NCBI GenBank assembly: GCA_965203365.1
Contig: OZ241878.1
Coordinates: 3,598,962-3,662,961 of the forward strand
DNA from: Candidatus Poriferihabitaceae bacterium
GTDB taxonomy: Bacteria > Pseudomonadota > Gammaproteobacteria > Arenicellales > Poriferihabitantaceae
Direction of reading: 5' to 3'
DNA: 64,000 nt
The notes under the pieces were generated by a model, which was not told the origin of the DNA, did no database searches, and worked only from the letters and a program-made list of their open reading frames with translations. Shown here in pieces: positions 1-64,000 of this stretch. Both the position numbers and the translations under genes were made by a program. Position 1 is the first letter of the stretch, and each line of letters starts with the position of its first letter.

Positions 1-90
1 CAGCGTCCGGTACTTGTCCGCATAGTAGCAACCCGAAGTTCGGAGATTTCGAAAGGAGGAATCCCCGATCGGCAATTGCAGTCGGTTCAT
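1..90 (-). CDS. 5' end of a gene that runs off the window; N-terminus resembles AAA-ATPase-like/DUF1703-type proteins
   Basis: Reverse-strand ATG at 90..88 reads MNRLQLPIGDSSFRNLRTSGCYYADKYRTL. From memory this matches the usual N-terminus of that family (LPIG..F..L....YYVDKT). Only 30 codons are visible. Confidence 0.4.
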   Translation of the reverse strand, partial: MNRLQLPIGDSSFRNLRTSGCYYADKYRTL

Positions 91-455
91 GATCAGTTGG
101 CTTCGCAGGACAGTGTCACATCATAGCACGCTCCGGGCCATCCCCATGAGTTGGACGGACGATTCCAAGCCCCCTTTTCCCGCCTGATCGGTTGGGTGAT
201 GGAGAAGCCTCCTTCATGGGGAAAAAATGATAACGATAGGTGGGGTTTCTAAGCCAGACGGCGAGTGGGTGGTTTGTTCAGTGACGATTGTCATTGGGCT
301 GCTCAGTCGGCTGTCCAAGCCTCGGTCAGAATCACCAAACCTCACGGAAAACTGTGATAACCTGCATTCGGTTTCGGAACGGTTGTCGCTGGCGGGGTTT
401 TTCGCGAAACGGCACCATCTCTGAAGTCTCTCCTGACTATCCTGATAACGAACCC

Positions 456-1616
456 ATGAAGCTACCCGATCGCGGCTTTCCAGAAACCGAATATGAAATT
501 CGGGTAGAACAGTTCCAACAGCGGATGAAGAAAAACCGCTGTGATGCGGTTATTTTGACGACAGAACCCGAAGTGCGGTATTTCAGTGGCTTTTTGACGC
601 AATTCTGGCTCAGCCCTACCCGGCCCTGGTTCCTGGTGATTCCTGGTGCTGGTAAACCGATTGCCGTCATTCCGGAAATCGGGATGAGCGGTATGGCCGA
701 TACATGGATTGATGATATCCGGACGTGGCCAAGTCCTTGTCCCGGGGACGATGGTGTATCGCTGCTCCTCGCCACCCTGAGATCCTTGCCCCAACAGCAT
801 GGTAGGGTTGGCATGAGTCTGGGCCCTGAAAGCTGTCTCAGGATGCCGGCCGAGGCCTTTGCTCAACTTCGCAAGGGGCTCGTTGTTGAAGTGGTGGATA
901 TGGCGGGAGAATTGCAGGCGCAGCGCATGGTGAAATCACCCCGGGAAATCGAAAAAATTCGTGTCATCTGTCACCTTGCTAGCGAGGCATTCGCCCAAGT
1001 GCCGAGTCATGCGCACACTGGTCAAACAGAGCGGAACATTTGTCGTAACCTGCAACTGGATCTTCTTCAACGTGGTGCTGACAGTTGTCACTATCTGGTC
1101 GCTGGTTCAGGTCCCGGGGGATATCACAGTATCATCATGGGTCCCACGGACCGGACGATAGAGGCGGGCGATATCCTGATTATTGATACGGGCTCGACCT
1201 GGGATGGCTATTATTGCGATTTTGATCGGAACTGGGCGTTTGGAACGGCTGATGATGTCTCGCGGGCGGCCTATCGGGCTCTGTGGCAAGCCACGGAAGC
1301 CGGATTTGTCATGGCTCGGCCGGGGGTGACGACCAGTGACCTATGGCAGGCTATGCAAGTGGTGATGGATGAGTTCGGCTGCCTTGACAGCGGCGTCGGA
1401 CGTCTGGGTCATGGGCTGGGCATGGAACTCACCGAGCCACCCTCACACACGCCAAACGATGGCACGGTACTGGAAGCCGGCATGGTCCTGACCCTGGAAC
1501 CCGGAATGATGTTTGCCCCGGGACGGCAAATGGTGCATGAGGAGAATATCATCATCAACGAGGAAGGGGCGGAGTGGCTGACCATGCGTGCTCCGGAGGA
1601 GTTGCCCGTCCTATGA
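456..1616 (+). CDS. M24-family metallopeptidase (Xaa-Pro aminopeptidase/creatinase fold)
   Basis: ORF 288..1616. Start moved to ATG 456 (MKLPDRGF) because the first 56 codons are Cys/Arg-rich and look non-coding. N-domain is creatinase_N-like (CDAVILTTEPEVRYFSGF). C-domain has pita-bread motifs (IIDTGSTWDGYYCDFDRNW, GHGLGMELTEPP, LEPGMMF, HEENIII). Confidence 0.85.
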   Translation: MKLPDRGFPETEYEIRVEQFQQRMKKNRCDAVILTTEPEVRYFSGFLTQFWLSPTRPWFLVIPGAGKPIAVIPEIGMSGMADTWIDDIRTWPSPCPGDDGVSLLLATLRSLPQQHGRVGMSLGPESCLRMPAEAFAQLRKGLVVEVVDMAGELQAQRMVKSPREIEKIRVICHLASEAFAQVPSHAHTGQTERNICRNLQLDLLQRGADSCHYLVAGSGPGGYHSIIMGPTDRTIEAGDILIIDTGSTWDGYYCDFDRNWAFGTADDVSRAAYRALWQATEAGFVMARPGVTTSDLWQAMQVVMDEFGCLDSGVGRLGHGLGMELTEPPSHTPNDGTVLEAGMVLTLEPGMMFAPGRQMVHEENIIINEEGAEWLTMRAPEELPVL

Positions 1617-2036
1617 TGATTCGGTACTAGCCAAATGGAATCATTGGTTGTTTTTGGGCGGAATCGTCCCCGGGGATTCATGGTATCCGATGGAATGTAT
1701 CCGTCACCGTTGAAATCTCCTGCTTTTAACTGTGCATGATGCTTGATGGCACAGGGGGACGAGATTGATCCTATGACGTCCCCGATTGATCCCGTTGTGC
1801 GGAAAGGGGGGGGACAGGATGTCAGCCGAGTGATCGAGAATCAAGCCACTTTCCAATCGAGCCGAGCGGGAAGCATCGCTTCTTGTACTGCCCCAAGATC
1901 GGGTATGGGAAAAAGAAAATCCCACCCTTCAGATGGATCCATCGCATCTGGATAGACCCCGGCCGCCTTTGGGGCCATCTATGCGGGTTTGGAAAATGCC
2001 GTCAAGCTGATTCCGGGAGGCGCGAAAGGGCAGATT

Positions 2037-3140
2037 TCAGACCGGCAATTCGGACAAGGTGGTGGCCACTCGGTCGCCAAATTCCTGCGTACTGACTATG
2101 GTGTTCCCAGCACCCGGTCGGGAGATGTCTGGTGTAGAGTATCCGTCGGCAAAGACCTGCTGCATCGCCTGCCACAAGTTGTTGGCTTCTTGTTTCATGC
2201 CGAAGCTCATGTCCAGCATCATGGCCACGGACCCGAGCATGGAGTAGGGGTTGGCGATGTTCTGGCCAGCGATATCGGGTGCCGATCCATGTGCTGGTTC
2301 GTAGTAGGATTTTTCCGGTCCCAGGCATGCGGACGGCATTAGGCCCAGCGAGCCGAGGATGCCGCCACCTTGGTCACTCAAAATATCGCCAAACAGGTTT
2401 TCCATCACCATGACGTCAAATTCTGTGGGTCGCAGGCACAGATAGGTGGCGGCCACATCCACCAGCACATGGTGCACGGCTACATCCGGAAAATCTGCCG
2501 CCACCTCTTCGACGATCTCCGTCCAAAGTGCGCTGGACTTGAGGACGTTGCTCTTATGCACGCTGTGCAGTTTCCGGCGCCGCTGCATGGCCGTTTCGAA
2601 GGCCAGTGTCACAACCCGTCGGATCTGGTTCTCATCGTATTCGAGCGTCTCCTTGGCATAACGCAGCCCCTGTTCGTTTACCCCAGCCTCCTTCTGGCCA
2701 AAATACAATCCCCCCACCAGTTCGCGAATGATCATGATATCGATCCCATCTCCAACCACTTCGGGTTTCAGCGGTGAAAAGTGGGCCAGGGAGCTGGGTA
2801 GGTAGACAGGGCGAAAGTTGGCAAAGGTGTCATATCGACGCCGCAGGTTCAGCAACGCTTTCTCCGGCGACTGAGCGGCAGGAATCTTCCTGGAATCCGC
2901 ATGGCCCAGACCAATCGTTCCCTTCAGGATGATGTCCGATCGGTCGCACAGGGCCTGCGTTTCCTCGGGCCAGCAACTGCCGGTGGAAAACCACGCTGAC
3001 GCTCCAAACGCCGCCGGAATCAGTTCAAAATCGATCCCGGATTGGCGGGACGAGATCACCTTCAGTATCTTGACCGCTTCGGCCATGATTTCCTCACCGA
3101 TGCCATCACCGGCCAGCAATGCGATCCGGTAGGTTGTCAT
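2037..3140 (-). CDS. Isocitrate/isopropylmalate/tartrate dehydrogenase family oxidoreductase
   Basis: ORF 2037..3230. Start moved to ATG at 3140 (MTTYRIALLAGDGIGEEI, the classic family N-terminus). Also NLFGDILSDQGGGILGSLGLMPSA and YEPAHGSAPDIAGQNIANP. Confidence 0.85.
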   Translation of the reverse strand: MTTYRIALLAGDGIGEEIMAEAVKILKVISSRQSGIDFELIPAAFGASAWFSTGSCWPEETQALCDRSDIILKGTIGLGHADSRKIPAAQSPEKALLNLRRRYDTFANFRPVYLPSSLAHFSPLKPEVVGDGIDIMIIRELVGGLYFGQKEAGVNEQGLRYAKETLEYDENQIRRVVTLAFETAMQRRRKLHSVHKSNVLKSSALWTEIVEEVAADFPDVAVHHVLVDVAATYLCLRPTEFDVMVMENLFGDILSDQGGGILGSLGLMPSACLGPEKSYYEPAHGSAPDIAGQNIANPYSMLGSVAMMLDMSFGMKQEANNLWQAMQQVFADGYSTPDISRPGAGNTIVSTQEFGDRVATTLSELPV

Positions 3141-3180
3141 GTTGGACAGGCTGGACAATGGGTTGGTGGGGAGGGCGTCA

Positions 3181-3954
3181 TCAGGACCAGTTTGGTTCGC
3201 GCTTCTCAAGGAAGGCGTCCACGCCCTCAATGGCTTCGTCCATCATCATGTTGCACGCGATGGTCTCGGTTGCATCGGCATAGGACTTGGCCAGGGATTG
3301 GTTCATTTGCCGATAGACCATCTCCTTGCCCAGTCGAATGACACGGGGGGGCTTCTGGCAGATATTCCGTGCCAACGCCTGGACGCAATCGTCCAGGGCA
3401 TCGGGAGAGCAGACCCGGTTCACCAGACCATACTGAAGAGCGGTTTCGGCATCAATAAAATCTCCGGTCAGCAACATCTCCAGCGACCGTTTCAAAGAGA
3501 TGTTTCTCAGCAGGGGGACCGCGGGGGTGGAGCAAAACAATCCCAGTCGGATCCCGGAGACGGCAAAGGTGGCATTTGTCGTTGCCACGGCCAAGTCACA
3601 CCCGGCCACCAGTTGACAGCCAGCGGCCGTGGCCATGCCATGCACCCGGGCGATGACCGGCTGGGGCAGAGCAATGATCTTCTGCATGAACTCACTGGAC
3701 TGACCGAACAGACGGCGCTGGGAATCCAGGTCCTCATGGGCGCGGATTTGCTTGAGATCATGACCGGCACAAAAGGCTTTGCCATTCGCTGCGAGGATGA
3801 CGACGCGTACGGAATCATGTTTCTCAATGCGATCAAGGGCCTCCAGCAGGTTATCTAACAGTTCATCGGTCAGGGCGTTGAACTGTGACGGCCGATTAAG
3901 TGTCAAGGTGTGAACTCCCTCTCGGGTGGATTCAAGGAGGACGGGACCGGTCAT
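3181..3954 (-). CDS. Enoyl-CoA hydratase/isomerase (crotonase) family protein
   Basis: 257 aa. Crotonase hallmarks: LTLNRPSQFNALT, VVILAANGKAFCAGHDLK, IARVHGMATAAGCQLVAGCDLAVA. Lies immediately upstream of the dehydrogenase on the same strand. Confidence 0.9.
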   Translation of the reverse strand: MTGPVLLESTREGVHTLTLNRPSQFNALTDELLDNLLEALDRIEKHDSVRVVILAANGKAFCAGHDLKQIRAHEDLDSQRRLFGQSSEFMQKIIALPQPVIARVHGMATAAGCQLVAGCDLAVATTNATFAVSGIRLGLFCSTPAVPLLRNISLKRSLEMLLTGDFIDAETALQYGLVNRVCSPDALDDCVQALARNICQKPPRVIRLGKEMVYRQMNQSLAKSYADATETIACNMMMDEAIEGVDAFLEKREPNWS

Positions 3955-3990
3955 GTGGGTTTCTCGACAGTGTATGGGTCGGTCCAGCGG

Positions 3991-4452
3991 CTACTGGGAT
4001 GCCTGGAGGATGAACTCCACCGCCGCACTGACCTGTTCATCGGAAAGCGACATGTTGCCCCCTCGGGCGGGCATCACGCCGGCCGCTCCCTGAAAGCCAT
4101 TGATCGCATGGTCCACGAGTACCTCCATACCCTGGGCAATTCTTGGGGCCCAGGCGGTCACATCGCCGAGTTTGGGTGAGCCCGCCACGCCGGTGCCGTG
4201 ACAAGCCAGACAGGCAGTATTGTAGACGGACTCCCCGTCCACGGGCAGCGCGGCCATTTGTGGGGTGGCAGAACTGGCCATTGCCGCGGCCTCGGTCCGG
4301 GCGGCCTCGGCTTCTTCAGCGGTCAGGATGTTCAGGCTGCCCACAGCCCCGACCCGCTCGGCCAGGGACTCGGCGCTGTTGTGATTTGCAGTGGCGGCAG
4401 TGGCCACGATCAGGACACCGGCGGCCAGAAGTGCAGGGACACGACTTTTCAT
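3991..4452 (-). CDS. Periplasmic c-type cytochrome, cytochrome c5-like
   Basis: N-terminal signal peptide (MKSRVPALLAAGVLIVATAATA). Single CxxCH heme site (CLACHG). C-terminal half is similar from memory to cytochrome c5 (GVAGSPKLGDVTAWAPRIAQGMEVL, MPARGGNMSLSDEQV). Confidence 0.85.
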   Translation of the reverse strand: MKSRVPALLAAGVLIVATAATANHNSAESLAERVGAVGSLNILTAEEAEAARTEAAAMASSATPQMAALPVDGESVYNTACLACHGTGVAGSPKLGDVTAWAPRIAQGMEVLVDHAINGFQGAAGVMPARGGNMSLSDEQVSAAVEFILQASQ

Positions 4453-4916
4453 CGATACGAAATTTGTTTTGAAGGGTTTGGATTATACCCGACTATCGGT
4501 CGGTGACGGACAGATGGGCGGCCCCGAGGGTGAGGGGCGGCGTTTTTCCCTACGGCCATGGCGATTCGGTGGCAAAAGTCGCTTGTGTCCGGACTGGGGC
4601 CGAAACATCGGGACATGCTTCAGAGCCACTGTTTCGATGATAACGACCCACATGGATAATAGGGACTGGAATAAGCATCGGAATTGGACTATGATTGCGA
4701 CGTTGGCATGTTGGACTCCCATCGAATGCCGACGCTCTGTGACGGTGATGGTGGAGATGCGTTGGGTCGGTCTCCCGAGTGACTGGATGTGATGGTTGAC
4801 GAGTTGTGTAGGATTCGGCGGAGCCGAGTCACCAAATAGCGGGGGTGATCCCTGCCTTTCACAGATCGGTAACAACTTCAAACATCAATCGTATTCGCAC
4901 GAGTAGGAGGAATTTT

Positions 4917-6278
4917 GTGGACAATGAACTAAATGCGCTCACAACGATATTTACCGAGTTCTATTACTGGGTAACCATACCGTTGATGTTTCTGATTCAC
5001 GTCGGATTCTGCATGTACGAGGTGGGCGTTTCCCGACGCAAGAACCATCTCCATACCCTCATGAAAAACACCATGCTGGTGCCGTTGGTGACCATCACGT
5101 TCTTCTTTTTTGGATGGTGGATATACTGGGGGTTGCCCAATGGGCCGGGAATCACCGGCGGGATAGAATGGGAAGCGGGTGCTGCCAATACACCTTGGGC
5201 CGACACTATGGGCCCTCACCTGGGTGATCGGATCACCGGTGTCTTCTGGGCCGCTTTTCTGCTCTTTTCCTGGACCGCAGCTTCCATCGTCTCGGGAGCG
5301 GTGATTGAGCGAATCACCAATGCGGCGTTCTGGATTCTTGCCGTGGCCATCGGCTCGGTCTTCTGGATCATTGATGCCGCCTGGGGCTGGCACTACGGTG
5401 GCTGGATGGTGAGGATACTGGGCTATCATGATGCGTATGCATCCGGGGTGATCCATGCCATTGCGGGGGGCTTTGCCCTTGGCATCTTGTTTGTTCTGGG
5501 TCCGCGGATCGGACGGTTCCGGGCGGACGGGACGGCGCGCAACATCAATCCTCGCAATCCCTGGCTGGTGACGGTGGGTCTGTTCCTGATCTATACCGGG
5601 TTCTGGGGCTTCTATGTGGCTTGCAATGTGCCGATCATCGATATGGGTGCTGAAGTCGGTGATGATGTGGCTTACTTCACCGCCACCAACATCTACTTGG
5701 GTCCGACCACGCTTAGTGGCATCACCTTCAACTTCCTGATGTCCCTGTCGGGGGGCTTGCTGGCGGGTTACTGGATATCCAAGGGCGATGCCTTCTGGAC
5801 CTACTCTTCGGGACTGGCCGGAGTCATCACCGCCTCGGCCGGCAATGATCTGTATCATCCCATCCAGGCCATGATTATCGGCGTGATCGGTGTGATCTGT
5901 GCCTACAAGCTGCACTACTGGGTGGAGAAAAGATTCAAGATCGATGATGCGGTGGGGGCGGTGGCCGTCCATGGCTATGCCGGGTTTGTTGGGCTGGTCA
6001 TCTGTGGTTTCGTGTTGTGGGGCTATCCGTCGTCTCCCTATGAAGGGTATGCCTCGATCAATCCGCTGGGTCAGTTCATCGGTGCGCTGATCATGTTCGG
6101 TCTGTTGGGATTCCTGCCCGGTTGGGTGATCGCCAAGATTCTGCACGGCATGGGTCTTTTGCGCATTCCGCCCGAGGTGGAGATTGTGGGTCTGGACAGT
6201 CTGGAGCACGAAATCTACGATGTGGAAGCGGAGGAGATGCAACAAGCCGAGGCCGAAGTGGCCAAATCCCTAAACTGA
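4917..6278 (+). CDS. amt: Ammonium transporter (Amt family)
   Basis: ORF 4845..6278, polytopic membrane protein with Amt-type segments (AFWILAVAIGSVFWIIDAAWGWHYGGW, DAYASGVIHAIAGGFALG, DDAVGAVAVHGYAGFVG). Start placed at GTG 4917, which has AGGAGG at 4905..4910. Confidence 0.9.
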   Translation: MDNELNALTTIFTEFYYWVTIPLMFLIHVGFCMYEVGVSRRKNHLHTLMKNTMLVPLVTITFFFFGWWIYWGLPNGPGITGGIEWEAGAANTPWADTMGPHLGDRITGVFWAAFLLFSWTAASIVSGAVIERITNAAFWILAVAIGSVFWIIDAAWGWHYGGWMVRILGYHDAYASGVIHAIAGGFALGILFVLGPRIGRFRADGTARNINPRNPWLVTVGLFLIYTGFWGFYVACNVPIIDMGAEVGDDVAYFTATNIYLGPTTLSGITFNFLMSLSGGLLAGYWISKGDAFWTYSSGLAGVITASAGNDLYHPIQAMIIGVIGVICAYKLHYWVEKRFKIDDAVGAVAVHGYAGFVGLVICGFVLWGYPSSPYEGYASINPLGQFIGALIMFGLLGFLPGWVIAKILHGMGLLRIPPEVEIVGLDSLEHEIYDVEAEEMQQAEAEVAKSLN

Positions 6279-6296
6279 CCGACAGGAGGATTCATC

Positions 6297-6488
6297 ATGT
6301 CTACTGGAATCGAAAGCTGGAGTAATCTTGGCGAAATGGGACCGATTTATCCCTTTGTCGGAACCGAAGAGGTGTGGGTCATCATCGGGCTGGTCTTGTG
6401 GATCGTTTGGCATGTTCTGCAAATCAGTGCCGAAAAGGAACACCATGAAAAAGCCAAAAGCCATTTCAGCAAGAACTATCGCGGTTAG
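6297..6488 (+). CDS. Small (63 aa) single-pass membrane protein co-transcribed with amt
   Basis: ATG 6297 is preceded by AGGAGG (about 6284..6289) and lies 18 nt after the amt stop. One hydrophobic helix (VWVIIGLVLWIVWHVL). A strong terminator follows. No family recognised. Confidence 0.45.
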   Translation: MSTGIESWSNLGEMGPIYPFVGTEEVWVIIGLVLWIVWHVLQISAEKEHHEKAKSHFSKNYRG

Positions 6489-6509
6489 TCGTGACGTCTT
6501 GTTGATTCG

Positions 6510-6540
6510 AAAACCCCGGCCTTGGCCGGGGTTTTTTTGG
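6510..6540 (+). terminator. Rho-independent terminator of the amt operon
   Basis: AAACCCCGGCC-TT-GGCCGGGGTTTTTTT: perfect 8-bp GC stem, 2-nt loop, 7-T tail. Confidence 0.75.
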
Positions 6541-6606
6541 GGCATTCTAACTTTATCTTGACATTCTGGTCCGGAATCTCTCCATTACAGGGGTAGGCAA
6601 GAGGGC

Positions 6607-7346
6607 TTGGACATGGCGCACAAGGTACCCGGCAGATCGGAGCGAGAGGGCATCACGCTGATGCAACTCGCCGACATGTTCCCGACCGAGGACGCGGCGC
6701 GGGAGTGGTTCGAATCCCGCATCTGGCCGGCCGGCATTGCCCGCATTGCGGCTCCACCCGCACGCACGAGGCGGACGGCGGCAACAAGATGCCCTACCGC
6801 TGCTCCGATTGCCGGGAGTACTTCTCCGTCAAGACAAACTCCCTGATGCACAACTCCCGGCTTCCGCTCCGCAAGTGGGTTTTCGCGACCTACCTGCACC
6901 TGACCCGCCTCAAGGGCGTCTCCAGCGTCAAGCTGCACCGGGACATCGGGGTTTCGCAGAAGACTGCATGGTACATGCTCCAGCGCATCCGCAAGGCGTT
7001 CGAGGATGACGACGAATCGCCGTTCCAAGGGCCGGTGGAGGTGGACGAGACCTACATCGGCGGCAAGCGCAAGGAACTGACCGGGCGCGGGGTCGTTGGC
7101 AAGACCGCCGTGATCGGCGCAAAGGACCGGGCGACCAATCGCGTATCGGCCCGGCCCATAGGCACCACCGACAAGCCGACCCTACAGGGCTTCGTCCGGC
7201 ACCATGCCGCGCAGGGCGCGACCATCTACACCGACGAACACGGCTCCTGTAAGGGCATGCCTTTCGCCCATGAGGCGGTGAACCACTGCGTCTCCGAATA
7301 CGTCCGGGAAGAAAATCGTTTTTCTGGTTGGGTTGTCGGGAAATGA
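6607..7346 (+). pseudogene. IS1595-family transposase, frameshifted and 3'-truncated
   Basis: The N-terminal part is in frame 6607.. (ITLMQLADMFPTEDAAREWFESRIWP). The rest is in frame 6705.. (CPHCGSTRTHE, YRCSDCREYFSVKT, VEVDETYIGGK, IYTDEHGSCKG). It ends abruptly (YVREENRFSGWVVGK) where family members continue about 60 aa further. Confidence 0.8.
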
Positions 7347-7594
7347 ATGCCCGTTCTTGGCATCAGCCTGAAACCCTTTGATAAAAAAGGCTTTTCGGCA
7401 ACCGAAAAATCGGAGCCGTGGTTGTAACTTTTTTTCGCTTTAGCACATATGTCGCAACTTCAAGCGCTCGTCTGAGGAAATCGAAGTGGCCGTTCAGGAA
7501 ATTCGCTTGATTTTTCCTTCCCGATTCTTTATTTTATGATTTGCAGTGAAGATAAAATAAAGGCGAGCCTTATTTTAGGTTCGAGGCAGGCAGG

Positions 7595-8764
7595 ATGAAA
7601 CGAGAACTCCAAGGCAGATACGTAACCATATCGACAGTGGGTGAGAAGGCCCAGGCCTTCGTGCCCGCGCCGCTGCCGCCACGTCCACCCATCGACTGGA
7701 CACCGGAGCTGCGCAGCAAGTTCGACCAGGCATTGCTGGCGCTCGGTCGGCTGGACAGCGTCTCGACGCTGTTGCCGGACACCTCGCTGTTCCTGTACAT
7801 GTATGTCCGCAAGGAGGCCGTGCTCTCCTCCATGATCGAGGGAACCCAGTCGTCCCTGTCCGATCTGCTGCTGTTCGAGCTGGATCAGAAGCCCGGCGTC
7901 CCGTTGGATGATGTGCGGGAGGTCAGCAACTATGTCGCTGCCCTCGACCATGGCTTGCGGCTGTTGGAAGAAGGGCTGCCGTTGTCGCTGAGGTTGTTCC
8001 GGGAAATCCATGGTGTGCTGCTGACCAAGGGTCGTGGCAGCAATCAGACCCCGGGCGAATTTCGGCGCAGCCAGAACTGGATCGGCGGCACCCGGCCGGG
8101 CAACGCGGCCTTCGTTCCGCCTCCGGCCGAAGAGGTACTGGAGTGCATGAGCAAGCTGGAGCTCTTCCTCCATGACCAGCCGGAGCCAACCTCAGTGCTG
8201 CTCAAGGCGGCGCTGGCCCATGTGCAGTTCGAGACGATCCACCCATTTCTGGACGGAAACGGCCGTCTGGGTCGTCTGCTGATCGCGTTGCTCTTGTGCG
8301 AGCAGAAGGTGCTGCGGGAGCCGATGCTCTACCTCAGCCTCTACTTCAAGACGCACCGCCGGTATTACTACGAGCTCTTGAACAACGTGCGCATGACCGG
8401 GGACTGGGAAGCCTGGCTAGACTTCTTCGCCGAGGCGGTCATCGTCACCGCCACCCAGGCGGTGGAAACGGCGCAGCAGCTCCTAGACCTGTCGAACCAG
8501 GACCGTGACAAGATCAGCGGTCTCGGACGGGCGGCAGCATCCACACTGCAGGTCCACCGAGCACTCATGGAACACCCCATCGCCACCTCGGGCTCGCTGG
8601 TGGAAAAGACCGGCATCACCCCAGCCACGGTCAATAAGGCGCTCGGCCACTTGGAGCAACTCGGTATCGTCAAGGAGCTGACCGCCCAGAAACGCAACCG
8701 CCTGTTCAGCCATGCGGACTATATCGAGATCATGAGTCGCAGCACGGAGTTGCCGGGCAGGTAG
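7595..8764 (+). CDS. fic: Fic family protein (canonical AMPylation motif, class II inhibitory helix, C-terminal wHTH-like tail)
   Basis: HPFLDGNGRLGR at 8240..8275 fits HxFx(D/E)GNGRxxR. An SxxxEG inhibitory motif (SSMIEG) lies upstream. Confidence 0.9.
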   Translation: MKRELQGRYVTISTVGEKAQAFVPAPLPPRPPIDWTPELRSKFDQALLALGRLDSVSTLLPDTSLFLYMYVRKEAVLSSMIEGTQSSLSDLLLFELDQKPGVPLDDVREVSNYVAALDHGLRLLEEGLPLSLRLFREIHGVLLTKGRGSNQTPGEFRRSQNWIGGTRPGNAAFVPPPAEEVLECMSKLELFLHDQPEPTSVLLKAALAHVQFETIHPFLDGNGRLGRLLIALLLCEQKVLREPMLYLSLYFKTHRRYYYELLNNVRMTGDWEAWLDFFAEAVIVTATQAVETAQQLLDLSNQDRDKISGLGRAAASTLQVHRALMEHPIATSGSLVEKTGITPATVNKALGHLEQLGIVKELTAQKRNRLFSHADYIEIMSRSTELPGR

Positions 8765-9153
8765 ACCAATTCGATTCCCATTTTCGGAATCGAATACGAT
8801 TCGTTGGGAGATTGTTCCTGGTATCGGCTCGGGTTGCAAACCCAGCATCATCGTCCGGAGCCAGGAAATCGGGAGAGAAAAGTTGCTTCCTCGGTGGGAA
8901 CTTGGGACTCGACTTAACTTCCTATGTAAACCCTTTGTTTTTTAATGTGTTACGGGGTAGATTGGGGCTTGAGACTGAGTTGCGGTCGAGAGCTGTTTGC
9001 TCCACCATTTAGAAAAGACAACCCCGTCTCTCTGGGGTCATTATCCGGGGTGGCGGGTTTTCTTTTTTCCCCTGTTTCCAAAGGATTTTTGTCTGTTTCA
9101 CATCTTTCTCTCCGCACCATTGATTCTCCCCATCCTCCAGCCTTTATTTCTCC

Positions 9154-10528
9154 CCCACTTCCAGTCTGAAGTGCCACACTCGCCGCGCTCCCGGCATGAG
9201 GGCATCCCCCGAAGGAAGGGAGCGGGGCGGCGACCGGAAAATTCAGCCCTCCCAAGGGGCTGATTTCGGTCATTGATGACATCCATCTCGACGCCAAGGA
9301 GTCTGACAGAGGCGATTTCACGACGCCAGGGCCCGTTCGGGCTGTGTCAGACGGGTTTTGGCCGAGCGGGGCCCGGCCCGTCGAATGCGGGCTTCTGGAA
9401 AGGCAGGGGATGGGGGAGGAATGACCGCCTTCTAAGGCGGCGCCAGGGCTTCGGCGAACACCTCCGCCGGAGTCCGATATCCCAGCACCTTGCGGGGCCG
9501 ACGGTTGATCCGCTCTTCCACCGCCTGGACCTGAGAGGCCGTCACCTGACAGAAGTCCGTTCCCTTCGGAAAGGACTGGCGGACCCGGCCATGGGTGTGC
9601 TCGTTCAGGCCCCGTTCCCAGGAATGGTAAGGAGTGGCAAAATCAAGTCGGCTCCCAGGGCTGCCGCAATCTCCCGGGGCCCGGCAAACTCTTGGCCGTG
9701 GTCCGCCGTGCAAGTGTGCACCCGGTCCCGAATCGGGGCCATCCGCTGGACAATGGCCTCGGTCACCGCCGCCGCCGCCGCCGTCTTCCCTTCCACCCCG
9801 ATCAGCACCATGAATTTCGAGGCCCGATCTACCCAGGAAATCAAGGCCCCCCGGGGCATCACCCCAATAATCAGGTCAAGCTCCCAGTCCCCAATTCGGC
9901 CCTTGGCCTCCCCAATCAACGGGCGCTCGGCGATGTCTACCCGACCGGGAAGGTGACCGCGTCCCGCGTGTCGGCCGCCGCGCCAGTTGGGCTTTTTCCC
10001 GCGGCAGCGCAGGCACCGGTAAAGGTCTCCCCCCGCCGGTCGGTCCGCTCTCACCGATGGGTAGATCCATTCCCGGCTGGCCATCACCTCTCCTTGTCGC
10101 TGAAACCGGCCCGCGATGGGTTCCGGGCTCCAGCCAGCCTGCCTGCAGCCGGTCCTCGACCACCGCCCAGCGCTCCGGGGTCATCTTCCAAGGCACAGCC
10201 GAGGCTTCCCGGCGCCAGCTCGTCGCCTTCCCTTGGGCGGGTTGATGTCGATACCCGCGCTGCCCGCGGTGGCGGGACAGGTCTCGGGAAATCGTGCTGA
10301 CGTCCCGTCCGAGCTACTCAGCCATCGGTCGCTGGGATCGACCGGTGGACTTGAGCGCAAAAATGGGCGATCTTTCCGGGTGGGTCAGGGGGTGGTCGCC
10401 AGTTGGCATGACCCTTCTCCAGTTGTTCGTCAACTGAGAGGGTCTGCCATCGCCTGGCCCGCTGCCATCCGCCTGACTCAATCAATCAGGCGACGGGGCC
10501 AAGTGTTGCACTTCAGAGTGGCACGGGG
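9154..10528 (-). mobile_element. IS30-family insertion sequence, copy 1 (inactive)
   Basis: Bounded by CCCCACTTCCAGTCTGAAGTGCCACACT (left) and AGTGTTGCACTTCAGAGTGGCACGGGG (right), the same ends as the copies at 39969 and 56820. No matching flanking duplication seen. Confidence 0.8.
9432..10409 (-). pseudogene. IS30-family transposase, at least two frameshifts
   Basis: Homologous to the intact 57080..58117 ORF but split across frames 9432..9713, 9605..10087 and 9876..10196. Confidence 0.8.
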
Positions 10529-10789
10529 GTGTCTTTTCAAACGCTATCTGGAATAGGGTGATCCATTAGGAGGACATGGTCGTTGTCACCAGAATCTGAC
10601 GTCATTTCCACCCAGGATCCCCGGATTTATCAGATATGCAGGGATGTCAACATCTGTTTCAGAGTGATCGGGTGAGGCCAGTCTCTTGATGGAATCTTTT
10701 GATGGACTGTCAATGGGTAATGCGTTGACCGGAAGGCTTTGCTATATTGAAGGCTGTTCAACCGATCAGGTCGTAGGAGAGTGGGCGAT

Positions 10790-13141
10790 ATGAACATTCA
10801 GTACCATCCCGGTGAGGTGTTACGGGAACCGGGGCTTGGCAGTCACTGGCTTGGCCGGGAACGCTATGTGATTCGGGGCGGGGCGGTGGTGGTGATCCCG
10901 ATGCTGTCAGGGGACAGTGTGGAGTTGGTCGACCCGGAGGGGCTGCAGCCTGCCCACCTTTTCGCCATTGACGCCACCGGCAAAAATCTCACAGGCAGTT
11001 TGGGATTGGGAACTACCATTCAAGGGGCTGTGCTGGAGGACATGTTGCAATCCCGCAGCCGCGGCGCACAAAGGATCGCCCAGAGACTATCCGCGTTTGG
11101 AATCGAGCTGTCGCGGGAAGCGGTGGTCAGTGTGCTGACAGGGCAGACGAGTCCGGGAAGTCGTGTGAACTTCACCGTGCCTGAAGAATGTATTCTGGTG
11201 CTGGGGGCGCCGGGTGCCCCCATGGCCGTTGATACGCAGCTTCCCCCGACCGACCTCGTGGCTTGGGTGATCCGGGCACATCCCCAGCGGTCTGTCCCTC
11301 GCTCACCGCCAGAGCCGTTGGCCGACCCCTTGCAGGATTTCACGATCAATGCGTGTACTGCAGCGAGTTACGAGATCAAGGCAGGACAGTATATCCAGAT
11401 TGTCGATGTCGACGGGCGGCAGTGTTCCGATTTTCAGTGTTTTGATCTGGCCAGGTTGGACCAGGGGATCGAACGTTGTCTGGATGCCACGGTGACCCGG
11501 ACCATGATGGGAGCCGCCTATCCCGGACCGGGACTGCATTCGAAATTCTTTGATGTGGACCTGGAGCCGTTGGTGGAAATCATCCAGGATACCTGCGGTC
11601 GTCACGACAGTTTTGGTTTGGCCTGTACGGCCAAATACTACGACGACATGGGGTATCCGGGGCATGTCAACTGTTCGGACAACTTCAATCGAGCCCTGGC
11701 GGACTATCCGGTGGCACCGAGGAAAGGCTGGATGGCCATGAACCTGTTCTTCAACACTTTCTTCGGTGACGATTACCAGCTGTACTCTGACGAACCTTGG
11801 TCGCGGCCCGGGGACTATGTCCTGATGCGAGCGCTCAGAGACATGGTCTGTGTCTCTTCGGCCTGTCCGGATGACATTGATGCCGCGAACGGGTGGATGC
11901 CTACGGATATCCAGGTGCGACTCTACGATGACAAGACGCTGTTCCGGCGGGCTGTTGCCTTTCGAAAAACCACTGATGCGGACCCCGTCATGACCCAGGA
12001 AACCGCCTTTCATTCCGAGACCTCGAAACTAACCCGGCACTATGTTGAGTACAACGGATACTGGCTGGCCAACGACTACACTAATCTGGGTGCTATCCGG
12101 GAATATTGGGCCTGTCGACAAGCGGCCGCCATGATTGACCTGTCGCCGCTTCGAAAATATGAAGTCACGGGCCCGGATGCGGAACGGTTGCTACAGTACT
12201 GTGTGCCGCGGGATATGACCAAGCTGGGTGTGGGGCAGGTGGTCTACACGGCGATGTGCAATCCCTCCGGTGGGATGATTGACGATGGCACCATCTTCCG
12301 CTTGGGTCGGGACAATTTTCGTTGGATTGGTGGGAATGATGGCTCCGGGTTATGGCTCCGGGAACAGGCGGAGGCCCAACGCCTGAAGGTCTGGGTTAAG
12401 AACAGCTCGAGTCAACTGGTCAACCTTCAGGTCCAAGGTCCCCGAAGCCGTGACATTCTGCGCAAGGTGGTCTGGACCCGACCCGACCAGGCCCATGTCG
12501 CGGAGTTGGCTTGGTTCCGCTTCTCCATTGCCAGGATGCCGGATGACCAGGGGATTCCGGTAGTGGTTTCCCGAACGGGTTACACGGGAGAGCTCGGCTA
12601 CGAAGTGTTCTGTCATCCGGATCAGGCCGCCGCGATCTGGCAGATGATCGCGGCGGCGGGGGCAGAATTTGGCATCCAGCCCATGGGTCTGGAAGCCTTG
12701 GACATGTTGAGGATCGAAGCGGGACTGATTTTCGCAGGCCATGAATTCTGTGAGCAGACGGACCCATATGAGGCGGGCATCGGGTTTTCGGTTTCGCTGC
12801 GGACCAAGAAAGATGATTTCATTGGCCGCCAAGCGCTGGAAAAACGCAAGGTGAGTCCTCAGCGCCGTCTGGTGGGACTGGAACTCTCGGGCCGAGAGCC
12901 CGCCGCGCATGGAGACGGGGTTTTCTCAGGACGCTATCAGGTCGGGTTGATTACCAGTGCCACGATTTCCCCCATCTTGGGAAAGAACATCGCCCTGTGC
13001 AGGATGAACATCGAATATGCCGACCAGGGAACGGAAATCGAGGTCGGCAAGCTGGATGGCCATCAGAAACGCATCCCGGCCCAGGTGGTCACCTTCCCGC
13101 ATTTTGATCCCACCAAGGCGCGGGTCAAGGGGCACTACTGA
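10790..13141 (+). CDS. tdm: Trimethylamine-N-oxide demethylase-type protein (DUF1989 + GcvT/aminomethyltransferase fusion)
   Basis: N-terminal DUF1989-type region (YEIKAGQYIQIVDVDGRQCSDFQCFD). C-terminal glycine-cleavage-T fold (AAMIDLSPLRKYEVTGPDAERLL, GYTGELGYEVF). This fusion is the described Tdm architecture. Start set at ATG 10790, 9 nt after AGGAGA at 10775..10780. Confidence 0.8.
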   Translation: MNIQYHPGEVLREPGLGSHWLGRERYVIRGGAVVVIPMLSGDSVELVDPEGLQPAHLFAIDATGKNLTGSLGLGTTIQGAVLEDMLQSRSRGAQRIAQRLSAFGIELSREAVVSVLTGQTSPGSRVNFTVPEECILVLGAPGAPMAVDTQLPPTDLVAWVIRAHPQRSVPRSPPEPLADPLQDFTINACTAASYEIKAGQYIQIVDVDGRQCSDFQCFDLARLDQGIERCLDATVTRTMMGAAYPGPGLHSKFFDVDLEPLVEIIQDTCGRHDSFGLACTAKYYDDMGYPGHVNCSDNFNRALADYPVAPRKGWMAMNLFFNTFFGDDYQLYSDEPWSRPGDYVLMRALRDMVCVSSACPDDIDAANGWMPTDIQVRLYDDKTLFRRAVAFRKTTDADPVMTQETAFHSETSKLTRHYVEYNGYWLANDYTNLGAIREYWACRQAAAMIDLSPLRKYEVTGPDAERLLQYCVPRDMTKLGVGQVVYTAMCNPSGGMIDDGTIFRLGRDNFRWIGGNDGSGLWLREQAEAQRLKVWVKNSSSQLVNLQVQGPRSRDILRKVVWTRPDQAHVAELAWFRFSIARMPDDQGIPVVVSRTGYTGELGYEVFCHPDQAAAIWQMIAAAGAEFGIQPMGLEALDMLRIEAGLIFAGHEFCEQTDPYEAGIGFSVSLRTKKDDFIGRQALEKRKVSPQRRLVGLELSGREPAAHGDGVFSGRYQVGLITSATISPILGKNIALCRMNIEYADQGTEIEVGKLDGHQKRIPAQVVTFPHFDPTKARVKGHY

Positions 13142-13389
13142 TGCGGTGAGTGGAAGGGATCAGGTCGTCGGTAGAATTGGGCGAATCTGGATCACCTGAC
13201 CGATTGACCCAGACTGGGATGCTGGCCGTGAAACGCTGTTGTCACCGGTTTCATCGCCCGGGAGGATCGAATATTGGAGTGTTTCCGCCATGGCCTGTCA
13301 GCGGCGGTTGAGGGGAGTTGATTGATGCGGCAGCGGCCGCAATGAGCTGATTCGCCACACAAGCCGGTTCAGGGTGGTCGTTGTCCAGA

Positions 13390-14097
13390 TCAGATGCCGA
13401 GGTACGCCTTCCGAACATGTTCGTTGTCGGCGAGATCTTGGGCGGGTCCCTCCAGCGCGATGTGGCCGGTTTCGAGCACATAGCCATAGTCTGCCAGTTG
13501 CAGCGCCAGGTCGGCATTTTGCTCCACCAGCACAATGGTCACCCCCTTGGCACTGATCTCACGCAGGATGCGGCCGATTTCCTGCACAATGATGGGGGCC
13601 AGCCCCAGTGACGGTTCATCCAGGAGCATCACGCGCGGTCGCGACATCAAGGCCCGGCCGATGGACAACATCTGCTGCTCGCCCCCACTCAAGGTGCGGC
13701 CAGGTTGGTGCCGGCGTTCCTCCAAACGAGGGAACTTTTCGAAGATCCAGTGAAGACTCTCATTGATCTTCCCTTGGTCATGATGGATGTAGGCCCCCAG
13801 GCGTAGGTTTTCCTCCACACTGAGATCCTTGAAGATTCGGCGGCCTTCGGGGACATGGGCCACCCCCCGTCGCAAAATCCGGTCAGCACTCACCCCATTG
13901 ATACATTGGCCATCCAGCCAGACTTCTCCCCTGTTGGGTGGTACGAGGCCGGAAATGGTGCGCAGAGTCGTGCTCTTGCCGGCCCCATTGGATCCGATCA
14001 GGGTGACGAAAGCCCCTTCGGGAACTTCCAGGCTGATTCCCTTGAGGGCAGCGACATTGTGATAGCGGACCGTGAGATCGACCAGCGACAGGTTCAT
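13390..14097 (-). CDS. HAAT-family ABC transporter ATP-binding protein (LivF-like)
   Basis: Start at the ATG overlapping the upstream stop (14094..14097). Walker A GSNGAGKST, signature LSGGEQQML, Walker B MLLDEPSLGL. Confidence 0.9.
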   Translation of the reverse strand: MNLSLVDLTVRYHNVAALKGISLEVPEGAFVTLIGSNGAGKSTTLRTISGLVPPNRGEVWLDGQCINGVSADRILRRGVAHVPEGRRIFKDLSVEENLRLGAYIHHDQGKINESLHWIFEKFPRLEERRHQPGRTLSGGEQQMLSIGRALMSRPRVMLLDEPSLGLAPIIVQEIGRILREISAKGVTIVLVEQNADLALQLADYGYVLETGHIALEGPAQDLADNEHVRKAYLGI

Positions 14098-14852
14098 TCG
14101 TGACCTCCCCCCAGATAGGCCTGGATGACCTTGGGATTGCGACGAACCTCCTCCGGTGAACCCTGGACCAGCAGGGTGCCGAAATTGAGAACGGTCAGAT
14201 GGTCGCAAAGCCCCATGACCGCCTTCATGTCATGTTCGACCAGCACAATGGTTACCCCAGTCTCCCTTACCTTTTGTGTGAGCGTCATCATCGTACCGGT
14301 CTCTTCCGGGTTCATACCGGCGAACGGTTCATCCATCAGCAGCAGCCGGGGACCCGAAACTAGGGCAATGGCAATGGCCAAGGCGCGTTGGGAACCCAGC
14401 GGCAACTCGGCAGCCCGTTGTTCCCGGCGTTCGGTCAGACCCATGAAGTCCATGATGTTCATAGCGGACCGATGGGCATCCACTTGTTTTTTCTGGTCGA
14501 ACCCCAGGATGGCGGAAAAGATGTTCGTGCGGGACTGGTTGTGGGTGCCGATCAGAATGTTGTCGTAGACGGTCAGTTCCTGGAAGAGGGTCGTTTCCTG
14601 GAAGGTGCGAACGACACCTTCGGCAGCAATTCGGGACGGTCGCCAGCCAGTGATCCGGTGGCCGTCAAACAGGATGTCCCCTTCGGTGGGGGCATAGAAC
14701 CCGGCAATGATCTTGAACAGGGTGCTCTTGCCGGCGCCGTTGGGGCCGATCAGCCCATGGATTGCTCCGGATGGGACTGCAAAGCTGACTTCGTTCAGGG
14801 CGGTCAAGCCACCGAATCGCATGGTCAGATGGCGGACTTCCAGAATGGTCAT
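14094..14852 (-). CDS. HAAT-family ABC transporter ATP-binding protein (LivG-like)
   Basis: Real start [15 protein letters not shown] at 14852, a 4-nt overlap with the permease stop. Walker [10 protein letters not shown], Walker [13 protein letters not shown]. Confidence 0.9.
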
Positions 14853-15823
14853 GGACCGTCTCCAGCTCCCTGGCGGAACCGGCGCTTGATTTTTTCCGGC
14901 AGACTTTCCAGACCATGGGGAAGATAGAGCATGCCAATCACCAGGATGGCGCCATACAGGGCCGGTCGCAGGACATCGAATCCACGGAACATCTCGTCCA
15001 GGAGAGACAGCACGACCACGCCCACGATGGGCCCATAAAATGTCCGGTAGCCGCCTACGATGACCCAAATCAGGATGAAGACCATAAACCCGATGTCGAA
15101 CTGTTTGGGGGTGACGGTCCCGATGTAGTGCACCTTCAGTGCGCCCGCCAGACCGACGAAAACCGACCCCGTGATGAATGCCAGGGCACGGTAGTTCCAG
15201 GTATTGACGCCCACGGACTCGGCCAGTGGGGCCTTCCAGTGCACGGCATGCAGGGTCAGTCCGATACGAGATCGTTCGATGCGATACAGAATGAACAGGC
15301 ACAACGTGACAATGATCAACACCATGTAGAAATAGGGAATCGGCTCCAGAAAGTCGATGTCCATGAATTCCGGTGAAGGAATGGCACTGACGCCACTGGT
15401 GCCCCCGAAGGGCTTGATAAAGTGAATCCAGGACAGCCGAATCGCTTCTCCCGCCGCAAACGAACCGATCAGAAAATAGAACTGGGTCATCCGAAAGAGG
15501 GGAAAAGACAACAGAGCGGCCATGAGGCCGGCACTGACCCCCGCAAGCGGCAGACTGAACCAGAAAGAGACATCAAACTGTTTGGACAGGATCGCGCTGG
15601 TGTAGGCCCCCACGCCCATCATCACGGCATGAATCAAGGACCATTCGCCGGTAAGCGTCACCAGTCGGTAGCTGGCCACCACCAAGACATTGATGACCAG
15701 GAACAGCAGAAAATCCTGGTGATGATACTTCAGGAAATGGGGCAGCACCGCCAAGAGGACCAGCACGGCGGTGATGAGGGCCAGATGCCGGATCCCGGAG
15801 GCGTGCAGAAGGTGGCGGATCAT
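14849..15823 (-). CDS. HAAT-family ABC transporter permease (LivM-like)
   Basis: 324-aa polytopic membrane protein. Start overlaps the upstream permease stop by 4 nt. Confidence 0.85.
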
Positions 15824-16689
15824 TCGCTCACTCGGTGTCCCATGAGGCCAGTAGGCCGAATAATGAGCACCAGGACCATAATCATCAATCCCGAGATCGT
15901 GGCGACGGTGCTGTTGAAATAAGTGGTGACGAACGTGTGGAAAAGGGCATACAGGAAGGAGGCCGCGACAGCCCCGGACAAACTGCCGACTCCCCCCACG
16001 ATCGTGACGATGAAGGCAGTGATAATGATGTTGTGTCCCATGTGCGGATTGATATTGGTCAGCGGCGCCATCAGCGCCCCGGCCAGCCCGGCCATGGCAG
16101 CTCCAATACTGATGGCGATCATCGAAATACGATTGCTGTTGATACCCTGCAATGCCGCCGCTTCACGGTCCTGGGAGACCGCCCGCAACGCCCATCCCAG
16201 ACGGGTCCGGGCGAGGAAATACCACAGAATTCCCAAAGCCGCCAGAGAGACACCGACGGCGAACAGGCGCTGGTAGGGAATGCGGAGTGTCTCCCACAAG
16301 ACCAGCGTGCCTTCGTAGGGGGGTGGAACCTGTTTGGAGGGGCCGTCACCGCCCACGAGGGTGGCGATGACCTGAAGCATGAACAGTACTCCGATGGAAC
16401 AGATCAATCCGCCGAAAGGATTGTCCCGCATGGGTCGGAACATGAACTGTTCCATCAGCATGCCGATGGTGGTGACCAGCAGGACCGCCACCAAGAGGGT
16501 CAGCAGGAACGGCAGGCCGGACTGGGCGTGAAGCAGCCAGATAGTATAGGCCCCCACCATCACCCATTCACCATGAGCGAAGTTGACCACCCCCATGACC
16601 CCGAAGATCAATACCAGACCCACCGCCGCCAGGGCGTAGAAGCCGCTTTGGATGATGCCATTGGCAATGGACTGAATCAGAAGATCCAT
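15820..16689 (-). CDS. HAAT-family ABC transporter permease (LivH-like)
   Basis: 289 aa. N-terminus MDLLIQSIANGIIQSGFYALAAVGLVLIFGVMGVVNFAHGE is typical of LivH-type permeases. Confidence 0.9.
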   Translation of the reverse strand: MDLLIQSIANGIIQSGFYALAAVGLVLIFGVMGVVNFAHGEWVMVGAYTIWLLHAQSGLPFLLTLLVAVLLVTTIGMLMEQFMFRPMRDNPFGGLICSIGVLFMLQVIATLVGGDGPSKQVPPPYEGTLVLWETLRIPYQRLFAVGVSLAALGILWYFLARTRLGWALRAVSQDREAAALQGINSNRISMIAISIGAAMAGLAGALMAPLTNINPHMGHNIIITAFIVTIVGGVGSLSGAVAASFLYALFHTFVTTYFNSTVATISGLMIMVLVLIIRPTGLMGHRVSE

Positions 16690-16768
16690 GTTCGGGTCGT
16701 TCTGGCGGGTGTGAGACAGAAAAAAGGGGAGAATGCCCGGCTCTCCCCAGATTTCGTCAGCGAGGGAA

Positions 16769-18052
16769 TCAGACGGTGCGCAGTCCGAGTTCCTTCATGT
16801 GCCTCACCAGGACCTCCTTGTGGTCAGCCAGCCATCCGGCCACATTGCCATATTCCTGGATGCGGGCCTTGCCGTTTTGGATCACAACCACCGGCCAGCG
16901 CCCCACGAGCGCATTGTCGAGCCCCCAGAGTTGGCTGCCCCACCAATCCCCCCCACCGAACACGAACTGCTGCTGGTTGCCTTTCATGGCCTGCATGACC
17001 TCTGCGGTTTCCACGCTGCCGGCCGCCTGGGCATTTTCGATCCAGTTCAGCAAGATGGCAGGATATTCCCAAGCTACGGCAGACCAGTCGTTGGGATGAT
17101 CCTCGCGGAAGGCGGCATCAAAGCCTCCGGGATCGGGAAAAGTGATCTCCGGCTCCATCAGTTTCGGGTCATCAAAATCCGGGAACTGATAAATGGTGCC
17201 ATTAACAAATTCCTCACTGGTCTTGGCAATGATCTCTTCGTAGTAGTCGAGGGTGCAGGAGATGATCTTGCCGGTGTAGCCCTGATGGAAGAGTTGTTCC
17301 ATGATGGGCGTGACGTAGAAGCTGGTGGCCATGCAGACCACATCGGGATTTTTCGCTAGCAGGGAACTGATGATGGGGGCGAAGTCGGTGACGTCGAAGC
17401 CATGCAGGTTCGTATCGACCACCTCAATGCCGGCGACTTCGAAGGCCGCCTTGTAGGTCGCCGCAGACTGGAGTCCATACTCCGCATCATTGTTCGTCAC
17501 GATCGCTGCCGTCTTGATGTCCGGAAACTCGCGAGCCATCCATTCGACGCCGGTGACGTTGTACAGGGGATGGGATTCGCAGGTCGCAATCAGGTATTCC
17601 GAATCCGGCGTGATGTCGCTGGGCAGCAGAGTCGTGGTGAGGACTTTTTTCCGCGTGGCCCAGGGCAGCACCGCCGCCACGGTGGAGCCCCCCAGCATCA
17701 TCACCATCTTGGCGTCATCCTCGAGCACCAGCTTCTTGAAGCCTTGCAGTGCCTTTTCCGTGTCATAGGCGTGGTCATAAGAAGCCACGTTGATGTGGTA
17801 GGTTTCCCCACCGATCGTGACTCCCCCTGCGGCATTGAGATTGTTCGCGATGATTTCGCATCCGTAGAGGCCCGGAAGCCCCCAGGGTGCATAATCTCCC
17901 GTCATGGGAATATTCATCCCCACGGTCAGGGTCTTGTTGCTGGAAAAGGCCAGGTTGGGAAACAGACTGGCCGTGGTGGCGGCAGCCGCACCGGCGGCCG
18001 TTTGCTGGAGGAATTTCCGTCGATTGGGGTGGGATAATCCGGGTGTTTTCAT
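16769..18052 (-). CDS. Periplasmic type-1 (LivK/amide-urea-like) substrate-binding protein with twin-arginine signal
   Basis: ORF 16769..18172. Start set at ATG 18052 (GAGG 9 nt upstream). The Tat motif is NRRKFLQQTAAGAAAATTASL. The mature part has the Peripla_BP_6-like pattern (TLTVGMNIPMTGDYAPWG). Confidence 0.85.
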   Translation of the reverse strand: MKTPGLSHPNRRKFLQQTAAGAAAATTASLFPNLAFSSNKTLTVGMNIPMTGDYAPWGLPGLYGCEIIANNLNAAGGVTIGGETYHINVASYDHAYDTEKALQGFKKLVLEDDAKMVMMLGGSTVAAVLPWATRKKVLTTTLLPSDITPDSEYLIATCESHPLYNVTGVEWMAREFPDIKTAAIVTNNDAEYGLQSAATYKAAFEVAGIEVVDTNLHGFDVTDFAPIISSLLAKNPDVVCMATSFYVTPIMEQLFHQGYTGKIISCTLDYYEEIIAKTSEEFVNGTIYQFPDFDDPKLMEPEITFPDPGGFDAAFREDHPNDWSAVAWEYPAILLNWIENAQAAGSVETAEVMQAMKGNQQQFVFGGGDWWGSQLWGLDNALVGRWPVVVIQNGKARIQEYGNVAGWLADHKEVLVRHMKELGLRTV

Positions 18053-18547
18053 TTTGGCGTACCTCATTGGCGAATTGGTTTGACATTGCCCGCTGACCAG
18101 ATCGATCTTTTGTGGCGGGACTGTATTGTAAATCTTCTCTTCATTGTCGCAAAATTTCGAATGCTCCCGCATCGTTCAGGGTGAAACGCTACGGCAGGCG
18201 GACAATATCACAGAGGGTCTATCCCTATCGCTATATTTTGGGTGGCGAAATGGTGGTGTGAGCAGATCGGAATCGTCCCTTTGACCGACCACGTCCGGCC
18301 TGAACCAAGACTCCTGGGTTTTAGTCATGCTCGGATCGAATGGCCGGTTGCCCATTCCAGCTGGTCGTGGAACACCGATTCAGGACCTGCGTCCATGTGG
18401 GGACTGATCGGGTTGGGCGGAGCAGGCCTCCAGCATGACCTTGTCAGAGCACTCACCACGGATGTTTTGTGTTGCTAGGCAAACAGGGTATATTCCCCCT
18501 CTGATTTTTCATCACTCAAAATTTAACAAAATTATCTGGAGTCGGTA

Positions 18548-19888
18548 ATGACACGTGTCGCAATTCTTGGTGCCGGACCTTCCGGCACGGCTCAGCTCAG
18601 GGCGTTCGCCTCTGCCGCAGCCCGAGGGGCTGAAATTCCCGAAGTCGTATGTTACGAGAAGCAGGACGATTGGGGGGGGCTCTGGAACTACACTTGGCGG
18701 ACCGGTCTCGACCAGTATGGTGAGCCTGTCCATTGCAGTATGTATCGTTATTTATGGTCCAATGGCCCCAAGGAGTGTCTTGAGTTTGCGGATTACACGT
18801 TCGAAGAACATTTCGGCAAGCGGATCGCGTCTTATCCTCCCCGGGCGGTGCTGGCAGATTACATCAAGGGTCGTGTGGAAAAATCGGGTGTGCGCAAATT
18901 CTGCCGATTCAATCACGCTGTGCATAACGTGACTTTTGATGGTGAGACCGGGCTTTTCAGTGTCACGGTGCGCAATCTGCTGGATGGGAGTTGGTCCACT
19001 GAAAACTTCGACTATGTGGTGGTGGCCACCGGCCATTTCTCCGTTCCGAACGTTCCCCAGTTTGCAGGGATGGAAACCTTCAATGGCCGGGTTCTGCATG
19101 CTCATGATTTTCGCGATGCACGGGAATTTGCCGATCAGGACATCCTGATCATTGGTACCAGCTATTCCGCTGAGGACATCGCTTCCCAATGCCATAAGTA
19201 TGGCTGCCGATCAGTCACGATCAGCCACCGGACCTCGCCGACCCATTTCCACTGGCCCGACAGCTTCACTGAGGTGCCGCTTCTGACCAAGGTGGACCGA
19301 AAGACTGTCACCTTCAAGGATGGAACCTCCAGGGAAGTGGATGCCATCATTTTGTGTACCGGCTACCTGCACCATTTTCCGTTCCTGGACAATCCCCTGC
19401 GGCTCAAGACCGACAACAGGCTCTGGCCCTTGGGGCTGTATCAGGGCGTGGTGTGGGAAGATAATCCGAAACTGTTCTACATCGGCATGCAGGATCAGTT
19501 CTACACCTTCAACATGTTTGATGCGCAAGCCTGGTATGCCCGGGATGTGATCATGGGCCGTATCCAGTTGCCGTCGAAAGAAGAGATGCAGACGCACAGT
19601 GCGACCTGGCGCACCCGGGAAGAGACGCTTGAGGATGATGAGCAGATGATCTGGTTCCAGGGAGACTACACCCAGGCGCTCATTGATCAAACCGACTACC
19701 CGAGCTTTGATATCGAAGGGGTGAACAAGACCTTCATGGAATGGGAGCACCACAAGCATGACGACATCATGGGCTTTCGAAACAATGCCTACCGATCCCT
19801 GATGACGGGCAATCAGTCTCCCGTGCACCATACTCCCTGGATGCAAGCCATGGACGACTCTATGGAGAGCTATCTGCAGGGGGCCTGA
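18548..19888 (+). CDS. tmm: Flavin-containing monooxygenase, trimethylamine monooxygenase type
   Basis: GAGPSG FAD motif at the N-terminus. Long stretches match from memory the Methylophaga bacterial FMO/Tmm ([56 protein letters not shown]). Confidence 0.9.
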
Positions 19889-19944
19889 CGAGACGAGGCG
19901 GTTGGCTGTCCAGCTTGGCAGGGGTCAGAGTCGAAGGGCCATCA

Positions 19945-19980
19945 GACGTCTGTGACGTCTGTGACGTCTGTGATGTGTCG
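19945..19980. repeat. 9-bp tandem repeat GACGTCTGT x3 (+1 degenerate) in the loop of a hairpin
   Basis: Units at 19945, 19954 and 19963, plus degenerate GATGTGTCG at 19972. Flanked by CGAAGGGCC (19932..19940) and GGCCCCTTCG (19980..19989). Lies 57 nt after the tmm stop. Confidence 0.6.
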
Positions 19981-20306
19981 GCCCCTTCGGCTCATCCACC
20001 GATCCTTCGTCAACACGATGGTGGCGGATTCATGACCATGAGAATGTCACATCACGTGAACACCCGTTCAGGGCGGACGGGAGGGGTGAATCCGGTGAGC
20101 GGGTTTGGGTAAGCGATGCCGACCTGTCTCGACCTGTGGGAGTCTGGCGATTTACCCTCATCCTTGACCACCGCCAGATTGGGTCCTTATCGCTTCGTCA
20201 CACCGGGGGGATATGGAGTCGTCCCGAAGACGATGCTGGATTCATGATGGGGCCGAGATTCGATGAATGTCGGGACTTTTTGGCAATCAGGTCCAGAGGT
20301 ACAATG

Positions 20307-21113
20307 TTATTCGTCGTCTGGGTGGCCATATTCGCAGAAGACTCCCCCGACAAATTCGATGCCACTGGCAAACGGGTCTCCCGGTTCGGTTTTGACCTCG
20401 ACCTGCGCCCGGAAATCCTCTGCCGAGTCCTGTGGTTGATAGCCGATATGGCGTACCTTGCGGTTGTCGAAGAACCGTTCGCGGTTGTCCGAGATGCCAT
20501 AGATCACCGAGCAGCCCAGTCGTTCTGTGACAAGACATCGTTCCACTAGTTGCACCAGATCTCTGAAGCTTAGCCAGGTGGCCAGATGGCGTCGGTCGGA
20601 CGGTTCCGGGAAACAGGAGTTGATCCGTAACAGGGCGGATTCGATGTGGAACTTGTGAAAGTACATCCGGGCCAGATCCTCGACAAAGCATTTGGAAACA
20701 CCGTAAAGAGAATCTGGTCTGTGAGGTGTATCCGTGTCGGCCCCTTCTTCCCGTTGCACGTAGCCGACCGCGTGGATCGAACTGGCGTAGACAATCCGCT
20801 GGATGCCGTGTCGTCTGGCCGCTTCATACACATGATATCCTCCCATAATGGAGGACTGGAGGACTTCGGCCCAAGGCTTTTCGGTCGGTGCGGCGCCGAA
20901 ATGCACGATCGCATCACACCCCTCGACGACCCGCATGATTGCGTCGAAATCACCCAGTTCGGCGTTCATGATCTCTTCATGGGGGGCGGCCTCGCCCATC
21001 TCCAAACGGTCCGTCAATCGAAGGGTCGTGGCGAGTGGGGCCAGCCCTGCGCGCAGGACTCGACCCAAGTTACCGGCTGCACCGGTTATCAGCAAGCGTT
21101 GGAATCTGGACAT
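20307..21113 (-). CDS. NAD-dependent epimerase/dehydratase (extended SDR; uronate-dehydrogenase-like)
   Basis: Start moved to ATG at 21113 (MSRFQRLLITGAAGNLG, Rossmann TGxxGxxG). Also YASSIHAVGY and YGVSKCFVEDLARMY (YxxxK). Confidence 0.85.
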   Translation of the reverse strand: MSRFQRLLITGAAGNLGRVLRAGLAPLATTLRLTDRLEMGEAAPHEEIMNAELGDFDAIMRVVEGCDAIVHFGAAPTEKPWAEVLQSSIMGGYHVYEAARRHGIQRIVYASSIHAVGYVQREEGADTDTPHRPDSLYGVSKCFVEDLARMYFHKFHIESALLRINSCFPEPSDRRHLATWLSFRDLVQLVERCLVTERLGCSVIYGISDNRERFFDNRKVRHIGYQPQDSAEDFRAQVEVKTEPGDPFASGIEFVGGVFCEYGHPDDE

Positions 21114-21443
21114 GGGTGTCGTGCTGTCTCGTTCACCGATTATGGCCAATAATTTTACGTGGAATGTCAGAGTGTATCAAAGAGTATCTCACATCAACGT
21201 ATCTCCTGCCCGCAGATTTCAGCCAGAACTAAAGTCACTCTTCTGGAGATATTCCTGCGGTTCCCGCACAAGGTCAGCTCATCGGACGCCCATAAGCATG
21301 TCAAACAATTTTGAGGTCAATCCAGCCTGCCGAGATGAGGGAATTGCGAATGCCTCCTTGGTGTCATCATTTGCCTGTGGGTCTCCGTGTGCTATTGGGT
21401 CGCAGGCAAGTGGTCGTCGTCAACATGTGGGGTAGCTTGAGAA

Positions 21444-21899
21444 TTAACAGCGCAGGGTATGGACATTGACGCGAATCGGGAATTGCGCGATGATTAGGTG
21501 CTCCCGGTGTTGGTGATCGTATGAATGTACACCATCAACATCATGCAGAATGGTCATGGATCCGCCCGCCAGAACGGCTTGAATTAGATGCTTGAAATAG
21601 ATTATGACTGTCCACCGCAGGCGATGGTATTGGGCATGCGACATCGGTCGTACCTGACCTCCAGCGACAACGGTCTCGGCGAGAGCTTTTTTTCGAACCT
21701 GATACAGCGGTACCAAAAGGTTCAGTTTAATATCGATGGAAACCAGTGGGCCTGCAAAATAAGAAAAGTCAAAACGATAGGTGAGCTTGGGGAGCGGCAA
21801 ACATGCCGGTAGATAACAGTCCCAAAAACAAGGTGAAGCCTCTTGGTGGTGCACGTTTCTATCGTTGTGCGCTTCAAGTAAACCCGTATCACTATGCAC
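21444..21899 (-). other. Unresolved ORF(s) at the left edge of the low-GC islet
   Basis: A 151-aa minus ORF overlaps both a 74-aa plus ORF (21588..21812) and the first 97 nt of the PHP-ATPase gene. Its C-terminal third (RLRWTVIIYFKH...AGGSMTILHD...HLIIAQFP..VNVHTL) faintly recalls a 2OG-Fe(II) oxygenase strand pattern. I see no HxD and it ends early. Confidence 0.2.
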
Positions 21900-24505
21900 A
21901 GACTTATCAGGGGCAAGATACTCAAGATGACGATATCAGTTACGCACAGAAGATTGTCGATGAAGCCGTAAAGCTGGGTATTGAGGTGCTCGCCATCACA
22001 GATCACAATAACGTAGATGGTGTCGCAGCCTTTCGATCAGCGTCGCTCAATTATCCGGTTCATATCTTCCCAGGTTTCGAGTTGTGTTCATCAGAGGGTG
22101 TACACTTGTTGTGCTTGTACTCGCCAGATATAGGCGATGATCAACTTGGTCGCTACCTTGGAGAATGTGGCATCCGAGATACGAATCCATCTGCGCAGAT
22201 CGCAACCAAGTCGTTTGCTGATATTCTTCAGACTGTTGACAGCCAAGGGGGAATTACTATTGCGGCGCACGTAACGAACAATAGCGGCTTATTCAAAGTT
22301 TTATCAGGACAACCAAGAATTCGCGCATGGCAAGACAAGAATCTTCTGTCGATCCAGATCCCAGGTGTCATTGAGGATCTTCCGCAGGACATTCGGCAAA
22401 TTGTAGAGAATAAAAACATAGACTACATTCGTTCCCACGCCCCGGAAAACGGCATCGGAATCGCAGTCTTGAATGCCAAGGACATCACGGGGCCTGATCA
22501 ACTCGACGATCCGTCCGCAACATGCTGGATCAAGATGCAAGAAGTTACTATCGATGGGTTGCGCCAGGCATTTCTAGACCCTGGTTCGCGTGTGCGATTG
22601 AACACCAAGAAAAGAAGATTTGAACCCGACGAGCACATGGAGATAGTGTCTGTTGGATGGGATGGTGGATTTCTTGACGGGATCATCGTGCATCTCAATC
22701 CGAACTTGAATGTCCTAGTAGGCGGACGGGGGGCTGGCAAGTCAACAGTTGTAGAAAGCATTCGTAGCGCATTGGGTCTTGAGCCTGTTGGTGTCGAGGC
22801 ACAAAAGGCGCATGATGGTATCGTGCGCCAAGTCCTGCGCAATGGCACAAAGATATCGCTAGTGGTGCGTGTACACCGCCCCATAATGCGCGAGTATCGA
22901 ATCGAGCGAACGATTCCCAATCCGCCGCTGGTTCGTGCAGCGGATGGCACGGTGTTGCAGAGTGCGCCAACGGACATTCTTCCGAGAGTCGAAGCCTACG
23001 GTCAGCACGAAATTTCTGAGATTTCGAGAAGTCGCGAAAAGCTTACCCGGTTGCTTGATCGTTTTGTTGCTCGCGATGAGTCTCTCATGCGTCGTCGGAT
23101 GTCGGTGGTTCGTGATCTCGCGAAGAGTCGTAGCGCCATATGTGATGCTCGTGCCGAGATTGCGATAATTGAAGAGCGTCTGGCCGCGCTACCCGGGTTG
23201 GAAGAAATGTTGAAGCGGTTCCAGGAAGTGGGTCTCGAAGAACGACTGCGGGAGCAAAGTGCCTTGGTACGAGAGGAGCGGGTGTTTGGCTCTATTCCTC
23301 AACGTTTGGCACCATTCGAGGAGGTACTTGAGATTCTGAAAAGAGAGTTGCCGATCGACCGTACATTCTTGTCGGAAAAGGCGATTAGGGAGTTACCGGC
23401 CCGAGACATCATTTCCCGGACGACCGATATACTTGTGGAATTGGAAGCGAGTGTAAAGCATATTGTTGATAGACTAGAACAGGTGTTGATTCGCGCGAAT
23501 GATGGCGTCAAAGACATACAGGCGATATGGGATACGCGACGGCAACGGGTACAGACAGAGTACGAAAGAATCTTGCGCGAGCTGCAGAAATCGCGCGTGG
23601 ACGGAGAAGAGTTCATTCGTCTTCGACGACAAATCGAGGAGTTGCGACCTCTTCAGGAACGTCTTGCATTGTTGCAACGATTGGAAAACGAACGCATGAA
23701 TCAACGCCGTACGCTACTTGCCGAGTGGGAAGACATCAAAGCTGCGGAGTTTCGCACTCTGAATAAGGCGGCAAGAAAGGTAAGTGGACAGCTTCGCAAT
23801 CGCGTGCAGGTGGAGGTGACGATCGCCGGAAATCGTGAGGTGTTCTTCAAGCTGTTGCGTGACGAAATCGGGGGAAGAATGTCGGAGGCAATCGAAAGCC
23901 TGCGGAACGCTCCTGAGTTGTCGCTCACACAATTCGTCGTTGCATGCCGGTCCGGGGTTGAGGCGCTGCGCAATATTTACGGCATCACACCGGGTCAGGC
24001 GGAGCGGCTCGCGGGTGCTGATACTGACCTTCTCATGCGAATCGAGGAGTTAGAACTGGAGCCGACGACCGTGGTCCGTCTTAATACTGCGGTAGCGGGA
24101 GCACCACCGACATGGCAGCTTTTGGAGGATCTTTCGACTGGTCAGAAGGCAACGGCTGTGCTGCTACTACTGCTCCTCGAATCGGGCGCTCCGCTGATTG
24201 TGGACCAGCCTGAGGATGATCTGGACAATCGCTTTATCACCGAGGGGATCGTTCCGAGGATGCGTGATGAGAAGCAGCGCAGGCAGTTTATCTTCTCGAC
24301 TCACAATGCGAATATTCCCGTACTTGGCGATGCCGAGTTGATTGTCGGACTGTCGGCCGTCGGGGAGGCAGAGAGTGGGCGGGCGCGTATCGCCCCGGAG
24401 CACATGGGATCTATCGACTCTCGACCCGTACGTATGCTCGTGGAAGAGATACTTGAGGGCGGCCGTGAGGCATTCGAGATACGGCGGCGGAAGTATGGGT
24501 TCTGA
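21803..24505 (+). CDS. Fused PHP-domain phosphoesterase + Rad50/SbcC/SMC-like ABC ATPase with long coiled-coil insert (Ppl-like architecture)
   Basis: 900 aa. PHP-like N-terminus (AITDHNNVDG, FPGFELCSSEGVHLLCLY, ITIAAHV). Walker A GGRGAGKST (22721..22747) and Q-loop YGQHE. About 370 aa of charged heptad-like sequence follows. Then signature LSTGQK, Walker B PLIVDQPEDDLD and H-loop FSTHN. Confidence 0.85.
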   Translation: MPVDNSPKNKVKPLGGARFYRCALQVNPYHYAQTYQGQDTQDDDISYAQKIVDEAVKLGIEVLAITDHNNVDGVAAFRSASLNYPVHIFPGFELCSSEGVHLLCLYSPDIGDDQLGRYLGECGIRDTNPSAQIATKSFADILQTVDSQGGITIAAHVTNNSGLFKVLSGQPRIRAWQDKNLLSIQIPGVIEDLPQDIRQIVENKNIDYIRSHAPENGIGIAVLNAKDITGPDQLDDPSATCWIKMQEVTIDGLRQAFLDPGSRVRLNTKKRRFEPDEHMEIVSVGWDGGFLDGIIVHLNPNLNVLVGGRGAGKSTVVESIRSALGLEPVGVEAQKAHDGIVRQVLRNGTKISLVVRVHRPIMREYRIERTIPNPPLVRAADGTVLQSAPTDILPRVEAYGQHEISEISRSREKLTRLLDRFVARDESLMRRRMSVVRDLAKSRSAICDARAEIAIIEERLAALPGLEEMLKRFQEVGLEERLREQSALVREERVFGSIPQRLAPFEEVLEILKRELPIDRTFLSEKAIRELPARDIISRTTDILVELEASVKHIVDRLEQVLIRANDGVKDIQAIWDTRRQRVQTEYERILRELQKSRVDGEEFIRLRRQIEELRPLQERLALLQRLENERMNQRRTLLAEWEDIKAAEFRTLNKAARKVSGQLRNRVQVEVTIAGNREVFFKLLRDEIGGRMSEAIESLRNAPELSLTQFVVACRSGVEALRNIYGITPGQAERLAGADTDLLMRIEELELEPTTVVRLNTAVAGAPPTWQLLEDLSTGQKATAVLLLLLLESGAPLIVDQPEDDLDNRFITEGIVPRMRDEKQRRQFIFSTHNANIPVLGDAELIVGLSAVGEAESGRARIAPEHMGSIDSRPVRMLVEEILEGGREAFEIRRRKYGF

Positions 24506-24508
24506 CTG

Positions 24509-25759
24509 ATGAACAAAATTGAACTACTTGAGCTCATTGCCAATTATGAAGGCTCACGGGTCGAATTTAAGCGCGACGACTGCCGCCCGGAGGATCTTGC
24601 GAGGGAGATGTCCGCGCTCCTGAACCTTGAAGGGGGTGTCATTCTGCTAGGGATAGAGGATGATGGGCAGTTGTCCGGGCTGACCAGAAGTCCCGGGGCG
24701 GCTGAGGAGTGGGTGATGAACGTTGCCCGCGAAAACATCCAGCCGGTCTGCACTCCCATTTGGACGTGTATTGAGATGGGGTGTGGAAAGCGAGTGGGGG
24801 TCATTGAACTGGCTGCTGACAGTCCAGGAAAACCCCACAAAGCCAAGCGAGGCAGGGCTTGGGTCACCTTCAGCCGTGTCGGCAGCACTTCTCGGGAGTC
24901 GACACGTGAGGAAGAAGCTCGGCTCTACCAAGCCGCCCGGGTGATTCGGTACGAGATCAAGGCAGTACCGGATACCGGACTGGAAAGCCTCAACATGGAT
25001 CTCATGGAGAATTACTATCGCGATGTCTTGCAGCGGTCAGTGCCCACTCGATCAGACCTGGAGAGCTGGCGGCAACTCCTGCTCAATTCGGACCTGCTCG
25101 TCACGGAGCAGGATGAACTTCGCGCCACGGTATCCGGGCTGTTGCTGTTTGGCGATAACCCGAACCGTCGTTTGCCACAAGCTGGCGTCACCGCAGTGGC
25201 CTTTCCGGGACCTGAAAAGGAATACAACACGGTTGATGAAGAGCGGATTCGGGGTCCACTGGTCTCACGGGTCTCGCGGCAGGGCAAGGCGTTGGAGAAG
25301 GGCGTGATCGATCGTACGGTTGATTTTGTCAAGCGCAACATGGGTAGTGTCGCGTGGATAGATGGTAGCCGTCGCCGTCGCCAGAAAGCCTTTGCGCTGG
25401 ATGCGGTAAGAGAGGCGGTTGTCAACGCGGTCGTCCATCGTGATTACGCGTTTGAAGGGACCGACATTGAGGTTTCACTGTATGGTGACCGACTGGAAGT
25501 GGTCTCTCCGGGTCGGCTTCCGAACGGAGTGACGGTGGCAAAGATGAGAGAGGGCGTGGTTCGAGTCGCGCGCAATGAGTTGCTCAAGGAAATCCTTCGT
25601 GACTACGGCCATATTGAACACTATGGAATGGGAGTTCGCAATCGGATTATCGAATCGACCCGTCGCCATAACGGGACAGAGCCAGATCTGCAGGAGGATG
25701 AGCATCGTTTTGTCGTGCGCATTTGGAAGGCACGTCGGTCATCTGTAAATCCTCTGTGA
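24509..25759 (+). CDS. Schlafen-like AlbA_2 domain + HATPase_c_4-like protein (COG2865-type), lacking the usual C-terminal wHTH
   Basis: ATG lies 3 nt after the upstream stop. N-terminus LIANYEGSRVEFKRD...LLNLEGGVILLGIEDDG is the AlbA_2 pattern. VREAVVNAVVHRDY...LEVVSPGRLPNG...ARNELLKEIL is the HATPase_c_4 pattern. Confidence 0.85.
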   Translation: MNKIELLELIANYEGSRVEFKRDDCRPEDLAREMSALLNLEGGVILLGIEDDGQLSGLTRSPGAAEEWVMNVARENIQPVCTPIWTCIEMGCGKRVGVIELAADSPGKPHKAKRGRAWVTFSRVGSTSRESTREEEARLYQAARVIRYEIKAVPDTGLESLNMDLMENYYRDVLQRSVPTRSDLESWRQLLLNSDLLVTEQDELRATVSGLLLFGDNPNRRLPQAGVTAVAFPGPEKEYNTVDEERIRGPLVSRVSRQGKALEKGVIDRTVDFVKRNMGSVAWIDGSRRRRQKAFALDAVREAVVNAVVHRDYAFEGTDIEVSLYGDRLEVVSPGRLPNGVTVAKMREGVVRVARNELLKEILRDYGHIEHYGMGVRNRIIESTRRHNGTEPDLQEDEHRFVVRIWKARRSSVNPL

Positions 25760-25870
25760 TGTTGCGTCTTAACGGCCTGGATTTGCCGACCTATTGAATC
25801 TCCGTCTCCATCGGGATGGGGCCTTGGGTTGTCAGGGGATGTCTTGGGTGCCGTGGTCGTTTCCTGCTGA

Positions 25871-27100
25871 TCAGAAGAGACCGTGTTTTTGCGTCAGGGC
25901 GAACTTGATCGGTAGATTCAGTTCCAGCTGGGCCTTGTGCAGATTGGCGGGGAATGGGGGTAAGGGCCGGGCTCTGGCCAGCATCTTCAGTGCGGCCTGG
26001 TCCAGGCGGTCATCACCGGAACTGACAATCAGTTGGGGGGAGTTCAGACTGCCGTTAGCGAGAATGGTGAGTCGTATGGTCACCACCCCCGTCACGCCGT
26101 TTCGTCTTGCTGCGCGGGGGTAGCGCTTGAAGCGCATCAGGTGGCGGTACAATATATTCAGGTAGCCTCTTTGAGCGGCCGCGATGTCCCCTGTTTCAAC
26201 CTGCGGCCCGATCACCGATGTCGCCGGTTGGTTCGTGTCGTCCGTTGTGGTCACTGATGGAACCCCTTTTCTGGTCGGGTTAGCGGGTATCAGTTGTGTC
26301 AGTTTCTCCAGGACCCCCTGTACCTCTTGGGATGCCGGAATTGATGTCGCGACACTCGTTGCGACTGGTTTTTGTCGGGTGAGCGTGTCGCCCGCTACCG
26401 ATTCCGAGGTGGCGGGCGAAGGGAGACGCGAAACCGATTTGCGGGTAGAAAGGGTAGACACGGCATCCGATGGGCGGGACACCTTGGTCGGCGGAGTCCT
26501 AGGTTGACCCTCAGTCATGACGGGATTGGTGGAGTCAACAGTTTCGACCAACTCGGGAGGGTTTCCATCTGCGGTGCTTGCGCTTAAATGGGGGGTGAGG
26601 AACGCTGGTGGGGGGGGCACCTCAACGGATGGCTCGGTTGCCACGCCTTCCACGGATTTCAGGGTATCAATCACGGTTGGGTCCATCGCAGGCTGGGCGA
26701 GGGACATTCTGACATCTTCAACCGTTAGAGAGTTGTCGGTTGCGGTGTCTGGAAGCAACGTCTGGATGAACGAGCCAGTCGCCGGTCCTGCTTCCACGAC
26801 TTGGGCTGTCGCAACCGATATCGTAGTGGCAATCGCCTCGCTTGATCCCTTCGCAGTGACGGTGGAGACGGGGTTGATCCCAGTCGAGGCAACTGTCGCT
26901 ACCTCCCGAATCACCGAATCCTCGATAGTGGTATCGACCGGTATCTGGCCAGACCCCCGGATGGACACCCTGATCGCCCCGATATCAGCTGACTGGGTGA
27001 CGGGACCGGGGACATATGAAAGCACTGCCGTGAAAAGTCCGGCATGGACACCCAGTGCCGTCACCAGTGCGGTGGCCTTGACTCGTCGGGGAACCAACAT
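25871..27100 (-). CDS. tonB: TonB family energy transducer
   Basis: Start at ATG 27100 (MLVPRRVKATALVTALGVHAGLF anchor). Long Pro/Thr/Ser-rich spacer. C-terminal TonB domain (YPRAARRNGVTGVVTIRLTILANGSL...DDRLDQAALKMLARARPLPPFP). Confidence 0.8.
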   Translation of the reverse strand: MLVPRRVKATALVTALGVHAGLFTAVLSYVPGPVTQSADIGAIRVSIRGSGQIPVDTTIEDSVIREVATVASTGINPVSTVTAKGSSEAIATTISVATAQVVEAGPATGSFIQTLLPDTATDNSLTVEDVRMSLAQPAMDPTVIDTLKSVEGVATEPSVEVPPPPAFLTPHLSASTADGNPPELVETVDSTNPVMTEGQPRTPPTKVSRPSDAVSTLSTRKSVSRLPSPATSESVAGDTLTRQKPVATSVATSIPASQEVQGVLEKLTQLIPANPTRKGVPSVTTTDDTNQPATSVIGPQVETGDIAAAQRGYLNILYRHLMRFKRYPRAARRNGVTGVVTIRLTILANGSLNSPQLIVSSGDDRLDQAALKMLARARPLPPFPANLHKAQLELNLPIKFALTQKHGLF

Positions 27101-27200
27101 CAGCACCGTCCGGGAAAAACAACCCCGAGGTGACTTCCACTGGGATGGGGATCGTCCACCCACACAGCGCTCCGTTTCTGACCAGCCATTTTTCTCAAGG

Positions 27201-27593
27201 TCAATCTGGCAGGGTGATCAAGTCGATGGTGTCGACACCTGCTGCACCCAGCAGGCCGGTGACCTCGACCACTTGCTTCGCAGATGCTCGGCTGTCGGCC
27301 TTGAGGTGGACAACGGTCAGGGTACCCATCCTCGCCAGCGCATCTTCCAGCTCAGGCTGTGTCATGATGGTGCCATCAAGCGCCAGCCGCCCGTTCTGGC
27401 CTAGGTGCAGCACGACGGTATGCGACTGGACCGATCCTTCACTGGCCGATTCGGGTGGCGAGGTTTTGAGTGGGTCGATTAGGGCAATCTTGCCTGCCAG
27501 CAGGACATAAATCAGCAGGAGCAGGACGATATTGATGAACGGTAGGATCCGTTCCTGATTGTCTTTCGGACGGCTCGAATCAAAGTGCAACAC
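27201..27593 (-). CDS. exbD: ExbD/TolR biopolymer transport protein (second copy)
   Basis: 130 aa. N-terminal anchor ILPFINIVLLLLIYVLL followed by a periplasmic ExbD-like domain. Confidence 0.85.
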   Translation of the reverse strand: MLHFDSSRPKDNQERILPFINIVLLLLIYVLLAGKIALIDPLKTSPPESASEGSVQSHTVVLHLGQNGRLALDGTIMTQPELEDALARMGTLTVVHLKADSRASAKQVVEVTGLLGAAGVDTIDLITLPD

Positions 27594-27615
27594 GGTGGGT
27601 CACTTCTCTTCTGGA

Positions 27616-28062
27616 TCAATGGGTCAGGGACAGGTGGTCTACGCCGGCCGCAGACAATACATCCAGCACCCGTATCGTTTCCTGTAGTCGGACCCCGTTG
27701 GTGGGCTTGACCAGAACACGAATATCGGGTCGGGTGGCGGTGTACCTCGCCACTCGAGAACCCAGCCGATTGAGGGAGACGGGTTCCGCGGACAATCGAA
27801 CACCGTCCGGGCGCACCTCGACCAGCAGTGCCCCTTCCATGGAGGCGGTGGAATGCCCGGTCGGTGGGGTTGGGTTCAGGCTAATTGTGCGCCAGTCCTG
27901 AAAGTTGGAAGCCAGCAGGAAGAACACCAGCAGGATAAAGACGACATCAATCAGGGGAGTCAGGCTGATCAGTGCTTTTCGTCGACGGGGCCTAGTGGCC
28001 TGCCACGGTCGCTCTGATGTGTGCTGGGCGATATTGAACGCTCTCATCCGGTCCGGAATCAT
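27616..28062 (-). CDS. exbD: ExbD/TolR biopolymer transport protein
   Basis: ISLTPLIDVVFILLVFFLL anchor motif. Start is 28062 or 28047; either overlaps the exbB 3' end by 56-71 nt. Confidence 0.85.
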   Translation of the reverse strand: MIPDRMRAFNIAQHTSERPWQATRPRRRKALISLTPLIDVVFILLVFFLLASNFQDWRTISLNPTPPTGHSTASMEGALLVEVRPDGVRLSAEPVSLNRLGSRVARYTATRPDIRVLVKPTNGVRLQETIRVLDVLSAAGVDHLSLTH

Positions 28063-28744
28063 CGGAAAGGTCTACAGTAAATACACCGGTGACAATATGA
28101 CCCATGGCATGGGCCAGACGCTCGACCCGCCGTTCGAGCCAGGCGAGGACCACAACGACGGGCATTGCGACACCCAGGCCCAGGGCAGTGGTGAGCAGTG
28201 CGGCCCAGACTCCTCCCGATAGGACGGCCGGATTGACTTGGTTCCCGGCCTGCTCCATCTCGCGGAAGGCTTCGATCATCCCGAGCACGGTACCGAACAG
28301 GCCGAGCAGCGGGGCCAGTGATGCGATCACTTCCAGGGCTCGAAACCCACTTCTCATCGACTCGAGACGGGCAGTGCCATGACGCAGGGCCTCCTCGCGT
28401 ACCGATTCTTCCGGCAGGGAGCGCAGTCTACCCCGGATGGCGCACGCCATGGTCGAAGCGACCGGATTTCTGGACTTTCCAGCGGCGGTCAACGCCTCCT
28501 GCGTATGGCCTGCCCGGTACAGTTCCAGTGCCTTCTGCGGGGCTTGCAGACGGTCAATCTGTATCGAATGAAATTGCCAGAACTTGGCCAGGATGATGGC
28601 CAGTGCCACGACTGATGTGCCGGCGAGAATGATGGCGACTGGCCCGCCAAGAGCGAGTATTTCCTGTAACCGTTCCACCAAGCCCGGGTCGGTCGGTAGA
28701 CTGATGAGTTGGTCATTCACCAGACTGTCCGTCTCGTCGTTCAT
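27992..28744 (-). CDS. exbB: MotA/TolQ/ExbB proton-channel protein
   Basis: 250 aa. LLGLFGTVLGMIEAF is the conserved ExbB/TolQ segment. Three predicted TM helices. Confidence 0.9.
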   Translation of the reverse strand: MNDETDSLVNDQLISLPTDPGLVERLQEILALGGPVAIILAGTSVVALAIILAKFWQFHSIQIDRLQAPQKALELYRAGHTQEALTAAGKSRNPVASTMACAIRGRLRSLPEESVREEALRHGTARLESMRSGFRALEVIASLAPLLGLFGTVLGMIEAFREMEQAGNQVNPAVLSGGVWAALLTTALGLGVAMPVVVVLAWLERRVERLAHAMGHIVTGVFTVDLSDDSGPDESVQYRPAHIRATVAGH

Positions 28745-28850
28745 TTACGCCAACCTCCTTTTGATACGGGTGTGTCAATGGTTTAACTGATAGACAGTCC
28801 TGAGGTGCCCGGTCTTCCTGGCTGGCATCGTGTCGGGCGGATCATCATCA

Positions 28851-29672
28851 CTACTGGATAAACGGTACGGTGGTCAGATTGTTCAGTATCAACCCACCCA
28901 GGCATCCCTCCAGGGGTCCCGCCCGATCATGGCAGTCTCGAACATCATTCAGGAGAATGCGCCCGATCACACCACAGGGCAGGTCATCCAGAACGAAAGC
29001 CTGATATCTCGTCTTGCCGGGGGGTAGGAAAGAGACCGGTAAGGCCACGCTTTTCTGGACCACCCCGTCCGTCCCGAAGACCGCGAATTCGAGCTTGAGC
29101 GACTGCAGTTCGCTGGCGCGGTCGTTGTGCAGCACCAGATGGGTTTGGCAACCGTCCGGGCTTGGCTGCAGCTTGTTGAGTTCGAGGTGGATCAGACCGC
29201 TCGGCACAGCCGCTGCTTGCCCCAGGGCGGACAGAGTCAGTGACTGGATAAACGGCACATCGGTACGATTGTTCAGTATCAACCCACTCAGGCATTCCTC
29301 CAGGGGTCCTGCCCGATCATGGCAGTCTCGAACATCATTCAGGAGAATGCGCCCGATCACACCGCAGGGCAGGTCATCCAGAACGAAAGCCTGATATCTC
29401 GTCTTGCCGGGGGGCAGGAAAGAGATCGGTAAGGCCACGCTTTTCTGGACCACCCCGTCCGTCCCGAAGACCGCGAATTCGAGCTTGAGCGACTGCAGTT
29501 CGCTGGCGCGGTCGTTGTGCAGCACCAGATGGGTTTGGCAACCGTCCGGGCTTGGTTGCAGCTTGTTGAGTTCGAGGTGGATCGTATTGCTTGGCTCGGC
29601 GATTGCCATGTTCATGGCCAAGATAGCCAGAGTGACATGAAGGGCAATGGCTGGCCTGAGATATGGTGTCAT
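28851..29672 (-). CDS. Secreted protein made of two near-identical ~130-aa Cys-containing modules; first gene of the exbB-exbD-exbD-tonB operon
   Basis: ORF 28851..29729. Likely start is ATG 29672, giving the signal peptide MTPYLRPAIALHVTLAILAMNMAIA/EP. No family recognised. Confidence 0.6.
   Translation of the reverse strand: MTPYLRPAIALHVTLAILAMNMAIAEPSNTIHLELNKLQPSPDGCQTHLVLHNDRASELQSLKLEFAVFGTDGVVQKSVALPISFLPPGKTRYQAFVLDDLPCGVIGRILLNDVRDCHDRAGPLEECLSGLILNNRTDVPFIQSLTLSALGQAAAVPSGLIHLELNKLQPSPDGCQTHLVLHNDRASELQSLKLEFAVFGTDGVVQKSVALPVSFLPPGKTRYQAFVLDDLPCGVIGRILLNDVRDCHDRAGPLEGCLGGLILNNLTTVPFIQ
28853..29582. repeat. Tandem direct duplication, period 390 bp, about 97% or higher identity
   Basis: ACTGGATAAACGG...GAGGTGGATC recurs at 28853 and 29243. 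Antisense ORFs at 29014 and 29404 start with the same peptide (MPGGRKE.GKATLFW). Only 5 aa differ between the protein modules. Confidence 0.9.
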
Positions 29673-29999
29673 CTGTCCTGGGGCAGAAGGGCGTATGGGT
29701 TGAGAGTGGTTGGCCAGCACTGCAGTCAAATCGAAGTTTGAATGATATCCGGCGGCTGCCGTTCACGGCAACCAAATGTCGTATTTTGCCGGATTCTTCG
29801 GTCAGTCAACATGTCCGTTGGCGGTCTTTTTCTGATCAATGTGTCGTACTTGACGAAGAGATCCGATGTTCATCTGAGCTGGGTATGGAGGTCAGGACAT
29901 GGCTCATCCAACCGAATCCGCCAATTATGGAGGGCCACATATCAAGAGGCGGGTCACGATACTCTACCGGGCTGGAAATCCAGCCATGTGATTGCAAAT

Positions 30000-30018
30000 A
30001 ATAATGATTTAGATTTAT
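30000..30018. promoter_or_regulatory. Fur-box-like site in the divergent intergenic region
   Basis: AATAATGATTTAGATTTAT matches GATAATGAT(A/T)ATCATTATC at 11-12 of 19 positions. Lies upstream of the minus-strand exbB/tonB operon. Confidence 0.35.
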
Positions 30019-30266
30019 AATATTGTAATCTTCCGAATCTTTGACAACCCTTTTTTCTGGGTTCTTCATCCGACGAAATCGTCACAGACGCATGGCAACG
30101 AGGTGCAGTAGGAACGGTCTGGTGCGTGAGGGTGTCTCGTGGCCACCCCCCGGAATGACTGACCACTTCTTGTGTCCGGACATGTCGCATGTGCACTGCG
30201 GCGGACTCCCAGATAACGGACTCCATCCGATGAACCATGATTCATCTCGGTTTTTCGAATTCAACT

Positions 30267-30285
30267 TGTAATGCGAATCATTATC
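30267..30285. promoter_or_regulatory. Fur box upstream of the 30360 gene
   Basis: TGTAATGCGAATCATTATC matches the 19-bp Fur consensus GATAATGATAATCATTATC at 15 of 19 positions. Lies 75 nt upstream of the ATG. Confidence 0.6.
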
Positions 30286-30359
30286 ATTTACATTCCGAAC
30301 AGATACTTCGTGTCTGAATCGACGTCACAGACACTTGAAACTGAACACTTGGAACTGAA

Positions 30360-31757
30360 ATGATGAAACCAACGATTTATCTTGCTTGGGCTGTTTCCGC
30401 ATCGCTTGCCTTCAGTGGAGTGGCGCTGGCCCAGAATTACGGCCCATTCCCGGTGACCCTCAAGGGGTATGGCGGTGACAAATCGGATTCCACCGCCTAC
30501 ACCGGGCAGGCGGCCCGTCAGGTACTGCACACGTCTTTAAAGAAACTGGCCGGACAGGGTGATGGCTCCAACGCCTCCGATATCAAGGCGCAGATGATGG
30601 CTTATTTCGCTGGAAAGGATGAAGGTCGCATGATTCTTGCCCCCCGGACTAAGAATGGTTTTGTGATCCAGCAGACCGAAGTCGATCAAATGGCTTCCGG
30701 GGTGGACTTGAAAGGCAAGACCTACCAAGGACTGGTGAATGGTTGGCCCGGAAAGATGACGGCTGCCGAAGTCATCGAGTTCATGATCGGCAAGGCTGCG
30801 TCTGCCAAAGGGGGATTCGATCCGCTGAGCGGCTACGACTATCCACAATTGATTTCAAAATTTGCCATGGGGGCGGTGTTTTATCATCAGGCGGTGGACA
30901 ATTATCTGGATGAAAAGCTGGCTGCGGACAACAAGCCCAATGATCAACCGTATGGCGAGGGCAAACACTACACGGGCAAGGAGCACTCCTGGGATGAGGC
31001 TTTCGGCTATTTCGGTGCGCCGGCCCATGCCCTGAGTTTGAATGCGAAGCAGGCTTATGGGATCGCCAAGATGAAAGAGATGGATGTCGCAGACTACAAT
31101 CAGGATGGCATGGTCGACCTTTATCGGGAAATGACTTTTGCGCATGCGTACTACGCCGCCGATGCGGATAAGAGCGGCACCAATTATTTGCATACCATTG
31201 TGCAGGCTTTCCTGGATGGGCGCCGGCTCATCACGGCCGCCGATGGACAGGTACTGACCGACGATCAGCGTCGCGCCTTGATGGATTATGCCGATGTCAT
31301 CAAGACCAACTGGGAGCAGGTGATTGCAGAAGCGGCCTTCAAATATGCCGGTTCGGTGTACAAGGATCTGCAGAAGTTGCAAGTCATTGTCGAATCAGGA
31401 GGAAACGCCAAGGATACCTTCCGGGATTACGGAAAGCACTGGGGCGAATTGAAAGGGTTCGCCATGGCACTGGAAACCGGTGGCAAGGACCTGGGAGATG
31501 TTGGCGTCAGGATGAATCGACTGATTGGCTATGGTCCGGTGTTGCTGGGAGGCGGTCAGGTGGTGGGGGTCGACGATCAGGGAAACTACCGGATCGGGGG
31601 CAGTCAGGACATGGGGAACTACATGGTTCACATGCTCAAATTGCAGAACCTGTTGGCAGAAGCCTATGACCTCAAGGGCCGGAAAAATGATCTCACGGCC
31701 GAACTGGCCGGTTTGGTCGAATCGCTGGGCGACAGCATGTCGGCCGAGAATGACTGA
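30360..31757 (+). CDS. Secreted periplasmic protein, DUF4856-like (family call from memory only)
   Basis: Signal peptide MMKPTIYLAWAVSASLAFSGVALA/Q. 465 aa. Sits under a strong Fur box. The size and iron-locus context resemble imelysin-associated DUF4856 proteins, but I cannot verify this. Confidence 0.55.
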   Translation: MMKPTIYLAWAVSASLAFSGVALAQNYGPFPVTLKGYGGDKSDSTAYTGQAARQVLHTSLKKLAGQGDGSNASDIKAQMMAYFAGKDEGRMILAPRTKNGFVIQQTEVDQMASGVDLKGKTYQGLVNGWPGKMTAAEVIEFMIGKAASAKGGFDPLSGYDYPQLISKFAMGAVFYHQAVDNYLDEKLAADNKPNDQPYGEGKHYTGKEHSWDEAFGYFGAPAHALSLNAKQAYGIAKMKEMDVADYNQDGMVDLYREMTFAHAYYAADADKSGTNYLHTIVQAFLDGRRLITAADGQVLTDDQRRALMDYADVIKTNWEQVIAEAAFKYAGSVYKDLQKLQVIVESGGNAKDTFRDYGKHWGELKGFAMALETGGKDLGDVGVRMNRLIGYGPVLLGGGQVVGVDDQGNYRIGGSQDMGNYMVHMLKLQNLLAEAYDLKGRKNDLTAELAGLVESLGDSMSAEND

Positions 31758-31780
31758 GGGGCCCGTGATGACATCGCAGG

Positions 31781-32767
31781 ATGCTTGAACAGACTCTCTA
31801 CGGCTGGCTGGCGGACTGGACAGGCCAGTTTCTGGATCCGGGTAAAAGACTGTTTTGGGGGTATCTCGGATCAGCGTTCCTGATGGCGCTATGCTGGATG
31901 ATGCTGGCCGAGCGCCAGTCTCCCGGTACGGTCTGCAGAAAACTGTTCGCGCGGGATCTGTGGTGTTCGGCCAGCGCCCGCGCAGATTATGCCGTGTTTC
32001 TGATCAATACCATCGTTCTGGGCTCGGTGGTCCCGCGATTGCTGGGTCATGCGGCGGTCGCGACCTTTTGCTTTTCTTTGCTGCACCATATCTTCGATGG
32101 GCGGATGAATCTGTTGCCCGGTATGCCGGACTGGTCAATCGCGGTCGGTTTTACTGTTGCCTTGTTCGTGGTCGACGACCTAGCCCGTTATGGCGTGCAC
32201 CGTCTGATGCATGCCATGCCGCTGCTGTGGGCGTTTCACAAGGTCCATCACAGCGCGACTCGCTTGAACCCCCTGACAATTCTTCGCACCCATCCGGTGG
32301 AAGGGATGCTGTTTGCCCTGCGTGGCGCCTTGGTTCAAGGGGGGTGCATCGGGGTCTTCGTGTACGGATTTGGCGACCGCGTGACGCTGGTCATGGTCCT
32401 GGGGGCCAATGCGATCAAGTTTGGATTCAACCTGTTGGGCGCCAATCTGCGCCATAGCGAAGTGCCGATTCGTTACTGGCCTTGGCTGGAGCGAATTTTC
32501 CTGTCCCCCGCACAACACCAGATTCACCATTCCGATCATCCCCGTCATTTTGACCGCAACTTCGGGGTGGCCTTGGCGTGCTGGGATCGTTGGTTTGGCA
32601 CGTTTTGCCACTCCGAGCCAAACCAGTCACTTCGCTATGGATTAGGCCCAACGTCGCCGAATCCCAATTCGCTATATGCCTTGTACCTCCTTCCGTTTCG
32701 GGAAGGGGCAGAGTACTTGTACCAGGTGCTGATCCGCCATGGCAGCCGAAAGTGGCGTATGCCATGA
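31781..32767 (+). CDS. Fatty acid hydroxylase / sterol desaturase superfamily membrane protein
   Basis: N-terminal TM helices plus three histidine boxes: HRLMH, HKVHH and HQIHHSDH. Confidence 0.8.
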   Translation: MLEQTLYGWLADWTGQFLDPGKRLFWGYLGSAFLMALCWMMLAERQSPGTVCRKLFARDLWCSASARADYAVFLINTIVLGSVVPRLLGHAAVATFCFSLLHHIFDGRMNLLPGMPDWSIAVGFTVALFVVDDLARYGVHRLMHAMPLLWAFHKVHHSATRLNPLTILRTHPVEGMLFALRGALVQGGCIGVFVYGFGDRVTLVMVLGANAIKFGFNLLGANLRHSEVPIRYWPWLERIFLSPAQHQIHHSDHPRHFDRNFGVALACWDRWFGTFCHSEPNQSLRYGLGPTSPNPNSLYALYLLPFREGAEYLYQVLIRHGSRKWRMP

Positions 32768-32804
32768 ACAGCATCTGATCACCATTTCCCAGACAATTGA
32801 CACC

Positions 32805-33845
32805 ATGAAACCGACATTTTCGCGCATTTCCCTGACCACGGTGGTATGGATGCTGGTCTCAGCGATGGCCATTCCCCCACCCGTGATGGCCCAGGAAGTG
32901 GTCAATATCTATTCCGCTCGCAAAGAGGCGTTGATCCTTCCCCTATTGCAACGATTCGAAGTGGAAACCGGGATTGGTTTTCGATTGGTGACGGGCAAGG
33001 CAGATGGTTTGTTGAAACGGATTGAAATCGAGGGAGAAGCCACCCCGGCCGATGTCTTTATCACGGTGGATGTTGGTCGGCTGCAACGGGCCAAGACGGC
33101 GGGCATCTTGAAAGCCATCGACAACCCGGTCTTGACCCAAACCATCCCGGCATACCTGCGGGACAAGGATCATCAGTGGTTTGGATTGTCGCGCCGAGCC
33201 CGGGTGATTTTTTTCGCCAAGGATCGGGTCGACCCGACGGAATTGTCGACCTATGAAGCGCTGACAGACGAAAAGTGGCGGGGTCGTCTGTGCATTCGTT
33301 CATCAGGCAATATCTACAACCAATCCCTGGTCGCTTCCATGATTGAACACTTGGGTGAGGAGCGGGCGGAGCAGTGGGCGCGAGGGTTGGTCTCCAATTT
33401 CGCTCGCAAGCCCGGGGGCGGGGATACCGATCAACTGCATGCCATCTCGGCGGGCCAATGCGACCTCACGCTGGTCAATACCTACTATTTCGGGCGCCTA
33501 CTGACCAGCGAAAAAGAAAGAGACCAGCAGACGGCGGAAAAAATCGGCATTTTCTGGCCGAATCAGGACGACCGGGGGGCTCATGTCAACGTCAGCGGGG
33601 CTGGTATCGTGCGCCATGCCAGAAACGAGGCGGCGGCACAGGTTCTGCTGGAGTTTCTGGTGAATCCGGAGTCGCAACAGTGGTATGCCGAGGTGAACCA
33701 TGAATATCCGGTGGTACCCGGAGTACCGATGTCGGATACTCTGCGGCAATTAGGCACATTCCGTGCCGATACCCTTGATCTGACCGTGCTCGGTGAAAAC
33801 AACCGGGCGGCCCTGCAGTTGATGGACCGGGCTGGATGGCGTTGA
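32805..33845 (+). CDS. fbpA: Fe(3+) ABC transporter periplasmic binding protein
   Basis: Start at ATG 32805 (signal MKPTFSRISLTTVVWMLVSAMAIPPPVMA/Q). VNIYSARKEALILPLL, ADVFITVDVGRL and LVNTYYFGRLL are typical of FbpA/AfuA-type proteins. Confidence 0.85.
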   Translation: MKPTFSRISLTTVVWMLVSAMAIPPPVMAQEVVNIYSARKEALILPLLQRFEVETGIGFRLVTGKADGLLKRIEIEGEATPADVFITVDVGRLQRAKTAGILKAIDNPVLTQTIPAYLRDKDHQWFGLSRRARVIFFAKDRVDPTELSTYEALTDEKWRGRLCIRSSGNIYNQSLVASMIEHLGEERAEQWARGLVSNFARKPGGGDTDQLHAISAGQCDLTLVNTYYFGRLLTSEKERDQQTAEKIGIFWPNQDDRGAHVNVSGAGIVRHARNEAAAQVLLEFLVNPESQQWYAEVNHEYPVVPGVPMSDTLRQLGTFRADTLDLTVLGENNRAALQLMDRAGWR

Positions 33846-33989
33846 GTACCTCATTTCGTTTCAGGCATAATCCGACCCGTGGCATCACCGCTGGGCAGTG
33901 CATGGGCAGTATTCAGAATTGATCGGCCGGGTGCGTAGTATGGTCACATTGGTTCGGACAAGATTTCTCCCATAGTTGATAAGGTTCGC

Positions 33990-35678
33990 ATGCTACGTGA
34001 TGCTGCACTCGTGATCAGTGGATTTCGGTTCAACTGGTCGAGGTGGCCAAGCGGCTGGATCGTCATCAGCTTCCTAACCGCGTTGGTGATCTTTGTGCCA
34101 ATTGGTACGATTGGCATCAATCTGTTCACCCCTGGCAGTGAGAATTGGCCGCATCTGGTGGACACCGTTTTGGTGGAGTACATCACCAATTCCCTGTGGC
34201 TGATGCTGGGAGTGACCCTCGGAGCCGGCAGCATTGGAGTGACTACCGCATGGCTCACCAGCATGTATCGCTTTCCCGGGCGCAGTTGGTTGACATGGTT
34301 ATTGTTGCTCCCCTTGGCCATGCCCGCCTATATCATCGCCTATACCTATACTGGCATGCTGGACGTGAGCGGACCCCTCCAAGGATGGATTCGTGATACC
34401 TTCGGTCTGTCGTACGGGGAGTACTGGTTTCCGGAGATTCGGTCCATCGGTGGGGCGATCGTCATGTTTTCCCTGGTGCTGTACCCCTATGTCTATCTGA
34501 TGGCCCGCGCGGCGTTTATTGGCCAATCGATCTGTGTCCTGGAGGTGAGCCGAACACTGGGTTGCAGTGCTTGGCACAGTTTCTCCCAAGTCGCCGTTCC
34601 GTTGGCACGACCCGCCATCGTGGCTGGGCTGTCCTTGGCCCTGATGGAAACTCTGGCGGATTTCGGGACCGTGCAGTATTTCGGGGTGAGCACATTCACT
34701 ACCGGGATTTACCGCACCTGGTTCGGCATGTTCGATGGCGTGGCGGCGGCCCAACTGGCCGCCATCTTGTTGCTTTTCGTGTTTGGCCTCATCCTGCTGG
34801 AACGCGGTTCCCGCCACCGTGCGCACTTCCACCATACGACCAACCGCTACCAACGGTTGCCGGAGATCGGACTTTCCCGGGGATGGGCTGTCCTCGCTTT
34901 CACGGTCTGTCTGCTACCATTGCTGCTTGGCTTTATCCTACCGACTATCCAGTTGGTGATCTGGGCGGTGGAAACCTACGGTGCCATGGTGGATGAGCGG
35001 TTTGTCCAACTGGCATGGCACAGTTTGGTGTTGGCGGGGGGCGCGGCTATCATTGCACTGGTGCCGGCTTTGCTGCTGGGGTATGGCAACCGTATCCACT
35101 CTTCTGGGATCATGCGGTTTTTCACGCGCCTGTCCTCCATGGGGTATGCTATCCCCGGGACAGTGATCGCGGTCGGTATATTGATTCCGTTTGGCGCACT
35201 GGACAACCTAGTGAACGGTTGGACCTTGGCGTTTTTCGATCTCAGTGTGGGGCTCGTATTCAGTGGGACAGTATTCATTTTGTTGTTCGCCTATACGGTC
35301 CGGTTTCTCGCGGTGTCCCTGCAATCCGTCGAGGCAGGACTGGACAAGATCAGACCTTCCATGGATGAAGCCGCTCGGTCTATGGGTAGCAATCGAACCA
35401 CCGTTCTGCGTCAGATTCACTTGCCCATCATGAAAGGGAGCTTGCTGACCGCAGTCGTCATTGTGTTCGTGGATGTCATGAAGGAGTTGCCCGCCACATT
35501 GATTCTGCGTCCGTTTGACTTCAACACCTTGGCCGTTCGCGCCTACGAACTGGCCTCGGACGAACGCTTGGCGGATTCCTCCACCGCGGCACTGGCCATT
35601 GTCTTCGTCGGCATCATTCCAGTCATTTTGCTGAGTGCCGCCATCAGTCGGTCGCGGGCGGGTACTCGGCCCATGTGA
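33990..35678 (+). CDS. fbpB: Fe(3+) ABC transporter permease (duplicated BPD domains)
   Basis: 562-aa polytopic protein with two permease halves (EVSRTLGCSAW... and DEAARSMGSNRTTVLRQIHLP, the EAA-loop motifs). Confidence 0.85.
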   Translation: MLRDAALVISGFRFNWSRWPSGWIVISFLTALVIFVPIGTIGINLFTPGSENWPHLVDTVLVEYITNSLWLMLGVTLGAGSIGVTTAWLTSMYRFPGRSWLTWLLLLPLAMPAYIIAYTYTGMLDVSGPLQGWIRDTFGLSYGEYWFPEIRSIGGAIVMFSLVLYPYVYLMARAAFIGQSICVLEVSRTLGCSAWHSFSQVAVPLARPAIVAGLSLALMETLADFGTVQYFGVSTFTTGIYRTWFGMFDGVAAAQLAAILLLFVFGLILLERGSRHRAHFHHTTNRYQRLPEIGLSRGWAVLAFTVCLLPLLLGFILPTIQLVIWAVETYGAMVDERFVQLAWHSLVLAGGAAIIALVPALLLGYGNRIHSSGIMRFFTRLSSMGYAIPGTVIAVGILIPFGALDNLVNGWTLAFFDLSVGLVFSGTVFILLFAYTVRFLAVSLQSVEAGLDKIRPSMDEAARSMGSNRTTVLRQIHLPIMKGSLLTAVVIVFVDVMKELPATLILRPFDFNTLAVRAYELASDERLADSSTAALAIVFVGIIPVILLSAAISRSRAGTRPM

Positions 35679-35682
35679 ACTG

Positions 35683-36741
35683 ATGCCAAACAGTCATCTC
35701 ATGATCCACGCAGCTAGCGTGGACCTCGGTGGAACCCGGGTGGTCGATAACGTGAGCTTTTCCCTTCAGACCGGCGAGACCGGCGGTTTGTTGGGTCCGA
35801 GCGGCTGTGGCAAGACGACACTGCTTCGTGCCATCGCTGGCTTCGAACAGCCGACCGAAGGACAGATTCGCATTCGGGACCGGGTCGTCTCCGGGACGGG
35901 GCGTCATTTGGCTCCAGAGCGTCGTGGTATCGGCATGGTATTTCAGGACTTGGCATTGTTCCCCCACCTGACGGTCGTCGGTAATGTGGGGTTCGGCATC
36001 CGGCAGATGGGGACAGACCTCATCCGCCGCCGTGTTTTTGAACTGCTGGAGATGGTTGGTCTGGAGAAGTATGCCGACATGTATCCCCATGAACTATCGG
36101 GAGGTCAGCAACAGCGCGTGGCCCTGATTCGTGCCATTGCCCCCGCACCCGACCTGCTGCTGCTGGATGAACCGTTCAGTGGTCAGGACCCGGAGCTCAG
36201 GCAACAGCTGGCTCACGAGTTGCGTGAAGTGTTGCGCCAACAGGGGGTCACCGCCCTGTTAGTGACTCATGATCAACTGGAAGCCTTTGCATTTTCTGAT
36301 CGGGTGGGTGTTCTTCATGGCGGTCGGTTATGCCAGTGGGACTTAGGGTATAACCTGTATCATTGGCCCGCCGACCGGTTTGTGGCCGAGTTTGTCGGAC
36401 GAGGTGTTTTCATCCCCGCCACGGTGCTCGATGAGCATCGACTGCGGACCAGCTTTGGAGTGATCACCGGAAACCTGTCTACCGTCTGGCCCTCCGTTAC
36501 CGAAGTGGATCTATTACTGCGGCCGGATGATATCCATTATGACCCGGAGGGCAGTATCTGCGCCCGGGTGGAGTCGAGTACATTTCGTGGAGCAGATTAT
36601 CTGTATACCCTGGTGTTGCAAGATGGCACCCGAATAATGTGTCTTGCGCCAAGCCATTTCGTCCACCGGCCCGGGGATAGGATTGGCGTTTGCCTGGATT
36701 TGCAGCATCTGGTTGTGTTTCCAAGAGCTCACCCGGCATGA
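35683..36741 (+). CDS. fbpC: Fe(3+) ABC transporter ATP-binding protein
   Basis: Start at ATG 35683, 5 nt after the fbpB stop. Walker A GPSGCGKTT, signature LSGGQQQRVAL, Walker B LLLLDEPFSG. C-terminal TOBE-like tail. Confidence 0.9.
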   Translation: MPNSHLMIHAASVDLGGTRVVDNVSFSLQTGETGGLLGPSGCGKTTLLRAIAGFEQPTEGQIRIRDRVVSGTGRHLAPERRGIGMVFQDLALFPHLTVVGNVGFGIRQMGTDLIRRRVFELLEMVGLEKYADMYPHELSGGQQQRVALIRAIAPAPDLLLLDEPFSGQDPELRQQLAHELREVLRQQGVTALLVTHDQLEAFAFSDRVGVLHGGRLCQWDLGYNLYHWPADRFVAEFVGRGVFIPATVLDEHRLRTSFGVITGNLSTVWPSVTEVDLLLRPDDIHYDPEGSICARVESSTFRGADYLYTLVLQDGTRIMCLAPSHFVHRPGDRIGVCLDLQHLVVFPRAHPA

Positions 36742-37064
36742 TTGATCTGGTTCTGGCCGTCATCAAAGATCGTTTCGCTGTGATGTTGTGGCGGTTGAAG
36801 CCCTGCCGAACCACCCGTGATCAGGCGTCGACCCATCGGCGGTGAATTCGCTTGCTTGGAGAAACGAACTGGCCTGAAGTTCGCCGCCTTGGTGATGAGT
36901 TGTTCCCTCTCATGCCAAGGAATTGATCTGAAAACGAGAATCAGATGCAATCCTATTATCAATATAATTCAATCACTTGCAAACATCATTCGACTTTGTT
37001 AATCTTGTTCAACGTGAAATAACCATGGTCGAGGTAACGCTGGCCAAATGATAGAGAAAGCAAT

Positions 37065-37547
37065 ATGAAAGGGAACGAAACGGTCATCCGGCATCTGAAC
37101 AGGGTTCTGAAAAATGAGCTGACTGCCATCAATCAGTATTTCCTCCATTCCAGGATGTTGAAGGATTGGGGTCTGACAGCTTTGGGTGAGCATGAGTATC
37201 ATGAGTCTATTGATGAAATGAAGCATGCGGATAGTCTGATCCATCGCATTTTATTTTTGGAAGGGCTTCCGAACATGCAGGATTTGGGGAAGCTCATGAT
37301 AGGCCAGGATACCCGGGAGATATTGGAATGTGACCTGAAAATGGAGATGAAGGCACACCCGGACCTGAAAGAGGCGATTGCGGATTGTGAAAAGGTCGAG
37401 GATTACGTTTCACGGGAACTGTTCGAGTCCATTTTGGAATCCGAGGAAGAGCATATCGACTGGCTCGAAACACAACTGGGATTGATCGACCGAGTTGGTT
37501 TGGAAAACTATCAGCAATCGCAAATGTCGTCAGACTCATCCACTTGA
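37065..37547 (+). CDS. bfr: Bacterioferritin
   Basis: [36 protein letters not shown]...[15 protein letters not shown]...[12 protein letters not shown] is near-textbook Bfr, including the heme-ligand Met region. Confidence 0.95.
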
Positions 37548-38011
37548 AGGACGCAGTTCTTAATTCTGCCTCTGCTAACGCCATATGCGATTGGAAAAGT
37601 AGTTTTTTCCGAGATTCCTCCCTGATTCCATAAATTGACTCAAAGTTGACTGTCACAGGAAGAAGATCAAAACCATCGACGTCCCGGTTCCGCTTAATTG
37701 GAACTTAGTACTGGTTTGATCGTCTTTAGATCAAGGCTGATCAGATACGGCGCATCCGCTCCGAAGCATCAGTCGCCATCGACACCCTGTCTTTCGCTGT
37801 GCTTCGCGAGGCATTTGGGGAAGAAGGGCATGCAGTAATGTAGCCAGTGTTAACTGCGTAGTGATCGGTTGTGCTTGGCGAGAGTCATCGAGGCACCTCA
37901 AATCTCGTGTTTCGGTTTTTCGGGCGTTAGAGCAATAACACTTCAATCTGCCATATTTACCGTGACACCGTGTGCGTCGATGAAAAACTTCGCTGGGTCG
38001 GAGTTTGATTT

Positions 38012-39426
38012 ATGTCAGGGGGGTGCATGACGGCAAACCGAATTGCAGCGATGGCCGCGGCGGGCGAATCCGAGACTTTGGAATTCAAAGCCACGACCGG
38101 TGCACGCCGCGAGGCGATGAGGACGGTCTGCGCCATGCTCAACCAGCAGGGCGGTCAGGTGCTGTTCGGTGTTTCGCCGGAGGGCCATGCGACCGGGCAG
38201 CAGGTGAGCGAGCCGACCATCGAGGAACTGAGTGCGGAGACTGCCAGGATCGAGCCACCGGTTTTCCCAACCGTTGAGCGGTTTCGGCTAGCAAATGCTC
38301 GCGAGGTTGTCATCATCTCTGTCAGTTAGGGGGCCACGAAACCCTATCAATACCGAGGCACAGCCTATTGTCGCGTGGGGAACACGACCCGAGCGATGAG
38401 TGTCGATGAGTATAACCGCGTGCTTTTCGAGCGCATGCACAGCGAAAGGCGCTGGGAGAACGAGCCTGCGACCGGATGGTCGATTGAGGACCTGGATGTG
38501 GTGGAAATCCGTAATACCGTCGCCGAAGCGGTGAGGATCGGTCGCCTCAACGAACCCGGCCATCGGGAACCGGAGCATTTACTACGTGGACTTGGGCTGC
38601 TCCGCGATGGTGTTCTGGTCCGAGCGGCGGCTGTTCTGTTTGGCAACACCGAACGGCTCGAGTTCGAGATGCCCCAGTGTCTGCTCCGAGTGGCTCGTTT
38701 CCGGGGAATCGATCGTACCGAGTTCCTCGACAATCGACAGTTCAACGGCAATGCCTTCATGCTTCTCTCCAGCGCGGAGCGCTTTCTGCGCGAAAGCCTT
38801 GCCTATCGCCAGCCGTTTCGAACCAGGCCAGATTCAGCGCATCGACGAACCACTGTACCCGCCCTTGTCAACACGAGAAGCGCTAGCGAATGCCCTATGC
38901 CCATCGCGACTACTCGATCGGAGGCGGTTCCGTCGGTCTGGCAGTTTACGACGACCGCTTGGAAGTGACGTCGACGGGGAGCCTGCATTTCGGACTGACC
39001 CCCGAGAAACTTTTTGAACAGCATGAGTCAAAACCTTGGAACCCGCTGATCGCCCGTACGTTCTATCGACGAGGACTCATCGAGGAATGGGGCCGCGGTA
39101 CGCTCAAGATGGCGGAACTGGCGATTTCTGCAGGCCTGCCGCTTCCCGAAATTGAAGATGTCGGCGATTGTGTCACTGTACGATTCCACCTAGGCGGGTT
39201 CAAGCCGACCCTGCGTAACGGATTTCATGTGACCCGACGACAAAGAGCGATTCTTACCCTGCTATATCAGGAAGATGGATTGTCGCTAGGCGAAATTCAT
39301 TCACAATTGCCTTTGGACACAACTGTACGTCAGGTGAGAAGAGCACTGACGGGTTTAAGAGAACGCGGACTGGCCGCTTCCACCGGGCGCGGGCGTGCCG
39401 CGCGGTGGAAGCTGTTAAGAGAATAG
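38012..39426 (+). pseudogene. AlbA_2/HATPase_c_4/wHTH (COG2865-type) gene, disrupted
   Basis: Three pieces. 38012..38329 (ESETLEFKATTG...LNQQGGQVLFGV) ends in a stop. 38375..38968 is the middle piece. 38890..39426 (HRDYSIGGGSVGLAVYDDRLEVTSTG...wHTH RQRAILTLL..GLSLGEI) is in another frame. That is one nonsense change and at least one frameshift. Confidence 0.8.
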
Positions 39427-39445
39427 CAAAAGTAATCCTACCCAT

Positions 39446-39487
39446 GGGGTCTAATAGGGGCCTAATAGGGGCCTAATAGGGGTCAAT
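39446..39487. repeat. 11-bp tandem repeat GGGG(T/C)CTAATA x3 plus a partial unit
   Basis: Units start at 39446, 39457 and 39468, with a partial unit at 39479. Lies 20 nt after the pseudogene stop. Confidence 0.6.
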
Positions 39488-39514
39488 TGGAGAGGCAGGC
39501 AATGACGGTTCACC

Positions 39515-39896
39515 AATCGTTGTGTTCGCGGAGTGTCCGTGGTACCTCGAATTCCTTTGTTTCTTCAGCCGCTACGAAGCAACCATTGCTTGGCCGTCAC
39601 GATCATGAACACCGCTATCGATACCAGGGTAGTTGGCACATAATCCGGTGATGAGTGGCAAATCGTCATTCAGCCAGTGTGGCAGCTGATGCCAAATCCA
39701 TGCGATTGGGCGACTTTTCGTCCCCCGTTCCACTCCGAAGTACAACACCTGGTCGAGTCGCATGATCGTCTGATGTCGAGCGGGCGGCGGCATGCTACAA
39801 TTTTTACCACACTTATGATCAACGGACGGTGACCTTGGATCCTGCCATCGGAAAAGTCATTGTGGGATCATGTTGAGTTGAAAACGGCGATCAAAC
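39515..39896. repeat. Copy A of a dispersed repeat shared with 48487..48693 and 50168..50227
   Basis: 39515..39723 aligns by eye (about 80%) with 48487..48693. GGCATGCTACAAT (39788) and GTGGGATCATGTTGAGTT.AA.AACGG (39862) recur at 50168 and 50193. The region includes the 73-aa minus ORF 39572..39793. Confidence 0.7.
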
Positions 39897-39968
39897 AAAA
39901 GAGATTGAAAAGTCTGCGAAAAGATTTTTTTAGGGTCCCCTGAACCCCCCAGATTGACTGGCTTCCTG

Positions 39969-41267
39969 CCCCACTTCCAGTCTGAAGTGCCACACTCGCC
40001 CCGCTCCCGGCATGAGGGCATCCCCCGAAGGAAGGGAGCGGGGCGGCGACCGGACCATTCAGCCCTCCCAAGGGCTGAAAGGGCCCGCTCGGGCCGTGTC
40101 AGACGGGTTTTGGTCGAGCGGGGCCCTGCCCGTCGAATGCGGGCTTCTGGAAAGGCAGGGGAGAGGAGTGGAATGACCGCCTTCAGGGCGGGGCGGCAGC
40201 GGTGAAGACCTCTTCCGGTGTTCGAACCCCCAGCACCTTCCGGGGCCGGCGGTTGATCCGCTCTTCCACCGCCCGAACCTGGGCCAGCGTCACCTGACGG
40301 AAGTCGGTCCCCTTCGGGAAATACTGGCGGATCAGGCCGTTGGTATGTTCGTTCAGACCCCGCTCCCAGGAGTGGTCAGGAGTGGCAAAATCCAAGTCGG
40401 CCCCAAGGGCCTTGGCGATCTCTCGGTGCCCCGCAAACTCCTTGCCATTGTCCGCCGTGCAGGTATGCACCCAGTCCCGAATCGGGGCCATCCGCCGGAC
40501 AATGGCCTCGGTCACGGCCGCCGCGGTCTTCCCTTCCACCCCGATCAGCACCAGATACTTCGAGGCCCGATCTACCAAGGAAATCAAGGCCCCTTGGTGC
40601 TTCACCCCGATGATCAAGTCAAGCTCCCAGTCCCCGATCCGGCCCTTGGCCTCCACGATCAACGGGCGCTCGGCGATGTCTACCCGACCGGGAATCTGAC
40701 CGCGTCCTGCAGGTCGCCCACCCCGCCAGTTGGGCTGCTTCCCGCGGCGCCGCAGGCACCGGTAAAGGTCTCCCCCCGCCTGTCGGTCCGCTCTCATAGA
40801 TTGGTAGATCCATTCCCGCCCGGCCATCACCTCTCCTTGCTGCTGAAACCGGCCCGAGACCTGCTCCGGGCTCCAGCCTGCCCGCAACCACTCCTCCGCC
40901 ATTGCCCAGCGCTCGGGGGTCATCTTCCAGGGCACAGCCGAGGCTGCCCGGCGCTGGCTCGTCGCCTTCCCCTAGGCGGGCTGAGGTCGATCCCCGCGCT
41001 ACCCGCGATGGTAGGACAGCTCCCGGGAAATCGGGCTGACGTCCCGCCCGAGGTGCGCGGCCATCGGTCGCTGGGATCGACCGGTAGACTGGAGCGCGGA
41101 AATGGGCGATCTTTCCGGGTGGGTCAGGGGGCGGTAGCCAGTCGGCATGACCCTTCTCCAGTTGTTCGCACACTGAGATTGTCTGCCATCCTCTGGCCCG
41201 CTGCCATCCGCCTAACTCAATCAATCAGGCGACGGGGCTAAGTGTTGCACTTCAGAGTGGCACGGGG
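39969..41267 (-). mobile_element. IS30-family insertion sequence, copy 2 (inactive)
   Basis: Same terminal repeats as copies 1 and 3. Shorter than copy 3 through small internal deletions. No matching flanking duplication (CTG vs TTG). Confidence 0.8.
40183..41148 (-). pseudogene. IS30-family transposase with two in-frame stop codons
   Basis: The catalytic part (40183..40935) is intact in one frame. The N-terminal HTH region reads ...SYHRG*RGDRPQPA*GKATS (two TAG codons near 40960-41000). Confidence 0.8.
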
Positions 41268-41820
41268 TTGTTCGCGAGCGGGTAAAGCTCAAGAAAAGCG
41301 CCCTCAATGGACTTCCCGAATGAAGTTTTGAGCGTCATGTAGAGCTTACTATTGAACAGGAACGACCCAAAAGCCGCGGGATCACCTAGCTTCATGACAC
41401 TTGCCGACGTCATGAGAACATAAGGGTTGGTGCGGTAATCGGACAGACCCTTGCGTTTCTCGAAAGCGCGAGGCAGATTGGTCTGGATGTAGCCGGAAAT
41501 GGTGTTAGCCATGCGGTCCACTCGACCCTGGCTTACACATACGAATAGGTCGGCTATATCGCGTGCATCAAAACGGTAGCGAGTGGCCTTGATTGAATTG
41601 TAAAGGTTCCTTGTGCGGTTACGGGCAACCATCAGGATCGGGCCTCCGTAACCAACTTGGTCTTTCGCCATGTAACCGGATCGTTGTAGTAGGCGTCGCT
41701 GTTGTTGCCTTGGTCAGACCAAACGAATGTGCGTCCAGCTTTGAACCATTGACGCGTGCGAACATGTGACTGGACATAAACCACGCGGTACGCCTCTAGT
41801 GAGTTCGAATAGGGCTCCAA
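41268..41820 (-). pseudogene. Probable type II restriction endonuclease remnant (frameshifted, 3' end removed by IS30 copy 2)
   Basis: Starts at 41820, overlapping the methyltransferase stop. There is a frame switch near 41650. The ORF runs straight into the IS end at 41267. The call rests on position downstream of the m5C MTase and on an LKTSFGKSIEGAF-type segment; the family is not identified. Confidence 0.45.
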
Positions 41821-42457
41821 TCGCGAGCAGAGAGTTCATCGAGAGTAGATGCGACTACCTCCCCGGCTACTGTCCCCAAGCGCACGGGCACGGCATTTCC
41901 GGCTTGGGCGTATTGTTCGGAGGTCGATCCGCAAAATTTCCAATCGCGAGGAAACTCTTGGATGAGCGCTTACTCCAATAGGCTAAGTGCCCGAACTTCA
42001 GTTGGATGACAAAGGGATGTCCCAGCGTGATTAGTCATGGTAACAAGCGTCGGACAGGGCAGGTCAAAATTGAGCCTGCGCCACCAACCGGAACGTCCGT
42101 CTTTGGCGTGCCACGCACGGCCCATGGATTCTTGTTGGGCTTTTACGGGCAGACTCCGCCAATTGGATCCTGGCGGTACCATGGAAAGATAATGCTTCTT
42201 GCGCGGGCTGAAGCCCATGATCGTGGACTCCGGGGTCGTTCAAGCCGCCAATCGCGTCTCCTAAGGTCTGCCAGCGCTGAAGAGCTTCGTTTGTATCGAA
42301 ATAGTTCAGGCGTTGCGTCTTGCTGCATAGGTCGTCCGTGCGTCGGGTCGGGAAAGTCAACAACAGAGCCGTATCTGTTCCCAACCAAGAGTGTGCGCTC
42401 TCGGAGTTGTGGTGCTCCGTAGTTCACCGCATTCACTTCGAAGCAATCCATGAACAC
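41796..42457 (-). pseudogene. DNA (cytosine-5) methyltransferase, C-terminal half only, multiple lesions
   Basis: Motif VIII region VNAVNYGAPQLRERTLLVG. Motif X QAGNAVPVRL. There is an in-frame TAA at 41970..41972 (LSLLE*ALIQEFP) and at least two frameshifts. Motifs I-IV (FxGxG, PC) are absent upstream. Confidence 0.75.
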
Positions 42458-42703
42458 GGACAGAATTGCAGGGTCATGAATTCGTCATTTCAATACCCGG
42501 ATGGAAATTGATCTCCAATGTACATGGACATGTATTCCTGATCAGGAAACAGGCAAGATCCACACGATCCCTTGATCTTGAAAGGAAATAAATTTCGATT
42601 GCATCGAATGGACTGGAAGTTCGGCGTAAGCTATGGTCGAAGGCAAATATTTTGCTATTCCATGCAACTTGATCGTGTGGAATTTGCATGAAGTCGGGAT
42701 TTG

Positions 42704-42817
42704 ATTGCGCGATTCCCGGGTTGCGCAGATAAGAGCATATCGCGCAATATATTGTTGCCTGATTTATTGGATTTTGCTTGAATCTGCCATATAATTGCGC
42801 AATAGTGTTTTGCGCAA
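42704..42817. promoter_or_regulatory. Array of five TTGCGC(A/G)(A/G)-type palindromic half/whole sites upstream of the second fic gene
   Basis: ATTGCGCGAT (42704..42713) is the exact reverse complement of ATCGCGCAAT (42739..42748). TTGCGCAG lies at 42721. ATTGCGCAAT (42794..42803) is a perfect 10-bp palindrome. TTGCGCAA lies at 42810..42817. Confidence 0.45.
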
Positions 42818-42830
42818 CAAAGGAAAGAAC

Positions 42831-44219
42831 GTGGCCAGACGCATCGCCGAAAGAGACCTGCAAGCGATTATCAACGTAGTAACCGGCTACCGCGACGGCC
42901 TGTCGGCACAGCAGATTCATGAAGAACTAAACAAGGCCATCGCTTTGCGCACGTTGCAGTATCGCCTCAAGCATTTGGTTGAAAGCGGCAAGCTTATGCA
43001 GGAAGGCGAGGCAAGGGCCACCAAATACATTATTCCCTCAGCAGTCGAGGCTGCCGACACTCTCGAAGCGCACGGCTATCTGATGCCCATCTCAAAAGCT
43101 GGCGCCGCTATACGGATATATGTCGGGCAGCCGCCGCAAAAACGCAAACCGGTTGGCTATGATCGGGCCTTTCTCGATTCTTATCATCCCAACGAAACCT
43201 CCTATCTTTCGGGCGACGAGTGTGCGCATCTGCATGAGATCGGCAAGCCGCAGATCGCGGAACAACCTGCCGGCACCTATGCCAGGCAGATACTAAACCG
43301 CCTGCTTATTGATCTGTCCTGGAACTCAAGCCGTCTGGAGGGCAATACCTATTCTTTGCTCGATACCAAGCGCCTGATCGATTTCGGCCAGGTCGCCGAA
43401 GGCAAGGATCAGCTCGAAACACAGATGATCCTGAACCATAAGGACGCAATCGAGTTTCTGGTTACCAGCGCCGATGCGATTGGGTTCAATCGCTACACGA
43501 TCCTGAACCTGCACGCGATGCTCGCCAACAACCTGCTTGCCGGTCCGGACGCGCCAGGCCGGTTGCGGCAGATTGCGGTTGGCATTGAACGGTCGGCATT
43601 CCATCCGCTCGAAGTCCCGCAGATGATCGAGGAGTTTTTCGATCAGATACTTGCTTCGGCAGAAGCAATCGAAGACCCGTTCGAGCAAGCCTTCTTCGTC
43701 ATGGTTCAGCTTCCGTATTTGCAGCCCTTTGACGATGTGAACAAACGCGTCTCGCGCCTGTCTGCCAACATCCCGCTGATCAAGGCCAATCTGTCGCCGC
43801 TGTCATTCGAGGATGTTCCGAATGACCTCTATACGCAGGCGGTTCTCGGTGTTTATGAACTCAATCAGATCGGCCTGCTCAAGGATGTTTTCATCTGGGC
43901 ATATGAACGTTCAGCGGCCCGCTATGCCGCAGTCCGGCAATCGCTTGGCGAGCCTGATCCTCTTAGACTCCGCTACCATAATGAGCTACGCGAGATCATC
44001 GGCAGTGTTGTCCGCCAGGCCATGGGGCGCAAGGATGCCGCTGCCCATATCGCCGATTGGACAGATGGGAATATCGTCGCCGAAGACCGCGAAGCCTTCC
44101 GCGAAATGGCGGAGACCGAGCTTCTCAGTTTGCATGAAGGCAACTTTGCGCGTTACCGCATAAAGCCATCCGAATTCCAGGCATGGCAGGAAGCCTGGTC
44201 TGAAAAGACATTCACATAG
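42831..44219 (+). CDS. Fic/Doc-fold protein with N-terminal wHTH and degenerate active-site motif
   Basis: ORF 42795..44219. Start probably GTG 42831 (AGGAAA upstream). The motif position reads QPFDDVNKRVSR (43722..43757) instead of HPFxDGNGRxxR. An SxxxEG motif (SSRLEG) is present. Confidence 0.85.
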   Translation: MARRIAERDLQAIINVVTGYRDGLSAQQIHEELNKAIALRTLQYRLKHLVESGKLMQEGEARATKYIIPSAVEAADTLEAHGYLMPISKAGAAIRIYVGQPPQKRKPVGYDRAFLDSYHPNETSYLSGDECAHLHEIGKPQIAEQPAGTYARQILNRLLIDLSWNSSRLEGNTYSLLDTKRLIDFGQVAEGKDQLETQMILNHKDAIEFLVTSADAIGFNRYTILNLHAMLANNLLAGPDAPGRLRQIAVGIERSAFHPLEVPQMIEEFFDQILASAEAIEDPFEQAFFVMVQLPYLQPFDDVNKRVSRLSANIPLIKANLSPLSFEDVPNDLYTQAVLGVYELNQIGLLKDVFIWAYERSAARYAAVRQSLGEPDPLRLRYHNELREIIGSVVRQAMGRKDAAAHIADWTDGNIVAEDREAFREMAETELLSLHEGNFARYRIKPSEFQAWQEAWSEKTFT

Positions 44220-45689
44220 ATGTTCGCCCGGCGCGGCCTACTCACGTTATCGGTCAATCGCCTTTCAGATGTTCCGTCTCGCTTTCCTGCTTTCTCAACC
44301 CTGACGCTTGATTAGCCGGACGCGCCGGTCGGTCAATGGTCTACCGGCAACATCCGTGTTGGCCGTTACCCGGCTACTCCGATGACTGTCGGGCTCGTTC
44401 GCCCGGCTCATCTTCTCCACGTCTTGAGAAACCCCGGCGAAAGGGGATAAACATGGAACTCTTGACCAAAAGCCAAATCCGGCAGGCTCTTGCCGAATAG
44501 GGCAGGGCCGAGTGACCTCAGCTCTTTGGGTTTCACGGTCAAAACGAGAGTCCTCGGAAGTGATGATGTGCTCCCCAACGTGCTCTCAGTGAGGGTCAGA
44601 GTTTTTCCGGCTTCGATCAGCAGCACGGGCAGTCCTGTAGATCAATCGTCATCCTCCAACAGGTGCTTCATCTGGCGCTGGACGGTTTCCAGCGACGGCA
44701 GGTCCTTTTCGTCGAATTCCTGTGACGCGGCCTTGTGTGCATCGAAGGCCAGCACATTGCGCGGCGTTTCGGGGTTGGCCGCATGAAGTTCGCGCACCAA
44801 GGCCTTGATGCGGGGTCATGCGGCCTTGCGCGGGCCAACCGCGCTGTTCTTTGCCGTCCGCATTTTTGCTGCGGGGATGGACGAGACGGGGTGCGGGCCG
44901 TGCTGGTTGAAGAGATAGCGTTGGTTTCACCTGCTGAAGAAATGCCGGCAGGTCATAGCACTTGTAGCTCATCTAGCCTCGATTCCCAAGTAACGATTCC
45001 CATGTGACATTTTCATGCGGAATGCGGCTTCCTTGAACACTGAATCGGAATGCGGAACCGTGGTCAAGGGCGGCATCACGGTCGGTATTTCACCGGCCCC
45101 CTAGTGTGCATCAAGCTCAATTTCCGATCCGTCGAGTGGTGTCTGCTTGGTCTGCGCACTCCCGTCCACAGGTCGCGCCGATGTCCGTCCCCGCGTAGCG
45201 GGGGTACCGTAGCATGTCCGAAGGGCGCCAGACGCCCCATGGAGCCTCGAACCGACAGCTTCGGCCAAACGCGTCCCGTTCGACCGAACCGGCAAAATTC
45301 GGGGAGACCATCAATCAGGGTCCTTGATCGGCGAAGATGCACGGATTGGGGCCGGATTCGGATCCAATCCGACGGTTTTTCAACCCGTCGAAACGAAACA
45401 ATCCGGGGTGAGGGGGGAGAGCAGACACGACGTAACGGTTCACCGGCCATCTCTGACCGGGCGTGGTCAGGTTTCGGTTCCGTCGACCGGCGCTGGCTTG
45501 CGTTCACGCGGCCATCGTCTCATCGGTCAATCCTCAAGGCCGGGTTCGGTCGGGGCGGCCGCCGGGTCTTTTCCGGATCGGTTCGCGGCCCTGCCACCTC
45601 GCAGGCGGCGATGATGCGTGGCCTCTTCTGCGGCGCATGTCAGTCATTTGTCGTTGACACTCGCAGTGGGACTGCAAACCGATTTTTTT

Positions 45690-45709
45690 CTTCAGAGTGG
45701 CACGGGGGG
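45690..45709 (+). mobile_element. Solo 20-bp IS30-family right-end fragment
   Basis: CTTCAGAGTGGCACGGGGGG is identical to the outer 20 bp of the right end of copy 3. No IS-like sequence lies upstream of it. Confidence 0.6.
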
Positions 45710-46249
45710 TTGAAACGATTCAGACCGAAACCTCGATCGAATGTTGGTCTCGGTGGTTGCGTCCCCCCGCAACCAAAATTACCAATAAACGCAATAAGTT
45801 ATGAAAAACGCCCGTTGAACCAAGGCGGACATTTTTGCGTCCGGGTACCACATCGGTACCACCTGATATCAAATTTCAGCCAAGCCAACGAACATCGCTG
45901 CGCTACGCTCTCGCTGTCGTCGTCTTCTGATCAACGAAGAATTACATTCGACTCGCTGAATCGATTCAAACTAGACAGACTCTAACTGCGATCGCTGCAT
46001 GGCGGCCAGCGGCGCGGCCTGCCGGAATAGTTCGATCACGGGTATCCCTTCGACATCCGGATGAACCAAGGGTCGAAGCACTTCATCTAGGGCCGGGGGT
46101 TCGAACCACGGCAGCGGGAACCGATCCTCCGCCTCCAGGTCGAGGCCTTCAGTCTCGACAGCCCCTGCCATCAAGGTCCATCCCGATGGCCCGGAGGCGC
46201 GAAAAAAGGAGCCGATCAGGAGATTTTTCGCTTTTCCTGCACACTGATT

Positions 46250-46298
46250 TGTGACAAAATGTCGGAAGTCAGAGTCTAACAACCGACATTTTGTCACA
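46250..46298. promoter_or_regulatory. Perfect 16-bp inverted repeat abutting the abiEi start codon (putative operator)
   Basis: TGTGACAAAATGTCGG (46250..46265) and CCGACATTTTGTCACA (46283..46298) are separated by 17 nt. The last A is the A of ATG 46298. Confidence 0.6.
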
Positions 46299-46924
46299 TG
46301 AGTGCTACAGACGAGATATCGCAGAAGGATCGAGCCGTCGAGCTTCTCAAGGAGCGCGGCACTATGCGTCGCATTGAGCTGAGCGAGGCCGGAGTCCACC
46401 CGGAAACACTTTCGCGACTAGTGGAAGAGGGTGTACTCACCCGGGTTTCCCGCGGCCTCTATCAGTTCACCGACGCCGATGTCACGGCGCCGCATGACTT
46501 GGCCAACGTCGCGAAGCGCGTACCGAAAGGGGTCATCTGCCTAATCTCCGCCCTCCAGTTCCATGAACTCACGCTCCAAACGCCAAGCCGAGTCTGGGTC
46601 GCTATCGGCCCAAAGGCACGGAAACCCAAGATCGAATATCCGCCAACCCGCATCGTGCGGTTCGGGGAGCAGGTGCTTTCGCTCGGCGTTGAGAACCACA
46701 CGATTGACGGCGTCTCGGTTCCGATCTTCAACTCTGCCAAAACGGTAGTGGACTGTTTCCGGTTCAGGAATCGCGTCGGTTTCGACGTTGCGCTAGAGGG
46801 TCTCCACAACATCGTAAAGTCGGGCAAAGCCAAGCCAGCAGAGATCGTTGGATATGCCCGCGACACCCGCATCTGGTCCGTCCTGCGGCCCTACCTCGAA
46901 ACGGTGGTCGCCGATGGCGCATGA
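46298..46924 (+). CDS. abiEi: AbiEi-family antitoxin (type IV TA)
   Basis: 208 aa. N-terminal wHTH (RRIELSEAGVHPETLSRLVEEGVLTRVSRGLYQ). LISALQFHELT and KTVVDCFRFRN are typical of the AbiEi_4-like family. Confidence 0.9.
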   Translation: MSATDEISQKDRAVELLKERGTMRRIELSEAGVHPETLSRLVEEGVLTRVSRGLYQFTDADVTAPHDLANVAKRVPKGVICLISALQFHELTLQTPSRVWVAIGPKARKPKIEYPPTRIVRFGEQVLSLGVENHTIDGVSVPIFNSAKTVVDCFRFRNRVGFDVALEGLHNIVKSGKAKPAEIVGYARDTRIWSVLRPYLETVVADGA

Positions 46925-47837
46925 AGGGAAGAACATCGCCGCGTCGGTACGTGCACGGCTTCAAAACGTCGCTCGGGTGAAACAAGCGAACTTTCAGCAG
47001 ATGCTTACGCGCTACGCGCTGGAACGGCTTCTCTTCCGCTTGAGCGTTTCTCCTCACAAGGACAGGTTCGTTCTCAAGGGCGCCATGCTTTATGCCGCTT
47101 GGCTTGATGACCCCTTCAGAACGACGCGCGACCTGGATTTTCTCGCTTTCGGCGAGCGCGAAGCCGAGCGTCTTGCAGAAATCTTCCGCGACATTTGTGT
47201 CCAAACGGTAGAGGACGACGGGCTGAGTTTTGATGCCGAGCATCTTGCTACAGAGACAATTCGCGAGGATCAAACTGATGGAGGCATTCGATTGAGAACG
47301 TCGGCGCGTCTTGGCACTGCCGTCATCCCGGTCCAGATCGACATCGGTTTCGGTGACGTTGTAACGCCCGGCCCATCGGAACTCGAATATCCGGTTCTTC
47401 TCGACCAACCAGTGCCCAAGCTAAACGCTTATCCACGCGAAACTGTGGCCGCGGAAAAATTTGAGGCCATGGTCGCGCTCGGTCTTGCGAATAGCCGGAT
47501 GAAAGACTTCTACGACCTTCTGGCGATGTCGCGGCTCTTTACCTTCGAAGGTGCGACGCTCTCCGCGGCAATCCGCGCCACCTTCGAGAGGCGCACAACG
47601 CCAATTCCACGTGCACACCCGCCGTCCTTAACTCCTGCCTTCTCTGAGGATCCCATGAAAGTGCAGCAGTGGCGGTCTTTCCTAGCCCGCGAGCCACTGC
47701 TGATCGATGAGCCGAACTTAAAAAAGGTAGTCAGTGAGGTCGACGACTTCGTCATGCCAGCTGCTTGTGGCGCAATCGATATCGATAGTACGCCCGGCGA
47801 CTGGTCTCCCGAGAGCGGTTGGAGCTCATCGCCATGA
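46914..47837 (+). CDS. abiEii: AbiEii/AbiGii-family nucleotidyltransferase toxin
   Basis: Start at ATG 46914, overlapping abiEi by 11 nt. ASVRARLQNVARVKQANFQQMLTRYALERLLFRLS..FVLKGAMLY..RTTRDLDF is the characteristic N-terminus. Confidence 0.9.
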   Translation: MAHEGKNIAASVRARLQNVARVKQANFQQMLTRYALERLLFRLSVSPHKDRFVLKGAMLYAAWLDDPFRTTRDLDFLAFGEREAERLAEIFRDICVQTVEDDGLSFDAEHLATETIREDQTDGGIRLRTSARLGTAVIPVQIDIGFGDVVTPGPSELEYPVLLDQPVPKLNAYPRETVAAEKFEAMVALGLANSRMKDFYDLLAMSRLFTFEGATLSAAIRATFERRTTPIPRAHPPSLTPAFSEDPMKVQQWRSFLAREPLLIDEPNLKKVVSEVDDFVMPAACGAIDIDSTPGDWSPESGWSSSP

Positions 47838-47934
47838 ATAACCAGCGTGGCGTACTACCAGTTCAGGTCGAGAGCCTTCAGCCAACAAAGCTGTAGCGTA
47901 TCTCAAGATTTTCATCAGATCGAAACAGTCTTTA

Positions 47935-48307
47935 TGGAAGGGCGGATCAACCGCCAGCCCTGGAAGGTGCTGGGGTATCGAACCTCTCAAGAGGTCTTCA
48001 CCGCCGTCGCCCCGCCCTGAAGGCGGTCATTCCTCTCCCCTCCCCTGCCTTTCCAGAAGCCCGTATTCGACGGGCAGGGCCCCGCTCGGCCGAAGCCCGC
48101 CTGACACGGCCCGAGCGGGCCCTGGCGTCGTGAAATCGCCTCGGTCAGACTCCCTGGCGTCGAGATGGATGTCATTGATGACCGACATCAGCTCCTTTCA
48201 GCCCCTGGGAGGGCTGAATGGTCCGGTCGCCGCCGTGCTCCCTTCCTTCGGGGGATGCCCTCATGCCGGGAGCGGGGCGAGTGTGGCACTTCAGACTGGA
48301 AGTGGGG
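47935..48307 (+). mobile_element. IS30-family fragment (3' end of transposase gene plus left-type IS end), inverted relative to the other copies
   Basis: Encodes ...RINRQPWKVLGYRTSQEVFTAVAPP* followed by the about 300-bp IS tail, ending GTGTGGCACTTCAGACTGGAAGTGGGG. Confidence 0.8.
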
Positions 48308-48486
48308 GCATTGAGTACCTGAAAATTCGGGAAATTGACGTTTCCCTGCTGATTCGGGAATAGCGGAGCGATGTGTTCTGATTGGGCCTGTGTGAGTTCC
48401 ACGGATGTGATCTTCCCTGTAGCTCCAGTCAAAAGTGAGGGAGAATGAGTGGATCATATTTCCATGAAAATGTGTTAACACTCCTT

Positions 48487-50227
48487 AATCGTGGCGCTCA
48501 CGGAGTGTCCGTGGTGCCTCGACTTGCGTTGTTTCTTCAGCCGCTACAAAGCAACCATTGCGTGACCGTCACGATCATGAACACCACTATCGATACCAGG
48601 TCAGTTGGCAGGCAATCCAGCGCTGAGTGGCAAATCGCCATTCAGCCAGTGTGGCAGCCGATGTTAAGTCCATGTGATTGGGCGATATTTCGTGAGGGTT
48701 GCCAGATGTTTTGAATTTCGAAGCATGCACTCGAACCTTTCCCTCTGTCTTGATGCACCGAAAAGAGCATATGGACTCATTTGTGATCCTTTTTCTTCGC
48801 CCAGCTTCTCATCGCTACCAAGTGGCCCGGTTCCCTGTTAGTCAATCTGGCTTGTCAATACCGAATATTCACTCTCTTCAGATTTCTGATTCCGTCTTCT
48901 TTGCATAAATCTTCGGCATTCTCTACCTATTAGGTGACCCTTCGAATTAGGAGTTCGATGATAAAGCGTTTCAGGATCATCGTGCTTAAGCAGGAACGAG
49001 ACCACACTCTTACTATCGGGATTGTGAAATTGATTGCGATGCTACGCGGATTGCACGGGATAAATCTCCGGGTGGTCAATTGCATGGTGAACGACCTTCT
49101 TAAGCATTTTCGTGCCTTGGTCAAAGTGGGGTCGGAAGGCTCGTCTATCTCCTCTTTCTTTGCATATAAGCTGGACACTCCGCCAATTCCTGTAACGATT
49201 CTTTTAACCAGACACCGGAGTTCTGCAGCGTGGTAACAAATCCGAAAGAGATAATCCGAGAAGAAGCCGAGCTGTTTACCTTGAACTGCAGTTCGCTGGT
49301 GTTACGAATGCGTAAATTACCAGGAGCTCGATCAATCGTAGTCATCGACTAATGATTATGTGGCGTGAGCAACTCCTGGGATCGAAGGCTGTATTGGCGT
49401 TTCCAAAAGAGTCGCCTTGAGAGTCAAGCGGCGGATCTTGGTGATGGTCTGCCATGGCAGATTGACCTACAGATTGTATAAGTGAAAGATTTGGACTGGC
49501 ACTATGTGGATTCTCCCAGGCGATATGCATGTTATCGGCGATCGTCCGTGAGATGGCAGCAAGATGGGTTCAATAATCGCGGGAAACGAAGCTATTCGAC
49601 TGCAGGCTGGCGAGAGAATATGGCTTTAAAATTCTCATCAGATTTGACATGCAAGCTTTTATTACTGCGTTCATACTGAGCATGGTACTTAAGTGAGTCG
49701 ACATAGGTTGCAACTCGGAAGAACTCATCGAAATCATGTCGGCTTCCTCAAGGGTCAAGAGTATCCATCATCATACCCAACACACTCTGAAACGAAAAGA
49801 CCTGACAATAGGAAACCGCATGCGGGACACACCGACTGAAAATACCTCTCAGTGGGTTCCCTGCTGCGATGCGGCTTCATATGATATCAATGGGGACCCA
49901 TAAAAAGCCATGTCATGATCACTGAATGGGGCTAATGGCGAGTGTCTTTAGGCAGATACTGCTTCGCTTTTTGGTGTTCTGATGGCTGATCATAGCGGGG
50001 GCATTAGTGCGGTCAATACCATTTTGACTCCATGACTGGAGCGAGGGCTGTATGACCCGATTGGTTTTTTGGATGTGTCTTGGTATGAGTTGGTCCTGTC
50101 CGACTAGAATCTAGCCTTGGTCGGTGCTGCTGAAGTAGTTTCCGACCTGTTGGCCCTCACAGGGCAGTGGCATGCTACAATCGGAGAAGTCAAGTGGGAT
50201 CATGTTGAGTTAAGAACGGTGCTCAAA
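48487..50227 (-). pseudogene. Decayed minus-strand gene(s); copy B of the 39.5-kb repeat
   Basis: A chain of short broken minus-strand ORFs (49570..49758, 49342..49530, 49145..49345, 48930..49178). The 3' part is homologous to ORF 39572..39793 but contains stops (..KYRPITWT*HRLPHWLNGDLPLSAGLPAN*PGIDSGVHDRDG). Lower GC by eye. Function unknown. Confidence 0.4.
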
Positions 50228-50450
50228 AATAAAGAGGTTCTTGTGCCTTGAGATGTTGCAGACTGTTCACTACCGCCTGTGGTACATTGGCGACGAAAGC
50301 CAAGCAGAACGAATGGGGAGTCGTGTTCCGTTCGAGGCATGCGCATGTGACACTATGAGATGAGCCCGCCTACATCACAAACTACCACCAGATGGACTCA
50401 TTCAAAATCCTGCAGCGGAGTGTGTACTGATCACTGTGGATAAGCGAATA

Positions 50451-52850
50451 ATGACGGAACGCGATATCTGCACCAAGTTCATCATACCGGCCCTGAAACG
50501 AGCGGGATGGGATGAGATGACGCAAATCCGCGAAGAGGTGAGTTTCACCAAGGGTCGAATCATTGTACGTGGCAAACTTGTGTCTCGCGGACAACCGAAG
50601 CGTGCCGACTATCTACTCTATTACAAGCCCAACATGCCGTTGGCGGTCATTGAGGCCAAGGACAATAAACACAGCATCGGCGACGGCATTCAACAGGCAC
50701 TCGACTACGCCGAAACGCTGGACATTCCTTTCGCTTTCTCGTCCAACGGCGATGGTTTTGTGTTTCACGATCGTACGGGTGCAAGCACGCCCCGTGAGGT
50801 CAGCATCAGGTTGAATCAGTTCCCATCGCCGACTGAACTATGGGCTCGCTATCGGGCTTGGAAGGGTTTGGCCCCAGAGGCCGAGGACATAGTCCTTCAG
50901 GATTATTATCACGATGACAGCGGCAAGGCTCCGCGCTACTACCAGATCAGCGCCGTCAATGCCGTTATTGAGGCCATCGCGAAGGGACGAAATCGCATCC
51001 TGCTGGTCATGGCCACCGGCACAGGCAAGACCTACACCGCTTTTCAGATCATCTGGCGACTCTGGAAGGCGGAACGCAGGATGCGTATTTTGTTTCTTGC
51101 CGACCGAAACGTGTTGGTCGATCAGACGATGGTCAATGATTTTCGCCCCTTTGGTGGTGCGATGGCCAAGCTATCTACGCGAGACCGGACCATTCAGCGC
51201 GATGCCAAAGGCGCTTTGCGTATTGATACGGCCTACGAGATCTATCTCGGACTTTATCAGGCACTCACCGGCCCCGAGGAAAATCAAAAGGTATACCGAG
51301 AAGTCTCTTCTGGCTTCTTCGACCTGATTGTTGTCGACGAATGTCATCGCGGTAGCGCCGTCGAAGATTCGGCTTGGCGTGAGATTCTCGACTATTTCTC
51401 TTCCGCGACCCAGATCGGTCTCACGGCGACGCCGAAAGAGACCAAATACGCATCCAACATTGCCTGGTTCGGTGAGCCGGTTTTTTCTTACTCGCTGAAA
51501 CAAGGCATTCGCGATGGCTTCCTCGCACCTTACAAAGTGGTCAAGGTCCATATCGACCGCGATGTAGAGGGCTATCGCCCTGAAAAGGGTCAGCTCGACC
51601 GTGAAGGGGATCTAGTCGAGGATCGCCTCTACAACACGCAGGATTTCGACCGCACGCTGGTCATCGACGGACGCACAAGCCTAGTGGCGCAGAAGATCAC
51701 GCAATTCCTGAAAGAAAGCGGCGACCGATTTCAGAAAGCCATCATCTTTTGCGTTGATCAGGAACATGCCGCACGTATGCGCCAGGCTTTGATCAATGAG
51801 AACGCCGACCTGCTGGATGGCAAGGTTCACTACGTGATGCGGATCACGGGTGGCGATGCGGAAGGGTTGGCTGAGCTCGACAGCTTCATTGATCCGGAAT
51901 CGAGGTATCCCGTTCTCGTCACGACCTCGCGGTTGCTTTCCACTGGCGTTGACGTGCAGACTTGCCGACTAATCGTGCTCGACCGCAGCGTCGGTTCGAT
52001 GACCGAGTTCAAGCAGATTGTCGGCCGTGGCACTCGTGTGCATGAAGACACGCACAAGTTCTATTTCACCCTTCTCGATTTCCGGGGAGCGACAAGCCAT
52101 TTCGCTGATCCGGCCTTTGATGGTGACCCAGTCCAGATATACGAGCCCGGAGAGGGCGATCCGATTGATCCGCCCGACATCCCGGTCGCCGAGGACGACA
52201 GCACCACGGTTCCAACCGACCTTGATGTTGGTGAGACCGTTATCTCCGATTCTGAGATTCCATGGCCGCTCGAAGACGGGTCTCGAAGGAAAGTCTATGT
52301 CGACGGCATCAGCGCGAAAGTGGTGGCCGAGCGTGAGGAATATCTCGACGAGGACGGCAAGCTTGTCACCGAGTCCGTGCGTGACTTTACCAGGAGGACT
52401 TTGCGTAGACGCTTTGCAAGTCTTGACGATTTCCTGATACGCTGGGGAGTGGTCGATCGCAGACAGGCAATCCTTGACCAGATGAAGGCCGAGGGGCTTC
52501 CATTAGATATGATCGCCCGGGAATTGGGCGAGGACCTCGATCCGTTCGACCTTGTCTGCCATGTCGCTTTCGACGCCAAGCCGCTGACCCGCCGCGAGCG
52601 GGCCGAGAACGTCAAAAAGCGCGATGTGTTCACGAAATTCGGCGACCAGGCGCGTGCCGTGCTGGATGCGCTGCTCGACAAATATGCCGACGAAGGTGTG
52701 CTCCACCTTGATGATGCCAACGTGCTGCGTATCCCACCACTGGACCAACTCGGAACCCCGGTTGAGCTGGTCCGTATCTTTGGCGGTAAGCCTGCCTTTA
52801 AACAGGCTGTGCAAGACCTTCAATCTTCACTGTATATGGATGTCGCTTGA
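50451..52850 (+). CDS. hsdR: Type I restriction enzyme R subunit
   Basis: Start at ATG 50451 (MTERDICTKFIIPALKRAGW, the classic HsdR N-terminus). PD-(D/E)xK region (ADYLLYY...AVIEAKD). Helicase motifs MATGTGKT and VVDECHRG. The DEAD/helicase C-domain follows. Confidence 0.9.
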   Translation: MTERDICTKFIIPALKRAGWDEMTQIREEVSFTKGRIIVRGKLVSRGQPKRADYLLYYKPNMPLAVIEAKDNKHSIGDGIQQALDYAETLDIPFAFSSNGDGFVFHDRTGASTPREVSIRLNQFPSPTELWARYRAWKGLAPEAEDIVLQDYYHDDSGKAPRYYQISAVNAVIEAIAKGRNRILLVMATGTGKTYTAFQIIWRLWKAERRMRILFLADRNVLVDQTMVNDFRPFGGAMAKLSTRDRTIQRDAKGALRIDTAYEIYLGLYQALTGPEENQKVYREVSSGFFDLIVVDECHRGSAVEDSAWREILDYFSSATQIGLTATPKETKYASNIAWFGEPVFSYSLKQGIRDGFLAPYKVVKVHIDRDVEGYRPEKGQLDREGDLVEDRLYNTQDFDRTLVIDGRTSLVAQKITQFLKESGDRFQKAIIFCVDQEHAARMRQALINENADLLDGKVHYVMRITGGDAEGLAELDSFIDPESRYPVLVTTSRLLSTGVDVQTCRLIVLDRSVGSMTEFKQIVGRGTRVHEDTHKFYFTLLDFRGATSHFADPAFDGDPVQIYEPGEGDPIDPPDIPVAEDDSTTVPTDLDVGETVISDSEIPWPLEDGSRRKVYVDGISAKVVAEREEYLDEDGKLVTESVRDFTRRTLRRRFASLDDFLIRWGVVDRRQAILDQMKAEGLPLDMIARELGEDLDPFDLVCHVAFDAKPLTRRERAENVKKRDVFTKFGDQARAVLDALLDKYADEGVLHLDDANVLRIPPLDQLGTPVELVRIFGGKPAFKQAVQDLQSSLYMDVA

Positions 52851-52853
52851 GAG

Positions 52854-54305
52854 ATGTCCGTCAACACACTCGTAAAATCCATCCAGGACATCATGCGCCA
52901 GGATGTGGGCGTCGATGGCGATGCGCAGCGCATCGGTCAATTGTGCTGGATGTTCTTCCTCAAGATCATCGACGATCAGGACCAGGAGCTCGAGATCCTG
53001 AAGAGCGACTACCGTTCCCCGATCCCGATTCAGTTGCAATGGCGCCACTGGGCGCGTGACCCGGAAGGGATGACGGGTGAGCGACTGACGGCTTTCTTAG
53101 ACGAGGACCTCTTTCCCGTCCTGAAGGAACTCCCGGCGACGCACGACCCTCGCGCGAGGGTCGTGCGCGATGTGTTCGAGGACGCCTACAACTATATGAA
53201 ATCCGGTCAGCTGATCCGGCAGGTCATCAACAAGATCAACGACATTGATTTCAATAATCTGGCCGAGCGTCAGCACTTCGGCGATATCTATGAACAAATC
53301 CTCAACGACCTGCAATCAGCGGGTAATGCGGGCGAGTACTACACCCCGCGTGCCATCACCTCCTTTATGGCGAAGATGACCGATCCGAAACCCGGGGAGA
53401 CGCTATTCGATCCCTCTTGTGGCACAGGTGGCTTCCTCACGTGCGCGATCCGACATATGCGTGAGCACTACGTCAAGCGACCCGAGGACGAAATCAGGAT
53501 GCAGGCGTCGCTTCGGGCGGTGGAGAAGAAACCTCTTCCACATATGCTCGCCGTCACCAACATGCTCTTGCACAACATTGAAGATCCGTCCTTCCTACGC
53601 CACAGCAACACGCTTGCGCGCCCTTATGTATCCTGGGGCAGCGACGACCGTGTCGATGTAGTACTGACTAATCCGCCATTCGGCGGAAAGGAAGAGCCCG
53701 GCATTCAGTCAAACTTTCCACAACGCTTCCAAGCGCGGGAAACGGCCGATCTGTTCCTTGCCTTGATTATTCGGATTCTCAAGCCTGGCGGCCGAGCGGC
53801 CGTGGTTCTCCCCGACGGCTCACTGTTCGGTGAGGGTGTCAAGACCAGACTGAAGGAGCACCTGATGAAGGAATGCAATCTGCATACGATCGTTCGGCTA
53901 CCAAACTCGGTCTTCAAACCCTATGCTTCCATCGGGACAAACCTGCTATTTTTCGAAAAGGGTGAACCGACGCAGGCGGTTTGGTTCTGGGAACATTTGG
54001 TGCCCGAAGGTCAGAAAGCCTATTCGATGACACGACCTATTCGGCTGGAGCATCTGGACGACTGCGCCGCTTGGTGGGGTGGTCCGAAACGCAAGAATCG
54101 TATCGAAGGCGGCCATGCCTGGAAGGTGGGAGCCGAAGAGATTGAAGCGAGGGGCTACAATCTCGATATCCGGAATCCCCATACCGAGACCGACGACCTA
54201 GGCGATCCGGAGACACTACTCGCAGAGTTGGATGCTGCCGAGGCGAAGGTCGTGTCCGTTCGTGGGCAACTGCAGGATATGCTCGCGGCAGCATTGTTGC
54301 GATGA
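52854..54305 (+). CDS. hsdM: Type I restriction-modification N6-adenine methyltransferase subunit
   Basis: HsdM_N-like start. FGDIYEQIL..AGEYYTPR, SAM motif DPSCGTGGFL and catalytic LTNPPFGG. Confidence 0.95.
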   Translation: MSVNTLVKSIQDIMRQDVGVDGDAQRIGQLCWMFFLKIIDDQDQELEILKSDYRSPIPIQLQWRHWARDPEGMTGERLTAFLDEDLFPVLKELPATHDPRARVVRDVFEDAYNYMKSGQLIRQVINKINDIDFNNLAERQHFGDIYEQILNDLQSAGNAGEYYTPRAITSFMAKMTDPKPGETLFDPSCGTGGFLTCAIRHMREHYVKRPEDEIRMQASLRAVEKKPLPHMLAVTNMLLHNIEDPSFLRHSNTLARPYVSWGSDDRVDVVLTNPPFGGKEEPGIQSNFPQRFQARETADLFLALIIRILKPGGRAAVVLPDGSLFGEGVKTRLKEHLMKECNLHTIVRLPNSVFKPYASIGTNLLFFEKGEPTQAVWFWEHLVPEGQKAYSMTRPIRLEHLDDCAAWWGGPKRKNRIEGGHAWKVGAEEIEARGYNLDIRNPHTETDDLGDPETLLAELDAAEAKVVSVRGQLQDMLAAALLR

Positions 54306-54350
54306 CGATTGATGTGCAGGCGTTTGTCGGCTAAACGGTAAGGTGTGATT

Positions 54351-54662
54351 ATGCACGATGTGATTGCAGAAAAGCGGGACGAACTGGCGGTCATTTGCCG
54401 ACGCTATGATGTCGTCCGTCTCGAGGTTTTCGGGTCGGCGGCGCGGGGTACGGATTTCGATCCGGCCACGAGTGATGCCGATTTCCTGGTCGAGTTCGAC
54501 TCTGAGAGTACACTGCGGCCGTTCCATCGGTATTTTGATCTTGTTGAAGCGCTGCGAGATGTTCTCGGCCGCCCCGTCGATCTGCTTCAATTCCGCGCGG
54601 TCTCCAATCCCTATCTGCGGGCGGCCATTGATAAGTCTCGCGAGCTCGTCTATGAGTCCTGA
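54351..54662 (+). CDS. mntA: Minimal nucleotidyltransferase (MNT, MntA-type antitoxin)
   Basis: GS motif FGSAARGT and DADFLVEF acidic pair. Start is ATG 54351 (AAGGTG 5 nt upstream) or GTG 54345. Confidence 0.85.
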   Translation: MHDVIAEKRDELAVICRRYDVVRLEVFGSAARGTDFDPATSDADFLVEFDSESTLRPFHRYFDLVEALRDVLGRPVDLLQFRAVSNPYLRAAIDKSRELVYES

Positions 54663-55008
54663 CCCTCGTATCCTATTATGGGATGTCGAACGGGCAGGGG
54701 CTGATATCCAGTGCTTCACTGACGGTATGGAACGTGATGATTGGCTTCGGGACCAGCGGACCCAGGCGGCCGTCGAGCGAAAGTTCGAGATCATCGGTGA
54801 AGCGCTGAATCGACTGGACAAGACCCATCCTGAATGCGCCGCAAGAATTCCAGATCTGCCGAGGATTATCGGGTTTCGAAATATACTGGCGCATGGATAC
54901 GACATCGTCGTGCCCGAAGATGTCTGGGACTATGTCCAGAATGACCTACTTGTCCTGCGCACCATCGTACAAACTCTGCTTCGAGAAATGGAATCGACGG
55001 AGGAATGA
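54652..55008 (+). CDS. hepT: HEPN-domain (DUF86, HepT-type) toxin
   Basis: ATG 54652 overlaps the MNT gene by 11 nt. RxxxxH motif in FRNILAHGY. The stop overlaps the hsdS ATG (ATGA at 55005..55008). Confidence 0.85.
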   Translation: MSPDPRILLWDVERAGADIQCFTDGMERDDWLRDQRTQAAVERKFEIIGEALNRLDKTHPECAARIPDLPRIIGFRNILAHGYDIVVPEDVWDYVQNDLLVLRTIVQTLLREMESTEE

Positions 55009-56681
55009 ACGCCGAACGCCTGCTCGCCATCTACGACCGCGTGGTTGATGTGCCCGAAGCCGTTCCTCGCTTGAGACGCTTGATCATCAATCTTGCCGTC
55101 AGGGGAAAACTTGTTCAACAGGACCCGGCGGATGAACCGGCTTTGGATCTGCTGGAGAGAATCTCGGTAGAAAAATCTCGGCGGGTTAAGGATTTCGGGA
55201 TAAAAGGGCAGGCTGCGACAATATATCCGAGCCCCAATACCCCATTCGTCCTTCCGAAAACATGGGCATGGATTTCTCTTGGCACAGCATTTTTCTATGA
55301 TGTAGGAGTAAAACGAAGGCCTGAGACACTGGAGTCATCCTATTGGCTCCTCGAACTTGAAGACATCGAGAAAGATTCTGGCAAACTGATCAAAAGGGTG
55401 AGTACTGCTGAACGAACCTCGAAGAGTACAAAGTCCGAATTCCAGCCTGGAGATATCCTGTATGGCAAGCTGCGCCCGTACTTGAACAAGGTGCTTGTGG
55501 CAGATGAGCCCGGTTACTCGACGACGGAGATTGTGGCAATTCGCCCGTACCTGCCTCTTTGCCCCAGTTATTGCGCTTTAGCTTTACGACGATCCGATTT
55601 TGTAGAGTATGTGACTACGCTTGGACAAGGGACGAAGATGCCCCGCCTGCGCACCAAAGATGCGATGGCTGCGCCATTTCCTCTTGCACCTCTCGCCGAG
55701 CAGCATCGTATCGTCGCCAAGGTCGATGAACTGATGGCACTTTGCGACGAACTCGAAACCAATGGTGGCACCCGCGAAGAAACCCGAAACCGGCTCACCA
55801 AGGCCAGCTTCGGCAGACTGATCAATCCAGAGACTGGCGGTACGAACTTCCGCTCCTCTGCTAAATTCACTATCAAGGTACTCCCGGCCCTGACAAATAG
55901 TCCCGACCAGATCAAATACCTCCGCCAAAGTATCCTTGATCTTGCCGTCAGGGGAAAACTTGTTCAACAGGATCCGGCGGATGAGCCAGCGTCCGAACTC
56001 TTGGAACGAATCACGTCGGAGAAAAAGCGGCTTATTGCAACGGGGCGATCAAGGAAACGTGGCTACCCGTCCAGCAGAAACGTCGTACAGCCACCATTCC
56101 TGCTACCAAGGACATGGGCTTGGGCACGGATTGCAGACATTGGTTTGCTCAGTCCACGAAACAATGCTTGCGACGATCATCTTGCGTCTTTTGTCCCGAT
56201 GCCGCTGATTCCGACGGAATGGGGCGCATCCAATACCCACGAGAGTCGCCCTTGGGGAGAAATCAAGAAGGGGTATACCCATTTCGCGGAGGGTGACGTT
56301 GGTTTGGCAAAAATCACTCCTTGCTTTGAAAACGGCAAGTCCGTCGTGTTTCAGAACCTGATCGGCGGCCTTGGTAGTGGAACCACTGAGCTCCATGTTG
56401 TTCGTCCGGTCATTATGAGCGCGAATTACATATTGCTGTTTCTAAAGTCCTCGATCTTCATTGAAACTGGTATTTCCAAGATGACCGGAACGGCTGGCCA
56501 GAAACGTGTACCAAAGGAGTATTTTGTAAATTCGCCATTTCCTCTTGCACCTCTCGCCGAGCAGCATCGTATCGTCGCCAAGGTCGATGAACTGATGGCA
56601 CTCTGTGACCAGATAGAGGCCAACCTCACGACTGCCAACACGGCTCGCTTTCAATTGCTTGAAGCAATTATTTCGGTGTAA
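55005..56681 (+). CDS. hsdS: Type I restriction-modification specificity subunit, two target-recognition domains
   Basis: Two TRDs separated by duplicated conserved regions. LAVRGKLVQQDPADEPA is encoded at 55089..55140 and again at 55938..55990. PFPLAPLAEQHRIVAKVDELMALCD is encoded at 55674..55748 and again at 56535..56609, with about 70 bp identical. Confidence 0.9.
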   Translation: MNAERLLAIYDRVVDVPEAVPRLRRLIINLAVRGKLVQQDPADEPALDLLERISVEKSRRVKDFGIKGQAATIYPSPNTPFVLPKTWAWISLGTAFFYDVGVKRRPETLESSYWLLELEDIEKDSGKLIKRVSTAERTSKSTKSEFQPGDILYGKLRPYLNKVLVADEPGYSTTEIVAIRPYLPLCPSYCALALRRSDFVEYVTTLGQGTKMPRLRTKDAMAAPFPLAPLAEQHRIVAKVDELMALCDELETNGGTREETRNRLTKASFGRLINPETGGTNFRSSAKFTIKVLPALTNSPDQIKYLRQSILDLAVRGKLVQQDPADEPASELLERITSEKKRLIATGRSRKRGYPSSRNVVQPPFLLPRTWAWARIADIGLLSPRNNACDDHLASFVPMPLIPTEWGASNTHESRPWGEIKKGYTHFAEGDVGLAKITPCFENGKSVVFQNLIGGLGSGTTELHVVRPVIMSANYILLFLKSSIFIETGISKMTGTAGQKRVPKEYFVNSPFPLAPLAEQHRIVAKVDELMALCDQIEANLTTANTARFQLLEAIISV

Positions 56682-56819
56682 CCAGTCCCGAATCCTGCCT
56701 TTGTCATTAGGTATGGTGACCAACCCCGAGGTAGTTACAAGAGGTCGACCGGCTTGGAATGCGAGCATCTTCATGTCCCCTTGGCCGTGGAAAGCCATAT
56801 GCCGGGCATGCTTTTCGAA

Positions 56820-58164
56820 CCCCACTTCCAGTCTGAAGTGCAACACTCGCCCCGCTCCCGGCATGAGGGCGTCCCCCGAATGAAGGGAGCGGGGCGGCGA
56901 CCGGACAATTCAGCCCCCAAGGGGCTGATCTCGGCCATTGATGGCATCCCTCTCGACGCCGGGGAGTCTGACCGAGGCGATTTCACGACGCCAGGGTCGA
57001 CTCGGGCCGGTTTCGGCCGAGCGGGTCCCGGCCCGTCGAACACGGGCTTGCGGAAGGGAGGGGAAAGGAATGACCGCCTTCAGGGCGGGGCGACGGCGGT
57101 GAAGACCTCTTGAGGGGTTCGAACCCCCAGCATCTTGCGGGGCCGACGGTTGATCCGCTCTTCCACCGCCTGGACCTGAGAGGCCGTTACCTGACGAAAG
57201 TCCGTTCCCTTCGGAAAGGACTGGCGTACCAAGCCGTTGGTATGTTCGTTCAGGCCCCGTTCCCAGGAATGGTAAGGGGTGGCAAAGTAGAAGTCGGCTC
57301 CGAGGGCCTTGGCGACCTCTCGGTGCCCCGCGAACTCCTTGCCGTTGTCGGCCGTGCAAGTGTGCACCCGGTCCCGAATCGGCCCCATCCGCCGGACAAT
57401 GGCTTCGGTCACGGCCGCCGCGGTCTTCCCTGCCACCCCGACCAGCACCAGATACTTCGAGGCCCGATCACCCCAGGAAATCCAGGCCCCCCGGTGCTTC
57501 ACCCCCATGATCAGGTCAAGCTCCCAGTCCCCGATCCGGCCCTTGGCCTCCCCAATCGCCGGGCGCTCGGCGATGTCTACCCGACCGGGAAGATGACCGC
57601 GTCCCGCGTGTCGGCCACCGCGCCCGTTCGGCTTCTTCCCGCGGCGACGCAGGCACCGGTCAAGGTCGCCACCCGCCGGTCGGTCCGCTCTCACCGATGG
57701 GTAGATCCATTCCCGCCCGGCCATCACCTCTCCTTGTTGCTGAAACCGGCCCGCGATCTGCTCCGGGCTCCAGCCGGCCTGCAGTCGGTCCTCGACCACC
57801 GCCCAGCGCTCGGGGGTCATCTTCCAGGGCACAGCCGAGGCGGCCCGGCGCCAGCTCGTCGCCTTGCCCTGGGCTGGCTGGTGACGATCACCGCGCTGTC
57901 CGCGGTTGCGCCTCAGCTCCCGGGAAATCGTGCTGACGTCCCGTCCGAGCTGATCAGCCATCGGCCGCTGGGATCGACCAGTGGACTTGAGCGCGGAAAT
58001 GGGCGATCTTTCCGGGTGGGTCAGGGGGTGGTCGCCATTCGGCATGACAGTTCTCCAGTTGTTAGCAAACTGAGATTGTCTGCCATCGCCTGGCCCGCTG
58101 CAATCCGCCTGACTCAAGCGATCAGGCGACGGGCCAAGTGTTGCACTTCAGAGTGGCACGGGGG
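56820..58164 (-). mobile_element. IS30-family insertion sequence, copy 3 (apparently intact)
   Basis: Imperfect 28-bp terminal inverted repeats (24 of 28 match): CCCCACTTCCAGTCTGAAGTGCAACACT and the reverse complement of AGTGTTGCACTTCAGAGTGGCACGGGG. GAA flanks both ends (56817..56819 and 58165..58167), consistent with a 3-bp target duplication. Confidence 0.85.
57080..58117 (-). CDS. IS30-family transposase
   Basis: Uninterrupted 345-aa ORF; the real start is possibly M25 at 58045. HTH region (LGRDVSTISRELRRN). DDE core (DWELDLI...TADNGKEF...PYHSWERGLNEHTNGL). Confidence 0.85.
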   Translation of the reverse strand: MSQADCSGPGDGRQSQFANNWRTVMPNGDHPLTHPERSPISALKSTGRSQRPMADQLGRDVSTISRELRRNRGQRGDRHQPAQGKATSWRRAASAVPWKMTPERWAVVEDRLQAGWSPEQIAGRFQQQGEVMAGREWIYPSVRADRPAGGDLDRCLRRRGKKPNGRGGRHAGRGHLPGRVDIAERPAIGEAKGRIGDWELDLIMGVKHRGAWISWGDRASKYLVLVGVAGKTAAAVTEAIVRRMGPIRDRVHTCTADNGKEFAGHREVAKALGADFYFATPYHSWERGLNEHTNGLVRQSFPKGTDFRQVTASQVQAVEERINRRPRKMLGVRTPQEVFTAVAPP

Positions 58165-58273
58165 GAATTTGCCGAAGTGGTTATGGTGTGACCATTAGCG
58201 GCATGAAGAAGATGGCTTGATCATCCTGTCACGGTGGAAAACGAGGCTTTACAAATGAACTGGTTCTCATTTA

Positions 58274-58292
58274 CACTCTCATTATCATTTAT
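58274..58292. promoter_or_regulatory. Fur-box-like site upstream of bfd
   Basis: CACTCTCATTATCATTTAT contains ATTATCATT and matches the 19-bp consensus at 11 of 19 positions. Lies 14 nt upstream of ATG 58306. Confidence 0.35.
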
Positions 58293-58305
58293 CAAGCGCT
58301 GAGAT

Positions 58306-58545
58306 ATGTACGTCTGTATCTGTAAATCGGTCAGCCACTACGAGATCGAGAAGGCTGTTAAACGTGGGGATGTCAGATCGGTTTCATGCTTGCGCAAATC
58401 GCTGGGAGTGGGCACGCAATGTGGTACCTGCTTGAATTTCGCCAAGGAATGCCTCTCCGAAACACTCACGCGTCATCTCATGAAAAATGCACAGGAATCC
58501 TATGAAATCAGACCGCAAGGCAGGAGGGCAGAAGTCCTGACATGA
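58306..58545 (+). CDS. bfd: Bacterioferritin-associated ferredoxin
   Basis: MYVCICKSVSHYEIEKAV...LGVGTQCGTCLNFAKE carries the four-Cys BFD-like [2Fe-2S] pattern (CxC...CxxC). Confidence 0.85.
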   Translation: MYVCICKSVSHYEIEKAVKRGDVRSVSCLRKSLGVGTQCGTCLNFAKECLSETLTRHLMKNAQESYEIRPQGRRAEVLT

Positions 58546-58676
58546 GTCCGAGAATCACGCGACGAACAGATTCACTTTTTTCCGTTCTTTATCCCAGTCG
58601 TTTCCGGTTGTATACTCCAACGTTCGACCGGAGACCGCTCCTCGCCCTCTTATGTTCTAACCGACCGCCTCGCACT

Positions 58677-59123
58677 GTGACATCGCATCCTGAAGGAAAG
58701 ACCAGCGACCTGACAGCGGATTTGCAAAATGCCGGTTTGAGGACAACGCTGCCTCGGCTGAAGGTTCTTTCAGTCCTCGAAACCAGTACGACACGGCATA
58801 TGTCCGCAGAGGATGTTTATCGTGAAGTCCTGAAGGACAATGAACCGGTTGGGTTGGCGACGGTTTACCGTGTATTGTCACAGTTCGTCGAAGCCGGACT
58901 CGTGGTGCGTCATCAGTTCGAAGGGGACAAGTCGGTCTTCGAACTCAATGATGCGGCGCATCATGATCATATGGTCTGTATGAAATGTGGCCTGGTGATC
59001 GAATTCGTGAATCGGGAAATTGAAACCCTGCAGGAACAGGTGGCTCAACATCATGAATTTGATCTGCAAGACCATTCCCTGATCCTGTATGGTCTGTGCA
59101 GTCGTTGTCGACAGAGACCCTGA
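58677..59123 (+). CDS. fur: Ferric uptake regulator
   Basis: LQNAGLRTTLPRLKVLSVLE...HMSAEDVYREV...ATVYRVLSQFVEAGL...HHDHMVCMKCG...CSRC. No ATG lies near the expected N-terminus. GTG 58677 is my best guess; the ORF itself opens at ATG 58542. Confidence 0.85.
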   Translation: MTSHPEGKTSDLTADLQNAGLRTTLPRLKVLSVLETSTTRHMSAEDVYREVLKDNEPVGLATVYRVLSQFVEAGLVVRHQFEGDKSVFELNDAAHHDHMVCMKCGLVIEFVNREIETLQEQVAQHHEFDLQDHSLILYGLCSRCRQRP

Positions 59124-59553
59124 CCCGGGCCTTGAATCGATAACCCCCGTTTTTCTTGCAGTATATGTAGCCAGATGGCCAGAAGTGGGATCCCAATCGA
59201 GGTCGGCATGACTGAATTCGTCACTGACTGATGGCCAGACACCGTGGCCGGTTCATCGTGACAGGCTCCAACTGGTGAAAGCGACCCCAGTGTTATGGCG
59301 GCCTGCCGGGTTCACTCGTGCTTATATGTTGTCGGGGGATCCGAAGCACCCAACCCTGCATCGTCTTTGTCTTTGCGCCGCATTTGTCAACGACTCAGGT
59401 TGACGGACCGTGGCAGCGTGGTGCCGTTTTGTCTTCCAGACGGTACTTGGTGACCGCTTGACGGCAAGTGGTGGAGTCTCGTGTTGGCAGGTTCCGAGGC
59501 GTTGTCCCATGAATTTTCTCGACGGCCATACGGGGCAGTGGTAAAATTCTCTC

Positions 59554-60306
59554 ATGCGAAACGAGCCGGAAAAACTCGCTGTGGAAGGGAATGCCTCCAT
59601 CAATGTCCGGGTTTGGCGTGGAGATGGAACCGGAGGCGAATGGATGCGTTATCCGGTGGATGCCCGGGCCAATCAAACCGTGCTGGATGTCGTTACTTGG
59701 ATACAGCGACACCTTGCCCCGGACCTCGCCTATCGCTTCGCCTGCCGTGTGGGAGTGTGCGGCTCCTGTGCGATGATGGTCAATGGTGAACCGCGATGGA
59801 CCTGCCGGACTCATGTCGACCAAGTGATGAGAAATGGCGAACTGTCGATTGGGCCACTCCGTAACCTGCCGGTGGTGCGGGACCTTGCCTGTGACATGAC
59901 GGCATTCTTTGATCGTTGGCGTGATGCGCATGGTGTATTCGTGCCCGGCACCGACCGACAGCAGCCCCTGCCCTTGGTTCTGCCTGACTCGGCACCACGT
60001 CGCGCCGCCGACCTGGCCATTGAATGCATCAATTGTGCCGTCTGTTATGCGGCTTGCGACGTCGTTGCCTGGAAACCGGATTATCTTGGACCGGCAGCAT
60101 TGAACCGGGCTTGGTCCTTGGTCAATGATGAACGGGATCAGGGCAACCCGGAACGTATGCGGGCAGTGTCGGGAGATGCGGGCTGCCATAACTGTCATTC
60201 CCTTCAAAACTGCACTCGATACTGTCCCAGTCTGTTGGACCCGGGAAGATCCATAGCCGGGTTGAAGCGGATCACCTTTAGAGCGGCACTCAACAGGAAA
60301 CTGTAA
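59554..60306 (+). CDS. Succinate dehydrogenase/fumarate reductase iron-sulfur subunit
   Basis: [2Fe-2S] CRVGVCGSCAMMVNG. [4Fe-4S] CINCAVCYAAC. Third cluster CHNCHSLQNCTRYCP, which carries one extra Cys upstream of the Cx5Cx3CP pattern. Confidence 0.9.
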   Translation: MRNEPEKLAVEGNASINVRVWRGDGTGGEWMRYPVDARANQTVLDVVTWIQRHLAPDLAYRFACRVGVCGSCAMMVNGEPRWTCRTHVDQVMRNGELSIGPLRNLPVVRDLACDMTAFFDRWRDAHGVFVPGTDRQQPLPLVLPDSAPRRAADLAIECINCAVCYAACDVVAWKPDYLGPAALNRAWSLVNDERDQGNPERMRAVSGDAGCHNCHSLQNCTRYCPSLLDPGRSIAGLKRITFRAALNRKL

Positions 60307-60635
60307 TGCCGGTCCGGTTGTACCTGTTACAGCGGATGAGTGCACTGATCATGGCCCCGTTGGTACTGATCCACCTCGGTGTGATCCTGTATGCGGTGCG
60401 TAGCGGACTGGATGCCGAGACCTTGCTGGAACGCACTAAAGGCAGTTGGTTGTGGGGGGGGATCTATGGCAGTTTTGTGGTAGCGGTGGCCGTGCATGCG
60501 GCGATCGGCTTAAGAACGGTGCTGCACGAGTGGTTACGGTGGCAGGGGCTGGTCTTGAATCTGGCCACTTGGGGGATAGCCATCAGTCTACTGGTCTTGG
60601 GATTTCGGGCCGTCTTCGCGGTGATCTGGTCATGA
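60306..60635 (+). CDS. Small hydrophobic membrane-anchor subunit
   Basis: 109 aa with three hydrophobic helices. Start overlaps the Fe-S subunit stop. Confidence 0.6.
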   Translation: MPVRLYLLQRMSALIMAPLVLIHLGVILYAVRSGLDAETLLERTKGSWLWGGIYGSFVVAVAVHAAIGLRTVLHEWLRWQGLVLNLATWGIAISLLVLGFRAVFAVIWS

Positions 60636-60988
60636 TGGCACCGCATCGCCGACACACGCATTGGCTCGCCTTTATTGTGCATCGACTGTCGGGGATTGCC
60701 TTGTGCGTTTTCCTGCCCGTGCACTTTTGGGTGCTGTCCCTTGCCCTGACGGATCAGACGGCACTGGACCGGTTTTTGCATTGGACCCACCAGCCCGCGG
60801 TTCGAGTAGCGGAGATGGGGCTGATCTTCCTCCTGTCGGTACATCTGTTCGGTGGATTACGGCTCATGGCTCTGGAATGGTTGCCCTGGAACGCCCGACA
60901 AAAAACGTTGATCGCACTAGCGACTGCTCTGTCGGTTTTTCTGACGCTATGGTTTTTTCTGCTCGGGGGGGCCGGACCTGAATCATGA
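60632..60988 (+). CDS. Second membrane-anchor subunit
   Basis: ATG 60632 overlaps the preceding stop (ATGA). 118 aa, three helices, conserved His candidates (FIVHRLSG, LPVHFW). Confidence 0.6.
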   Translation: MMAPHRRHTHWLAFIVHRLSGIALCVFLPVHFWVLSLALTDQTALDRFLHWTHQPAVRVAEMGLIFLLSVHLFGGLRLMALEWLPWNARQKTLIALATALSVFLTLWFFLLGGAGPES

Positions 60989-62745
60989 CCGGGTTGCCCG
61001 TTTTGCATACAGATATCCTGGTGGTTGGAGCCGGTGGCGCGGGCCTGTTCGCTGCGCTGCATGCTTATCAGACCAATCCGGACCTGCATATTACCGTGGC
61101 GGTGAAAGGGTTGCTGGGCAAATGCGGTTGCACACGTATGGTGCAAGGTGGGTACAATGTGGCACTGAATCCATACGATTCGGTGGAACGACATTTCATG
61201 GACACCGTCATCGGTGGCAAATGGTTGCCGCAGCAGGACATGGTCTGGAAGCTGGTGAACACCGCCATTGTTCGGGTCAGGGAACTGGAGAACGAGCTGG
61301 GTTGCTTCTTTGATCGTAACGCTGATGGTAGCCTGCATCACAAGGCGTTTGCCGGGCAGACCTTCGATCGAACCATCCATAAGGGTGATCTGACCGGGAT
61401 TGAGATCATGAACCGCCTAATGGAAAAAATCCGATCGTTGCCACTGGTCGGTTTGGAAGAACATCGTGTGTTGGGCCTGATTCCCGATCAGGCCGGTGAA
61501 CGGGTCGCCGGCGCCCTGATGGTCGATATGCGTAGCGGGGAGTTTCGGTTGGTGCAGGCTCGGGCTATCTTGCTGGCAAGTGGAGGAGGGCCGACGATGT
61601 ACCGTTACCATACCCCTTCGGGAGACAAGTCCATGGATGGTCTTGCCATGGCACTCCGGCGGGGTCTCCCCTTGCGCGACTTGGAGATGGTGCAGTTTCA
61701 CCCCACCGGGCTGTTGGCAGGCCTGGACACCCGGATGACCGGGACAGTGCTGGAAGAGGGGCTGCGAGGGGCGGGCGGGTATTTATTGAATGGGAACGGT
61801 GATCGTTTCTTGCTGGACTATGATCCCGCCGGGGAGCGGGCCACCCGGGATATTGTCAGCCGGGCCATCTATACGGAGATGCGCGAAGGGCGTACCAGTG
61901 CGTTGGGCGGTGTCTTCATCACCTTATCGCATCTTGATGTCGATGTGGTCCGGGCAACATTCCCCGGGATGGTACGTCGTTGTGCTGACTGTGGTTTCGA
62001 CCTGGCGGCCGGTCGGGTGGAGGTGGTGCCGACAGCCCACTACTTCATGGGTGGCCTGGTTTGCGATGCCGAGACCCGAACCGCATTGAAGGGGTTGTAC
62101 GTGGCAGGCGAAGATGCGGCCGGTATGCATGGCGCCAATCGTCTGGGGGGGAACGGGGTAGCGAATTCCACCGTATTCGGCGGGGTCGCGGGGGAAGTCA
62201 TGGCCGCCGATCTGGCAAGTCCCAGCTGGGATGATGAGCTGTCCGGGATGGATCCTGAAGCCATTGACCAAGAAATGTTCCGGGCGCATCGTCCCTTGCA
62301 CAATTCGGAAGGTAGCCTGACCCGGTTGCGGGAGCGTCTGATGGACCAGATGTGGTCGGACGTGGGCATTATCCGTTCCCGGGAGGGTCTGGAGCGCGGA
62401 CTGGCAGAAATTCTGGCCTTGCGGCACGAGTTGCACGATACCGGGATTGGCAATCGGGACCTTCGGTTCAACCTGCAGTGGCATGACTGGCTCAATCTGG
62501 AGAACCTTCTGGATATTTCGGAGGGCATTTGTCGAGCCGCGATTTCGCGGGAAAATTCCCGTGGTGCCCACTACCGTGAAGATTTTCCGTACGCCGGAGA
62601 TCTGGCGTCTTCCACCTATACCGTGGTACAAAGACACCCTGCGGGCTTGTCCGTTACCCGGGTACCGGTGGAGTTCACCATGGTGCGTCCCGGAGAAAGC
62701 CTGCTTCGGGAACCCCAGACCCCCAACGAAGCGAATGCATGTTGA
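60985..62745 (+). CDS. Succinate dehydrogenase/fumarate reductase flavoprotein subunit (no FAD-linking His)
   Basis: DILVVGAGGAGLFAAL dinucleotide fold. FHPTGL, HYFMGGL and GANRLGGNG are family motifs. The position aligned to E. coli SdhA His45 (RSHTVSAQGG) reads CGCTRMVQGG, that is Cys49 (61129..61131). Confidence 0.9.
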   Translation: MTGLPVLHTDILVVGAGGAGLFAALHAYQTNPDLHITVAVKGLLGKCGCTRMVQGGYNVALNPYDSVERHFMDTVIGGKWLPQQDMVWKLVNTAIVRVRELENELGCFFDRNADGSLHHKAFAGQTFDRTIHKGDLTGIEIMNRLMEKIRSLPLVGLEEHRVLGLIPDQAGERVAGALMVDMRSGEFRLVQARAILLASGGGPTMYRYHTPSGDKSMDGLAMALRRGLPLRDLEMVQFHPTGLLAGLDTRMTGTVLEEGLRGAGGYLLNGNGDRFLLDYDPAGERATRDIVSRAIYTEMREGRTSALGGVFITLSHLDVDVVRATFPGMVRRCADCGFDLAAGRVEVVPTAHYFMGGLVCDAETRTALKGLYVAGEDAAGMHGANRLGGNGVANSTVFGGVAGEVMAADLASPSWDDELSGMDPEAIDQEMFRAHRPLHNSEGSLTRLRERLMDQMWSDVGIIRSREGLERGLAEILALRHELHDTGIGNRDLRFNLQWHDWLNLENLLDISEGICRAAISRENSRGAHYREDFPYAGDLASSTYTVVQRHPAGLSVTRVPVEFTMVRPGESLLREPQTPNEANAC

Positions 62746-63704
62746 CGCCAGACGACATTGAAGAAGCCACTGGTCGGATCATGTCCCATGCCGCCATCGA
62801 CATTCCGGAGGATTATCGACAGCGCATCCGACATATGGCCGATAACGAGTCGGGAGATCTGTCCTGTTTCGTGCTACGCACCATGCTGGATAACTGGGAG
62901 GCCGCTTCGGCGGACCGTCGCCCCATGTGTGCGGATTCCGGATTGCCACGGTTCTATGTCAAGGTCGGTGATCGAGCTCGATTTACGGGGGGATTCACGG
63001 ACATCGAGCGGGCCCTTCGCAGCGCCACGGCGCGGGCGACCCATGAGATACCTCTTCGACCCAACCGGGTCCACCCGTTATGGCGAACGGATCACAACAA
63101 CAATGTGGGTATCAATGCGCCGGAAGTGGAGTGGAGCTTTGAGCCGGAAGTCGATTGGATCGAAATCACGACCGTCCATAAGGGAGGGTTGTTTGGGACA
63201 GACTACCGCATGCTGTTTCCGGGGGATGGAATCGACGGTATCAAGCGGTTTTTCCTGGATACGCTGGTGGCCTTTGGCAAGCGGGGGTTGGCCTGTCAAC
63301 CCGCGATTGTCGGTGTCGGTCTGGGGGGGTCCAAAGATATATGCATGGTCCTGGGCAAGCAAGCCGCCTGCCTGCGAGTGGTTGGCGACCGCAATCCGGA
63401 TGCCGGAATTGCCGCGCTGGAAAAGGAATTGCAGGAAATGGGCAATGCGATCGGGATGGGAGCCATGGGCTTTGTCGGCCAATCCATGGTGGCTGACTGC
63501 CATATCGAAGTGGGCTACACCCATACCGGCGGGATGCCGATGAGTGTGCACACCTTCTGTCTGTCTTCACGTCGGGCCACGGTGCAGATACGGGCAGATG
63601 GCTCGACTGAATATCGAACGGATCCCAGATGGTTCACTCCCTATATGCGACGCGAGACCGTGGAATGGCAAACTCCACCCATCACTTCAAGACAGTCCGG
63701 CTGA
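62739..63704 (+). CDS. Fe-S hydro-lyase (class I fumarate/tartrate dehydratase) alpha subunit
   Basis: ATG overlaps the flavoprotein stop by 7 nt. RPMCADSGLP, VGVGLGGS and the C-terminal Cys-containing region are typical of the FumA-N/TtdA type. Confidence 0.85.
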   Translation: MLTPDDIEEATGRIMSHAAIDIPEDYRQRIRHMADNESGDLSCFVLRTMLDNWEAASADRRPMCADSGLPRFYVKVGDRARFTGGFTDIERALRSATARATHEIPLRPNRVHPLWRTDHNNNVGINAPEVEWSFEPEVDWIEITTVHKGGLFGTDYRMLFPGDGIDGIKRFFLDTLVAFGKRGLACQPAIVGVGLGGSKDICMVLGKQAACLRVVGDRNPDAGIAALEKELQEMGNAIGMGAMGFVGQSMVADCHIEVGYTHTGGMPMSVHTFCLSSRRATVQIRADGSTEYRTDPRWFTPYMRRETVEWQTPPITSRQSG

Positions 63705-64000
63705 CCGTTCCGGTCCAGGAGCAAGCCCTCCGTGGATTATCCATCGGGACCATCGTGTACCTTGATGGGGTGATCTATACGGCTCGCGAGGGAGTCTATC
63801 AGCGAGTCATTGGGGAGGGTCATCCCTTGCCGCCCGGGCTGTCGTCGCTCAGCAACGTGAATTTTCATTGCTCGCCCGCTGCAGCGGTCGAACCCGACGG
63901 CCGTTTCAAGGTCGGCGGCGTGACCGCCACAGCCAGCTTCCGATTCGCCCAGTGGATGGTCGAATGGTTCCGGGTGTCCGGTGCCCGCATCGTGATTGGC
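63665..64000 (+). CDS. Fe-S hydro-lyase beta subunit, 3'-truncated by the window end
   Basis: ATG 63665 opens a frame with no stop before 64000: MANSTHHFKTVRLTVP...GTIVYLDGVIYTAREGVYQRV...HCSPAAAVEPDG...GGVTATASFRF (FumA-C/TtdB-like). It is not in the ORF track because it is open-ended. Confidence 0.75.
   Translation, partial: MANSTHHFKTVRLTVPVQEQALRGLSIGTIVYLDGVIYTAREGVYQRVIGEGHPLPPGLSSLSNVNFHCSPAAAVEPDGRFKVGGVTATASFRFAQWMVEWFRVSGARIVIG

Follow-up and report, generated by a model that had tools for sequence, protein, structure and literature searches.

The two-gene pairing described here is already named: it is the trlF-trlG core of the "temperature restriction locus" (TRL), an operon (trlR-trlF-trlG) of Photorhabdus laumondii DJC (Hapeshi et al. 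2020, PMC7554251). The TRL operon is induced upon temperature upshift, and mutations in trlG restore Photorhabdus growth at 36 °C. Spontaneous heat-tolerant mutants (roughly 20) all had their lesions in trlG, whereas trlF, twice as large, had none. Deletion of the whole operon gave the same phenotype as the trlG mutants, with growth at 36 °C, and was tolerated without harm. These published genetics show that growth arrest of Photorhabdus at 36 °C depends on TrlG function. TRL is patchy within species (12 of 1,218 V. cholerae genomes), and the closest TrlG homolog outside Photorhabdus is found in V. parahaemolyticus (PMC7554251).

Each half of the pair also resembles proteins described elsewhere. 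Ppl, a validated single-gene anti-phage PHP-ATPase (Gao et al. 2020), is reported to be a PHP exonuclease that degrades ssDNA 3'-5', recognises 3'-OH ends and is inhibited by NTPs (PMC12904381). Among prokaryotic Schlafens (pSlfns), the HisKinase class is the commonest architecture, accounting for 34% of 5,930 (Perez Taboada et al. 2026, PMC13056530). Those pSlfns that have been validated are DUF262 or Ig-like fusions encoded by one gene, and Schlafen-HisKinase proteins did not protect when assayed singly (PMC13056530). At least 1,017 taxa carry Schlafen-"minimal HisKinase" genes inside BREX or DUF499 ("Hma") loci. The pSlfn papers do not mention an ATPase-PHP partner, and "PHP" is absent from their text.

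In the window, a 64,000-nt stretch of contig OZ241878.1, two intact ORFs lie on the + strand at 21803..24505 (900 aa) and 24509..25759 (416 aa). Their junction (24503..24511, + strand) reads TTC TGA CTG ATG, with the trlF stop at 24503-24505, a 3-nt CTG spacer and the trlG ATG at 24509; from this tight spacing, the two genes are probably translationally coupled. The earlier note had given the same ORFs, lengths and spacing, but had not known the pairing as a described system. That was wrong, as the 900-aa protein is a member of the TrlF family, passing NCBIfam NF045780 ("TrlF family AAA-like ATPase") with 507.7 bits against a cut-off of 350 over residues 16-899. The locus is thus a new member of the TRL trlF-trlG core (PMC7554251).

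TrlF, for which we found at least 3,433 homologs, joins a PHP phosphoesterase domain to a split SMC/Rad50-like ABC ATPase with a coiled-coil insert. The Ppl models of PADLOC (E = 8.7e-38) and NCBIfam (E = 3.6e-55) both detect it. TrlF is a sister of Ppl but fails the NCBIfam Ppl model, with 187 bits against an equivalog cut-off of 1000. PADLOC also matched TrlF to AriA (E = 8e-8). The PHP-like domain spans about aa 16-235 (21848..22507, + strand). Its Pfam PHP match is weak (23.1 bits, under the 26.4 cut-off), and the assignment is supported by the full-length NCBIfam TrlF match, by a profile match to RNase AM (9etk, E = 7.7e-6) and by Foldseek matches to PHP domains of RNase AM and Pol III. 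AF2 models the PHP part with a pLDDT of 70-87 over about residues 40-180. Conserved PHP residues are Q25, N27, H68, E93, H101, H165, N224 and D227, and most PHP ligands are invariant across 79 TrlF homologs. The first HxH is replaced in these homologs by an invariant Q25-x-N27. Because the first metal-binding motif in this clade reads QxN and not HxH, nuclease activity of TrlF is uncertain.

The N-terminal half of the ATPase head (22655..23032, + strand) carries Walker A GGRGAGKST (K313) and Q-loop GQHE (400-403), with a Pfam SMC_N/AAA_23 match at residues 294-342. The C-terminal half (24050..24502, + strand) carries the signature LSTGQK, Walker B DQPEDDLD and H-loop STHN, with a Pfam AAA_21 match at residues 771-838 (E = 1.1e-9). 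All five motifs, with Walker A as GGRGxGKST, are invariant or nearly so in the 79 homologs. In the coiled-coil insert (about aa 426-663; 23078..23791, + strand), AF2 predicts long helices at 426-460, 478-515, 534-597 and 601-663 (pLDDT 80-94) that form a helical hairpin, and Foldseek matched this region to the arms of SMC, JetC, MukB and Rad50. The structure models of the two proteins are mediocre (pLDDT 66 and 51). The insert sequence lacks a CxxC zinc hook, with C447 its sole Cys, and the Rad50 model gave TrlF 21 bits against a cut-off of 1000. The earlier note had proposed the N-terminal PHP-like fusion, the missing HxH, the ATPase motifs and the kinship to Ppl, all of which held; its "SbcCD/Mre11-Rad50 logic" survives as an analogy only.

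TrlG (24509..25759, + strand) is a "HisKinase"-class prokaryotic Schlafen of 416 aa without a wHTH, and has at least 2,922 homologs. Pfam places a Schlafen/AlbA_2 nuclease-type domain at aa 14-130 (24548..24898, + strand; PF04326, SLFN_AlbA_2, 43.9 bits) and a HATPase_c_4 (GHKL-type ATP-binding) domain at aa 317-404 (25457..25720, + strand; PF13749, 72.1 bits), both above cut-offs and with no C-terminal extension, which is the anatomy first read from the sequence. Ex4ExK, the catalytic motif of pSlfn tRNases (PMC13056530), is intact (E14-G-S-R-V-E19-F-K21); across TrlG homologs E14, S16 and K21 do not vary, and conservation of E19 is at least 90%. A conserved N-box-like RExxxNAxxHRDY (301-313) precedes HATPase_c_4, and Foldseek, with a low-confidence model, gave matches to 3lmm (E = 5e-13) and to histidine-kinase/PDK catalytic domains. 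Full-length TrlG is 41% identical to the partner of TrlF on Vibrio pLH80-1, and TrlG relatives that carry a wHTH often have regulator annotations.

The pair is flanked by an epimerase/SDR gene and tonB-exbBD and stands alone among housekeeping genes, as the earlier note had described. No other defence genes or mobile-element markers adjoin it; integrases and IS elements are absent within 5 kb, as are repeats flanking the pair. The intergenic region upstream of the operon (21150..21802, + strand; GC 0.495) contains one sigma-70-like site (21466..21494). The promoter-like sites upstream of trlF are no evidence of function, because two were found where 3.2 are expected. A 74-aa ORF (21588..21812) that overlaps this region has no Pfam match and is not conserved upstream of trlF across 80 homologous loci. 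A trlR regulator gene is absent upstream of trlF in the window, and likewise in most of the 80 loci. The same note had placed the pair in a "visibly lower-GC 4.6-kb islet". A slight dip is present (0.532 against 0.565 for the window), but this was overstated: among windows of equal size, 6.7% have a GC that low or lower, and only the intergenic region upstream and the part coding for PHP (0.48-0.50) show the dip, with trlG average at 0.564. The trlG paralog at 38012..39426, which the note had called dead, is indeed broken across three frames.

Beyond the window, the two genes travel together. A full-length TrlG homolog, the AlbA_2/HATPase_c_4 neighbour, lies directly downstream of trlF in 78 of the 80 loci, which represent over 15 phyla or classes; the median gap is 8 nt, and 25 loci have a gap of exactly 3 nt. 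In the remaining two, a longer Schlafen-HATPase_c_4-wHTH-Fic_C protein and a methylase are encoded directly upstream of trlF. Divergences of TrlF and TrlG correlate (Mantel r = 0.66, reached by 0 of 2000 permutations). These results show that trlF-trlG adjacency is near-obligate and accompanied by co-divergence. Identity is 60-84% across distant phyla, which indicates horizontal transfer of the pair. TrlF occurs without TrlG on some plasmids, which suggests that it can work alone.

The pair is repeatedly embedded in known defence operons. HmaA, HmaB and HmaC flank or enclose it in 20, 22 and 17 of the 80 loci, and between about a quarter and a third of loci place it inside Hma operons. On Vibrio pLH80-1 it lies between pglX and pglZ of a BREX-1 operon, and on the IncC plasmid pNDM-KN between hsdR and hsdS of a type I R-M operon; elsewhere PglX, BrxA, DruA, Avs3, MADS or type I R-M genes are next to it. 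Many other trlFG loci, like the window copy, are found among housekeeping genes. Matching plasmid records number 1,144, of which 825 are conjugative plasmids. RefSeq labels plasmid homologs of the first protein as TrlF, and one TrlF homolog carries a GO term for double-strand break repair.

The linkage in 78 of 80 loci and the Hma, BREX and R-M context bear out the two-gene, defence-type module proposed by the earlier note, in which the defence role itself is our reading. We infer that the TrlF-TrlG pair probably defends bacteria against phages, and that the window locus, an intact stand-alone copy of horizontally mobile trlF-trlG, is most likely an abortive-infection-type anti-phage or anti-mobile-element module (probability about 0.6). 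TrlG would be a toxic effector nuclease; its Schlafen domain probably cuts tRNA or other RNA because it keeps the Ex4ExK catalytic motif, and its GHKL-type ATP-binding domain probably gates the nuclease. TrlF would be a Ppl-like sensor or controller, and possibly a second effector, that would sense DNA ends, nucleotide levels or both and would license TrlG. In the searchable literature, no study was found that challenged a TrlFG pair with phages or plasmids. The sole experimental phenotype (PMC7554251) is temperature restriction and not immunity, which counts against a defence reading. Also counted against it were the lack of protection by HisKinase Schlafens alone, the housekeeping surroundings of the window pair and of many others, the QxN motif, the mediocre structure models and the occurrence of TrlF without TrlG.

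If TrlFG were instead mainly a physiological stress or growth-control module, it would deliberately arrest growth at non-permissive temperature or under other stress and have no anti-phage role. The only experimental data are of that kind (growth of trlG mutants and the operon deletion at 36 °C, induction upon upshift), and the window copy and many others sit among housekeeping genes. However, the pair is patchy even within species (12 of 1,218 V. cholerae genomes), retains 60-84% identity across unrelated phyla, is frequent on conjugative plasmids and is inserted in Hma, BREX and R-M operons. Such a pattern typifies defence cargo and not a conserved thermoregulator, and heat-triggered arrest could itself be defence-system autoimmunity; we therefore regard a pure stress module as improbable. 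A housekeeping DNA-repair complex analogous to SbcCD/Mre11-Rad50 is very improbable. Its SMC/Rad50-like ATPase and phosphoesterase architecture, the repair GO term on one homolog and weak Foldseek matches to Rad50 and SMC are outweighed by a Rad50 score of 21 bits against 1000, the absent zinc hook, a sporadic distribution driven by horizontal transfer, a variable, non-syntenic context and a partner that is a Schlafen-type protein and no repair factor.

A further alternative is an addiction (toxin-antitoxin-like) module, in which TrlF restrains the toxin TrlG and the pair mainly stabilises carrier plasmids or defence operons. It would fit the Photorhabdus suppressors, all in trlG and none in the larger trlF, if losing TrlF alone kills or brings no relief. 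The genes are tightly coupled, and the pair is abundant on plasmids and within large operons whose loss it could penalise. Yet TrlF, an enzyme of 900 aa whose ATPase and PHP residues are fully conserved, goes far beyond the needs of a simple antitoxin; it occurs alone on plasmids, and the whole operon can be deleted without harm. We consider addiction unlikely as the main role, and toxin-antitoxin-like behaviour and abortive infection are compatible with each other. The same suppressors weigh against TrlF as the growth-arrest agent, because the twice-larger gene should have collected many and received 0 of roughly 20. In a last alternative TrlF would be the real and sufficient effector, a Ppl-like exonuclease that destroys phage DNA, with TrlG a non-catalytic regulator or accessory DNA/RNA-binding sensor: Ppl works as a single gene, solo TrlF genes exist, wHTH-bearing TrlG relatives are commonly annotated as regulators, and HisKinase-class Schlafens alone gave no defence. 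This too we consider unlikely, as TrlG keeps Ex4ExK and has lost the wHTH, while PHP motif I of TrlF is degenerate.

Compared with known systems, TrlF shares a split ABC head, an antiparallel coiled coil and a metal-dependent phosphoesterase with SbcCD/Mre11-Rad50 and Wadjet JetC, and weakly matches SMC heads, JetC, MukB and Rad50 in Foldseek. It differs in that the phosphoesterase is PHP and not calcineurin-type or Toprim, lies in the same chain and is combined with a coiled coil that has no zinc hook, and Rad50 and SMC models score TrlF far under their cut-offs. The window locus and TRL have their two-gene core in common, with gene order kept: a PHP ("histidinol phosphatase")-ATPase is directly followed by an AlbA_2 and HATPase_c_4 protein of ~410 aa; window TrlG is 41% identical to the V. 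parahaemolyticus partner, the Photorhabdus proteins themselves being likened by description. In contrast to TRL, it has no trlR and resides in a different host with a GC of about 56%; the temperature phenotype is that of the Photorhabdus TRL. Like HisKinase pSlfns, TrlG fuses a Schlafen domain with Ex4(E/D)xK to a histidine-kinase-like ATPase domain, but unlike the validated pSlfns it has an obligate ATPase-PHP partner. PARIS offers a works-like analogy: it is a two-gene module, also embedded in BREX loci, in which a large ABC ATPase with an AAA_21-type C-terminal half (the sensor AriA, here TrlF) adjoins a nuclease that would stop translation (the Toprim tRNase effector AriB, here TrlG). The effectors are not homologous, Schlafen against Toprim, and TrlF has its own PHP domain and long coiled coil. 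With Ppl, TrlF shares significant homology and the layout of an N-terminal PHP domain followed by an ATPase. The two differ in that Ppl acts alone whereas the TrlF clade is nearly always paired with TrlG, and in PHP motif I, which is QxN in the TrlF clade (as read on the TrlF side only). By analogy, the mechanism reported for Ppl would be the best template for TrlF.

The two open reading frames at 21803..24505 (+, 900 aa) and 24509..25759 (+, 416 aa) are a further example of a known, named gene pair, trlF and trlG. Their positions are exactly those claimed in the earlier note, and public gene calls for the window agree with both ORFs; the junction reads TTC TGA CTG ATG, so trlF and trlG are spaced 3 nt apart. 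The same note had held the pairing to be undescribed, which is wrong. The trlF-trlG combination is known from the TRL operon of Photorhabdus laumondii (PMC7554251), and RefSeq plasmid homologs are already labelled "TrlF family AAA-like ATPase". The NCBIfam model of that name (NF045780) matched TrlF with 507.7 bits (cut-off 350) and aligned end to end (TrlF residues 16-899 with profile positions 2-944 of 944). The pair is thus not a discovery, since it has a name, a family model, and a published phenotype. The suggested kinship of TrlF with Ppl, a single-gene anti-phage PHP-ATPase, was borne out by the PADLOC Ppl model PDLC02208 (E = 8.7e-38; 128 bits in two stretches), though the score against the NCBIfam Ppl model NF042955 (187.3 bits) was far below its cut-off of 1000. 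TrlF also fails the NCBIfam Spaf_1101 family model.

TrlF has the anatomy of its family, a PHP domain joined in one chain to a split ABC ATPase in which Walker A, the Q-loop, the signature, Walker B, and the H-loop are all intact. We found that the ATPase motifs (Walker A with K313, GQHE, LSTGQK, DQPEDDLD, and STHN) are invariant in 79 family members, among which the PHP residues H68, E93, H101, H165, N224, and D227 are conserved. Pfam placed SMC_N/AAA_23 around Walker A (294-342) and AAA_21 at 771-838; its PHP match (residues 49-97, 23.1 bits) fell under the 26.4 cut-off. The metal-binding HxH of PHP motif I was correctly reported as not evident, and an invariant Q25-x-N27 takes its place. 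QxN is common to TrlG-paired and solo TrlF members of the main clade, and a deeper-branching Klebsiella IncC member carries H-L-H. That divergent member with a classical PHP H-x-H lies at 4881..7523 of its own locus (L084) on pNDM-KN, a clinically important K. pneumoniae IncC NDM plasmid, where its gene overlaps both hsdR and a TrlG-like partner in a type I R-M operon on a Tn7-like element.

The AlphaFold2 model of TrlF (mean pLDDT 66) has a usable PHP domain, a confident long helical hairpin (~426-663), and a poor ATPase head. Foldseek searches with this model returned weak matches to SMC, JetC, MukB, and Rad50 heads or arms and to RNase AM and Pol III PHP domains; no Ppl structure was among them, and these results confirm domain classes only. 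Profile searches of PDB sequences with TrlF recovered RNase AM-type PHP proteins only, and neither TrlF nor TrlG has a close solved structure by sequence. The SbcCD/Mre11-Rad50 logic proposed for TrlF holds as an analogy of architecture and not as family membership, because the coiled-coil sequence (426-663) has no CxxC zinc hook (the single Cys is C447) and the Rad50/SMC models score far under their cut-offs (Rad50_Sulf, 21 vs 1000; SMC_prok_A, 16.4 vs 729; Pfam SMC_N, 28.4 vs 40).

TrlG consists of an SLFN_AlbA_2 domain (PF04326; residues 14-130, 43.9 bits, cut-off 25.3) and a GHKL-type HATPase_c_4 domain (PF13749; residues 317-404, 72.1 bits, cut-off 26). The Schlafen catalytic motif, defined as Ex4(E/D)xK (PMC13056530), is present as E14-G-S-R-V-E19-F-K21 and is conserved among homologs, as are an N-box-like ATP-binding motif (RExxxNAxxHRDY), SPGxLPN, RN, and GxG. 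Sequence profiles of TrlG found 3lmm at E = 1e-8 and SLFN12 marginally. The AlphaFold2 model was poor (pLDDT 51); its best Foldseek match was again 3lmm, a structural-genomics protein, ahead of catalytic domains from histidine kinases and PDK (HK853 among them). Pfam detected no wHTH tail in TrlG, in line with the earlier reading, and the relative at 38012..39426 (+) is indeed dead. This frameshifted pseudogene comprises AlbA_2, HATPase_c_4, and a C-terminal part that is probably a wHTH, spread over ORFs in three different frames (38012..38329, 38375..38968, and 38890..39426, all +), and represents a stand-alone "regulator-like" version of the TrlG architecture.

We next consider how tightly the two genes are linked. 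A homolog scan with one genome per species yielded 359 relatives of TrlF, and the best 80 loci (59-84% identity) were analysed; these come from Chloroflexota, Latescibacterota, Gemmatimonadota, Acidobacteriota, Planctomycetota, Verrucomicrobiota, Nitrospirota, several proteobacterial classes, and others. The proposed check, whether an AlbA_2/HATPase_c_4 gene is the downstream neighbour, gave a clear answer: a full-length TrlG homolog (40-85% identity) lies directly 3' of trlF in 78 of the 80 loci, with a median gap of 8 nt (exactly 3 nt in 25 of them). Furthermore, pairwise distances among the TrlF proteins track those among their TrlG partners (Mantel r = 0.66; none of 2000 permutations as high). 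In the two exceptional loci (L028, 3123..7974; L035, 3102..7974; locus-internal coordinates), trlF has no downstream trlG and is directly preceded by genes for a 629-aa AlbA_2-HATPase_c_4-MarR/wHTH-Fic_C protein and then a DNA methylase of ~1000 aa (N6_N4_Mtase). Two Nitrospirales loci (L068, 10721..13742; L070, 10699..13975) carry two tandem TrlG-like genes after trlF, with 44% and 63% identity to TrlG of the window, followed by HmaB. The families comprise at least 3,433 TrlF and at least 2,922 TrlG homologs, and solo TrlF genes occur on Xanthomonas and Staphylococcus plasmids.

The genes surrounding the pair elsewhere were in part those of defence systems. Clustering of flanking ORFs over the 80 loci placed trlFG inside the DUF499-centred Hma operon in a quarter to a third of them, in the orders HmaA-TrlF-TrlG-HmaB-HmaC or HmaB-TrlF-TrlG-HmaC; HmaA was found in 20 loci, HmaB in 22, and HmaC in 17, with very strong PADLOC matches (e.g., 1541 bits for HmaB). 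At one such locus (L042), the HmaC DUF499 ATPase 3' of trlG (11966..15325, locus-internal) bears an N-terminal Swt1-like HEPN domain; counting the NOV_C domain of HmaA, the HEPN, and the Schlafen domain, this operon therefore holds three putative nucleases. On Vibrio pLH80-1, trlFG lies within a BREX-1 operon, flanked by pglX and pglZ, and on the IncC plasmid pNDM-KN it lies within a type I R-M operon, flanked by hsdR and hsdS. At the remaining loci (a scan of 130 neighbouring proteins), a few neighbours were PglX, BrxA, DruA, Avs3, MADS, or type I R-M proteins, and many were ordinary metabolic genes, as in the window. TrlF matched 1,144 plasmid records, 825 of them conjugative plasmids, and phage genomes gave only 7 weak matches, so TrlF is not typically phage-borne.

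In the window, trlFG is flanked by an FMO-like gene and an epimerase/SDR gene on one side and by tonB-exbD-exbD-exbB on the other; core genes of Hma, BREX, or type I R-M are absent from both sides, and such embedding occurs only at the other loci. No integrase or IS was found around the pair, as previously noted, nor were direct or inverted flanking repeats or a terminator-like site. The described lower-GC islet is real in that the segment has a GC content of 0.532 vs 0.565 for the window, but the dip is modest (6.7% of segments of equal size have the same or a lower GC) and spans only the intergenic region ahead of trlF and the part of trlF that encodes the PHP domain; as a sign of recent transfer it is weak. 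An equivalent of trlR (79 aa in Photorhabdus) was not found upstream of trlF. The only upstream ORF (21588..21812, +, 74 aa) overlaps the trlF start by 10 nt, shows weak similarity only in the two closest loci, has no Pfam or family match, and is not conserved across the 80 loci; we rejected it as a TrlR component, and it is probably not a gene. The TonB homolog (25871..27163, -) is, at 430 aa, unusually long, with an extended Ser/Thr/Pro/Val-rich low-complexity region ahead of its TonB_C domain. A 292-aa ORF adjoining the exbB-exbD-tonB cluster (28851..29729, -) is an internal tandem duplication of two nearly identical ~135-aa halves, in which IHLELNKLQPSPDGCQTHLVLHNDRASELQSLKLEFAVFGTDGVVQKSVALP is present twice.

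The phenotype of the pair was described for the "temperature restriction locus" of P. laumondii, to which TrlF owes its name (Hapeshi et al. 2020, PMC7554251). This putative operon comprises trlR, trlF (annotated as a histidinol phosphatase), and trlG (AlbA_2 + HATPase_c_4, mis-annotated as recG), is induced by temperature upshift, and is patchily distributed, being found also on the Yersinia plasmid pYR3 adjoining type I R-M genes (PMC7554251). Mutations that arose spontaneously and permitted growth at 36 °C lay in trlG and never in the twice-larger trlF, and strains from which the entire operon was deleted behaved like the trlG mutants (PMC7554251). The closest TrlG outside Photorhabdus was assigned to V. 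parahaemolyticus (PMC7554251), and we found that the TrlF partner encoded on V. parahaemolyticus pLH80-1 is 41% identical to TrlG of the window over its full length. Taking this protein as a proxy for Photorhabdus TrlG, together with the NCBIfam TrlF model, we infer from sequence that both proteins of the window are orthologous to their P. laumondii namesakes. Only three suppressor sites (S16, V35, and A36) could be placed on TrlG through the proxy, the numbering diverging past about residue 70; S16 and A36 are invariant residues.

Together, these data best support trlFG as a mobile two-gene defence-type module related to Ppl; this part of the original defence interpretation stands, and the novelty of the pairing does not. 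The genetics points to TrlG as the agent of growth arrest, because suppressors would also be expected in the twice-larger trlF if TrlF were needed for toxicity. TrlF, in turn, might act as a Ppl-like sensor or hold TrlG in check, and might perhaps be a second nuclease. Ppl is reportedly an ssDNA 3'-5' exonuclease; bound NTPs inhibit its PHP and NTPase domains, and its action requires nucleotide depletion and 3'-OH ends (PMC12904381); a phage counter-protein against it is known. We hypothesize, with a probability of roughly 0.3, that TrlFG is a very widespread two-gene abortive-infection system in which TrlF, as a Ppl-like SMC-PHP protein, detects the ends of phage DNA or nucleotide depletion and then licenses TrlG, a Schlafen tRNase. 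Alternatively, the pair could be a pure thermo-physiological regulator, an addiction module, a system with TrlF as its sole effector, or a repair complex. Each of these four alternatives is less likely, being weakened by the mobility of the pair and its embedding in defence operons or, as the absence of trlF suppressors illustrates for a TrlF-only effector, by the genetics.

If the abortive-infection reading is correct, it would account for several observations. HisKinase fusions are the commonest class of bacterial Schlafens (34% of 5,930), and when assayed singly they gave no protection, whereas DUF262 and Ig-like fusions were protective (PMC13056530); such failure would follow from the missing partner. 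In a survey of BREX, at least 1,017 taxa had Schlafen-"minimal histidine kinase" genes lodged within BREX and DUF499 loci, and a PHP-ATPase partner went unmentioned; the repeated insertion of trlFG into operons of the Hma, BREX, and type I R-M systems would provide a back-up layer. The failure of some Photorhabdus to grow at 36 °C would reflect autoimmunity in which TrlG fires, perhaps in response to a heat-induced prophage or DNA damage. Among papers open without subscription, we found no phage test of TrlF-TrlG or of an AlbA_2 + HATPase_c_4 + PHP combination.

The remaining interest lies in a possible link joining the temperature restriction locus, the anti-phage exonuclease Ppl, and the bacterial Schlafen nucleases, which are apparently unconnected in the searchable literature. 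Were TrlFG defensive, the defence catalogue would gain a common two-gene system whose homologs number in the thousands and in many cases reside on conjugative plasmids, IncC resistance plasmids among them. The largest bacterial Schlafen class would then have a partner-dependent mechanism, and the temperature phenotype that limits the host range of an insect pathogen would be immune self-toxicity.

Compared with known systems, the locus in the window shares with the TRL operon a ~410-aa-type AlbA_2 + HATPase_c_4 gene immediately 3' of trlF (3-nt gap) and differs from it in lacking trlR. Ppl is a single-gene system, whereas TrlF is followed by its TrlG partner. TrlG shares with the pSlfn HisKinase class a Schlafen/AlbA_2 domain with Ex4(E/D)xK and a C-terminal histidine-kinase-like domain. 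Finally, TrlFG so read would resemble PARIS, which pairs an ABC ATPase sensor with the tRNase effector that it controls, by functional analogy only.
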